Both the position numbers and the translations under genes were made by a program. Of a DNA stretch of 64,000 bases, positions 1 to 64,000 are shown one piece after another. The DNA comes from Paraphysomonas bandaiensis. Its lineage: Eukaryota > Protista > Chrysophyceae. The notes beneath the pieces are model-generated. The model saw nothing but the letters and a program-made list of their open reading frames with translations. It made no database searches and was not told the origin of the DNA. The first letter of the stretch is position 1, and the number at the start of each line of letters is the position of its first letter. The DNA is taken from the NCBI GenBank assembly GCA_965644295.1, contig CBFFRP010000276.1, positions 1 through 64,000 on the forward strand, given 5' to 3'.

Positions 1-344
1 ATGAAAATAGATGATTTTATATCTATTTTTCAGAAATAGATAACTTTTTCAATATTCGATGATAAATACTGTGCTTTTAACATAATAAAGCCCACATTAT
101 GAGCTACATTTCGCTATAATGGACTTTGTGCTGAAAATGTATGAGTGACGAGATATGAGCAAATGAGGTCAGATAATCCTATGAAAAAACACGTAAGAAA
201 AAATTTCTGTCAACTTTAAATTCACACATTAATTCACACAATCACATTTACACAAATCCGTTCCGACAATTTGAAGATAATTTTGTGCTCTATCCAGGGT
301 TGGTATTAACTCTTCTGGGGATGGTCTATGACTGGTGGTAAAAT

Positions 345-1010
345 GACCCCTCTATGGACACCAGCGACACTCGAAATAAATTTGATACCCCAGAGCCTGT
401 AAGTCAAACCAGGAAGTGCGGTAGATCACCAGGCTTGATAAGTGATACCAAAAGAATGAAACAAGATCACTATATATGAGCTTGAGAGGCAAATAGTGAC
501 CTGGTATTTCTGAAATGCCGATAAATCCCCTCCCAGACATCAGGTAAACGCGCTCAATAGATTTACCTCAATCTCTGTTCGACTGAATCAATTAGAACTT
601 GCTTGTCCGGCTGCTTGAAAACACTAATCGCATCTTTCCGCTGCATTCATATCGATTAATTTGGCATCTGCGTCATGCGTAGTAACAGACACGGTGATGG
701 TATGATTGTGAGTCGGAAGACGCCAAGAATACGAACAAGCGCCGTATTCATCTGAAGCGTCGTATGGAATATGATGAGCTAATGAACGAAAGGAAGGCTG
801 AAATACATGTATGGGAGGCTGGTGGGAAGATTGGATCTAAACCAAAGAGAACATTTATATGTTTACCTTGACGAATCTTGTCTTAAATAGAAATTATTGC
901 ATTGGTTTCACATGGCACGTCTTTGTTGATGACTACGGTAGAACAGTAAATATAAGTAAAGGAGAAGGAGAAATGACTTGTTCTCCTCACGGCTATAACA
1001 AATGAGTACG
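345..1010 (+). pseudogene. Degenerate Tc1/IS630-like DDE transposase remnant
   Basis: Broken reading frames give 'PKRTF..VYLDES' (gtt tac ctt gac gaa tct at ~861-878), then 'SKGEG..LVLLTAIT'. This resembles the first catalytic Asp block and the GxG.R motif of DDE_3-type transposases. Many stops and frameshifts; boundaries approximate. Confidence 0.4.
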
Positions 1011-2043
1011 GTATATGCTTTGTCAAGCGTTGTAGAAAATGATTGGAATGAGACTCTTCTCATAATCAAGGCTCGTAAGGCAGCGAGGAGATTATCACCA
1101 AAACATGAACAGCGCAAGATTTTCATGCTAAAACTTCGAGTTTTGGCTCGAACTTCATACACAAAAATGCATTGCAGATGTGTTCCCCATGTGCAATATG
1201 TACCAAGTATGTGTACATGTATGTTCCCATACACCAGAGGATAGAGCATTGTATATACGGCGTATGCCCGTGTCCGTGAGACTGTGGGACTGAGACAGAA
1301 CCCGGTGGACTTTCTGTTCCTACTGGATGCTTCTGGATCTATGCGCTCGAAGTGAGACATCGAACCCAACCATTACCGCCATTTTGGATACTACGATATT
1401 GTGATCTTATTATTGTACAGAATTATATATTTATTTGACAAATCGATCTAAACACAGACAATTATCTCTGAGTTGCATATGGCTGAATTCTTAATTACAA
1501 GAATATTCTAATATCATTCACCATTTACCATGTATGCCAAGTAACCTCAATTATTAATTAATTATTTTTTCATTCCATGTAGCGATATATTTCTGTTCAT
1601 ACATTCTATGGTATATAGTACAATGGTAGAGGTTACAGAGTCAACACGAGGAGAGAGGGTACTCAGCTGGCTTGTTGTAAGCACTGCATATGCAGTCGCC
1701 GTTGTTCTTCGTCCATAAACAAACTCAATGACATGTCACCCTTCGAGATTGAATTCCACACAACACACTATCACCAACATTTTCTTACCTACTTTAAGAA
1801 TGGTGCATGGTGTATGGCTTTTTGAGCATCCCTTACGTTTTTGGGAGAATAAGATTGATCAACGAAAGTAGTAGTTGGTACCTTGTTACATTACCGATTG
1901 ATAATGCACGAAGAAATAAAACTACCACCAAACTATGTCAGTTTTTGGCAGTTATATGTAAACTTCTTAAATACTAATCCGTTATCTATAATGACTACCA
2001 CTATCCAATTTTCAGGTGTCATCTATTCACTCCAACCCGAACA

Positions 2044-3168
<1,125 letters not shown>

Positions 3169-3455
3169 CTGAAATGTTGAATAACCACAATAAAACTATT
3201 AAGAACTATATAAGTAAAGTAGATAATACAATATCTATGTACGTGTAATTATGAATATGGGGTTAGAAACGAGATTTTGTGGCTCATGTATATCTATATT
3301 TGAAGAAAATTGTTCTACTTGACTTCTTCGCTCAAAAATTCAATATTCCAACCGCACTCAACCACACCTCTCGAAGCTTCAACGGACACTGGCACCATAC
3401 ACAGCAACATAACAGACGGTGTGCAACTAATATGTTGAAGAAGAAAAAAAATGAA

Positions 3456-3526
3456 TGCGCCGTTCGGGAATCGAACCCGAAGCTAAACCTTGGAAGGGTT
3501 TCATGTTACCACTACACCAACGGCGC
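3456..3526 (-). tRNA. tRNA-Gly (anticodon TCC)
   Basis: Minus strand reads GCGCCGTTGGTGTAGTGGTAACATGAAACCCTTCCAAGGTTTAGCTTCGGGTTCGATTCCCGAACGGCGCA. Acceptor stem GCGCCGT/ACGGCGC, anticodon arm AAACC-CTTCCAA-GGTTT, GGTTCGATTCC T-arm. A T8 Pol III terminator follows (A-run at 3444-3451 on +). Confidence 0.97.
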
Positions 3527-4959
3527 TTTCTGATGACAATGTGGTTGAAAATTATAATATATTAATCATTTTTAATATACATATCTTAAGAGCACTGGAT
3601 ATCTGCGATCTGAGGTCTCATATAGTCTGAATGTCTCAGTTTTAATTACTGTTGTTGTGATTAGTACTAACACTCTACTATATAACTCCTCTGTATGAGT
3701 GTCTCATTGTTTAATTGTGTCTTTGGTCTGGTCAATAAGTTTTAGTGTTATGTAAATACTTATAATGACAAGTCGCATACGATATAACTGAGCATCATCC
3801 CGGTCCGTTGAACTCATTTCTAAGATAACATGATCCATAGATTGCACACAATCTTTGCAGTCTACCTGAGTACAGCCAGTGGAGATTGTTATATATATTA
3901 CTACATGGCACAGTTGAGTAGTGATGGATAAGACGCATCCACAATCTTCCTGTTCTTGTTTGAGACTGGTATTGTTGAGCACAACATCGCGTTCTGAAAA
4001 GAGTATGTGTCATATTCAGTCGAGCATATTTCCTTTTGTGCATGCTTATGCTTTTATTGAATTTATGCTTGAAATGGAATCGTTACGGCAGTTCTTGGAC
4101 TTACGATTCAAGGCCAAAATTGAAATCAATATTATACTGATATCATTCGGGTTATTAAGAAGATTTTAATTGATGACATATATAAGAGCGTTGAAGTGAA
4201 CAAGGACACAGAGTCTAAATTCATGGTTACTGTTGTATGTCACGTATTATACTTAGTGTGAGAATTGTAGTTCCTTGATTATACTCCGCTGCTACGCTGC
4301 AGGGGGGCGGACAAATATATATTGCTATATTGAGAATTCAGTACTTAAATGCCTTTTTTAAGTTTCAAAGTATCACTGAAGTTACTCTTGCATTATGACA
4401 ACACGCATACTCATACATTCACCTCCAATAAAGTTCATTTCGCAGAACTCAACAGTCTTCATTTTATTGTTGGTAGAGAACATCATATAATATCATGATC
4501 TAATGAAAACCGTATGTGATTCGAATAAATACTTCTATCTACGATGCTGCAGCCACTCCAACTTGGTCATACATATGAAAACGTGCCTGTATGAGCCACA
4601 AAGAGAAGAAATGTGTAAGTTTGTAAGCTACTATACTTGATGGTCTATATTCTATACGAAGTACAATGCAAATTACACCTAGAAACAACAGAAGCGAAAT
4701 TTTTGTTTTGCGGATTATGTGCCATAGTTGCGTTGAGCGTTGAATGTGAAGGAGACAGTGGCATACAGCTGTTTACTAATACATGTGAGGGCCTACTTTA
4801 AATTGTTTACTTATACAGCTACTAATGATTTAGTTGTCGACAAATGATTTAGTTCTTTTCGTATATAGTCGTAACTATGGCTACAAACTCTGCATAATAT
4901 TAAGTTTTGACATTTGGATTGTTAAATAACTGAACGAACTGAACATATATGAAAGTATA

Positions 4960-5311
4960 TTCTTAGCAGTAGGCGTCAAGAACCAACACCAGATAAGTAG
5001 TTAGATAAAGACTAGTCAAGCTAGATCGACCGCTACCTGTAACCGGAGGGGCGCGTTAGGTCTCCGCTTTCGCTGGGTGTTGCTCCATTTAAATCGTGTG
5101 TTGCCGCGTGTTAGACGCGATCTGGGGGATACTGCGGACTCCACCATGCTCTGATTCGTACGTTGCTAACGCGGTCTAGGAGGAAGTCGAAGTGGCCCCT
5201 CAGGTTTGACAGCATGACGCCCACTACGATCTTGGAGCATCTGTTTGGCTGCAGCGTAGAGCGGTTGAAGGAGGGTAAGAACTGCTTTATCGAGGGCACG
5301 TAGTCCACGCG
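4960..5311 (-). mobile_element. 3' fragment of a non-LTR retroelement related to the dispersed family
   Basis: 4960-5045 (ttagcagtaggcgtcaagaacc...ctacctgtaac) aligns with the family's 3' tail at 20640-20722. The adjacent GC-rich, coding-like body differs from the other copies. Confidence 0.55.
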
Positions 5312-5409
5312 AATTGAGGGTACAATTGTATATTATGTTCCAAAAACGAACTGAACTCACTCAGTAATCAGTTATATATAAGTATACTTGACACCTCTTA
5401 TTGACATGT

Positions 5410-5505
5410 GGCTGCGTAACAATTAATTGACGCAAGTGGTTGTAGTTATTGGTAAATGCAATTATTTCTTGCTATCCCAATTAAATAAATTTTCAATTAA
5501 TAGAA
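5410..5505. repeat. Dispersed ~95-bp repeat (possible DNA-transposon end)
   Basis: ggctgcgtaacaattaattgacgcaag...ttttcaattaa is also found at 18809-18900, and more weakly at 7365-7420. Confidence 0.65.
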
Positions 5506-6046
5506 GTGTAATTTAATTTATTTTATTCTACGTACTCAAGTAGCTATGCATTAGCTGCCAACATAGCTTATTCAGCACTGTATTTCATCCCAAAGGAAAT
5601 GATATTACAATTCGATAATTTACCGGCCGGAAAAGTGAGGCGTTGCTTCCACCTTGCTCCTTCACGACTGCTTTTTCGAAGCAGCTTCTTGAATGACACT
5701 GTTTACCTTCCTCCTATAATTCTTTTGACACACTCTGAAGGAATTTCAAATCGTTCTGTAATTGCACCAGCATGACATGCTCCATTTCACTTGGAATTTG
5801 ACTTAACGCGGCATAACCAAACTTGCGAGATATATATTAATAAGTGGCCATATTGAGTGGTCAATAATTACAAATGTGGAGTCCCACCTGCTGGTATCTT
5901 GTTTGCCTATTGTGCTTAAAAAACTTTCTTACGGAGGTTACTAGCATGCTTTAGAGTTCATAATTGTCGACATAAACATCAAAGAATACTCGTTCTATGA
6001 CTTCAGATACAGCGCGCTAATTAAATTTGTTGATCAATTAAATGAA

Positions 6047-6135
6047 CCTCTCAACAAAGTCGGACTCACACCTTTTCGTGGTGTTCTGGGGGATAAGTAC
6101 CGGAGACATTTCTCCGGGAAACTGACGTGAGCCGC
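6047..6135 (+). ncRNA. Candidate HDV-like self-cleaving ribozyme (copy A)
   Basis: P2 ctcac/gtgag; P3 acc-ttttcgt-ggt; P1 cctctcaac/gtt(ct)ggggg; perfect P4 ccggaga-catt-tctccgg; J4/2 ctga. Confidence 0.6.
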
Positions 6136-6440
6136 ATATTTATAGTCAACAGATATTGTTCTGCCCACTCGTAGCCTACTAATGCATGTGTGGTACAAGG
6201 GACACTATAATAAGTGTCACTTGTGTAGACGTCTTTGGGCCCTGACGAATAAACAGGCATCCGAATGGGCCCACCTTAAGGGTAACCGGGGTATCGAGCT
6301 GCCTGATGAGTATCAAGCTGCCTGATGAAGTTAAGCATCCGGGATGTTCACCTTAAGAACTCAAAAAACCTGAAGTCAGCAGATGTCAGGTATATCAACA
6401 TTCTGCTTGCTCACTGCGTTTGCTCTGAGTGAGTGATGCT
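6047..6440 (+). mobile_element. Ribozyme-headed SINE-like element, copy A (3'-truncated)
   Basis: Colinear with copies at 19768-20255 (+), 20624-21132 (-) and 37641-38191 (-). Confidence 0.85.
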
Positions 6441-7847
6441 GAGTATGAGTTCACATTATTCGGTATATCTGTGTGGCCAATGCCCGAGGTAATGCGTCAC
6501 ACTTTCCTCATGGATGCATGGCAATAAGTCGAGGTAATACCATTATGGCAATCATGTGATTAGACCTGTCATGTTTTCTAGTCTTGATTTCCCCTGACCC
6601 AGGTCATTGAGGTTATATCAAGACTCTGGCACTGTTCTCCAAGCAGTGTCAGGTACATTTGTGTGTGCTTTTATGTTATTTCTTACTTTTAGTAGGGTTT
6701 TAACCGAGCGGAGATGGTGCACGGTTTCCTACTAGCGTAAGTCACTCGGGAGAAGAGTGCAAGGTGGATGCATGTGCTAGACAAGTGCACATAATGGAGG
6801 GAAGACATTTTGGAGTCAGCTTGAATTTGTAACAGATTTTGGTAGACATCTGTTTCGTCATGCGTCAGCGTGAAAAATTGCACCAGCTAACTAAGTCGTG
6901 TTGTATAGTTGAGCACTTGTCGGTGCATGCAATAGTCTCTAGATGAGAGTCCTCTTATGCTTAGTTTCGCGCAAATTGATAGGTTGGTCGCGGCAACGCA
7001 CAAGCTTGCGCTTCTTAATAATCAGATTTTCAATATAAATTAAATGAATAATTATATAGATAAAATCGATTGGATTTCTCAGCATACAATAACTGCAGTC
7101 ATTATCGTTATTTATTAGTGTTCAAACAATTTGATGTTGAAAATGATCATTCACTATCATGAGTGATTGAGATATGCTTCTGCAATTGTATGACTTTCTA
7201 ATAGACGTCATCAAGAAGTGCGGTAAACCATCGCCCTTTAGAGATCGCAATGGGCATCTCTCAGTTTAAAAATATACACATTGGAACACACGTTAATGAT
7301 CCTATGGCAGTTTTGAAATTTTCACTACATATCTGCAGTATTAAAATAACGGTACTATTTTCATCAATTAACTGAAGCAAGCTGTAGTCAATTATAATTG
7401 CAATTATGATTTGCTGCTTATCATTCATCTATATTCGCTACATTTATATTTTCTCTATTACCAATCAATGTTAGCAGCGCAGCTCTTAGATAGAAACGAC
7501 CATATATAGCATATAAATAAGCAAAACTCAACACATAATGAGTGAATAATATACACACAAAACACATACACGCAGCAGTAAAAAACTGCGACTAGATGAA
7601 GTAGATGTACCTCTACAAGCATCCCACCACACGAAATCCAGATTGAAACCGAAAATTATAGAAAGGTTAGCTAACTTGTTTATCAAAGACTCTCAATTTA
7701 ATTCATTACAAGTTTCAGCCTTCAACAATTATACAACTTGTTTCGATTATTACAAACAGATACACAGTATCATTCACGATCTTGTAATATGGTGACATAG
7801 TTACATGGCACCTTACATGACAAGAGTGATAACATATATTAACAATA

Positions 7848-9317
7848 CTAATGTAATTGTTTAGGACACACTCTTTTCTGCCCTTCCAAGATCCGATCCG
7901 CCATTTTCATCACAGAATTTTCACATATCAAAACCTGGGCATGAGAGTGCCCTTCCCTAAAGCAATGGGATATATCAGCAACTTTATCATTTGAGCTGCA
8001 GCTATTTAATTTATTCCGGAGATCACATCTCTTCCGGGAACACAAGTTGACATAGTCTCTGACAGTGTTAGAATTACAAACTTCGTCTCCACCAGCAAGT
8101 GAGACATGAACACCAATTGAGTGGTGAACATCCTCCAACCATAGCTCATTCTTGTACCACCAGAAATTCCGGCGCAGCGTGTTCGCAATAGTTATCTCGG
8201 TCGCAGCGCCCAAATATATAACCCATTCCATAAGTGTTGATGGCTTGCGGTAAAGGAAATTAAAGGCCACCTCGGGGTGGGAAAGGAGTAGTGAGACGGG
8301 ATCAATAAGAGTCAAGTGTGCCACATATCCAGGATGAGTTCGCACGAACCAACCAGCGGTAATAGTACCGAAAGAATGGCCAATAATGTTAACTTTCCCA
8401 GAGGAGTGTCGGTCTAGCACGCGTTTAACTACGTCGCAATAATATTCAGGAGTCGGCATTTCGAAGCACAAACTGTGAATCTTAACTGCGTCCAAGTCGA
8501 AGAGAAAAATGGCTCTATTCGAGCACAGATGCTTCATGAGAAGCATGTGGGAGCCCCATCCTGTGCTAATTCCATGGAAAAATACAGATGGTGCGAGCTC
8601 TTCTCTGGTCGGAGGAGGTCGGAACCAGTAACTCACTGTCTTATACCGCAGCTTCTGAAAGCCTAGTGCTTGTAGAGATATATCAGCAAAGACATCCTTG
8701 ATTCCGATGATTACGTACAAAAGCAATGGGCGATGCAAGTAATGTAGAGGTTCCAAAGTCATATGCACATGCTTTACGTACGGGTTGGTACCAGGCTCAA
8801 ACACAACGTTCAGGCGCTTCGATATCACATCAATTATCGAATCGACTTTTTCAGCTTGCTCAGTAGTCAAATCTCTCCAAAAGGAGGCATACATAACCCA
8901 TGAAACAAATCCTCTAATATTATTTTGTCGAATTTTGTTAATTGATGCACCACAAAACCATCCTGATAAAAATTTCTCAAGTGTATATGATTCAAGTTCT
9001 TCAAGTGTATCAAGTATACGCATGACAATACTAACAGGACAATTATCATATTTAGGTGGTGTTTTTAATGCTTGTAGTGAATTATTCACAGCATATTTCA
9101 TGATAATATAAAAACAAAATTCAGAAAATAGCCATGCAAATGCTAAATAACATAATGAATCCACTAGTTTTGCAAGAACATAACTGAATATAAGACTTGG
9201 AGATAAAAAGAAATCATCCATTGGTATTAGAATACTAATAGAAGAGATATTCGTTACTTGGGTTAATAATAAAACTAACCACTGTATGTATGGAGTGTCT
9301 CTGTGTAATAGTGTCAT
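7848..9317 (-). CDS. Alpha/beta-hydrolase fold protein with N-terminal hydrophobic segments
   Basis: 489-aa intronless ORF; FFHGI oxyanion motif, GHSFG nucleophile elbow, 'LTLIDPV', late His (GHSHAQ). Confidence 0.88.
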   Translation of the reverse strand: MTLLHRDTPYIQWLVLLLTQVTNISSISILIPMDDFFLSPSLIFSYVLAKLVDSLCYLAFAWLFSEFCFYIIMKYAVNNSLQALKTPPKYDNCPVSIVMRILDTLEELESYTLEKFLSGWFCGASINKIRQNNIRGFVSWVMYASFWRDLTTEQAEKVDSIIDVISKRLNVVFEPGTNPYVKHVHMTLEPLHYLHRPLLLYVIIGIKDVFADISLQALGFQKLRYKTVSYWFRPPPTREELAPSVFFHGISTGWGSHMLLMKHLCSNRAIFLFDLDAVKIHSLCFEMPTPEYYCDVVKRVLDRHSSGKVNIIGHSFGTITAGWFVRTHPGYVAHLTLIDPVSLLLSHPEVAFNFLYRKPSTLMEWVIYLGAATEITIANTLRRNFWWYKNELWLEDVHHSIGVHVSLAGGDEVCNSNTVRDYVNLCSRKRCDLRNKLNSCSSNDKVADISHCFREGHSHAQVLICENSVMKMADRILEGQKRVCPKQLH

Positions 9318-9730
9318 ATACTCACACTATAATCGCCAACCATTTCATAGGAAACATATGACAAGATATCATTCACTTCATCCATTCAGATTAACGTATC
9401 TTAAATCGATTTTATATGTTTTCAGTTTTTCAGGATTATTCTTTACCAATAGAAATGGTTTGTAAGAATTTTGATTCTTTGAACAGAATTAGTGGTCTGA
9501 AAACATATGGTTTCTTTAAAAATTGGCTGTTTATAGACAATAATACTGTATTTCTCAGTACAATGATTGGATAATGTAAGTACTGCTACAGTATGTATGT
9601 ATTGTGCTGCAATGCAGTATGCTGCTGATGTATGTATGTAACATGCAGCTCTCATATCAACCCATAGTCAAACTATTGGTTCTCAAGTAACTTAAAAGAA
9701 TCTCCTGAAAACAATCATATATATATAAAT

Positions 9731-11959
9731 ATGCCACCAATAATGAGACAACATGGAGAGAAAGGTGTATTTGTAGGAGGGGATTGGGTGGCTATAGAAG
9801 ATTGTGCAGAGAAATTCAATATAAGTAACGGTTCCGGTAACTGTCAATTGAACTGCAAGACATGCCCACGATCAAAATCAAGAAATTCATCAGCTAAAGA
9901 TGATAATACATATGATGTTGTGATTATTGGTGCAGGGTAGGCTTATAGACTAGTTATTGGTTTCATTAGTTTATGATTTTGTATGTGATAGTTGCATAGG
10001 ATCTGCTATTGCCAGAGAACTTAGCAAGACGAAATGTTCAGTACTTTTGTTAGAAGCTGCTGATGATGTAGCTCAAGGTGCAACTAAAGGGAGCAGTGGT
10101 ATTGTTCATGCTGGTTATGATGATAAGCCTGGTACGAATCGTGCAAAATTCTGCTGGGCAGGAAATCAACTTTTCCCGAAGCTGGACGAAGAACTGCACT
10201 TCGGGTATCAACGCAATGGCTCATTAGTACTTGCTCGCAGTCCAGCCGAGGAGATGCACTTGAAAGAGTTGTTAGCGAGAGGGGAGCAAAATGGAGTGAA
10301 GCGCCTGCGTATACTAACTAGAGAGGAAGTGTTTGAGCTAGAACCCCACATTAGCGATGATGTGACCGCCGCCCTTTATGCGCCTGACGCCGGAAACATG
10401 ATACCTTACGAATATGCCATCGCGCTTGCTGAAAATGCAGTTGACAATGGTGTCGAACTACGCATAAGAAGAGTGGTGACATCCATTGACCGTTGCGAGG
10501 GTGGAGGTTTCAAGGTATCAGCTAACCATTGGGAGCCAGCAGAATACCTAGAGGCTATGGAGAATGAGCGCAACAAACACCACACCTCCCGATCTCTTTA
10601 TGGTCACGCTTTCCTCTCTGTAATTAGTGGAGTTTTGTTTGCTTTTGTAGTAACGCGCGTTCTATTACCCGAGGTCAGTGTAGGAGGTGTTTTCGAACAG
10701 GTCGAGTCTGCGCTTAATGTGGAGCAGGCTTACATTAGATTGGGAAGCCCACTCTTAGCTTTTCTCTTTTCAGTCGTTTACTATTCAGTATTTTTCCCCA
10801 AAACAGAACCCGTAGAAACAGCACCAACTGTATCATCTGGAAAAGGTGGAAGGGAACTATCGGTGGATGAAATGAAACTCGGAGGGTCCGGCGGCCTCTC
10901 TGCACTGAAGGGGAGGAGTGTTTCTAGTGAGGATATATTTTGCAAATATGTTGTAAACGCAGCTGGAAATTACTCTGACAAGATCGCAAATATGATTGGG
11001 GACAAATCTTTTACAATAACACCTCGACTCGGCAACTACATCCTTTTGCATAAAAACCAGGTGCGCTCTTTTTGCTCTGGGGTTCTCTTACCTCAGACAT
11101 CTTTTTCAGGGCCATCTCGCCAGACTTACACTGTTTCCTTGTCCTGGGCCATTAGGAAAAGGTGTAAACACGACGTCTATCTTTTGCTTTGTCTGAGCAG
11201 TGTATTCGTGCTGCAGGTGTTCTCGTCCAGTCCACACTTTGGGGAAATCTCATCCTTGGTCCAACAGCCCGCGACGTTCATCTGCCCGAAGTCATGGCAC
11301 AAACGCCATCAGAGATCTTTTCTTATATATTTTCGAAGTGCCGTGAGCTGGTGCCAAGTTTTGATGTGAAAGAATCATTTCATTCATTTTGTGGTGCTAG
11401 ACCGAAGAATACACGAGGCGACTGGATCATCGAGCCATCACAAGTAGATCCACAATTCATTCACGCATGCGGTATCGACTCACCCGGCCTTGCGGGGTCT
11501 CCGGCGGTCGCCCTGGAGGTAATTTCACTTCTACAGCGAGCTGGGCTCAAGATGGAAGCGGACCCCAACTTCAACCCCAATCGAGCACCTATAATTCGGC
11601 CTAAAAATGGATGGAAAGGAATACGTGCTGGTCCAGTTGGAAAATTTACCAATCCAGAGGAGAATGTTGTGTGTAAGTGCGAGAAGGTAACTGAAGCTGA
11701 GGTCGTTGAGGCTATTCACCGCAGCCTGCCTGTTGATTCCACCCAGGCTATTCGGAAGCGCACCAGGGCTGGGATGGGCCACTGTCAGGGGGATCCCGCT
11801 AATTATGACTGCGAGTGTAGAGTAGCTAATATTATTGCCCGCGAGACAGGTCTACCGGTCAATGCAGTAGGAAGGAGACCATGGCCGGCCACATCGCTCC
11901 TCAAAGAGCGATGGCTGGATGATAACGCCAAGATCGAGCTGGAGAGTCATGGGAAATAA
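9731..11959 (+). CDS. FAD-dependent oxidoreductase (GlpA/LhgO-like glycerol-3-P or 2-hydroxyacid dehydrogenase family) with C-terminal BFD-like [2Fe-2S] domain, ~689 aa
   Basis: YDVVIIGAG|CIG Rossmann motif, SGIVHAGYD, GIDSPGL, VCKCEKV...RTRAGMGHCQG...C. Introns 9937-9991, 11061-11109 and 11162-11216 keep the frame. Confidence 0.9.
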
Positions 11960-13681
11960 ATATGATTTGTGAAGTCATGTATGGAGCGCTCTAGCAGTTG
12001 TATTGTCACATTTCTGTGAGCATACATTATGTTATGTGTGCTATAACTCAAGAACTGAATGATGCCGACGGCGTTGGGTGCAGTAGCTTGTTATGAAAAT
12101 GACTTATTGTTGTTTTGTTCGTTGGCAGAGTTGTTAAATATAGTGTTGAGAGTGACTCAATCTCTTAAATGGATATAATATCAGTTGTCAATAACTCAAT
12201 TCCATTTGCCGATGTCTATATGTGATAACTACCAGTATCTCTTGTAATTTTTTGAATGACCTGTATCAAGTTGGACAGTTTTCAATGACGACACTATGCG
12301 TATATATTAGATGCATGAGTATATGTGTATATGACTGTATAACACTTACTCCAATAGTATATACGTATGATGTAGTATGTAATAATATTGTGATACCAGG
12401 TTATTCAACCACTGACCATAAGCTATTACAAGCAACTTCCAACACAAAGAAATTGTATCTCATCTTCAATAATTTGTAATACACTACCTGCGCTTCCCAG
12501 GCCGGCTAAATGAAAGGCCTCAAGGAAACCTTCACCCATATAGATTACAGATATATCAGTCTGATCACAACTGACTCACCAACAAAGTGTAAGGGAAGAT
12601 ACATTTAGTATTTCATTGTAGTTGACGCAAACATATACAGACAAGACACAAGTACGTATTATGTATGAGCAATTTGAATTCGGTATAATGCTTTCAATAT
12701 GCAACTATAAGAACAATGTAGACTACGTAAAATACAACTTTATACTGTATACTGTATAACTGTAGCAATACGTATCTATTAGCATATGGATACTTGGAAT
12801 TCTCCAGCCTTGTTTATCGTAAAGTTCTATGAATATCATTTATCATTGATATTAATAAGATTTATTGATTCACATATACCTCTGAACGAGTGAATACAAC
12901 AAGATAATACAATGAAAAGTCAACAATTGGCAGACTATAGAAGATACGCGACTGTACAAGGTACGCTAAAGTACGCTATATAGTTAACCGTGTCTTGTGT
13001 CTTGTATTATACTATCAGGCTTTATTCTTTATGTGGAGTTTATTATAATCAATCTTTATCTTTGAAATAATAAGAAGTATATCTAAGCGCTAAGATTAGC
13101 TATAAATCTTACATATATTTTCTTCATACTTATACCTTATTGTCTTTGTTCTGTTTAAATCGATACGTATATCGTATATCAGCAGCATGCCCAGCTTAGC
13201 AATGTAATAATATTCAATAGATCATGATTCATAGGTGCAATAATAATAATTGTACCATTTCAAACATGTAATATATATATACAAGCATAAGTATATATAC
13301 AATGGAGAGACCATAGGATATAGTAACCCGATAGCTGGTTATTACAACATCGCGGGCACTTGTGAAGATAGTATTGGTGTATGTCATAACCGTAAAGTTG
13401 AAACAACGGCAACGCTGATCCCTTCATGATTATCTAGTTGTTTTTCATTTTTCTTATTTACGTGGACTCTATCTATTAGTATGCAATACAAACTAATGTT
13501 TCTAAGGGCGGAATTTACTAATATGCGAGAAACTAACCGGTAGAATACGCAAGTGTTCCACAGTTCGTAACTCGCCTACACTCTGCATGGACTGGACTCG
13601 GATCACAATTGAGCAGAGTGACATCTCCAAACATATCAAAATTAATCAAAATGTCCACGGTAGCTAAAGTTAGTCACAGAT

Positions 13682-16600
13682 CTACTCTGTTGCACCATCT
13701 TTAACACTCTCATATGCCCACTGCAGTCAACAAAAAGTTAGAGTACAATATGGAATACAATCGCATGCTGCCATGTACCTTTAACCAGGGCATAAGAGCC
13801 TCCAGGTCGCTCTCCTCCACGGTAGCGCCGCACCATATCCTGAGACCATCTGGGGCATCACGATAGGCACCGATGTCGAATGCCACCATCTCTGTCTGCA
13901 AAAGCGCCACAAAGTTCTTGACCTGTTCCTTATTGAGGTCGAGAGTGAGACACACAGAGGTATTAGAAAGGGTGGAAGGGTCGTGCGCGAGAAAGGAGAT
14001 CCATTCGTTCACAGCAACGAAGCGCTGAATGACAGCCAGGTTACGCTTGGATTTGTCAATGAGACCGTGGAGACCACCGATGTTTTCTGACCACTCCATT
14101 GCATCGATATAGTCTTCAACACAGAGCATGGAGGGTGTATTGATAGTGTCACCCTTAAAGATGGCTTTGTTTACACGTACTGAACCATCCTTTTCCGTCT
14201 TAGCCATACGGAAAATCTTTGGTAGAGGGCGCCCGTGATCAAATGATTCAATACGCTCAACGGCACGGGGTGAGAGAATGAGCATACCATGTGCACCCTC
14301 CCCGCCCAGAACCTTCTGCCAAGAGAAAGTACTGACGTCAGTCTTGGTCCAGTCAATGTCCATTGCGAAAGCTGCAGATGTGCAGTCGTTGAAGGTGAGG
14401 CCTGTACGATTATCACTGATCCAGTCTAAGTCAGGCACACGGACTCCGGACGTAGTTCCGTTATACGTAAACAGCTATGCGAAAACGTCAGTTATAGCAG
14501 GTTTAGAAGTGATAAATACTTACAATATCATGATCCGGGTTGGTATCCGCAAGGTTCGGCAAGTACCCGTAGTCTGCTTTAAAGTCATTCACCTCAGGAA
14601 GCTTAAGATGCTTGACAGCATCTTCTCTCCAACCCTTTCCAAACGACTCCCAGTAGCAGGCGTCCACTGGTCGGGCACCTAACATATTCCACATAGCCAT
14701 TTCAAAGGCTCCTGTGTCGGAAGCAGGTACGATGCCACAGAGGTAGTCACTAGGAAGACCGAGGATGCGTTTCGTATCCTCGATGGCCTTCTTCAGGCGA
14801 TTCTTACCAATACTAGAGCGGTGAGAGCGACCGAGGACATCAGTGCGTAGACTGGCTACGGAATATCCAGGTCGCTTCTTGCAAGGACCACTCGAGAACT
14901 CAGGACTGCGTGGACGAACGGAAGGTTTGGTAATGCCCCTTGCATTGATTCCAGTAAGATTCGCTGAATTGCTCACGCGGAAAATAGGATCGAGATCCTT
15001 CTGGCTCTCCCACTAAAAATCAGAGTGTGCTTAACATCAATTAACTACCACAGCAGAGTATACATACCTGCACTGCGTTTGTGACGATTTTACATGACTG
15101 CATCTCATCGACAATGGCAGAGGGAATGGTGCTGTCTGTTACTAGGGCACCAAGTGCATACTTGGAACTGTCTTTACGGCCTAGGGAGAAGTTTGCAATA
15201 TTGATTCCAGCTAAGGCAACCTTTTCAGCAATGCGTCGAAGCACCCCTGGGGAGTCTTTATTGTTGAAGAGCAAGATATTCCCCTCAGTCGGAATCGAAA
15301 CCGGATACCCGTCGATCTCCGTGATGCGGATATCTTTCTGACCAAATACCGTACCTCTGACAGTGCGGGTCATGTTCAGGGTTCCCTCAACCTCAATCTC
15401 CACAGTCACCACATTGGCGAGGCCTGAGTCGGAAGGGGAACGTTGATCAGATGAGTTTACTGATACCTGTAAACCAAGCTCGTCTGCTGTTGCCATAGCG
15501 CTAACATAGGACACAGTCTCATCGCCTAGTACACCTAGTACGCCCTTCAAGACAGCGGACTTCATCACATCCACAATCCGGCTGTCAGCGATATCCTTTC
15601 CACTCAAATTAATCTGGATGTTGTTGACCTTATTAGTACCCAGCAGCTGCCCGTGTATTGATCCGATGCGCTCGCATAGCAAAACATAAGGTTTCGCCCC
15701 AGTAACCTTGTGAATAGCGCTCAAGTCGGGTGCGTTTACTACTCCCTTGTAATCTCCACCATCCAATATAGAAGTCATATTTTCAGCAACCTGTCTCGCT
15801 ACTCGAAGCTAACAACGGAACAGTGAACACAGAGCACAATGAATTCTAATGACACGACATGACGCTTCAAAATGGTATCACATAGCTAAATAACACATAC
15901 ACCACATTTCACACACTAGTACACTGTAGGTACCTGAGCATCAGTGGTGGAAGCTCCAAGATGTGGAGTCATTATGACGTTGGGGTGCATTCTGAGCTCG
16001 TGCGAGGCATCAACAGGTGGCTCTACCTCCAGGGTATCCAGAGAAGCTCCAGCAACGTGACCACTCTTGATGGCCTCGAGCAAGTCTTCCTCGTTAACAA
16101 TACCCCCTCTTGCACAGTTAACGATCCTCACTCCAGGTTTGCAGCGGGAGAGTGTAGCCCTATTAATTAGATAGCGGGTCTCCTTGGTCAAGGGTGTGTG
16201 GATGGTAATAAAGTCAGATCGGGCGAATATATCCTCAAGCTGCACTGGCTCAACGTCTACTTTTCTCGACGACGCCTCCGAGAGCACGGGGTCATAACCG
16301 ATGGTAACCATTCCGAAGCCCTGGCATCTACAGAAAGTGTTACTATACACATGACATAGGTATAACTTATCACCTTTGCGCTACATCTTTCCCGATCCTA
16401 CCCATACCAATGATACCCAGCGTTTTCCCGGAAAGCTCGGAGCCTGTGTAAAGACTTCGGTCCCAACGTCCCGCTTTTAGGGCGGCTGTGGCCTGCGGGA
16501 TATTCCGGGCCAATGCCAATATATGAGACACAGCCAGTTCAGCGGTAGATACAGTATTCCCTCCAGGTGTATTAACAACAAGAATACCTTTGCTAGTTGC

Positions 16601-16897
16601 ATGTTGTGTATCAATATTATCTACACCTGTCCCTGCTCGACCAATAAGCTTTAAGTTAACTCCAGCATTAATAACTTCCTTCGTTACTTTAGTTCCTGAT
16701 CGTACAACCAAACCATCATACTCATGAATACATTTTAATAAATCCTCTTTGCTTATTCCTGGTTTTTCAATTAATTCATGCCCACGTGAACGAAAGACTT
16801 CACCACATATTCCTTGTATACTATCACTTGCTAATATACGTGCTAAACGTGGGATTGTAGTAGAATATTTTCTGTTATGAATAATTAATGCTCTCAT
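13682..16897 (-). CDS. PHGDH-PSAT: Fused D-3-phosphoglycerate dehydrogenase (with ACT domain) and phosphoserine aminotransferase (serC-2/Methanosarcina-like), ~960 aa
   Basis: PHGDH motifs [36 protein letters not shown] motifs [51 protein letters not shown]. Introns 16328-16373, 15809-15933, 15013-15067, 14475-14523 and 13721-13778 give one continuous frame. Confidence 0.9.
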
Positions 16898-17492
16898 TGT
16901 ATTGATGATGATAATTAAAGTAAATTATAAAGATGTATGGAATATGGTTGGATGTATATGGTTTGATATGGTCTGGTGGGATGAGAGGCTGATTGATGTG
17001 TACAATGCACTTGCATGGAAACTACTAGATCATATATACCTATACACCATACACTTCTATACATACACTACTATATATACAGTACTATATACAGTGTTTG
17101 TATAGTATTATACGGCATACTCATATATATGGTAGCTACCACACAAGTAGTGTATGAAAATCAGCGGTGGTGGATGTATGTATATGCATATGGATGTAGT
17201 TTGTGAGTGTTGTGAACCACATATGAGTGATCTGCTGCTACTGAGTGTATATTGTACGAATGCTACTGTATATACGTACACATATATGTACCTTATGTGT
17301 CGGTACACAAGTACTCTACCTACCAACATATGCGGATCTACTGGTGTCTACAGGTACAGGTAGATATGTACAGTAGTGTATATATTAATGGATCTGGAAC
17401 GTGTATATATAAGAGGAGTGGATGGTCATGTGCTGTACACCCCTCTAACTATCCTCACAATAACACCCTATACAATACATATATAAGGAATC

Positions 17493-18594
17493 ATGGGGTT
17501 CTTTGCTGAATGCATTACATCTACTCCTGTTGAGATCATTGTACCAGATGCCTATACACTCAAAGTAACTCTCTCTCTCTATATATATATATATGTATGT
17601 ATAACCCTCTATTAGATATTGCAGGTATGTTTACCACCTGAAACAAAGAAATCAACATCAACTCTTTATGTTCAACCTGTTAATGAAGAAAAAGGATATG
17701 CATTATGTTGTGTTAATAGTACTTCTATGCCACATTGTGCATTACAACATGAGTTTGGACCCGAAGATAGTCCAGTTACCTTCTGGGTCACTGGAAATGA
17801 TGTTCATTTAACTGGAAATTGGATATGGGAGATTGATGAGAGTGATAATGAGTCAGAAGAATGTAGTGAGGATGATTGTCATGAGGAATGTGGTGCTGAG
17901 TGTGAAACACACGACAATGCCGAGTCTGTGGACGCCAATGCATCAAAGAAAGCCCGTAAAAACAATGGTGCAACCGAAGTTAGTAGTACCGTACAAACAA
18001 GCACGGCAGAATCGGAAACGGCTCCGAAAAAAACTGGCCGAAATAAACGCGGGCGCCCAGCTGCTGAAATTGTTCCACCTAGTGAGGACCTTGTGGTGGT
18101 CTGTAAACCTCCTAGTGACCCCGATTGGGGACAAAGGAAGCGTTGGAAAGTTAAGCCTGAAAATGATGAGGGTGTGCTTGTTCCAACACCTAAGCAGCGT
18201 ACACTTTCATCTGGTGTTTTAATTACAGACCACGTGATTGGACGGGGCAATGAACCAAGACTGGGGTCTATAGTTAAGATTACTTACGAAGGACTATTCC
18301 CCGATGGGACAATATTCGATTTCAACCGGAAAAGAACCAAGCCATTCAAATTTCGAAAGGGAGCTGGGCAGGTATAGAAGTATGCTGATGTGACCTGTTT
18401 CTTTGTGATATGCATCTCTGCAGGTGGTGAGGGGGCTGGACTTAGGCCTTGAAGGCATGCGTATCGGAGGCTCACGAGAAATTGTGATACCCCCTCCTCT
18501 AGGGTATGGTGAAAAAGGTGTGGGTGAGATACCTGGAAATCAAACACTCATATTCAGAGTAACATTGGTTGGCTCAGAGAAAAGCAAGAAATAA
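17493..18594 (+). CDS. Nucleoplasmin-like (NPL) domain FKBP-type peptidyl-prolyl isomerase
   Basis: N-terminal NPL-like block ending 'VTFWVTGNDVHLTGN', acidic and basic linker, C-terminal FKBP (YEGLFPDGTIFD, GLDLGLEGMRIGGSREIVIPPPLGYG). Introns ~17565-17615 and ~18372-18423. Confidence 0.9.
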
Positions 18595-18808
18595 ACCTTT
18601 GGCATCTGCTATACGTTTCGTTAATTTTAATCTTTGTAATTAACTAGTCATTTTATTGGAATAACTATAGCTTAGTATGTAAAGAATAATTGGAGTTTTA
18701 CGTCTCATAGTTCAATATATGCAATTGTAGAATATAGAAAAAAGTTTTCATCGTATGTCGTTTAAAACAAGATAGAAAACATTGGGATTTCGTATGCTAG
18801 ACATCAGG

Positions 18809-18900
18809 GCTGCGTACCAATTAATGACGCAGGTTGTAGTCAATTACAAATGCAATTATTACTTGCTGTCACAATTAATTGAATTTTCAATTAATTGAAA
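18809..18900. repeat. Second copy of the ~95-bp dispersed repeat
   Basis: Similar to 5410-5505. Confidence 0.65.
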
Positions 18901-18907
18901 ATCAAAT

Positions 18908-19290
18908 AGCAGTGAATGTCTTAGCAATAGGCGTTTAAGAGTCAGCTGTTATCTCTGATCTCCTACATTTTAACTCTATATCTGAGCAAAGCTGCTCGTG
19001 TGCGTCACCGCAAGCACCAAGGAGCAACCACTATTGCTTTATGCTTTATCACTCACAGCAAACGCAGTGCACAAGCAGAATTTTGATCTACCTGACATCT
19101 GCTGACTTCAGGGCTTTTGAGTTCTTAACGTGAACATCCCGGATGCTTGAGAGTTCAACAGACAGTCCAATCCCCCGGATGCCCTTGACGTGGGCCCATT
19201 CCCGGATGCCAGTTTATTCGTCAAGGCCCACAGACGTCTATACAATTGTCACTTATTAGTGGCCGTTGTACCACACAGGCATTTGGCTGT
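18908..19290 (-). mobile_element. SINE-like element copy (5'-truncated, no ribozyme head); left arm of an inverted pair
   Basis: Near-identical reverse complement of most of ~19895-20255. Confidence 0.85.
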
Positions 19291-19767
19291 TGACTAACTA
19301 TATGTTCGATACTAAAATTCATCTGACTCTGTCAAGCTATTCACCTAATAGTAAACAGTTAACTCCAAATTGTTAGAACTATGCTGTCACCCTCGTAAAA
19401 CTAAAGTGTGACCGAATATTTTTCTCTTATGATCTGTAGAAGCCTTGCAGTGTAAACAGTCAGTAAACACTATGCCAGTAAAAGATTCTCTGTCATAGCT
19501 TCCCTCCTCTCTGTAGATGCTGATATTGCTAAAAGCCCTACCTTCGATAAGAAGGCCATTTTGTGAAGATTCAGAATGGTTACGAGGAATCCCTGACTCG
19601 TCAAGAGAAAGCACCAGTTGCAAGATTTTGAAAAAGGATTCAGACAAGCTGAATCACTGGATAGTGCCGTCGAAGTGGGAAATGCAAGAAAAACGCTGCT
19701 GCTGCAATTGAAAGCCACAGATCTAGCAAGAAGCAACGACGACAACTTGACATCCAATATTGATCAA

Positions 19768-20255
19768 CCCCCAATAAAGTCGGACTCGCACCTTTTTGTG
19801 GTGTTCTAGGGAATAAGTACCGGAGGGATTTAACCGTGAAACTAACGTGAGCCGCAAATATATAGTCAACAGATATTAGTCTGCCTACTCATAGCCAAAT
19901 GCCTGTATGGTACAACGGCCACTCTCTTTGAACCTTGACGAATAAACTGGCATCCGGGAATGGGCCCACGTCAAGGGCATCCGGGGGATTGGACTGTCTG
20001 TTGAACTCTCAAGCATCCGGGATATTCACGTTAAGAACTCAAAAGCCCTGAAGTCAGCAGATGTCAGGTAGATCAAAATTCTGCTTGTGCACTGCGTTTG
20101 CTGTGAGTGATAAAGCATAAAGCAATAGTGGTTGCTCCTTGGTGCTTGCGGTGACGCACACGAGCAGCTTTGCTCAGATATAGAGTTAAAATAATGTAGG
20201 AGATCAGAGATAACAGCTGACTCTTAATCACCTATTGCTAAGACATTTACTACTA
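19768..20255 (+). mobile_element. Ribozyme-headed SINE-like element, copy B; right arm of the inverted pair
   Basis: Head ccccaataaagtcggactcgcacc...ctaacgtgagccgc (19768-19855); tail ...cctattgctaagacatttactact. Confidence 0.85.
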
Positions 20256-20623
20256 GCGTCGATCGGCAAAGCACATATATTCAGTACAGATAACGTAGTG
20301 CAGCATTTGCTCAGCAGAGCCAAGATTATTATGACACACTGCTCCTTTGCTTCAACAAGCACTTGTGGACCGCAAAGCAGTGCAACAGGTCATCGATTAT
20401 GGACCATCCGATCATGACATGAATGAGGATGACTGTGACGAAGAGTTGTAATATATAGAGTACTAGTTGCTGCATTGATATTGGGTTTTCATATAATGTT
20501 GTAACCTCTACTAACTAGATTCTACCGATCGAGCTAATGTTATTAGAATATGGATCTTATTCTAGTATATTCAGTATGTCACTTGAAGACAATATGTACG
20601 AGAATACAGTGAAATATAGTGAT

Positions 20624-21132
20624 ATTGAAAGTCTTATTATTAGCAATAGGCGTTAAAAACCTGCACTAACTTAGTAGCTAGAGATGAATGCTAGACAAAC
20701 TAGTTAGACCTCTACCTGTAACTAATCAGTACACACTTTTTTTATCCTACTATTTAACGCTACGGAAGCTGCTTGTGCGTCGCCGCAAGCACCAAGGTGC
20801 GACCACTTCCGCTCTGAGTTCTTAAGGTGAACATCCCGGATGCTTGACTTCAGCAAGCAGCCCAATACCCCGGTTACCCTTCAGGTGGGCCCTGTCCCGG
20901 ATGCCCTTGAGGTGGACCCATTCCCGGATGCCTGTTTATTCGTCAGGGCCCAAAGACGTCTACACAAGTGACACTTATTGGTGTCCCTTGTACCACACAA
21001 GCATTCGGCTATGAGTGGGCAGAAGAATATCCGCTGACTATGTTTGCGGCTCACGTTAGTTTCCCAGAGAAATAACTCCGGTACTTATTCCCCAGAACAC
21101 CACGAAAAGGTGCGAGTCCGACTTTGTTGAGG
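20624..21132 (-). mobile_element. Apparently full-length ribozyme-headed SINE-like element, copy C (509 bp) with 15-bp TSD
   Basis: Flanked by the direct repeat GTGAAATATAGTGAT at 20609-20623 and 21133-21147. On the minus strand it starts CCTCAACAAAGTCGG and ends GCTAATAATAAGACTTTCAAT. Confidence 0.9.
21046..21132 (-). ncRNA. Candidate HDV-like self-cleaving ribozyme (copy C)
   Basis: CCTCAAC..CGGACTCGC-ACC-TTTTCGT-GGT-GTTCTGGGG-AA-TAAGTA-CCGGAG-ttattt-CTCTGG-GAAA-CTAA-CGTGAGCCG; lies exactly at the TSD-defined 5' end. Confidence 0.62.
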
Positions 21133-21660
21133 GTGAAATATAGTGATGTAAAAATGCTATGATGATATTGAGAAACTGAAATAGTTTGATCTTTCAAGAT
21201 ATGTTCAGTAACGAAAGGTTCGCATATATAGGATATGATTATGCGTAGATTAAAATGAGTTAGTGTTGGTTATCACAACTTCGTGTAAACGATATTAATA
21301 AAATCTATCTAGTCTTAGGACAAATTCTCTGTGATCTAGCTTAAAATGAGCAATTTCCAATAAATGTTTCCTTCTTTGCCCTCAGATATATCAATATGTT
21401 GCAATATATTGTTATCAGGCCCTGACGAAAGGATACTATGTTGCATTTACAAGATATATGCTGGCTCTAACCAACAAAATAGCGTTTATGGGGGAGAGAT
21501 GGGTAAACTAGGTTCCAATCTATTTGCGATATACTATTTCATTAATAGTATATTCACCATTAACTTTTCCCAATTACACACTAAAACTCAATTTATTCTA
21601 TTAAACTAACCATCTATTCACAATTTCGCAGCATTTGACCCTACTTTTTACACAACATAC

Positions 21661-24600
21661 CTAATTCACTTTTAGAAATTTAGCTATATGACTGTATTCA
21701 TTAGTTCCTTCCATCTTGTGGTGATAATAGCATAGGAGGTCCTTTAATTCCTGTCCCAAAGAACTCTTAATCCTACCTTCCAGTGTGAGCAAGTTATCAG
21801 CAGGCAATGTACAGATCGAATGAGATATAATTTTGTAAATTTCGTTCACTCTAGCGTCACACAAATATGAATCGGACCCATTGCTTCCAACTTCTCTGAT
21901 TAAGCGTAAAATATCCACAAGCACGAAGTTCAGTTCACTACAACGGCTATCCTGATTAGAGCATTCATCTTTACTGTCGTTTAGGCTATTAGTCGTTGTG
22001 AATTCGTTTGACTCAGAGTGTGTGGCCCCAGACTCCGCATCGGCATCACCATATATTCCAATAGTGTCCGATATAGAGTTCTCGTCACGGGACATCCACG
22101 CCGGGCGGTTGCATATTCCTCTTCCCCGCCCGGGTAGTTGAGTTTGTGTAGGGGCTTGGACGTCATATTTGCTTTTCTTTGACGCCGGTTCGATGTTCTG
22201 TAAAGTGACGTCTGATAACTTCGATAGGCTAGGTACGCTGGATACATCATTACTACTGATGCCACTATCACCACTTTCAACACTACTACGTACAGATTTC
22301 TCAACCTCACCATTCGACATCCATGATGGAATATTTAACACCCCGCGTCCACGACCCGAAGGCGCCATGCAGGACGAATTCGACAACTCATTCACACTAC
22401 CCCGCTCCTCGCCCTGTACGGTTTCACTAGCAGTGGCATTTAGTGCACTTTGGTCACTCGACAACCACGCAGGTAGATTAGACACTCCTCTGCCTCGACC
22501 TCTGCCAGTATACGCTGTAGCGCAGGGAAAGTTTTCTTCAGAGAGAAACAAATCCGCAGCGGCGATATTAGTCTGGCGTATCTTCATTTCTTCTGTGATT
22601 CTTGACGCTTCCATTTGATTCGTCTCAGCAGAAACTCCCCCGACAGGTGGACAATATATATCAATTTTCTCTTCATGGCTGCTGGGCGTCTTATCTACTA
22701 GACCACTACGTTTTCTTTTCTTGTCTGTAGTAGAAAAAGCGGTACTTGAGGCCCGTTCATCTCTCATGCGGCTTAATGACTTCACTTCATCATGTAATTC
22801 GCTCAAAATTTTCAATGTTGAGGTGTCTACCGTGTCTTCACATGATTCCAAGTGATTTTCGACCATTGTGCCCTTTGCATCACTGATATATGAGCTGAAG
22901 TGACGATACAAAAACTTCAAAAATTCATCTTCATTTTCGACATGACTCAGCAGCGAAAGCGCTTTTCGACAATGAGGGTTCGTTCTCGGAACCATGCCAT
23001 CAAGAAATCTCGACAGGATCAAGTCCTCCAGATCCGAAGTGTAATCACTCGGAGTTCCACAAATAATTATCGCACGTTGCATATTGTTGCACTTAGAATC
23101 CTTCGTATCATCCACATTATCCACTTTTACCAGTTTCCCCCAAATAGCATACGCTGGTATACTAGTTGATTTTGCTCGACCAACTAAATCACCATCGATA
23201 TTCTCTGGCGTCTTGAAGACGAGACTAATACTTTCATGTTTATACATAGGCGGGGTAGGAGGTAATTCTGTACACCGCTCTTCTGATTGAGTACATAATA
23301 TTAAGAGGAGGTACACGATTCGCAAACGCTGTTGACCTCCTGCAATCGTTACCTGTTTTCCATGAATGCTGGAGGTTAAAGAAAAGTACTTATTATCAGA
23401 TATACGTGGAATTTGAAGAATTTCGAGTAACTGCGAATCTATCTCAGATAGAGTTTTCAATTCTTCTTTCTCGGCAATGGGAGAAGGTGTCAGAGGACGC
23501 CTTCTGCAGCTATGGTCTAGCATACCAATGGGCTGAAGGCTATGCTCTGGATTTAGTAGCGAAGACCGCAATACACCACAGCCAGTGGGGACGCGGTTTG
23601 CGTCGTCCAGCAATACAGGATGAACCTTCTCACTAACATCATTTTCCTTCCATAGCATGATCCACCTTGCAGGAAATGCGGTCAGACTAAAGCCTGGCCC
23701 CTTCAAGCAGTAGACACACAAGTTGGGGACATTTTTCAAAATATAGTTTCGAGCAGTACTTATTTGGCCTGGTTTCAGTAATTCATGAGGCTTTGCTCCA
23801 TTAAGGGCACTTTCCACAACCGTCCAAAGACAGTACGAAAATGCCTTTTTCTCGAAAGCACATGGAGTAGAAACAGACTTCTCTTCATACACCTAAATAA
23901 TAAAACAGTTATTGGTACATTCGTACAACGATTGTGCTACGTACCCGCTGGCAAAATTGTTTCAAAAAATCAGTTGCGTGGTAAGGATTTGCACCCACTG
24001 GTGGCGTAAGTAGCTCACATAATTCGGTTTTAAACGCACCTAGAGGCCACGCTACTGGGTCCTGATTCGTCCCACCATTATTCGACACCCAACATACATC
24101 AGAACGTAAGTTGTGCAAGTACCCAGCTTGTGCAAGTAGCTTGACCATATTAACCTTAATTTCATCCGAAGAAGTAGAGCTCGATTTCCTGATACCGATA
24201 TCAACACATCGCGATAATGTATATAACGTGTTCTCCATGTGACCAGGAATTACAAAGACTGGGTCTGAAGAGCAATGAGACTGAGCTGTTCCGCAACAAG
24301 CAGTTCGAATCCGCTTCTTGTCTGAGGAAGACAGTCGGTTTTCTCTTTGAGCTAAACAGATGCTGCGCCACACAGCAATCAGCTCAACGTACTTAGCACG
24401 AGAGCAACGGATAACCCCCCCAGTGAACATACACACGGCGGGCTCTTCTACATCCCTGGCACTTATGGATTGTGCAAGTGTATGTAATTGTTCAATAGGA
24501 GGAGGAGGTTTGACAGTTCCCCATGCGAACAACGCACTTACGACTGAATCTAGATTCTTAAGAGTACGCGACGCACGGGGTGGCAGTTTCAACACTGGCA

Positions 24601-27600
24601 TCGTCTCTGTTACAGAAGTTCCTATTGAAATATTGGGCTTATATTCACTTCCAGGAGACAAAACAACTTCACAGGGACGCAGAAGAACGGTCGCCGGGTC
24701 ATCACATAATGCTCCTGGCATAGTAGCTGGAACCCATTTGTAATCAGCTAAGCGCTTAATCCAAGCAGCCAAACCGACATTCATCACTGATGCTCCTATA
24801 TCGCATGTATTATAATATTGCAAAATAAACGGCAACGCATAAATCTCTGATACTACTGACTAAAATTCAACGGACCTGGTTGGCCTGGAGGCAGGTAATA
24901 CATACGTGCGTATGCCGGCGGAGGGTATCGGTCCATATCCGGCGGAATACGATGAGAGGAATTCACGTTGGTAGTCGCCACCCAATTATTGTCATCTGCT
25001 AATTGCTCTCTTCGTTTCTCACCAGGTTTTCCACACAGCAACGATGATAGGTAGGGAGTTGAATCCGCAGTGACAGATGAAGCATAATCTGCATTTTCAA
25101 GAAGCAGACATATCATAACCGCAACTCTCGTCGCATTTGACATTTCACTTCCATGCGTAGACTGAATGATTTCAATCCACTCCTGTGCAATATCGACATC
25201 AACTATTTCCACCTTTTTCTTTGTGAGCTTACCCAAATTGAAAGGTAAGAACATATCAAATGACGCGTTCGATTGACGCAATCTAATTTGGGGAATAAGT
25301 GATTCTTCGTCAGCTGTCAACCGTCGAAGGTGTGCTTCTAAGGATACTCCATTCTGTGCTCCACACTTTGATAGAAACGTGTGATACAGTTTCATCCAAC
25401 GTGTATTATTTTCAAACCCTTTCTTGACATAAACAGATGCAACGTAACTGAGAGAGGAATCGCGTGTCCTGTTGGCACTGGTAAAATTATCCGTAGAAAT
25501 ATATGCACTGCCAGATGGCACAAGTTTAAGACACCGGGAATCTTCAACCAGCAGGTGCGATACTGCCCCTGGTCTCTCCGCAGTTAACGCCCATTGAAAA
25601 ATTGTAACTACATCGTTCACAATATCACTCGGTAACCGAGAACCTTTGTACAAATCTGCCCAGTAAGTTAGTAACGCAGAGCATGCCGCATCTACTCCAA
25701 TAACACGGGAAGGATTCAGAGCTTGTGCACGGGATATGCACAATCGTGAAAGCCTAATCTTATCAGCCACTTCATTATGTTGTGCGCTGTCCGACGGAGA
25801 TACGAGTGCCTCCTCTACGTCCTTGTGCATCAACTTCAATGACACGTTGGTAGACTCATTGTTACGGTGTTTTCTCTTCTTTTTAAATGATGGCTGTTTC
25901 ATATTTTCTGTTTGTTTCCTCCGCTCAAGCTCAACATGTTCCGCGGCGAGTAAAACGCCTTTTCTTAGCAAGTCGTATATCGGGAGAGACTGGATTCCTT
26001 GAAAATCCTCAGGTTTCGGCCACGCCAGTTTATCTAGTGTAACAAATGAGCCGTCAGAAGTATAAAATACGGGCCAGTGATTCAACGCCGGCAACCATTC
26101 GGTTCCACCTTCCGACGGAGCAGATTGGCTGGTTGGAGCTGTAGCTTTAATCTTTTCAGAGGAGACAGATGCGGCCGCCTCCAGAGCAGAAAGAAAAGAT
26201 AAAGCTCTTTTCACATGATCCTCATCATTAGACAGTTGGAAATACGATATTCGATCACGAAGTAATCTGGCAGTTACTCTAGGTATACAATGCCAGAGTT
26301 CATACCATGCACACTCACATAATAAATCGCTGGCAAATGGATGCAGCCCAAACCATCGGCACACTATATCTCTCGGAAGATATTTCATCATCTCAGGAGG
26401 AAGCCAAATAACCTCAGCTGATTTAAAAAATCCGACTTCAGTTGAAGACCTCCACGCTGGCACAATTCGAGTGTGTAATACAGCATTCCTAACTTCAGTC
26501 GCATCCAATCGTTGTCCCAATACTTCGACAACTAATTTCTCACTAGAACTGCACCAAGAAAATTCAGGAATCTGACGATATGCACTTCCGATGTTTGTAC
26601 TCAGCTGCTTAGCAGTAGATACCCAGTGCAAGTACAGTACAACCAGTCGTGGATACTGTGAAAGTAAACACATGTTCCATTCATTGTCTGTGAGACTTTG
26701 TACATCTTGTCGATCAACAGAGAGCAGCCATGACCCTTGCATATGAATTCCAGGTGTGGGAAGTGCTAGTTTTGTCGGGAGAAGGGCATAAAGTAATCCT
26801 GGTTTCATACTATCGGGTAAGCCAGTCTTAGAACAGATTGAAAAAAATAAAGACACCTCCTCAACTTGTGATGAATTGCCTTTAATACTCCACTTTTTCT
26901 TCGTGTGTAATTCAAATGCATTTCTTGCCGCGAGGTTTGGAACAAAACAAACATTTAAAAATTGAACTACATGAGATTGTTTTTCGTGCTCCAATCGTAC
27001 AGTGTCTGCATAAGATGATTTCCACTCACTACATACCGGAGTCTTACATGCTGTAAATGTTTCAGAAATAGGGCTTACAACATGATCACATACGCGGTAG
27101 AAATCGTCTTGGTAGTGTAATGTCCATTCTTTGGCATTGGTACTATTGAATGCTTGGCGGCCGAGCAGAACAGGCACCGTGGTAGACAGACCTGCAAGGT
27201 CGGATTTAACAGCATGCATACCGCCTCTTGGACGCTGCAAGAAAAAAGAACACCACCCACGTGCTGCAGAATCATGAGACATGGCCTTCGACACCTCCTG
27301 CTTCAGTGAGTTTAGCTCACTCGAATGTACCCACTGTGGCTTTAGAACCCAGCTATGCGTGGGCTCCATTGTAGGAGAAGTGGCTGGTTCATCAAAACAG
27401 AAGCTCCATGTGTTGTCACACACGACGACTCGGGCATACCGCTTGTACACTGCTTTGAATCCCACACCCATGAATCCAATTTTCCTTTTTTCACCGGACG
27501 ACCCTTTAGTGGACAGTCCCACACTTGCCAACCCAAGAACATCTAGAGGAGTGAATCGTCGCCCATTGTGGCAGAACAATATACCCTCAGGGATATGGGA

Positions 27601-28113
27601 GTGACTTCCGTGACTACTCTTAACTACCACTTTATTAGCTCCATCATCAACTGCATTTTGAAGTAACTCAAACAAATATAAATCATTTCGAGGAAACTGC
27701 TTTTCTAATATAGCTAAAAAACCACGTATCGAAGGTTCTAAAACCTGTCGAGAGTAATATCTTTGTACAGCTTCAACAATTATCCTAGCAATATCTATTG
27801 ATACATCTATTGCACTAGACAATATACTCTCTCTAGTTGGAGGTTGATTTATACATACTCTTCCATCTTTATACCAGACAAACTCATCTCTTGTTCTACA
27901 TAATATGTATATAGAAGATGGAATACTGATACCAAGAATATCAGAATATATATCTTCATTTATTTCGTTTGATTCATTTCTTACTATTGCAATGATACCA
28001 TCATCACTCACGACGATACAGAGCATCTCTTCATTGCTTGATGGGAGAACGAAACATGGTCCAATTACATTACGTAATATAGGTTCAGCTGCTAGTCTTA
28101 ATGGAAGAGTCAT
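21661..28113 (-). CDS. Large (~2100 aa) sacsin/NOV-like HATPase-domain protein
   Basis: FELLQNAVDDGA, HNGRRFT, IGFMGVGFKAVY (GHKL-like sacsin-type ATPase). The three ORFs are joinable through an intron near 24800-24900 (exact ends ambiguous) and intron 23893-23944. First ATG at 28113. Confidence 0.8.
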
Positions 28114-28210
28114 TTTCAGGTTAAAAGTATGAATAGACAAAAGAAATGAATTCTATGTTAATAATCTTCTCTGCACACATATACACGATCCATCTCCGCC
28201 AAAACAGAAC

Positions 28211-28433
28211 ACATACATACATACATACATACATACATACATACATACATACATACATACATACATACATACATACATACATACATACATACATACATAC
28301 ATACATACATACATACATACATACATACATACATACATACATACATACATACATACATACATACATACATACATACATACATACATACATACATACATAC
28401 ATACATACATACATACATACATACATACATACA

Positions 28434-28465
<32 letters not shown>

Positions 28466-28741
28466 CATACATACATACATACATACATACATACATACAT
28501 ACATACATACATACATACATACATACATACATACATACATACATACATACATACATACATACATACATACATACATACATACATACACCATACATACATA
28601 CATGCATACATACATACATACATACATACATACATACATACATACATACATACATACATACATACATACACCATACATACATACATGCATACATACATAC
28701 ATACATACATACATACATACATACATACATACATACATACA
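28211..28741. repeat. (TACA)n microsatellite, ~530 bp
   Basis: Directly visible, with a few variant units (atat, cacca, atgc). Confidence 0.99.
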
Positions 28742-29891
28742 GGCAGTATCTGTGGAGGATATCTAGTCAGAAGAGTCAGTCATGTATTGTTCTTGTTGAA
28801 TATTTACATGTGATTATACATCATATCACTGAGCTCAGTATATATAGTCTTTACACACTTGATATGAAAGAATTCTGCAGAAGATAGCACTTGGTTCCGT
28901 GGTGAAATCCCTTATCCTATAATTGCATTCATACAAAGACAGAGGGATGTACAATGAACTTACAAACTTCTTAGGGTAATCCGGGATTTCTTTGGATATT
29001 ATTGATCTCGACTGCACTGATTGCTTAATTCGATGGTTTTGTAGGAAAGCACTTTGGACAAAACCACCACAGGAGATTGACTTAATATGGTAACTATTAA
29101 GACCAAAAATGGGGAAAGTTTTCTCAGTTGCGATGGCCAAACCACATATCTGCTCCTATTATAGTCACTATGTGTTAGATTGTACCTTTGAGCTATATGT
29201 GGTGCTATATAGATTGGAGAGTTCTTGAAACAACTTTGGTGTAATAGACAGACAAATATGCGGTAAAGAAATAATAAATGTAGCGGTGATTAGTAGAAAC
29301 TAATTGAAGTTGTCAGTCGATTCCATTCTTAAGACCCCTTGCGTATATACCCCTACTACTTATCCAGTGGAATATCCAGGAGTAAACAGTATTGTCAATC
29401 ATCTCCTGAGCACACCTCTTCCCTATTCCTAATAATCAGGAAGTTATATCCATCGATTGTACTGTAACCAAGGAATTACATCTTCATTGTCTGGTGATCA
29501 CTCTCTGTGGAAAGGCAAAATCATACCGTTGACACCTTGACCACTATCGTCTATCGTGTAATGTTTTTGATATGATTCGGCTTGATGTAACGTGTCGAGT
29601 GTTATTTCTATCTAACGATAATAAAATAGATGATTAGTACTGGTTAAATCTCTGAATTAATTCTGCTGCGTATAGTAGCTGTTACATTATATATTTTCGA
29701 CGCTAGCATGTAATGGTACGAGAGGGTAGGTATCTAAAGCTGGAATAGAGTAATTAGGTAATAAAGCTTAGAAAAAACAGTAGAGTTCTGGATAAACCTG
29801 AACAGCTATTTCATTCGTGAAAGTTTACAGGAACGCAACGACAAAGAAACGGAGTCAAAATAAGCACAAACTTACAATTATATTCATCAAA

Positions 29892-31165
29892 CTATAACGT
29901 ATAGCCAAGCATAAATATGAACACAGACACAAAGAGAGATGATATTGTCCACATTTCTCTAAACGATACCCTCTTTTTCAAGCCATAAAAAGTCACTCCA
30001 AACGGTAACGCTCTTAGTTTTGACAGAGCTAGACGATACTGACACACAGTATCTGAATTTTCAAATTGGTAACAAGATTGCACTCCTCCTAGAGCAATTT
30101 CAAGCCTAGAATAAATATTATTGCTAAGAACAGGAAACAATGAGGAAACTAGGTCACCTAAGGTTTAGTGCATCAAGTTGTGCCACACTCGCAGTAATGA
30201 CGAAAAGTACAGCGCCGTTGGATCCAATCCACGCCAGCAGTGCGATCGCATTAGCAGCTGATATTTCTTGAATAAGAAACCCCTACAAAAATGTGACATA
30301 TCATTACAAGCATCAAGTGTCACGCTACCTGAAGTAGAAATACTATTAGTGGGAAGAGAAATAGTATATTTTGAGTCACAATTGGGCTCAATGCAGAATT
30401 GAGCCTCTCATTTACTTCGTAAACGTCATCGTACCAGCTCAACCAATCTCTTATATCAATGGGGTAGTTTTCACGAGTCTCAACGTATTCAATTAGACGA
30501 ATCAATTTCTTTTCAAAGAAGGAGCAGGGTATTCGTACTAGGAGCACAGGTAGAAGCCATGCAAAATTAACATAAACATAGACAACACTGCTAGCACTCC
30601 ACGCATTCTTATGACCAACATGAAGAGGTTCTACTTCCCCGCCACTTCCATGCGCAAAGAATATTAAGCTGTAGTTAAATATACACCCTAATATTATGAC
30701 AGTTATCCAATTTCGAACCATTATCCGCAACTTCGTTTTGTTTATACTAGCCTCCCTCTCAACAGGCACAGATCTTATAGATGAAATGTTTTCATTCGTA
30801 GCCATACAACTCAACAAATGTATAAAATTTACACCACGGTAGGGGCAGAGTGAAATGTTGATATACGATGCAACTGCTGAAAAATTGAAAATAATCAGTG
30901 ATATAGTTAAGAAATCTAAAGAATCCATATGCCGCAAGGATTGAACAATTAAAAATATTAACAGAAAGACTGTAGATGCTGTAGCGACTACATTATAGGC
31001 TTTCCAATACATCGAGTCAGTACTAGTGATAGGTATTCCAAGTATGCGAAGCAGCAAAATCAACCATTCCAAACCCGTCCCTGTATTCGACAGTGTCTCC
31101 CTTTCTATCTGCCTGATATCTATATTAAGACTGCTGATATTCTCATCACCAACTATAGGGTTCAT
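29892..31165 (-). CDS. Seven-transmembrane protein, gustatory-receptor-like (7TMIC/GRL/DUF3537-like), ~391 aa
   Basis: Introns 30283-30328 and 30106-30157 join three exons in frame. N-terminal 'LLLRILGI', seven hydrophobic segments, C-terminal 'PFGVTFYG...TISSLFVSVFIFMLGY'. Confidence 0.68.
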
Positions 31166-31376
31166 GATAAAATATAATCCGTTGTCCTTCTAAATAAAGT
31201 GGGATCACATGATATGCTAATGATACTTATATTTAACTGCATATCTAAAAGATTATATATATATAGTGGATAGTAACAATAGATACTATAGTTATGTACA
31301 CGAGAGTACAGAGTATAGAGAGCAGCAGTATACAGTGGTAGATCCACATATACTACTATACTACTGCTGTATATAC

Positions 31377-31412
31377 ACCAAACCATACCATACCATACCA
31401 TACCATACCATA
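31377..31412. repeat. Short (ACCAT)n tract in a divergent intergenic region
   Basis: accaaaccataccataccataccataccataccata. Confidence 0.85.
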
Positions 31413-31587
31413 CGCAGTTGTAGGGGGAGAAGTATATACATATACTCACATATGCCTACTGTAGGGTACTGTACCAGTAGTTGGAGTGGGGGCTCGGAGC
31501 CACTCACCTTCACTCGCTCCCATATACTCATATAGTAATAACCAACAATCAACCTAACCACTATAACTTACACTAATTATAATTAAA

Positions 31588-32118
31588 ATGGCTCCTTCTA
31601 AAAAACGTGAAAGAGATACTGAAGGTCAGAAAGAGACCCCAGTATTAAAGGGGAAAAAGACGAAGAAATCGAAGCAGCAGACGGATGACTCTTGTGTTGT
31701 ATACTTAGGACATATTGCACATGGTTTCTACGAAACAGAGCTCAGAAAATTCTTTTCACAGTTTGGTAAAGTAAAGCGATTGAAATTGTTTCGTAATAAA
31801 AAAACTTTGGCGTCTCGTGGCCACGCTTTCATTGAGTTTGAGAACAGCTCTACTGCTGAGACAGTTGCCGAAGCCCTCGATGGCTACTTCTTGAGCGACC
31901 GCCAACTCGTGTGTCATGTAGTTCCGACAAGCAAACATCACGAAGGCATGTTTTTACCTCCAAAACCTCAGGCTACAACTGAGGAATCGGAAGAGAGCGC
32001 ACCTGTGGGTGACGAGAATGAGGTGTCAGAGAAAACAATAAGCAGGGCGACGCGGAGACAAAAACAAAAACAAGAGAGATTGAAAGAGTTAGGAATAGAC
32101 TATGTGTTTATGAAATGA
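31588..32118 (+). CDS. Nucleolar RRM protein, NIFK/Nop15-like
   Basis: VVYLGHIAHGFYETELRKFFSQFG, SRGHAFIEF, basic N-terminus, C-terminal LKELGIDY. Confidence 0.88.
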   Translation: MAPSKKRERDTEGQKETPVLKGKKTKKSKQQTDDSCVVYLGHIAHGFYETELRKFFSQFGKVKRLKLFRNKKTLASRGHAFIEFENSSTAETVAEALDGYFLSDRQLVCHVVPTSKHHEGMFLPPKPQATTEESEESAPVGDENEVSEKTISRATRRQKQKQERLKELGIDYVFMK

Positions 32119-32888
32119 GGGATTGCATTATAACTATTGATAGGCTGGGATATATATGTGTGTTTCAGTAGAGTGAAGCGCACGCAATAGTACTTATTCA
32201 TCAAATAATAAATATATTTTTCCTTTGACAAGTAGTCATATATTTAGCGAGTTAATTGTTTGAAACGCATTTCTTATTAAGTTAAAAGACGATGACTGGC
32301 AATGAAAACCAGAAAATGAGAAGACTCTCACACTAAATTATTCTAAAGAAGAGGGAAAGCGAGCCCTTTTTACCCCTAATGGGCTAATGGGAGTACTCAC
32401 ATGATAATTTAGTTTAATAATTAATTACTTTATATATGTCATTAATATTCTATAATTCCTCCCGTTTTTGAGAGACTGTGAGCTATAAGAAGTGATAACT
32501 TACTCCTGCAAATTATATTTTATATTTTCTGCATATGAAAACGTAGTGGTGGTGCAATTAACGTAAGAAACAACGTACAGCACAAATTATTAGTAGACTC
32601 ATGTATATCATGATAACATAAACCTAGTCTACAAGTTACTAGCACAACCAATGATCCAAAGCCTATCAATAGAATAAAATCACTATGTAAATATCGGTAT
32701 CCATCTCCTAATATCCACAGTAACTGTCGAATGATGCAGGCACTCTTACGCTATTTTCTTCTATCATTACCTTTAACATTTCGAAACTGGATCGAAAATT
32801 ATCAGGGAACCTGCGGATTATCACCGAACAGCCATGCAGAAGGCTATAGACATAGAGCTTGTCAGATTGAAGCGTACGCATATCAGAT

Positions 32889-33877
32889 TTAGATTTTACT
32901 TACAGTTATAGTAGATCCGTCGATTTTTTTCTCCGGTTTATGTGTTCCCAGCACTCTGGTTTGTCCAGCTTTACTACTGTATTTCTTCGCCAGATTCTCT
33001 ACGTCGGACTTCTCGGCCTTCGCGAGAGCAGTACCAAAGAAAGCATTGATCGAGGCCACCTTCTCCAGGGTAATAGATGTATCGGTCATGTGATGGGCAG
33101 ACAAATTTTCCTCAGGCACCTGGGCAGCAAGGACTTCCAGGTGTATTCCGTTACCAGTGTCTTCCTCCATCATGTGTTCACCATTGTCCAGTCGGAAACT
33201 GTTTTGTCTGCTTTTATCATCTGTTCCTACGTCAGCTTTAGAGTCTGAGTGGTGGGTATGGATGGATTTGCATTCTGATGAGTCGATAATCCACTCGGAC
33301 GTATCAAACTTGCCGTCCTTAAAGTGCGGGTCCCCCTAAATTGCGAACTGTCCTCAACACAACGTAGGAATACATAGTAATGGCACACCTTCTGATAATA
33401 TGCCTTAATCGTAGGTCCACAACCTGGGTAGCATTCAATAAATACATTCCATGCATCCGGGCTGACCCGACAGTAATGTCCGGGACTATCCTTCATTGCC
33501 ATGATTAGGGAAGGCTTTCCGACCCATTGCTTTTTGTCTGGGTCGTACATCACAAGGTCATCGTTCCTACAAGGACCAGGATTCGGAGATACATATCTAT
33601 CATAATGGGTAAACATCAGCCACGCATTCATCCATGAAGAATCTACAATATAACACAAATGCGATTCCTGGACAATAGTTATTTGCACCATTTAATGATT
33701 TATAGTACATACACTTGTTGCAATATCATTTACAACAACTCTCCGCAGTTCATCTTCTCTATCATTAACAACATGACCATATCTCAGATTGCCATATCGG
33801 TCATAATAGATGTCTTTTGGATCATAAGCAGGTGGAATAGTTACCTCCTCACCTTCACTCGAACTAGAGCAGCCCAT
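32889..33877 (-). CDS. DUSP-domain protein with predicted N-myristoylation/palmitoylation (MGCSSS)
   Basis: YIVDSSWMNAW...PGPCRNDDL...HYCRVSPDAW...YPGCGPTI matches the DUSP pattern. Introns ~33669-33711 and ~33337-33388. Confidence 0.72.
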
Positions 33878-34286
33878 TGGAATTCCTTACTAGATAGATA
33901 TGAAATACCTTACTCGTATAGGATATGAATTGTTTAAATAAACTTCTATGTAAAAAGGAGGGTGTATGAAGGCATATAAGAGCACCAAGCAGCTGCAGAG
34001 TCTAGCCGCTGAGCTACTGTGTACTGACATGGATCACAATACAAACGTAAGTATATTACGTAATGTGGTTTTTGGACACTTTCTTTCTAAAAATCTTAAA
34101 ATTTCAATATTGGTCTCGTTTTCATATCAAAATATCTAGAAGTTTTAGTTGCACTGTGGGGTTTACTGTAGATACTCTCATATAAAAATCCTGTTTTTTG
34201 GCCTGCTATCTATTGTACACACTTACAGGAAATTACTTAAAGAACTGTTCCATTCAAACTATCTTCCAGAGTATCTGCTACTTGCT

Positions 34287-34752
34287 ATGGATATTGAGGA
34301 CAATCATGCTATGGATAATGAAATGAAAAGTGTCGCATTTGAAATATTTGGAAAGGTGTTGTGCATTATATTTACTTCATATTTCTTAGTATTTACATCA
34401 GGTTCAAAGGGTTTATTTTAGAAAGCATACTTTGGTAATTCCTAGAAGAAATGTTCGTTTGTGACTAATGAATAAGTGAAGGAGAAAGCATTAGAGCTTG
34501 GACTTCGGGGTTGGGTTCAAAATACCAATCGCGGTACTGTGATTGGTTGCGCTCAAGGGCCGGTTCCACAAGTCGACCTCATGAAAGAGTGGCTTGAAAC
34601 TACTGGGTATTGTTTAAAAGATTACTACAATGGTGCTCATATTACCGTTTATGGAAAATAGGTCGCCGAAGTCTAGAATCGATGAAGCTGTTTTCAAGGA
34701 TGAAAGGCCAATTAGCGATTGGCAATTTGACGATTTCGAAATAAAAAGGTAG
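34287..34752 (+). CDS. ACYP: Acylphosphatase
   Basis: FEIFGK|VQRVYFRKHT..., LGLRGWVQNTNRGTVIG, G|SPKSRID. Three short introns; one apparently needs an AAG acceptor. Confidence 0.85.
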
Positions 34753-35199
34753 TTCTCAATATGACCGTGTTCGCTACCAATGCTTTCACTTTATTGATTG
34801 AGTATGATTTAAACTGTGTTATTTTTCAATTCTAATAAACATAAGAATGTCTTTGTTATTACTACCTTCCAGTACATAGTAATGTCTCTCCTTTATATCC
34901 ATTCTAGTTCTCACTATCTTAAACATATACTGTATGGTGACATACTCTGTATACTGAGGAGAAAACATATATAAACCTGCTGAAGCAATATATCATCTGA
35001 TATAAGTAGTTGTGTAGGCACATATACATATTAAAGTCAATAACTATGGTACAAACATTTTCACAGACAATAACACTGAGTATTCATCACCCATGTCATT
35101 GATGCAGCAAGTACCTAGGTCAATATGTAGTGGAAATCAATATGATTAATGACACCTAAGGTAACCATAGAAGAATTGGTGTTCTTGAGAGGATCATGC

Positions 35200-35560
35200 G
35201 ACAGCAGCTTAGATTAGACGGAAAATTATCTTCCTCAAGGAACAAAATCTCGAAGAGTTTTACCATCTATAAGGAATTCCATCACGTGGGTCAGCATGTC
35301 GTGACTTTTACTTGGTCTGTAGTCTGTAAGAAGTCGTCACCGATGAGGTTGACCACCCTCTTTCTTTTTCTTACTTCACAATCCAGCGACTTTACCCATT
35401 TCTTGACCCATTCAAGTCACCGATATACATTAAATATGCTTACAAAAGTGATTTGCTTCGTATCAGTCGTCGTCAATGAAGTCTGCTTGTAGCATTTCCA
35501 TTCTTGTAACCAATAACTCAAATGTAGTGTACATATTCTGCCAATTATTCAAGCTTAACT
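35200..35560 (-). pseudogene. Possible degenerate hAT transposase fragment
   Basis: Minus strand ~35262-35292 reads PT*WNSL*MV (ccc acg tga tgg aat tcc tta tag atg), i.e. the hAT 'TRWNS.y.M' motif with two nonsense changes. Confidence 0.35.
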
Positions 35561-36136
35561 ATTCCAATGAAGACACTATATAGTATAGTTTTATCTTATC
35601 GAAACGCCTTAGAAAACATACTGTCGAGAACGATAAAACATACTGTGAATACTTTCTCTGACAAGCAGTGACTGCATTGCAGTTGCTCTATTGTTCTATA
35701 TATATAGCATGGAAACTTATGAAAAGGATCTTAAAAGGAGCAGAGGAAATGATTTATACTAATATCTAGACTAGATAAAGATATTCAGGAGGATGCATGC
35801 AGATAGATAACCGTAAACTATAAAAATAGGGGATATTTTTACCATACTTCAAAAACTCGGATTTTGGCATACGGACAACACAGCAGCACAAGATCCAGAG
35901 TGGTATATACTGAATATACACTCCCGTATTGGATGTACATGTATGTCTGTCGATGAACTCAACATATATTTTTGTATGCAGACAGTTGTATATGTATGTG
36001 TTGTACAGTGTATATATATATATAGTAGCACAGCACAGTGTCTGGCTTGTATATATGATACTCCTCTCATCAATATCATCATAAATAAGCACTATAGCAC
36101 CAGAAGAGTCATCTTAGTTACACTTTTATAAAAAAT

Positions 36137-36924
36137 ATGCGTTTTCGATTTTGCGGTGATTTGGATTGCCCAGACTGGGTTCTCTCTGAGATTGCCACGT
36201 TATCTAAATTGGTATGTCTCCAGAGCATACATATATAATATATGACAATATTAATAACACAGACATCAGTTAGAGTCAAGATTTTGGTTGTGCAAATTCT
36301 AAACTATTGCATTGAAGGAGTTTTTAATTATGAAAAGGTATATATATTAGATTGTATACTATACAATAAATAATTTTAATGGTTGTTAACAAAGGTTGTA
36401 AAAATCGCAAAGGATAACTCTGATGGGGTCTCAGATCTAAAGGTATTTCCTCGTTGACTTGGAGTTGTTTTTTAATATTTTGGTGCTAGGGCTCTATTGC
36501 CGCTGTGCATTTTATCGTTTCCAATGCGGCGAAGCATGATCTTGATGAATCGTCACTGGTTCAAGAGGTTCAACAGCTTGGGTTGCCAAAGGAAAATTCA
36601 GAGGCTATTGCTCGGCAGTATAGAGAACACAAAGATATTTTACGGCAACGGTTTGCACAAGAAAGTTATTCTATTTCCTCTTTGCTATCGTCGGACTGGA
36701 GAGTTGACCTGGCTATAACCAACAGTTCTGGGGAGTCCACAATGGAGCCGGTGATACAACTGAAATTGGGCGTTGACACGAAGCCTCACCTGGGTGGCAT
36801 GAACTCTTCTGGGGATGATGAACGTGTTCGGGAACTGGCATTCGAAATGAGTGCTGAGAAACTGAATGTATTGATTCATGAGTTAACACATGCCCAGTCA
36901 CAAATGGAATCAATTGAAAACTAG
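36137..36924 (+). CDS. COMMD4: COMM domain-containing protein 4
   Basis: [25 protein letters not shown] start, [16 protein letters not shown] motif; several short introns. Confidence 0.93.
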
Positions 36925-37640
36925 GTGTTGTTCAGTTTTTGTATCTAGTATCTAGTAGTGGCCGAAATAAACAGATTAAATAGTTATGATATCTTTGTTC
37001 AGATGAAAGAAATCGGATGTTCATCACTGGGTCATATGTGGTGTTCTACTTCAACTCTATTGAGTGTACTGGAACATGTTCATCAACCAAGTGACTACGC
37101 AATCATGTACTGATTTTTTGTTGTCAAATGGATATCAATCCTGTATACCGGTATAAATATTTCTGACAGAGCCCCTACAATGGCTACTAGCGCTTTAGAT
37201 AGCTGCCTCTTACGCGGAGCTTCTCGTGACCATGCATGACTCAATATAGGCCTAGAGAATGCGTAATCTCTTATAGGATATAGGCTATGAAAGTATAGTG
37301 TAGATCTAGCTAGAGCTTGCTTGGTGACGACACACAAAGAATACGCTGAGATAATATTGACAATCTATTCGTTACTTAGCTTAATCAAGGCTAGCACTTT
37401 ACTGGGGTACACCCTCGCAATGGGGCAATAGGTAATAGCACATATCATATATCACATATAGACATATAGTGCATATTCCCATAAATCGCACTTACCGTAA
37501 ATCGAAATCTAATCTCTCTCCTCAGAACCAAGATACTCAGATTAAAAATGAGAACTCTGTAATATTAGTTGACGAATTATAAAACAAAGTATATAGGAAG
37601 GTATTGAAGAAATCTGTTTCCCGATTTCGTAATTGGAGAA

Positions 37641-38191
37641 GTAGTGAATGTCTAATTAATAGCAACAGGCGTTTAAGAGTCAAAGCTACTTTAGCATTGC
37701 AATTTAACTAACTAGTGATTAACTCTGATACTACATTTTACGGCTACGAAAGCTGCTTGTGCGTCACCGCAAGCACCAAGGCGCAGAGGTGCAATCGCTC
37801 TCGCTCTATCCCTCACAGCAAACGCAGTGAGCACAAGCAGAATGCTGATCTACCTTACATCTGCTGACTTCAGAATTTCTGAGTCTTTAAGTGAACAGCC
37901 CAAATGTTTGACTTTAGGAGGCAGCCCACTACCCTGGATGCCCTTGAGGAGGGCCCTCTTTCGGATGCCTGCTATTCGTCTAGGATACCTATAAGACATC
38001 TACGTAGGTAACACTTATTAGTTATTAGTGTCCCTTGTACCACACAAGCATTTGGCTATGAGCAATGAGTGGGCAGACTCATGTCTGCTGACTATATATA
38101 CTGCGGCTAACGTTGTAGTTTCCCGGTACTTATCCCTCAGTACCCAGTACACCACGAAAAGGTGCGAGTCCGCTTTTGTTGCTTTGTTGAG
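37641..38191 (-). mobile_element. Diverged near-full-length SINE-like element, copy D
   Basis: Colinear with copies A-C. The ribozyme head (38103-38191) has lost the P4 hairpin and carries small duplications. No TSD seen. Confidence 0.82.
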
Positions 38192-38699
38192 TGTGATTTA
38201 GTATATATTGTGAGACGAACTTTTTATTCTAACTTAATTCAAATATGTACTACCATAGGTGTCATTAAAGCTGCATAAGAACTAACTATGAATTCATTCA
38301 ATCAATTTAATTGACGCAGATTTCAGTGAACTCTAAAAGCAATTGAGCTAGACCCTCACTGTTCTGAGCAATAATGTTTCAATTTGATCAATTTGTCGAT
38401 GTTTATTTCTTTAGTGGAACGGATGTGATCATTTCAATGTAGTAAAATGTCGTAATCTTGCCAATATTACTGAAGAATATCAGCAGAATACAACAAGAGA
38501 ACATGCATAGAATAAAAGGTATTTTACTGATGAATGGGCTCAGTTCTCTCGTACGTCACGGATATTAGTAATAGCACATCAATATATTCTATTATTAAAC
38601 ATCACTAAAACTCGGAATATATCCTCAGATATAACATACGTAACTGCCGAAGTTATATATGAATAGCGAGTGCCGTTGGTATGGTACTCAAGGTAACTT

Positions 38700-39841
38700 C
38701 TACTTCATTAACTTCATTGCTGTTTCATAACCCAGAAATAACCCCGCATTGGCAGGGAAAGCTCTAACAACTGCCGATGACCAGCCTTTATAAAATCCTC
38801 TTATACCTTGTTCTCTGAAAATTGCATTCATTACACTAACGAAAGAAGCTGAGGTTGGAGATGTTTGTATTCTAGACTTTACAGAGTCAATAGGAAAAGT
38901 CACGCTCCACGCACATGCTCCTGCAAATCCTCCCGCAAGATATATCCCAAATGGATTCAACTTCACATCCTCATCTACTCTACCATTTTCTGCATAGCAA
39001 GTGTTAGAATATGAAAATAGTTATGTCAATAAAGCTAAAAAACAGATGAAGTACTACAGTTAAATATTCAGTGCATGTCTAACCGTTAGTGGAACAAAGG
39101 ACCCAACTTTTCGTGCTACATAGAAGTGTTGTCCACGCACTATATCCTCCAAAAAATATGAAAGTGAAAGGAACGTCTCGTCCTATCGTCGAGCTAAGAC
39201 CACGGAACAGTCCACGTATTCCTTCTTCTTTCATCACAGTTATAAGCGCCCTCCAAGGGGAACTTTCTGCAGTAATACGTATTAATGGTAAACAAAGCAA
39301 CATATAACGTATTACTTTTGTGGTTCACTTGTGTACGACATTTGATCATCTCTGCGGGGGTAATGCACTGCACAAGATTCATATCATCATAACTTATAAA
39401 CGACAATCAAATACTCACAGTAGCCGAAAACACACCAGATGCACCTCCCATTAAAGCATGTTCTTGAAACGTCAGTTTGTCAGCATCTTTTCCACTGTAT
39501 TCAGTATAAAATCTTCTAATAACACCATTGGCAGAAAACAGTACAGAATTTTCAATAAATGCACTACTAAGTGCAGGTGTAACACCTTTCCATAGGGCTA
39601 ATATACCCTCTTCTTTACATATTTTAGTAAAACAATCAATTGGACCCGAATAAAATGATGTTGTTGTATTATGTATAGGATTTTGTGTTTGTAAACGTAC
39701 TTTAATTACTACAAAAATAAGTAAAATTAGATTAATAATGTAATTTTATGTAGATTACATACCATCAAATGGGTTACCACTATATGCACAGCATATTGCA
39801 CCAATACCTCCTGCTATAGTTTCACGTATATCAATTGCCAT
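38700..39841 (-). CDS. Mitochondrial carrier (SLC25; ornithine/carnitine carrier-like)
   Basis: PFD|VIKVRLQTQ, PAEMIKCRTQ, PIDSVKSRIQ signature motifs; RAFPANA; multiple short introns. Confidence 0.92.
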
Positions 39842-40412
39842 GATCTTAATTGTATATACTTAATAAACTACTATATAAAGGGGACGATAGTGTGCCTTGT
39901 ATGATGTAATTGTCTCAACTCTACCATGCATTGCTTGCTTCATTGTCTCTTGACGTATCGGCAGTCAGCATCTTATTTTTCGGAAATAAATTGAAGCAGA
40001 AAGCTTCCATATTACTGCAATACAACTACGGCTGGAATACAGATAATTGTTGTCTCAATATTAGAGGCATCTTGGAACAAAAATATACGAAGGATGTCGA
40101 TAAGGACAGCTTGATAGTCATACGCAGCAATATATGGTCCTGTTTATATAAAATATGTCTATTTTTGGGGGTACTTTTCTTAAAAAAGTCTCGAACTTAA
40201 TTTCTTCATATCAAAACAAGGGATATTGTTGTCCTATTTCTCAAAAACTACAGATATTATACACTATAATTCTATAAAAGTACATTATATAGCAGTATAT
40301 AATGTCCAAACAGGGCATTTTAACAGTCATATCTACCTCCTTAAATCAACTCATGCTATTAACACCAATCATAGTACTGTATGAACCACTACCTCCTTAG
40401 TGGACAGCTGGT

Positions 40413-42492
40413 ATGAGATCATTTCATATCATAATACTTCTCAACTTTATCCAGTTGTCCACATCTATCAGTTATATTCGTTTAGGGAATGGATTTCATA
40501 AACGAACAGTAAAATTAGATTCTATAGTGAATATATCACAATTATCACTATCTAATCCAATATCAATCCTTTCATGGACTGTAGTTGATAAATACAGATT
40601 ACGTACACCTGTATTTAAAAGTAATGATTATGGATACACTGCTTTCTCTAAAAGTATTTTTGGTAATCGAAATTCAATGCAGTGTATTATAAAGCTATAT
40701 GGGATTGGTTTGAAGGCTTTCAATGATAACAATATGACATTACCCTATTACGGCAGAGCTAGTTTAAGTAGTATATTCACGGAGTCTCTACCATGTTCCT
40801 TTCTTACAAATGAAGGTTATGTCAGTGACAAAATGGTAAGCTCGACCGTGTAAAACAAACAATATACATTATAACATGAGGTAATGAAGGATGAACCAAA
40901 GACTCTAGCGGTTGTCTTTTACTGTCCGGTTCCGGAGTTGTACGGTAAAGTATGTTCGATGTTTCAAAATTATCCACACAATGTTATACGGGCTACTATA
41001 TCATTTGAAGAAAAGCTAAATAGTAGTTTTGCGGATTTGCGTCCTATTTACGCTCAATTACGCCCGCTGTCATCTCAATATAGGACTGCTGAGCAACGAA
41101 AACTCCTTGCGATGCAGTCAAGCGCCCATGCTGTATGTACTACCCAGATCTATCGCAATCCCTTATCTGGTGCACTTCTCTACCTTTTTGCTGCCTACCA
41201 CTTGCGTATGGGATGGACAGTGATAATATACGACCGTTATGGACAACATTTTCAACATATTCGATCATTATTGCACGATAATAATCTCAACTATCATCCG
41301 TACACTGTTTTCGAGCTCGCAATGAATAGCAGATATAACCGTCGGAGTATGCCGAAACCTCAGGTATTGTTAAACAGAGCACTACATGTGAATAACATGG
41401 GCTGCGTCACATGCGGGAACTGATCTTAACATGTATTTAATTAGAAACGAGTGGTAAATTATTTTGATCCTACGATCCATAACTCTGAACAGTCGAGAGC
41501 AAAGTACGGGAGCAGTTACTTACAGGTCAAATCGTGTTTGTACCACATCTCTAATGCCATAAGTGTTAATGATCAATTCTATTCATGACTTGCCTACTGT
41601 ATGGCTTGTCTACTGCAGTTTTGTTCTAAGGGAGTGTTCGCAGAGAACTGACTCAGAGAGCCAGGATTCAGACAAGCAAAAGACTTATGACTATGCCAGA
41701 ATAGAATACTCTCATTTGCTTTCGGTGATGTTTGTTGATTCCGATGAGTTATTGATATGTCCTGAAGCTACGGGTTCGATATCTGAGCAACGGGAGTTTC
41801 AACAGCAATATATGAACGGTGTAGTTGCAGAGGGTGTTACAGAAGACTTAAGAGTTTTACGACGGAACTATGACATGCATCCGAGTATAAAGCAACGATA
41901 TAAAGTCCCTAATAGAACGGCGAGCGATGACACGGCGTATTTGATTCAGTGCGCAAGGGAGGAATTCTCCAGGAAGGATATAGGAAGACTTTTGAGTTGC
42001 TGGGGTGCGCGGTAAGTTTCAAATTTGTTGGTCTGGTACATCGTCGTCAGTGAATGATGAAGATGATTATACTTGCTTCGTGTGTGGTTTTTTATTTAAC
42101 CATAGGTGTGTCTACGAAACACTACCCAAGAGTGCAGACATGTATTCAATTTGTCCTTTCCACTGGACACACGACTCATGCCGACTGAATGTATACTCCA
42201 AATTTAACAAGTACGGTTTTAGTACTACATGACATTAAGTGTTTTGAATTTTGTGACAGCTGTGCATGTAAAGAAGGAGTAATGCATGTCTATCCTGCAC
42301 GGCCCGGCGAGTAAGTAAATATATTGCAGGGACTTGTACCAATTTATTGATACTTTTATTCGTAGTTGTCATTTAATGCATCTGAATGCTCAAAAATATT
42401 GGAAATCAAGGGATGATATATGTGTTAATTTGGTTCAAAACATGACTTGGACAAGCACTAACCTGGCGGCGAATTTGTTTCTTTCGAAATAA
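40413..42492 (+). CDS. Secreted/Golgi glycosyltransferase-like protein (GT92/DUF23-like), multi-exon
   Basis: Signal-peptide-like N-terminus; AVCT..., 'AAYHLRMGWTVIIYD', 'MFVDSDELL' DxD motif. The exon model and 3' end are approximate. Confidence 0.6.
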
Positions 42493-43627
42493 TATATTGT
42501 ATGTGCGTACAGGGAACTGACTGCGATCTATGTGTGATATAGAAGTGCACAGCCTGGATAAAATACATTGCTAAGATATTTTGTTCACTGTGATGATATT
42601 TTAGGTATAAATTGTCTAATTATAGAACTCATAAATAATGGTGTTGAAATGTATATATATATAAGATTGCGACTTGCAATTCCTTTATTATAGCTACAGC
42701 GAATGTAAATATAAGGCGATCTAGTATTGCATAGTTTTATTGATAAGCTAAGTATAAACAATAATCACTGATCAGAAAGTATAGAAGTCACATTTTGTGC
42801 ATGGATATCCAGCATTTGTACGATACACATATACTACGACGAAATAAAATACGTAACGCAAAGTCAGCTCATGAGCCGACATCACCTTTGAATTTTAATA
42901 TATCGCGTTTTGTTTAGGATTTGTATCGAGCCGAAGGGTTTGGGGAAATGATCATGAAGTTATATTTTAAGACCAGTGTGAGTACACAGCGTCAATCACT
43001 ACAACTAAATTTCTAAATTTCTACCACTGCATAGTAAACAATGGCTAGTTAAGACCTTAAAACAAATGTTCATTATACCATATACTCAATAGGCCATTGA
43101 GACCATCAAGCAGTGCATCTTGGATATCAATATCTTTGCTTCATTGGAATGGCTGTGCAAGTATGGTGCAAGAGTACTTGGCTGTTACAGAATACGCATT
43201 GGAATACACCCCACATATATACGACCTTATCCAATTATTATCTGTGAAATAAATATGATTGGCTGGTTACTCAATTATCTGTGTTGTTGTATCTATGTAC
43301 ATATTACACATACATACATACACACATACAGGAGTGCATGTACCATAACTCTAGTATATATATGCACCTTAATGAGGAACTATGCAGACAGCAGTACATA
43401 ACAATGACTTCTTTATTACTATTATACAATCATAATATGAATATCAACTTATAGTACTATCTATTATATCATTCATATATAGAACTATAGTAATGTTGCA
43501 TGAACAGATCCATAGCAACACTTGGGTCATAGGTGTCACCTATACAGTCAGGTCAGTGAAGATAAACATATATATCAAACAAAATTATAGTGTTTATTAC
43601 TTTATTGAATAGATATAAACAGAAAAT

Positions 43628-45710
43628 ATGCAAAGAATAAGCAGGTTAGTTGACTGTTATGAATGTTTGCTATTCTAATATGAATACCAGTGTACATAAT
43701 GGTGAATCGGGTTATCAATCTTGTTCAAAATCTACTATAAAGAATAATTCTGTTGGACCTAATGTATATTTTGATGATCCAGATGATGATGCTGCTTCAT
43801 ATTGTATGCCCTCGCCTACGTCTTGGATATGCGAATCACTTCATTATGGACTCTCCCCAAGTCATAAAATCATGCTAAAAGGTGCTAATACACACAATCG
43901 AACTTCAAGTGGCTTAACATCGCTGGAGTCACCTGGAATACAAGAGGATACCCGTTCGGAGCATAGTACACATTCGAATAGGACACATAGTACCCAGCAC
44001 AGCAAGCATACTGACACAACCAATCGCTGCGGGATCCCACTTAGCGAGCGATTCGACTACCCCCCTACATGTACTCAACAGCCTCGTCATGTGAAGGAAT
44101 CTCTAGATTGTAACATGTCGGGGTCAGTGCAAAGTGTTTCAAGTGCTCGCTTAGTGGCTCCCAATGTTGATAGGCTCTCCCTGGGTTCTGTTGTTGAAGT
44201 ATTGCTACAGGTACCTATGATGTGAATATTTTGCCGTGTATAACAAAATAGTTCCTGTTTTTACTTTTATTTACCAGGCGGGGACTGACAGCGTCGCGAT
44301 CCTCTGCTCAGTTGACGTATTAAAAATGCGGTCATTGTATTTCCAGAATATTCTCGTTTCTCAGGAAGAGGAGAGACTGTCAAAGCATAGTGACCAAGTT
44401 TGGAGACGATCAATTGTAATGCAGGTAGTGTTTTGATTCTTCACAGCCGCTTCTTTACATATGTATATGTATAGGAATCTTCACCTTATGAAGCAGCTGC
44501 TTTTTTGGAGTCACTGCACGAAGGAAAGCCTGTGTTTAGTGAGGAGTGGAACGCATGTTGGGCGAGATTAAGGTCAAATCAAAATTAAGATTTTTACTTT
44601 AAAATGTCTAATGCATGTTGGAGTACACTAACTATCATTATTGTCATATTATTTACTTTTGTCATTTGTCGCTGATTTGTTTTGTATCCAGCGTAATATG
44701 GCAAATTGAGGAAATCATTAAAGAGTATGCGCAGCAGATCTATGAACATACTCAACGACTTTTCTCTATCGCACAGACCAAGCACTGGCGTACTAACCCT
44801 GATGTATTCGTGGGTATGCGTATTGCAGTATTTCGTAAAGGACGGTCCCCTGTTCCAACTGTACTCACAGGGTGAGAAACGTGTGATGAGTTATATTCGT
44901 AAACTAAGCAAATGTTAGATACGTTGTGCAGTCGTCATCATCTACTCCCTATTCTCGAGTCCGCGTATCGTTTGAGATCGAACATTTCGGAAGTAAGCAC
45001 AACCATACACTAGATGACAGTGCCGTCAGTCCGTCCGGATCGGTTCGAAGTCTCTCACCCACTCAAAATATTACCGTAGTTTCATCGCGAGGGGTATTCA
45101 CCCCTGATCGTAGAAGATCTATACAGGGCCGTAGCAGTGGGGGTACTCCTATCTGCAAACAAACGGATGTTCTTGTACCTCCCGATAGGATTATATCATC
45201 CAAACCAAGGGTTGCGAAACTTCAATCCCTGGGAAAATATGTTGGACGTGATACTCCCTCGAAGGACTGTTTCCAGGACAACGCTTCAACTAACCGTTCA
45301 CCAGGACAATACTCGGACTCGGATGATGGATCTGTTTCCAATTACAAAGGCACAAAAGAATGCACCTCTCCTTTAATTGGAGAAATATCAGAGCCGTTTT
45401 GGATTCAGGAAAGCGATGGTGCACAATGGATGGAGCCGGACGAGATGTGTGCTGCTAATATTGAGAAAGTTGTAACTTCTGAAGACCGCAGAGTATTGTG
45501 GGAGATGATCGCAAGCCTAATGGAATACTCCGAGCTATCTAATCCGTCTGCTATTTGTACTAGGAAACCGTTTGCAATAGTTCTACGTTCTGCATTGGAT
45601 GTCGCTGAGGCTTTCAAGCGCAAAGAGTTTCGCTCCTTGTGGTCAGTTGAGGCAGCTGATGTAATTCCATCACAGGCATCAGCTGAGCTTCTCAGAGGAG
45701 CCTACGTGTG
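43628..45710 (+). CDS. Hypothetical protein with possible BTB/POZ-like segment and Ser-rich regions
   Basis: Spliced ORFs with 'VDVLKMRSLYFQNIL...ESSPYEAAAFLESLH'. Start and exon ends uncertain. Confidence 0.55.
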
Positions 45711-46633
45711 ATCCTTAAATCGATGGCTAGTGATATTTCAATCCCTAAAACTGATACAGTACAGCTGCAAATTTTTGGTATTGTTGATGGCTCATTAATC
45801 TCGAAACTAGATTCTTTAAGATATTTTTATGCGACACTTGTTTTAACACGCTTACTATTTGTAATGGTTGTACCAGTCGTAACAAGTAAATGTTCACAAA
45901 GTAATAAGTGAAAAAATATATGCATGCGGTATTCACTATTTAATAGAGTAACTGACTATTCAATACCAGGTCTATTTATAAATTTCACTTGCTCTCTCAC
46001 GAAGGTTGCGTAACAATTGGTTTAAAAAACAATAAATCATTATCGGTAAATGTTATCAATGAAATATATAGATAGTATCTTAAGCTGTATTGCTACAGAT
46101 CATAGGTACAAACTCATTATTGTTAGCATGGAAGAACTTGGATGAATGTGCACTGCGCACATTTATTGTAATTGTGTGAGCTGACAGAATAGGGTTAGTA
46201 TACACTGTAACATTGTCACGCTACAGCACGTCAAAGATTATTGACAATTAACACACTGAGAGCCCTCACAGTGCCTTTCCTCATACATATCATAAGCTGC
46301 GAAGTAATTATTTCGCAAATCTGGCTCTCACGGCATGTTATTAAAATCAGTGGCTAAAGCTTAATTGAGAATCAACACATAACATTGAGTGCTCAAATAA
46401 TAACTAAAGCAACGCAGTTTTATCTATAAGAGTGGCTGATGCACACAGTAATTACGCTAGTGTAGTAGGGGAGACTTTGCACTCAGTCATAACACCCTTA
46501 TAGTAAATTAAGTATAGAAACTACTCTACTTGTCCATTATCCTGCTTCATAGACTATTCCTTTTTAACAGATGTGTGTTGTATTACGTTAATGAATCATT
46601 CGTGACTAATTCAGGTGAAATAGTTAGTTACGT

Positions 46634-47266
46634 TTAAAGAATGATACCCTCGTATTTCTGCTGGAACCAGTTCATGGAATCTTGCTTGGTCACTTTGTGT
46701 CCACGGCCAACCTTGGCAGGCTTGCACTTGCGGCGAGACACTCTGTATCCAGGCCTAATAAGGATGACAAAGAAGTCCATACCGAAAATTCCAGTTGAGG
46801 GATCGTACTTAAGGCCAAGATCAATGTGCTCATTGATACCAAATCCGAAGCATCCAGTGTCACAGAAGTTAACCTTCTTGAGCTCGTACTCCTTAACCTT
46901 AAGGGCACGGTCAAGGATTTCCTGGGCCTTGAAACCACGGACCTATATAGATACAATCACTACAGTGTCATATTAGTGTCTTCTGTCAACTTACAGTCAC
47001 ATGCACAGAAATCTTCTCGTTTCTTCGAATACCAAAAGAACGAACAGTGTAACGGGCTAAAATAATTATTAAAAATTAGATTAAATAATATATTTATTAT
47101 TGTTGATATTACCCTTAGAGTAGACTGGCTTCTTATCAGTCAACTGCTCCAAAACTTTAGCAGCTCTGGTCAAACGATCACCAGATTCACCAACACAGCA
47201 ATTGATAACAAGTTTATCAATCTTCAGCTGACGCATAACATTTGTACTCTTATCTTTGTCGGCCAT
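46634..47266 (-). CDS. RPL11: 60S ribosomal protein L11 (uL5)
   Basis: [47 protein letters not shown]; two introns. Confidence 0.97.
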
Positions 47267-49834
47267 GATTACACTATATCACCTGATTGTAATAATAACA
47301 CAACTGTTGGATGTATGTATGTATGTACCTCGTATGTTATGGATGCCTTGTTTTGAAGGAGTATATTTTCACAGCCACAAGAGCAGTAGTGAGTATAAGT
47401 ATAGTAAGAGAGTATCTTGAAGAGATTGTTTTCAGTTTCGATATTTATGTTATGGTGTAGAAATAGGATGAATTTATAGCCAATGAATTAGAAATCATTT
47501 GTAGAGAAGGAACCAAGTTATTTTTGTACTAGTAGATGAGAGCGACATATACATGTACAGTGCGTGTATATATAGGAGTAGGAATTCCTATATATAGGAT
47601 GCATATGCCATCTACATACAGATATGTTGCAGTGGATACAGAGGAGCTGTTGCTTACATGAATCTTATGATGCATTCATCAGGCCATTAAGGTACAACGA
47701 AGTAAGTACTATACAATACAGAGATATGTTGTATTTATGGAATATATCCGTCTTGGTGTCACAGTGATATACGTGGTATGATTAAATGCAAACTATAAAA
47801 TCGGAGTGTGGCATGCTACAGCTGGGCGTATAATAAAGAAGTGGCCATATGTTCACGTGATCTGAGCTCGATGAAAAGTTGTAACGATATCAAATAGTGC
47901 AGCGCTAAAGCTGTGCTATAGTTGTAATGGCAACTGTCGAGTACCAATATAGATCTCACCACTTTACTGCTGCTGCACAGAAGGGTATTTGGCACTGTCA
48001 TTGTGCATAGTCGTTTACATTGCGGTTACAGTTTTATCGTATCGAAATGGCTATCTTTTTATTACGTGGTGAAGTATTCAGAACAGTAGTCTGTTCTATT
48101 CCTATGGAGATGTTATTGCATTCGTATTCCGTCTGAACATACTATAAATGACAGGCGTCATAATCGCATCGAACTCCGCCGTATTTAAATGTCTCTCGAT
48201 GAAGTCACTGTAGATTATATTAAAGCACAGCTTTTTTAATAATATCCATCAAACCAGCTTATATATCTCTAGCCTCAATTTCGTTTGCAATTCCAACGGG
48301 ATTTTTGTGAAATACCAGTGAAAGAGTGGTATCTGTGGAGTTCGAAACAGATATCGAATATAGTAATCAAATTCAGATATATGTGTTAGCAGGGACAGTC
48401 AACAATATATTGCAATATAATGTAATCCAATATTTTTTGACTAGCCCTGTGTGTTAGTGACTACAAGTTAACATTTCGCAAGTTCTACTTCAGAATAGAT
48501 GAACTTTTTAACACTGTAATCCAGTCTATAGTATTTATGTTAGTGTTGTTCAGTGTTGTAGCATAGCAAAATATTTTCAAGTGGTTTAGCTTTCAACTCC
48601 ACATATAAGACCTACACAATATACAGAATACAGAAGTAATTTACATGTTTATACAAACTACGAACTATTTCTTCAAACTATTCACTATCATTAGTTATAT
48701 TTCTATGTGTTAAGAACTAGCTCTGAATGCATATCTAAAGTGTAAAAATTCCACATCGTTTCGTTGATTGAATACTATAGTTTGGCCTACTGCACTTCCA
48801 TAGAACACAGAATATCATAATACAATCGTGGCTATTTTGCTCTACTGTCATCTAGTTGTCATGTATATGAGTCTCTTTAGCTTGCAGTTATTGCCTCTAT
48901 AGACACTATATTACACGGAGATGAAGCATACACCAGGGGCGCTATACGAAATACTGAATATCACCTAGATACTTCACACTTGTATAACTTACAGAACTAG
49001 GAGTGCATACATTAATGGTTCGCGTACAACAAAATGATCTGGTCTAATAATTTACATTAACCGGTTACTGGAGTGAAACGTAAAGTATAAATATTCACTA
49101 GTGGTATAATATGCAGCGTGATAGAATACAAGAACCATTATTTCGCCATCGTGACAAACACGGTGTTGCTCAGTCGATTAGTTCCGGTAAGTACATAATG
49201 CCCAATAGGCGCTTTGATCCCACAACTGGCACAGTTACCATTGGTTGCAATCTTCAGTAACCTCGACGCATAGGCTCTTGTCTTGGACGTACACGATTCG
49301 TCCATGCATTTAGCCATCAGCTAGCATTGCAATGTTTAGACATATATATCCGTGATGATGATATCCTTATAAATATCTTATGGATATAGTTTACAAAATC
49401 TTGGATTTGAAGGATATAAAAACGGATATATTTGTCGAAAATTGGAATTTTGAAATTTCTCTCGTCCACGAAAACTTGATGTCAGTACGACATGAATTGA
49501 ATCTCAGATTCGTTCGTACTTATGAAGGGAAAATATTCAATTTACTCCCTTTTTTCTACAATATTCATCCAAAACCAACCCTTTTTATACATAATTTTCC
49601 CTTCATTATCAAAAGAATGAACTGAATTTCTGTTTAAGATACTATATAAAAGTATTTTTTTATAGTAATTCTAGAATAGGTGCGTTAGAGACCACTAAAA
49701 TATTATCTCTATATGTATCCGTATATTGGAGGGTGTTGGAGTTGATGGTTCGCATATGTCCTCATCTCATACCATACTTAACTATACTATAGAATTATAG
49801 AATAGAATTCATTAGTATTTATTAATTATTAACA

Positions 49835-51178
49835 ATGTTTTTTGGTGGTGATCCTTTTGAACATTTTGGTGGTGGTATGCCAGGTGGTATGCCTGGTATG
49901 GGAGGTAGATCAGGCCCTGTGGACAATGAAGGCTTATATAAGGCTCTTGGGGTGTCTAAAGATGCAGATGAGAGTGAAATCAAACGAGCTTATAAGAAAT
50001 TAGCCCTTAAACATCATCCTGATAAAGGAGGTGATGTTGAGAAGGTATTTATATGAGTATATATATATATATGTATCTAATGGATACATATGATATCATC
50101 CGTATAGTTTAAAGAGATCAGTTCAGCTGCTGAAATATTATGTGATCCTCAAAAAAGAGCTCAGTATGACAAGTATGGACTTGAAGGATTAGAGGGTCAA
50201 GGTGGTGATGGTCATTCTGCTGAGGATATTTTCTCTATGTTCTTTGGAGGTGGAGGTGGTCGTCGTCGTGGACCTCAAGGCCCACAGAAAGGGGAAGACA
50301 TTGTTCACCCTATTAAGGCTTCTCTAGATGATTTATATAATGGTAAGACTACCCGTCTAGCTATAAACCGCAACAAGCTCTGCGAGGACTGTGAAGGAAG
50401 AGGCGGAAAGGTTGGGTGTGAGCGCGATTGTTCGGACTGTAATGGACGAGGTGTGCGTGTTCAACTTCGCCAAATCGGCCCGGGTATGGTACAACAGATT
50501 CAATCTGCTTGTCCTACCTGCAAGGGCTCATGCAAAATCATTGACGAGAAAGACAAATGTCGCTCATGCAAGGGTAAGAAGACCTACAAGGACAGGAAAG
50601 TATTGGAGGTTAATATTGAGAAGGGCATGAAGAATGGCCAGAAAATTCGTTTTTCTGGGGAGGCCGACGAGCTACCTGGTACCATTGCGGGTGATGTCAT
50701 TTTTGTAATCCAAGAAAAGGAACATGATACTTTTAAACGTAAGGGGTCTGATTTGGTAACCACTATCGATCTCGAATTGACCGAGGCCCTATGTGGATTT
50801 ACCAAGACCATAACCCATATGGACGGAAGAGTTCTTCGCATCGACTCTCCTGCAGGAAAAGTTATCAAACCAGACTCGGTACATATGATAAACGGTGAGG
50901 GTATGCCTTATCATGGTAACCCATTTACCAAGGGGCGTTTGTTTTGCCTCTTCCGCGTTAAGTTCCCTGCTACTTTCCCCAAGAAAACAGTGGAAGCACT
51001 GAGTGCTTGTCTTCCTGCGGCCGAGGAGCCCATGCTCTCTGGAGAGGAAGAGGAGTGCAATATGACAGAAGTAGATATTAGTCAGTTCGGACAGGGCAAT
51101 GATCGGATGCAGGAGACATACGAGGAAGATGAGGACGACGCGAGAGGAGGTCAGCGCGTTCAGTGCCAGAACATGTAA
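49835..51178 (+). CDS. DNAJA: Type I Hsp40 / DnaJA co-chaperone with C-terminal CaaX (CQNM)
   Basis: J-domain HHPDKGG, G/F-rich region, four CxxCxGxG-type repeats; intron 50045-50107. Confidence 0.96.
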
Positions 51179-51857
51179 GAGCTATACATATTCGACAGGC
51201 AAGTGACAGCAGTAGTGCGTTGTAGATGTATTGGTTTGTCTAGTCTAGTCTGTCTGTAGCTCGCTTTTCTTGCCCTTGTTAAGTTTACGCGGCGCATATA
51301 TGGCTCCGAAATGGGAGTGAGCTGAACTTATATGTTCTCATTGACGCAACTGTGTTTCCTGGTAGAGATTTTAAATGAATGATGATAGCAAAACACTTCA
51401 TTATAATAAAATATGCATTTGGTTCTTAAGTCTGATTTCCTTTTATCGGTGCAGCTAGGTAGTAGTTATAGCTTTAGATACTGCAGCATTCAGCACTTCT
51501 TAGAAGCGGTGGGCAGGCTCTGTGCTTCTGCAAAGTGGACAGTAAATTATATGCACAAAGTGCAATATATGATATAGGTGTATGTCGTAGCTGTGAGCTA
51601 TAATGGAGGAATTGTAGATATACAGCTATATTTTTATACTTGTAAGTACAGCCATCGTGAATTTGATTTATAGTATTAAGTATTATATTATGTTTATTAA
51701 ATATTAATGGTTAATGGTAACATTAAATACAAGCACGTCGTAAAATAGAGGTTCTATATTTGGGCCCGCTACTGAAAGTCGACCTCGCTGCTTTAGTGCT
51801 AATATCTACGCTTGTATTCTGTGGATACTAATCAATATATGTTCAATTTTTTTACTT

Positions 51858-52609
51858 TATCTTTTTATGCTGCTTCTATCGTTGAAGAAAAGTTCAGCCT
51901 TTATTAGACTACATACCTTATTATTAAAATTGTGGATTGTCTCATAAATTAAATTTACCCTTTTGAAAATACGTATTCCAACAATGTCAAGTATTGATAT
52001 CATACATTTTCAACTACTTCATGATGTATACTTTCCACCTATACACACGGGAACATATCACCGTCCCGCATGAAACCTTCAGGCCCTAGACAACGACGCC
52101 GTCTCCGGCAATTCTACCTATGCCTGAGGCCCAAACGGTGCACTGAGACAACGCCACACCACCCACCTCTCAGCACACACATCTAGCACTCGGTACACTC
52201 AGGACCTTAATACAGAACCCTGTACCTCAGAGCCTGGTAGAATCTCATCCCCTGATAACACGCGCCAGTAAGTCCTAGAACACACGATCATGGCGAACCT
52301 CGCAATTAACATCAAGAACGGAAGTGGTCGCACCTTGGTGCTTGCGGCGACACACAAGCAGCTTCTGTAGCGCTAAATAGTAGAATAATAGAATTTGTAC
52401 TGATTAGTTACGGGTAGAGGTCTAAATAGTATGTCTAGCATTCACCTAGCCACTACATTGGTGCAGGTTTTTAACGCCTATAACATCGACTTATTGCTAA
52501 ATAATAAGACTCTCAATATATCTTTTTATGCTGCTTCGATCGTTGAAGAAAGGTTCAGTCTTTATTAGACTACATACCTTATTTTTTAAAATTGTGGATA
52601 TTGTCTCAT
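51858..52609. repeat. ~90-bp direct repeats (51858-51945 and 52519-52609) flanking a LINE fragment
   Basis: tatctttttatgctgcttc...ttattagactacataccttatt...attgtgga.ttgtctcat occurs twice. Confidence 0.9.
52040..52517 (+). mobile_element. 5'-truncated non-LTR retrotransposon fragment (putative autonomous partner of the SINE family)
   Basis: GC-rich coding-like body ending HTIMANLAINIKNGSGRTLVLAATHKQLL*. From ~52315 it matches the 3' ~190 nt of copy C, ending taataagactctcaat. Left boundary approximate. Confidence 0.65.
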
Positions 52610-54557
52610 TTTACATTACCAGAATAAATTTTTAGCTCTATAGTAGTAGCAACCACTGATCTTGAAACTTTTGTATCTTGAATCGTCACGATTGTTGAGC
52701 TGCACAGATATATTATACATAGCTATAATATTCTATGAAATCATCTATTACCGCATTAAATTTTTAAGAAATGCAATATTAAAGGAACATATACTTATTC
52801 CAACACTCGCACTCAATGTAGAAAGGAGTGCTAGTCATAGTACTGTAGCTGAATATTGATGTGAGTTCGTCATTAAGATATTCTGTACACCCCAAACTCA
52901 GTGTATCACAGTTTTGTGGGATGAATACCAACTAAAGCACACGTCAACCTCGTTTTGAGAACTGCTTTTGAAACATTCCTCTGCTCTTCTGTAATCGTTA
53001 CTTCATGGCGTATGCTTAGTCTGTATTCTTTAGCCTATAGGACTAAATCCAGTCTAAGGTCTAAGCATACGTGGAGGAGATCGTCGGCCGTATGCAAAAT
53101 CTTCGCTGAGCTCTTCATCCCGTGGTAAGTGTCAGGGCCTGGTTAAATTACATGTAGACGTCGTTATCAGATTCTAGATCTGCATACAAGAAAGTATAGA
53201 ACTCATGTTAAGTTGGTGAAACGTAATGTGTATCATCACGTAGCAATATTACTATAAAATAAGTTACACTACCATTGCAAATATAGATTGCGCCTCTTGT
53301 TTCTTTTCCTGAAGATTTCCTAGTAGGATGATCTTCTGCCTGCATATGATCCTCCATCTGTTGCCGTGTCGTCTCCGAGCATTGAAGTCGAGCATTGGTA
53401 CTAATACTACTGTAAGTAGTAGTGCTGTTATAGCATGTAGTAGTGGTGATATGCCAGCTCTATGCGTATGCAATGTATCCCAAATCAGGCTATTCGGTTG
53501 TGGCGTTTTCAATATGATATTACAAAACAAAAGTAGCAGGGGCAACTTGTAACGCAAGATATATATACTTCTAAAACAACTATTATTGCGACTTTTTCTT
53601 TATCTTTAACTTCTCAGATACAACTTACAGTAATATAATAATTTAATACTTAGATATGAAACCTGGTGAAATCGCTTTACCAGGTTTTGGTACTACCTCG
53701 ACTTTATGACCACTAATTTATCCTTCCTCCAGAATTCCTACTGAGGCTCACTGATATCCTTAGTCATACATATGGTTTACAGTTTACATCGGCGTCCATT
53801 ACTTGTACCACCTTTACTACAGTCTCCTTCTTAAGAAGTTAATACCGCAATAGTCAAATAGTCAATGCATACTATCTCCTCTATGCTCCGAAATAACTCT
53901 AAACAATATTAGACAACAAACTCTACAGGTACTTTGTGGCAACTTTGTTCACTATCTTCTCAATGTTCTACAGTTAGAGAATAGTTACCTGAGCGCGCAA
54001 TATCTAGATATGCATAGCAACATAGCAACGTACTCATATACCCACAAACTCAAAAAAAATCATTGAAAATATGCATATTTCATCTAGAAAACTTTGACTC
54101 CATGCCATATCCACAAATATCTAGTGTAGAAAGCCTTCGTGATAAAAGACACCTACGTATAGTTTGATTCACATTCAACACACAACTCACTTCAATTGCA
54201 CAGCATATGTATATATTACTATATTACAGGGCTATTGAAATGCAAAAGCCAACTACACCATGGAATATGTAGAGGGAAAAACTGGGAATGTATGACTGGG
54301 AGACTGTTTCTGTAACTGTGCGTGTGAAAAGTAGAGTGCATATTGAATTTAGAAACAATTTTGTAAGAGTATTAATTACAGATAAGTATATCGACGCATC
54401 ATATATTGATGTATCATTTTTATCACAAGAAGTTGTATCATCATAATATATATTCGCAATATTACCATTGCATGCCACCAAATTGTCAATCGCCTTTCAT
54501 AGCTGACAAGCATATCCATAACAAGATTATTCAACAGAGAGAACAAAATAATGTGTC

Positions 54558-57500
54558 CTAGTAGACACTGGATACCCCTGCAAAGCGATGGCGAATGCTG
54601 AGATAACGCGCCCAATTTAAATCTTCTTTCACTGTGCGCGGGTTGGATGTACTATACACCGCATCCAACGCATTCATATTCGCGGCATACGGAATTTCAA
54701 GAAGGTCAGCGGTTTTCTTTTCTTCAGCAGCAATTGTCGACTGACGTACACTCTCTACAACCGTATTAACCTCATAAACTAAAATAAAGAGAGGAACTAT
54801 TATCCGTAAGAGGTTGTAGAGAATAAGTACCAAAGTGAATAATGTTGGATTCTGCACTGAAATATTCTCAAATCGATTCTGCATCTCTATTGCAAAGTAA
54901 AGCACTTGTGAGTATATTTCAAGACTGTTAACAATTATGCCTACGACTTGCCGAAATGATCGGCGACTGACAATTGACCAGGCGTAGACAAGTAACAGAG
55001 GTCCAACAACCACCGCCATAATGCTATTAATTGAAATCAGGAAGTCATCTGCCGTCACATATCGACTATCATATTTCCCCATTTGTTTCCAAATCGCGAG
55101 CATCCAGGATCGCGATGTGCCGCCGTCACCAGCGCGGTACGCGAACATGGCATATGTACCATTCAAGTATATATGTATCAAGCCAACCAACACACTCCAA
55201 CATATGATTAACTTCTCTCGAAGCGACAGCGTCGAGCGATTGGATTGGAGATCCTCAAACTCCACCTCGTCAACGTCTGCCATTTCCTCGTCGTATCCCC
55301 AGGAATCCATCTTATTCAACTCCTCAAACGACGCGCCTGACAATGCCAACACTCTCTTACGATGAAGCATTTTTGACTTCATTGCACAATGTTCGTTCCG
55401 TCTCACAAGAAGAGAATACAGTCCGCCTGCACAGCTCATACACACTAGTTGAAAGAAACCACCACTGAAAGCAAGTGCAGCACTAACAACAAGCTCAATT
55501 TGTACCAAAGTCTCTATTTCCTCAGGAGAATAGTCACCGTGATCGATATGCAAGTCTGCATAACTACTGCGCACCTCTCTGGGAACATACGTGAGCAGCA
55601 CCGAATTCACGATAGCCGTGGACACAACAACAAACAGGGCCACGGGGATGACGAAATACCGATACAGTCGAACAATTGCAGAATCCTTGGTGAATGACGA
55701 CCATATTCCGACACCACTTCCTAACAGCACAGTAACACCGCTATAAAGCAGTGCATATACTGCGAACACAAAGAAGTCAAATCGAATCTTAAGAAGAAAA
55801 TTTAAGGCACTGGCACCATAACCAATCATAGAGAAGGCAATAAGTATCGATACGACTTGAGCGATTCTGACAACAACACGATACTGATTCATTTGTTCGT
55901 TCATACGCCTATCGATAGCAAACCGGCTCAACTTCGTCTTCGCCTCCACTTCAAACTCACGTCGGAGAAGTTCCGTCAGACAGGTTGACAACATCAGGGG
56001 AATTAAAGAGCATATAGACAGGACAGCACTCGCGGCCCCAAGGATTATATTATATCTTTGTAGAACAGCCTTAACGTCTCCTTCACTGCTAGCACCAGAC
56101 ACTCCTTCAAAGGCCTAAAACCCAAAATATGACAACGAAAAAATAAATATTTACCCACTACCTTGTTGCTTATTCCTGTTACCCTGGGGTCATTGGTAGA
56201 GAAGATGGAACACACCACGCCAATGATGAGAAAGACAATGAAAAAGCACGATAAACAGCTATTGTACATCGCCAACAAGGGACGGTTGCTTGTGTGACTA
56301 CCAACAAATCCCGCAAAGTTAAGTAGCGCCAAAAGAGAAGACATGCATAACACCACTACGCCAGACCACATCTGCATACGAACCAGTGTGGTGGAAGTCC
56401 AGTACATAGTGGATAATGCGTAGCCAGCCATACCAACACACCCTAAACATAGAAGCATATATATCCCCACCGCATAACCAAGCCATCGCCTTAGTTTATC
56501 TTTCGATCGACGGAGTAGGAATTTTGGCAGGAGGAGTTGATAACCACGACTGATAGCCGAGCCAAAAGAAGTCACCAATCTCCTGGGAATCGACTCGGCT
56601 AACTGAATCATACGCTGTACAGAAGATATTGATGAGGTAGAATCATAGCTAGATGTGGTGGGCGAATGACTAACGCGGACAGCAGAGCTTGTTCCCGCCT
56701 CCACATCCCGGACAACACTGTGAAAAAAATCAAGCTCACGCTCCCACCCTGTGTACTCGCCAACAGTATCCGTCTCCATGGCATCTCCGAAGGCGCTCGT
56801 GCAGACAGTTGAAGAATCGGCCGACTGAAATGACATCATCTTGCTAAAATTTCTTGGAGAGATGGGAACGACACGCACAGACTCAGGAGGGGAGTTTGTT
56901 TTGTCATCAGAGCTACTATCATTCCCAGAGCTGAGGATAGGATATCCCTTCCCGTTCGGTCCACATGGAAGATCACCGAGTATAGATGCATATGGGTGAA
57001 AATCACTGTTTAATGCCGGGAGTTCACCACTATACGTGCTCGGCATATTCGGACGACCAATGTAATCATCCAGGGCAGTGATCCACTCCTCCTCCTTCGG
57101 TCCGAATATTTTTATTTTGCCTGCCACCACCGGATCCAGCCAAGGCTTGACACCTCTCCAGACGAGAGGAAAAACGGCGGGGGTGTTGATGATGAACGTC
57201 TGCCCCAGTGTTTCAGGATACTGATTCTGTGAGTAACCACGCATTAACAACAGTTCTGCATATCCACTATACAAACTACATATGTACTATAAATACTCAA
57301 TTTCACTCATTTCTTCAGCATATATCTAAAACTCGTACCTGATCGATGTCAGCAATCGCTTTAATAATGCCCAGAAAGTCCCTTGTCACTTGGTACAACT
57401 GCATGCCTTTCACATCGATGACAGCAGTAACAGTTTCCACGATATAGCCCGTTTTCTTAGACGACTCGTAGCACAGCTTCATGCATGCTTCCTGTTCCCA

Positions 57501-59299
57501 GATATGATATCTCGTCACTGCTTCCAGAGAGCTCATTCCCAGTATCTTGGAAGCATCCATGGAGTTGTTGTATTGCTTATAAAGCACTGGGCGTCCATGC
57601 TTGTCGACCCCGCTCTGCCAATGAGGAAACACTTCTACGAGATCGCCTATTTCGCATCCCAGAATTTCGTCCGGGACTTGCGCGCATAGCCCTTTCACAT
57701 CCATATCCTCGCGCCATTGTAGATTTCGCAAGATATGTGCTTTGGTCTTGCTTACAACCCACTTGTTAGCACGGAGATAACGTAAGAGAATAAGGTGAGG
57801 ATGTAGTGAGTGCAACGCAAGGTCTGTGGTATCGATGCCTTCATCAAGTACCCACTGCTCCAAGGACTCCAGGTCTCGAGACTGGGGTTCCGTAAGGGAG
57901 CCATAATATCCCTCCTATGAATAATTAAATCAGTAATCAACAATAAACACATTATGCAGCAACATATACCCTCTGGTAGTACGGAGAGTCCGGGTGATAC
58001 TGGAGTGGCAGTTCGTCACAAGGGGGTTTACTTGACTCATCGCTAGTTATCGACACGATCTCTTCAGCATCATCACACGGTACGACACCACCGCAAACTG
58101 AGTGTGGGAGAACTTGGGAGCCAAGGGTGTATAACCGTGTGTTGTATTGTGTCTCCTCCAATCGCATGCGGCGAGTAATCGAACCAATACGACCATATTG
58201 TTGTGAAGCTTCCAGGTTGTCGTTGTTAGCTGATATATACAAATATTTAAATTTAATTTGAATAATTAATACTACTGATTCCGTGTAAAAATTAATGCAC
58301 AATACACATCAGCAGGTGAGGTGACATCAATATTAACAAATACCTGTATCCTCCTCTCTAGGAGCAGTACGTACGATGGCTTCATAGGGGTGTCCAGTAG
58401 GGTCTAGAGCAGGCATCTGGCCATGATACGTACTCGAAACATTTTCCAGTCCGATAAGATTACTAAACGCAGGAAGCCAGTCGTCTTTTCCTCCAAGAAG
58501 GTGAATTTTACCAGCAACTGTAGGGTCTAACCACGGTTTCACCATACGCCACACCACAGGGAAGACGGAAGAAGTATTAATTACAAAGGTTTGGCCCATC
58601 GTTTCCGGGTATTGTGCCTGCATTTTATCTACGTGAACAGCAATAGGACAAGAAATATTTTTAACAAAATACCTGGTCAATTTCAGCCACTAGTTTTATG
58701 ATAGCCAACAAATCACGACTCAACTGGGACAATTGAAGACCTCCCACATCCACAACGCCTGTCACTGTTTCAACAATATACCCCGTTCGTTTCGAGTGCT
58801 CATAGCACAACCGCATGCATGCCTCCTGCTCCCATACATGATACTTCGCAATTGCGTCCCAAGAACACATATTTTTAATCTTCGTAGCATCAAATTTTGC
58901 ACCATACTGCTTGTATACAATTGGTCGCCCAAACATATCGAATCCACTTTGCCAATGAGGAAACAGTTCCATTAAGTCTTGTAGATCACATCCCAGTATA
59001 TCTTCAGGTCGCATATTACATATCTCTTTAACACCCATTTCTGAACGCCATTCAAGATTCCGAAGAATATGTTCAATAGTTTTATTAACATTAAATTTAT
59101 TAGCACGTAAATATCTTAATAATACTAATTTAGGATTTAATGCATTCAGACTTAAGTCTGATATATCGATTGATTCATCAATGATCCATTTTTGTAATGT
59201 TTCTAAATCAATTGATTGACTGGATGTTAAATGACCTAAATAACCATCTTTACCATAATATGGTGATTTTGGATGATAAGATAATGTATGATCTGCCAT
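54558..59299 (-). CDS. Multidomain protein: 2x Sec14/CRAL-TRIO + 2x four-TM tetraspanin-like blocks + EBP/EXPERA-like domain, ~1452 aa
   Basis: Two LLRYLRANK...QYPET.G..F.IN...FP.VW..VKPWLDP..AGKI domains; EBP-like WKQMGKYDSRY...GP...VLYFAIE. Introns 58618-58672, 58230-58343, 57915-57969, 57227-57338 and 56115-56161 give one 4359-nt frame. Confidence 0.85.
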
Positions 59300-60016
59300 G
59301 TATGAACTGTTTATAGTAATGTATTAGATATACATATATATATATGATATTCTCTTGATTGTGGATGTAATTTATACGTTCAATGAATTCCTTATATTAG
59401 AAATCATGTTTACAATAATATCAATGAATGTTTTACACCTTAATAGTAACTTCTAGTGGGATATGTATCTACTTAGTGATGTATATATAAGAATGTGTGT
59501 ATATATGAGAATGTATGTATATATATAGAGAGCATCGTATTGAATGGTATGAAAGTTAGAAGAAGGGAGTATATACACTCTGATGCTCGTATGTGTTTAC
59601 CCTGACACCATATGGACACCCGTTTTTACACTTCATTATGACGAATCTTCAATAGACACCCCTTTTCTTGACAATTTTTACTGAAATATATATGAGTGTA
59701 TATTTTTTCCAGTTTTTCATTTTGGTACATATGAAATTTACGTAGATATTGAAAGCTTTTTGCAAGTATTGTATACAAAGAGCAAAAAACAATTTTTTAT
59801 GTTAAGAAACTCGAGTTTCTAGAAAGAAAATCTCTCAATCTCCATGATATTCCTGTGTAGATAGGGATAAAAACAGCAGTATAGTACACAAAACCCAGCC
59901 AACTATATGGGCATATATATGTACACCACTGCTCATAATTATTAAGGAGATACTAAGCAATTCTCCATATCAAAACTGACATCAATTCGTGTATTCATTG
60001 TCTTGTGTGAAACTTA

Positions 60017-61542
60017 ATGGCAGAGGTAATGTAATCTATAGCATATTGACCACTAATTGATGCATATATATCCAGAAATACACACGCTGGGCAGATAAAT
60101 CCAACGGCGTAAGTTACACTATCAAACACACACTCATATATACATATATATATAACTTCTATTCTTATACATTATCTATTAGATAAACCCTTTTGTATCT
60201 GATGAAGCAAGGGCTTATAAAAGTTTCACTGGAAGGGTAATATCTACAATTGTCACTGTTTTGGTTGGGATTCCTAAATTGATAATTGTTACCATTCTTT
60301 TCATGCTCTCCGCATGCGTGAATATCATTTTTCATGAAGTTGGACTTCTACTTGCTGCTATTGGTGTTGGCTCGATGTGTCATTATAGTAATCAGTCCCC
60401 TTTACCTGCGATTATTGTTGGCTGTATATCAGCTGCAATGGTGATGTATGTTATACATTTATATTATATCTAACGTTTGTATGCTGTCCAGCTTCTTCCA
60501 CTACCATTCACTTCTCCTATTACTTTGATTAGACGTTCAATATCTCGCGTCATTACTTATGTATGCTTGTTTTTGATTGGTGTTGATTATCGCGTATCTA
60601 TGGCTAACACCTCCCGAGTTGTGGGAGTGCGGTCAGATAGCAAAAGCGCCCCTCCACCCCTTTCTCATATAATGCCAGGCGATCTTGTTATCAGTAATAT
60701 CACTAGCGTTCTTGAGGTATGTTAATTTTGTTACTTATAAAGTACTATGTACTTGTACATATTCTGGAGAATCGAGAAGCTAATGTAATTCCCATCTGTT
60801 TTGCAGATATTATTTTACGAGTCCATTTGCAGCCCGCTATATGTTTTTCCAGTCCGATTGACTCCCTCCAGTTCTCATGAGCCCTCTCTTTATCACTGCC
60901 CTGCTGTTGGTTTTTTTTCGGCCTTGCGCATATCAATGTCTCCTTCAATATCTCAGTCACAAACATCTGACGTGAAACGCCAAACCCTAACTGCAGTATT
61001 GCAACAAGCCAAGTCCGCTGGGCGGTGTGTGATCATTTTTCCAGAAGGAGTTAGATCCAATGGATCTGGTGTGCTCAAGTTTCCTGAGGAGGTGAGGCGT
61101 AAGGGGTATACTGTTATGTTGGCGTGGTAACATACTTCATACGCAGATATTTTGTGACATTTCCACTGTTAACACTTCGATTCATCTTGCCGGTTTTACA
61201 TACCCTTCTGCCTCCACACAGCCCTGCTGTCCCGTTGGTTCCCAAGTGCTTCGAATAATTTCCACATGTGGGGCGTTGAGCCTCCCCTGCGCTGGTCGTC
61301 TTCTTGTGTTGCCTTCAAAATACCTTTCTGAAATCCACCAGAAACTCTCAACTCGAAATAAATCTTCTGCTGTTCGCAACTGGACCAATGAAGTTCGAAA
61401 CATTTTTGCTAAATTAATCAACAAGAAAACTGTGGAGCTAGGAGTTGATGACTTTGAGTCATTCCGTAGTTACTCTGATGCTATGAAAAGCGGAGATATG
61501 GAGTTAGCACGAAAAATTGCGGACAGTCGTATAAAAAAGTAA
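60017..61542 (+). CDS. Lysophospholipid acyltransferase, Loa1/Vps66-like
   Basis: MAE|KYTRWADKSNG|INPF start typical of Loa1-like proteins; GDLVISNITSVLE (motif I variant), IIFPEGVRSNG (motif III); multi-exon. Confidence 0.8.
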
Positions 61543-62223
61543 ATTAAATTGATTATAATAAAGACTGAGTCATAGAACAATAGAAGTAACGGAAATATTA
61601 TATTCGGGCATTGTATTCTGCAGGAAGTTGTTTAGGCATGTATATTATATATTATACCACAATGGCTTCGTTAATTCTTTAAACTGTCGGGAGATAGTAC
61701 AAATGTCTTGCGTAGTTAGCTGCTGAATGAAATATGCCGGATGCTTTAAAGCAGATATATAACATTTCAGATTTGAGTTTTAAAATATATAATGAACTTT
61801 TACTACTTTTAAAGTTATCGTAATTTGTATGTAAATCATTGTTATTTTGCTTATGTATTATTGGTATGTCTGTGAAGTAGCTGACGTAGCTAGTATTGAC
61901 CACTATGAGCGCAGTGTAGTAAAAGCAATGACGACTAAGATAGAGGGGAAAAAAACATCACATTACGAAGAAATGTATGTGTATACATTGTTCAACTTCC
62001 ACCAATGCTGTTCTCACGAATTATTCGCTCGAGTTTATTACCAGTTGTACATACTATAATCAGATATAGCCTGTAAAGGTTAACTGAAAATGAAAAAATG
62101 GCTATACAAAGTAACTATATCAGGTGTATTTGACTTCACTTCACGAAGTGTAGTAACACAGTTTTAAAACATCCAGACATATCAAACAGCAAAAACTATC
62201 CACAGGGAATTTTTATTTCATAC

Positions 62224-63917
62224 TTAGCTAACGCTATGTCTCCTAGGCCTTTGTGATCGAGAAGGTGTGTTCGTTCCATCCATTCTGCCTAACACAGGAT
62301 GTACTGAATTCTTATCCAGCTCTATTACTGGAAGTACACGTCGTTTGTTACCACCAGTATGAGTGCTACTTGGAGTAAACGAATCGTGAGTTGACTCCTT
62401 TGACGGCATTTTCGTGGGTTTTTGGGTTCTTGGGGATGCGGAATTCCTCCTGCTGCGTGGTGTCTTATGTCGCTTAGAATCTTCTGAATCCACCTCCAAC
62501 TCGGCTGTCGTGTCTATAGGTAGCGGAGATATAATTTTAGTGACTGCCTTAGCAGCTTTTTTCTTGGAAATATGGTTTAAGGTTTTCTTTCGAGAATTTT
62601 CTTCAGGCAACTCGAGCATAGCTTGCGCACCTACAGAGTATCATCACTTCATCAATGTATGCGGAATGTGTACTCACAAGATGATTTAGGTCGGTACTTA
62701 TCCGGCTGAGAGCATTGTTGAATGAAATTGTCAATAACATTTTTCCTGTTAACATTTTAGTGATATGCAAGAATATCAACAGTTAAGGTTTAGTGCCTGG
62801 ATTCTAAAACTGGAAGCACTCCCGTCTTTTTAAGTTGTTTATCGTCATATGAATTTCGTCGTTCCTTAGCGCGAGGCACTGTCTTCCGCTGCATCTTTTG
62901 TCCACGCTGTCCTCGTAAATCGGTTATATTCATTAATTCCTTCACTTTCTCATCACTTTTTGCAACATTCAGTACTAACAAGGAATTAGTGTCTTGCATG
63001 TCGCTCGCAGAATGTGACAGGATATCTTCTTCAGCAGTAGTTCGCAGACCAATCAAATCCTTAATATGAACATATTCTTTCCCACCACTACGAGCAATTC
63101 GCTTCTGGCCATGGTTTTTCCAAAAGCGCTTGCCGAGAACTTTGTTTTGAAGTTTCCTCTGCATTTCAAATGCTGGGAAAAACAGAGCTGGGTGACTCTT
63201 TGAGAAGTCTCTGAACTCAGAAGGGCCAAAGGTTTGGCTCTCGGAATGTGAGATTTTATGATACAGTCTGCAAATACCATAAGGTATTAATATACAGTAT
63301 AACACATTGTACTAACTGCATGGCACGCTTATTGCTTTCAAAATTATCTCCATAGAGATCCCGCAGCATTCGTGCAACTTCAGAAATTTCCAATACGTTG
63401 CTACAATCATGATCGTACATGTCAAAGCTGAACAAGTCTATACATAAAGTTACCAATAAGGTGAAGTAGTATATATAGAGATCAATATTGGCTTACAAAG
63501 AGCTTCATCTCCTAGAGTTGCATAATTCCAAACACTAATTACAAATTCGCGAAAGTCCACCTGCCCACTCCCATCCTACATGAAAATATTTACCCAAAAT
63601 TAACAGTGAAAACAACAGCATACCACATCCATAATAGAAAATACTTGTCGTGAAAACGTTGTATTTTCAATGTCCATATACATTAGCATTTCTAATACAT
63701 CAATCTCTCCTGAGCCATCAACGTCAACATGACGGAAAATATTATACAGACGACGAATCTCAAATTCAGAAAGCATGAGTCGTTCAAAATCATCTCTCCA
63801 TGCATTCAACCGTAGATCATATTTATAAATATTTCTCAGTAGTAGCAGTGTGGTAGCTACTTTGTGTTTTAAGTTTGCCATATTTGCAACTTTAGCTTTA
63901 GTGCTTTCGGTAACCAT
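62224..63917 (-). CDS. EF-hand calcium-binding protein (calcineurin B/NCS-like N-terminus) with long basic disordered tail
   Basis: DVDGSGEIDVLE, D..DGSGQVDFRE and DHDCSNVLEISE EF-loops; several short introns. Confidence 0.78.
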
Positions 63918-64000
63918 AACACACAAATCTCTATATGTAAATACACTATAGACTTGTTAAGTTAGATACTATAAAGGAACTCCTTCACTCGTAATTCAAG

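Follow-up and report, generated by a model that had tools for sequence, protein, structure and literature searches.

The window, a 64,000-nucleotide stretch of Paraphysomonas bandaiensis DNA, contains a locus in which Sec14/CRAL-TRIO domains, two four-helix membrane blocks and an EBP-like (EXPERA) domain lie in one frame. Does this locus encode a single polypeptide, and what could such a protein do? The initial annotation had called the architecture foreign to described proteins, and our literature search agrees, as it found no paper describing a Sec14-(4TM)x2-EXPERA layout. New here, from sequence and structure models, are a likely dead EBP domain, an FFAT-like linker core, the replacement of the KKxx end and a predicted 12-helix unit.

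Results

A single spliced gene encodes the fusion protein

The six joined exons give a 1,452-aa frame with zero internal stops (Table 1). The five GT..AG introns measure 55, 114, 55, 112 and 47 nt, with a GC content of 0.25-0.33 versus 0.36-0.50 in the exons. Within one set of four RNA runs, X1, X2 and X4 contain all five exon joints and X5 four; within a second set, also of four runs, X3 contains all five, X7 (a polyA library) two and X13 none. The joints over introns 58230-58343 and 56115-56161, which had been proposed for a transcript check, were both found in spliced runs. Single spliced contigs with five of five joints come from X1, X3 and X4, the six exons lying on one contig of 4,653 nt in X1 and 4,424 nt in X3, and the gene model is identical in every residue to the Paraphysomonas transcriptome protein P0010. 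The single-frame polypeptide with five canonical introns is thereby confirmed: the fusion is a real, transcribed, spliced single gene encoding one polypeptide.

An artefact, in which at least two adjacent genes were fused by invented introns or mis-assembly, has a negligible probability. Reading through intron 2 would terminate a free 303-aa Sec14, and X2 yields the transcript as two contigs with a break near 56,780 and a loose end. Against this, X18 gave an unspliced, DNA-like contig of 10,248 nt with the same exon order as the genome, dozens of homologues share an identical order of parts, and the spliced contigs together with the transcriptome identity refute the separate-genes reading. The order Sec14-Sec14-(4TM)x2-EBP first proposed holds. 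Pfam matches over the whole protein are CRAL_TRIO twice (E 6.5e-57), CRAL_TRIO_N twice and EXPERA (1.1e-07), with a Tetraspanin match under the cut-off (3.2e-04).

Table 1 Positions of the fusion gene, its encoded parts and the neighbouring gene in the window
Feature	Residues	Position	Strand	Remarks
Whole gene, 6 exons	1,452 aa	54558..59299	-	Joints in RNA runs; identical to P0010
Exons		59299-58673, 58617-58344, 58229-57970, 57914-57339, 57226-56162, 56114-54558	-	
Introns		58618-58672, 58230-58343, 57915-57969, 57227-57338, 56115-56161	-	GT..AG
Sec14/CRAL-TRIO domain 1	6-289	58378..59284	-	Pfam; yeast Sfh1/Sec14 matches
Sec14/CRAL-TRIO domain 2	376-660	56984..58005	-	Tandem copy of domain 1; tree
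Ser-rich linker	661-811	56531..56983	-	Low confidence, likely disordered in homologue model
Phospho-FFAT candidate	711-717	56813..56833	-	Score 1 on published matrix
Family-conserved FFAT-like core	724-730	56774..56794	-	Behind S/T tract; score 2
4-TM block a, tetraspanin-like fold	826-978	55983..56488	-	Structure comparison on homologue P0021
4-TM block b	1012-1168	55413..55883	-	Old repeat of block a
Linker, predicted cytosolic	1169-1233	55218..55412	-	Acidic here, family-variable
EXPERA/EBP-fold domain	1234-1392	54741..55217	-	Sequence; fold comparison
Tail, predicted cytosolic		54561..54740	-	No KKxx; hydrophobic last residue
Divergent acyltransferase-like gene, five introns	401 aa	60017..61542	+	Own transcript; not in fusion

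The acyltransferase-like gene begins 718 bp from the fusion ATG, head to head on the + strand, and has a separate spliced transcript; intergenic bins are empty in the spliced runs. Its Pfam Acyltransferase match is under the cut-off (E 4.5e-04), and the Loa1-like identity of the initial annotation is putative. The divergent pair about 720 bp apart described earlier is thus real, but a functional link between the two genes is unsupported: no acyltransferase-like gene was found in about 8 kb of DNA upstream of one related locus, L007 (best E 0.06).

The architecture recurs in other lineages

All four parts of Sec14-(4TM)x2-EXPERA are complete in 24 among the 150 matches listed, and the named taxa with the complete architecture are Triparma, pelagophytes, Chrysoparadoxa and Telonema. 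Seventeen rows among the matches listed consist of TMa-TMb-EXPERA without Sec14; these may be incomplete gene calls broken off at introns. Diatom, oomycete and brown-algal names do not occur among the named matches, from which absence cannot be read since most matches are nameless. A metagenome scan with P0003 returned seven loci, two with the full architecture (L001 and L007) and five with Sec14 alone; the scan with alignment A2 returned no matches.

The Sec14 domains likely do not carry phosphatidylcholine

Domain 1 matches yeast Sfh1/Sec14 at E values of about 1e-26 to 1e-22, and the CRAL-TRIO N and C domains and the Sec14 fold are present by sequence, Pfam and structure comparison. The two copies are identical at 172 of 284 residues and share an intron at the same codon, while their 4-fold sites agree at chance level (14/51). 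The tree indicates that the conserved family unit is one Sec14 and that doubling is lineage-specific, having happened at least three times.

We examined the lipid-binding residues with roles as given in the available text of PMC12658205. E207 and K239 are kept in 35 of 36 family Sec14 domains, and the PC-binding S173 and T175 in 3 and 4, respectively; both are replaced in the two copies here (V/G and V/A). Three of the five PI-binding residues (R65, K66, E207, T236 and K239) are kept in both copies, and since R65>N and T236>V occur in both, phosphatidylinositol binding may be weak here. R65 together with T236 is retained in 8/36 family domains, with deeper branches keeping both. By the yeast barcode, the cargo is likely not phosphatidylcholine; likelier candidates are phosphoinositides and neutral lipids, for example sterols or squalene-type molecules. 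The domains thus share the fold, E207 and K239 with Sec14/Sfh and SEC14L proteins, and human SEC14L has likewise lost the PC residues, according to the same partial source; in contrast to all of these, the fusion Sec14 is anchored by 12 predicted helices, carries a putative FFAT and has changed R65 and T236. MOSPD2, as far as its available description goes, joins CRAL-TRIO to MSP, the receptor for FFAT motifs, on the side of the ER, whereas the fusion carries an FFAT-like motif instead. The periplastid Sec14 of PMC5756292 was set aside: the available text describes a periplastid-space protein and does not mention the fusion.

The Sec14-to-membrane linker carries an FFAT-like core

In the model of homologue P0007, pLDDT falls under 50 across the linker (279-403). 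Scoring used the phospho matrix of PMC7705450 Table EV4, from the available part of that source, with D/E additionally allowed at position 4. The best score in the protein belongs to the phospho-FFAT candidate, which is present only in this protein; the score of the neighbouring core depends on D being permitted at position 4. Across the family, the core pattern is found in 27 of 38 Sec14-to-membrane linkers versus a shuffled mean of 6.35 (maximum 18, 1,000 shuffles) and a strict pattern in 16/38 versus 1.25, counts to be read with the facts that the regular expression was composed after the sequences were seen and that the 38 rows are related to each other. On the adapted matrix, 22/38 linkers score 3 or less (shuffled mean 4.4, maximum 8, 200 shuffles), and 16/38 fail to reach 3 (6/38 without SCORE5); such scores are weak on their own, as 2,079 proteins in a human set of 20,373 also fall under 3.

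The core is not in excess in the tails (3/32 vs 3.0 expected) and is not enriched in Sec14-Sec14 linkers (0/7) or TM-EXPERA linkers (1/36). The motif spans Telonema, Triparma-group, pelagophyte, Chrysoparadoxa-group and chrysophyte rows, and the core accompanies an acidic or S/T tract within a predicted cytosolic disordered region, as expected of FFAT-type clients. The core is predicted to dock on the ER via VAP, and the contact-site idea of the initial annotation now has direct sequence support from the FFAT-like motif. Within the ER, too, VAP can be bound by an FFAT motif, a caveat to any tether reading.

Two tetraspanin-like repeats are predicted to pack with EXPERA

Structure models were those of homologues P0007 and P0021, not of the Paraphysomonas protein. 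The membrane part of P0021 is modelled confidently (pLDDT 85.9, pTM 0.83), while the full-length P0007 model (pTM 0.45) is uninformative on Sec14 docking. Block a, whose coding is split by intron 5 and whose short outer loop is Cys-free, aligns in P0021 with uroplakin (Z 15.9, rmsd 2.4, 159 aligned), and block b with PRPH2-ROM1 (Z 15.9, rmsd 2.6, 173 aligned); CD9 and CD53 are less similar than these compact tetraspanins (Z 9.2-9.5). The four helices have the tetraspanin-superfamily topology, but match designed four-helix bundles equally well (Z 16.0 vs 15.9). Pfam Tetraspanin reaches its cut-off in some homologues (44.6 bits in P0006). HHalign identifies blocks a and b as repeats (97.6%, 158 columns); a relation of the blocks to EXPERA was rejected (under 1%).

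As in uroplakin, PRPH2/ROM1 and CD81, each block has four helices with a small first and a larger second outer loop; compared with these tetraspanins, the blocks are doubled and fused, without CCG or loop disulphides, and the second loop is about 32 aa. CC occurs in the large outer loops of 0/55 rows for block a and 0/70 for block b, in line with the missing CCG loop reported before. The long loop of the P0021 model, between TM3 and TM4, is helical; both blocks are all helical without a LetA-type outer beta-sheet, and LetA is missing from the best 50 rows of either structure-comparison list (VIA). Near-invariant residues include W56 (96%) and N83 (88%, P0021 numbering). The 12 helices of blocks a, b and EXPERA are predicted to pack as one unit, and each solved chain among those listed covers no more than about one four-helix block, which leaves this conserved assembly without a solved counterpart among them.

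The EBP-like domain has most likely lost enzyme activity

The EBP-like domain proposed earlier holds as a fold (Z 19.6, rmsd 1.6, 162 aligned; sequence E 1.8e-18), with the correction that isomerase activity is most likely absent. It retains six of the eleven alanine-scan residues (H76, W101, D108, R110, Y111 and N193) and changes the others (E80>N, Y104>M, E122>N, T125>M and W196>R). Human EBP carrying E80A is inactive, and either E122A or W196A lowers its activity strongly, according to the available text of PMC6549186. With E80, E122 and W196 lost, and W196 missing in 55/55 fused rows (R in 38), the domain is likely catalytically dead. Of the 55 fused rows, 54 conserve D108 and all 55 conserve R110, versus 24, 8 and 16 for H76, E80 and E122; in contrast, 27/50 other rows keep H76, E80, E122 and W196 together. 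The EXPERA fold and the D108 motif of EBP are therefore present, while the H76-E80-E122 triad and W196 read H, N, N, R. Compared with EBP, the sterol delta8-delta7 isomerase, the domain shares the fold and the H1 motif W101/D108/R110/Y111 but lacks T125, the KKxx end and a counterpart of EBP TM1, in addition to the acids and Trp above, and the tree places fused domains and stand-alone EBPs apart, with an SH-aLRT of 96.

The tail suggests a location outside the ER

The K+R fraction is 0.12-0.25 in inner loops and 0.06-0.11 in outer loops, and the N-terminus, linkers and tail are predicted to be cytosolic. A hydrophobic C-terminus can aid ER export. The last residue is hydrophobic in 42/60 fused rows (13.3 expected) versus 3/22 stand-alone EBP-like rows. 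A KKxx-type end is found in 1/60 fused rows versus 13/22 stand-alone rows, so the C-terminal lysine ER-retrieval signal of EBP (PMC4263179, available part) is not a feature of the fused rows. These counts suggest that the fusion protein is more likely outside the ER than within it. Acidic dileucine signals show no clear enrichment in the tails (10/60 vs 6.6). An excess of YxxPhi (29 vs 17.1), which may reflect the conserved helix that follows EXPERA, was left out of the argument.

Discussion

We lean, with modest confidence, towards the fusion being a STARD3-like lipid-transfer tether, anchored in a non-ER membrane, binding VAP of the ER and shuttling lipid across the contact. With N-terminus, linkers and tail predicted on the cytosolic side and the 12 helices as its membrane unit, KKxx loss and the hydrophobic last residue would let the protein leave the ER, with the food vacuole/endolysosome, the Golgi or the plasma membrane as possible destinations. 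The FFAT core would bind the MSP domain of VAP and keep the ER near, a phosphorylated S/T tract possibly being the switch; Sec14, tethered by a flexible stretch some 70-370 residues long, would ferry lipid between the two membranes, and the dead EBP pocket would bind or sense host-membrane sterol rather than isomerise it. The membrane-anchored lipid transfer at contact sites suggested by the initial annotation is supported by sequence, with four independent signals in agreement: lipid-carrier domain, FFAT, lost ER retrieval and dead sterol pocket.

Through VAP, STARD3/MLN64 (MENTAL, phospho-FFAT and START) sets up contacts between the ER and late endosomes, and it transports cholesterol (PMC7705450, in its available part). 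The likeness lies in a multi-pass membrane domain, a linker FFAT (predicted here) and a shuttle-type lipid-transfer domain on one chain, and is an analogy, not family membership: the fusion has Sec14 instead of START, a tetraspanin-fold pair plus EXPERA instead of MENTAL, the reversed order and 12 helices instead of 4.

Other readings must be weighed. The 12-helix unit might itself be a lipid transporter or flippase, a pseudo-dimer of tetraspanin-fold repeats, like LetA/PqiA/TUPAL, that moves lipid across or off the bilayer and passes it to Sec14, a reading we regard as unlikely. Blocks a and b are indeed repeats, packed with EXPERA in one confident model and holding invariant aromatic and polar residues; LetA comprises two tetraspanin-like domains moving lipid (PMC13017536), and at the digestive vacuole PfTUPA combines 2x4TM and a lipid-transfer domain in a fusion (bioRxiv 10.64898/2026.09.11.750981), each as described in the available text. 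The feature in common with LetA/PqiA and TUPAL (PfTUPA), so far as these partial sources go, is a tandem pair of four-helix repeats of the tetraspanin superfamily, linked to a lipid-transfer domain. However, the modelled TM3-TM4 loop is helical, the model shows neither an outer beta-sheet nor a zinc ribbon, the blocks are closer to compact tetraspanins than to CD9 or CD53, an EXPERA domain is added, and the predicted cytosolic Sec14 differs from a lumenal TULIP or MCE domain. Improbable too, in our view, is a self-contained lipid exit machine that predates ochrophytes, in which the pseudo-dimer and EBP pocket would extract food-vacuole/lysosomal lipid, sterol or another prey-derived lipid, for delivery by the protein's own Sec14 to a VAP-held ER. 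If true, a tetraspanin-fold transporter and a cytosolic shuttle would have converged with STARD3 and TUPAL from other parts.

An ER-resident sensor or scaffold is a similarly doubtful candidate: the dead EBP would sense sterol, Sec14 would hand lipid to an enzyme, for instance a PI 4-kinase or acyltransferase, and FFAT would recruit VAP of the same membrane. EBP is an ER protein, presenting lipid to PI 4-kinase is a known Sec14-like role (PMC7462610, available part), and the acyltransferase-like gene lies head to head; yet KKxx is gone in 59/60 fused rows, and no such neighbour was found upstream in L007. An active isomerase with altered chemistry, supplied by the Sec14 domains, is very improbable. 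The close EBP fold and the six retained residues would suit it, P0076, P0108 and P0118 (3/55 fused rows) keep H76, E80 and E122, and a new Glu at Q158 (19/55) with the Arg at W196 could make an alternative site, but both catalytic acids are Asn in the Paraphysomonas protein and H76, E80 and E122 vary freely over the family.

The literature searched describes almost nothing of ochrophyte ER contact-site machinery, for which this family is a candidate. If the tether reading is true, the fusion would be a convergent STARD3 with a sterol enzyme recast as a binding or sensing module. In a Rhodelphis protein, a different sterol-carrier domain (VASt) is joined to an FFAT-like motif as well as to an EXPERA that is degenerate, which suggests that the same solution arose twice.

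Gene model and transcripts

The six joined exons of the fusion gene, all with GT..AG joints, yield an open reading frame of 1,452 codons with no internal stop. Eight public sequencing runs were mapped over 53800-61700. All five splice joints are present in X1, X2, X3 and X4, four in X5 and two in the polyA run X7; X13, where coverage is thin, shows none. All six exons lie together on one 4,653-nt contig of X1 and on one 4,424-nt contig of X3, a 3,974-nt contig from X4 spans every joint, and the region is unspliced on one 10,248-nt contig of X18. For X1-X5 the library type was guessed by a tool; their contigs are nonetheless spliced, and intergenic bins are empty. Additionally, the chrysophyte genus Paraphysomonas (taxid 36769) is represented in EukProt/MMETSP by a protein matching the model at 100%, and P0010, a stored transcript product of 1,452 aa in that protein's cluster, is identical to the model. 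The contigs and P0010 thus bear out the single polypeptide proposed in the initial annotation, with no split into separate genes. A>T differences occur at window 55413 and 59279 in several runs, including the DNA-like X18, and the protein still equals P0010.

The gene had also been described as divergently paired with a Loa1-like acyltransferase. A neighbour with its own transcript does start 718 bp away, but its acyltransferase label comes only from a sub-threshold match, and it was not found upstream in L007, the sole related metagenome locus with ~8 kb of upstream DNA. We treat the pairing as incidental.

Features of the fusion gene, its protein and the surrounding window
Feature	Position	Strand	Details
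Fusion-gene exons	59299-58673, 58617-58344, 58229-57970, 57914-57339, 57226-56162, 56114-54558	-	six exons
Acyltransferase-like neighbour	ATG 60017	+	401 aa; five introns confirmed
Phospho-FFAT candidate	aa 711-717 of fusion protein		score 1, unmodified matrix
Family FFAT-like core	aa 724-730 of fusion protein		score 2
Phosphoglycerate dehydrogenase with adjoining frames	13710-16924	-	dehydrogenase part: Pfam 2-Hacid_dh, PGDH_inter, ACT
Adjoining frames	14503-15012, 13710-14474		presumably phosphoserine-aminotransferase-like; no Pfam match
Microsatellite	28121-28800		~650 bp, TACA-type four-base unit, producing repeat ORFs
Long gene	21661-28152	-	three or more large frames; sub-threshold Sacsin-domain match
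FAD-dependent oxidoreductase	9954-11959	+	BFD-like 2Fe-2S domain; hydrophobic insert within DAO domain

Domain architecture and family

Pfam recognizes two CRAL-TRIO domains and EXPERA in the fusion protein, with a tetraspanin match below threshold. The two Sec14 copies are identical at 172 of 284 residues and have an intron position in common, and their 4-fold sites are saturated. The 4-TM blocks a and b are mutual repeats (HHalign 97.6%), and HHalign found no relationship between them and EXPERA. AlphaFold2 was applied to the membrane part of P0021, a homologue, using an alignment of 80 rows, and returned a pLDDT of 85.9 and a pTM of 0.83, so a single packing arrangement is predicted for the three four-helix blocks. 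EXPERA of this model aligns with the human EBP structure at Z 19.6 (rmsd 1.6, 162 aligned); the 4-TM blocks match uroplakin and PRPH2-ROM1 at Z 15.9, and designed bundles do equally well at Z 16.0. Charge bias of the loops predicts that the N-terminus, linkers and tail are cytosolic, consistent with the lumenal EBP N-terminus, ahead of EBP's extra first helix, described in PMC6549186.

A membrane-part profile matched 514 proteins at E <= 0.001 among 50%-identity representatives. Of the 150 matches listed, 24 have the complete set of Sec14, EXPERA and the two blocks; the Sec14 domain is single in 21 of these and doubled in 3. The others are mostly fragments or stand-alone EBPs. Organism names, available for a few of the 29 proteins checked, are Paraphysomonas, Triparma columacea, Chrysoparadoxa australica, Chrysophaeum taylorii, Pelagophyceae CCMP2097 and Telonema subtile, the last a long-branched row and possible contaminant; two further Triparma species have the family. 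A 36-domain Sec14 tree, with near-copies and short domains omitted, pairs the tandem copies of P0044 (99/100) and of P0074 (100/100) with themselves and puts those of the fusion protein's group in their own clade (99/93), a topology indicating at least three separate Sec14 duplications. The EXPERA tree (57 rows) splits 23 stand-alone EBP-like rows from all 30 fused rows (SH-aLRT 96). The metagenome loci L002, L003 and L004 hold kindred Sec14 frames, two in tandem in L004, with no membrane unit seen in the available DNA.

Positions of the Sec14 ligand barcode were placed via Sfh1 alignment. PMC12658205 assigns R65, K66, E207, T236 and K239 to PI, and S173 and T175 to PC. E207 and K239 are present in 35/36 domains, T236 in 16/36, R65 in 8/36, T175 in 4/36 and S173 in 3/36, and both Paraphysomonas copies carry R65>N and T236>V. 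Judged by residue identity, PC exchange is unlikely, and PI binding by these two copies is uncertain.

Loss of catalytic residues and change of the C-terminus

Eleven EBP residues subjected to alanine scanning were taken from PMC4263179. The fusion protein retains H76, W101, D108, R110, Y111 and N193 and lacks E80, Y104, E122, T125 and W196. Across fused rows, near-copies counted, W196 occurs in 0/55 (Arg in 38/55), E80 in 8/55 and E122 in 16/55; D108 is kept in 54/55 and R110 in 55/55. H76, E80, E122 and W196 are jointly present in 27 of the 50 other rows. Human EBP E80A is inactive, and E122A or W196A has little activity, according to PMC6549186. The fold and H1 lid motif persist as the chemistry decays, a pattern that would suit a domain with a binding or structural function.

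Four homologues close to the Telonema row (P0076, P0108, P0118, P0103) form a sub-clade with H76, E80 and E122 retained and W196>R, and could represent an early step in the decay from EBP. In P0145, from EukProt Rhodelphis limneticus, one chain combines a VASt sterol-carrier domain with an FFAT-like motif (score 2 w/o SCORE5); its EXPERA is degenerate (E80>D, E122>Q), and the 4-TM blocks are missing. It may have reached the same logic through a separate fusion.

Among rows with complete EXPERA, intron-cut rows removed, the last residue of fused proteins is V/L/I/F/Y/M in 42/60 (expected 13.3) and a KKxx-type end occurs in 1/60; for stand-alone EBP-like rows the counts are 3/22 and 13/22. A hydrophobic last residue can promote ER export; alternatively, it could be a PDZ-type ligand.

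An FFAT-like motif in the linker

The linker from the last Sec14 to block a (67-368 residues, low-confidence in the homologue model) carries a recurrent aromatic-x-D/S-A core after an acidic or S/T tract, a feature absent from the initial annotation. In 38 linkers, still related by descent after near-copies (22 ids) were dropped, the core pattern, a regex written post hoc, occurs in 27, against 6.35 on average and at most 18 over 1,000 shuffles; the strict pattern occurs in 16, where shuffling averages 1.25. The core shows no excess in tails (3/32), Sec14-Sec14 linkers (0/7) or TM-EXPERA linkers (1/36). When scored on the Table EV4 matrix of PMC7705450, modified to permit D/E at position 4, 22/38 linkers reach <=3 (shuffled mean 4.4, maximum 8), and 32/38 without the position 7-8 term (shuffled 7.7, maximum 15). 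STARD3 scores 2.5, compared with 1 and 2 for the fusion protein. Against the motif stand the ~1/10 of human proteins that score <3 (PMC7705450), the kinship of the linkers and the post hoc regex.

Possible mechanism

The data show that the gene encodes one polypeptide whose architecture is conserved; catalytic residues have been lost, the linker motif is enriched and the C-terminus has changed. By analogy, we lean somewhat towards a protein that works like STARD3 without being one: it would reside outside the ER, its FFAT-like linker motif would bind VAP, its Sec14 domains would shuttle lipid and its probably dead EBP domain would bind sterol, on a predicted 12-helix unit and topology. That the 4-TM repeats instead act as a transporter, by analogy with LetA (PMC13017536) and TUPAL (TUPA preprint, bioRxiv 10.64898/2026.09.11.750981), appears unlikely, and we consider a sensor or scaffold in the ER improbable. 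Paraphysomonas and Telonema are phagotrophs. For the STARD3-like reading, a food-vacuole target would suit them; photosynthetic taxa also carry the gene.

The initial annotation knew of no described protein with this architecture. This holds for our full-text search, with subscription journals mostly outside it, where no description was found and the papers returned concerned TUPA, tocopherol (by listing) and ORP9-ORP11, besides stramenopile titles on FFAT, Sec14 or VAP without the fusion; among the papers listed by a further search, none contained EXPERA. Databases show the Pfam combination automatically, with members named only 'hypothetical' or 'CRAL-TRIO domain-containing'. The family is real and apparently undescribed, and can be seen as a variation on the membrane-anchored FFAT lipid-transfer proteins, its own FFAT being putative.

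Elsewhere in the window, the phosphoglycerate dehydrogenase runs nearly gapless to its adjoining frames, and the whole is a probable SerA-SerC fusion.
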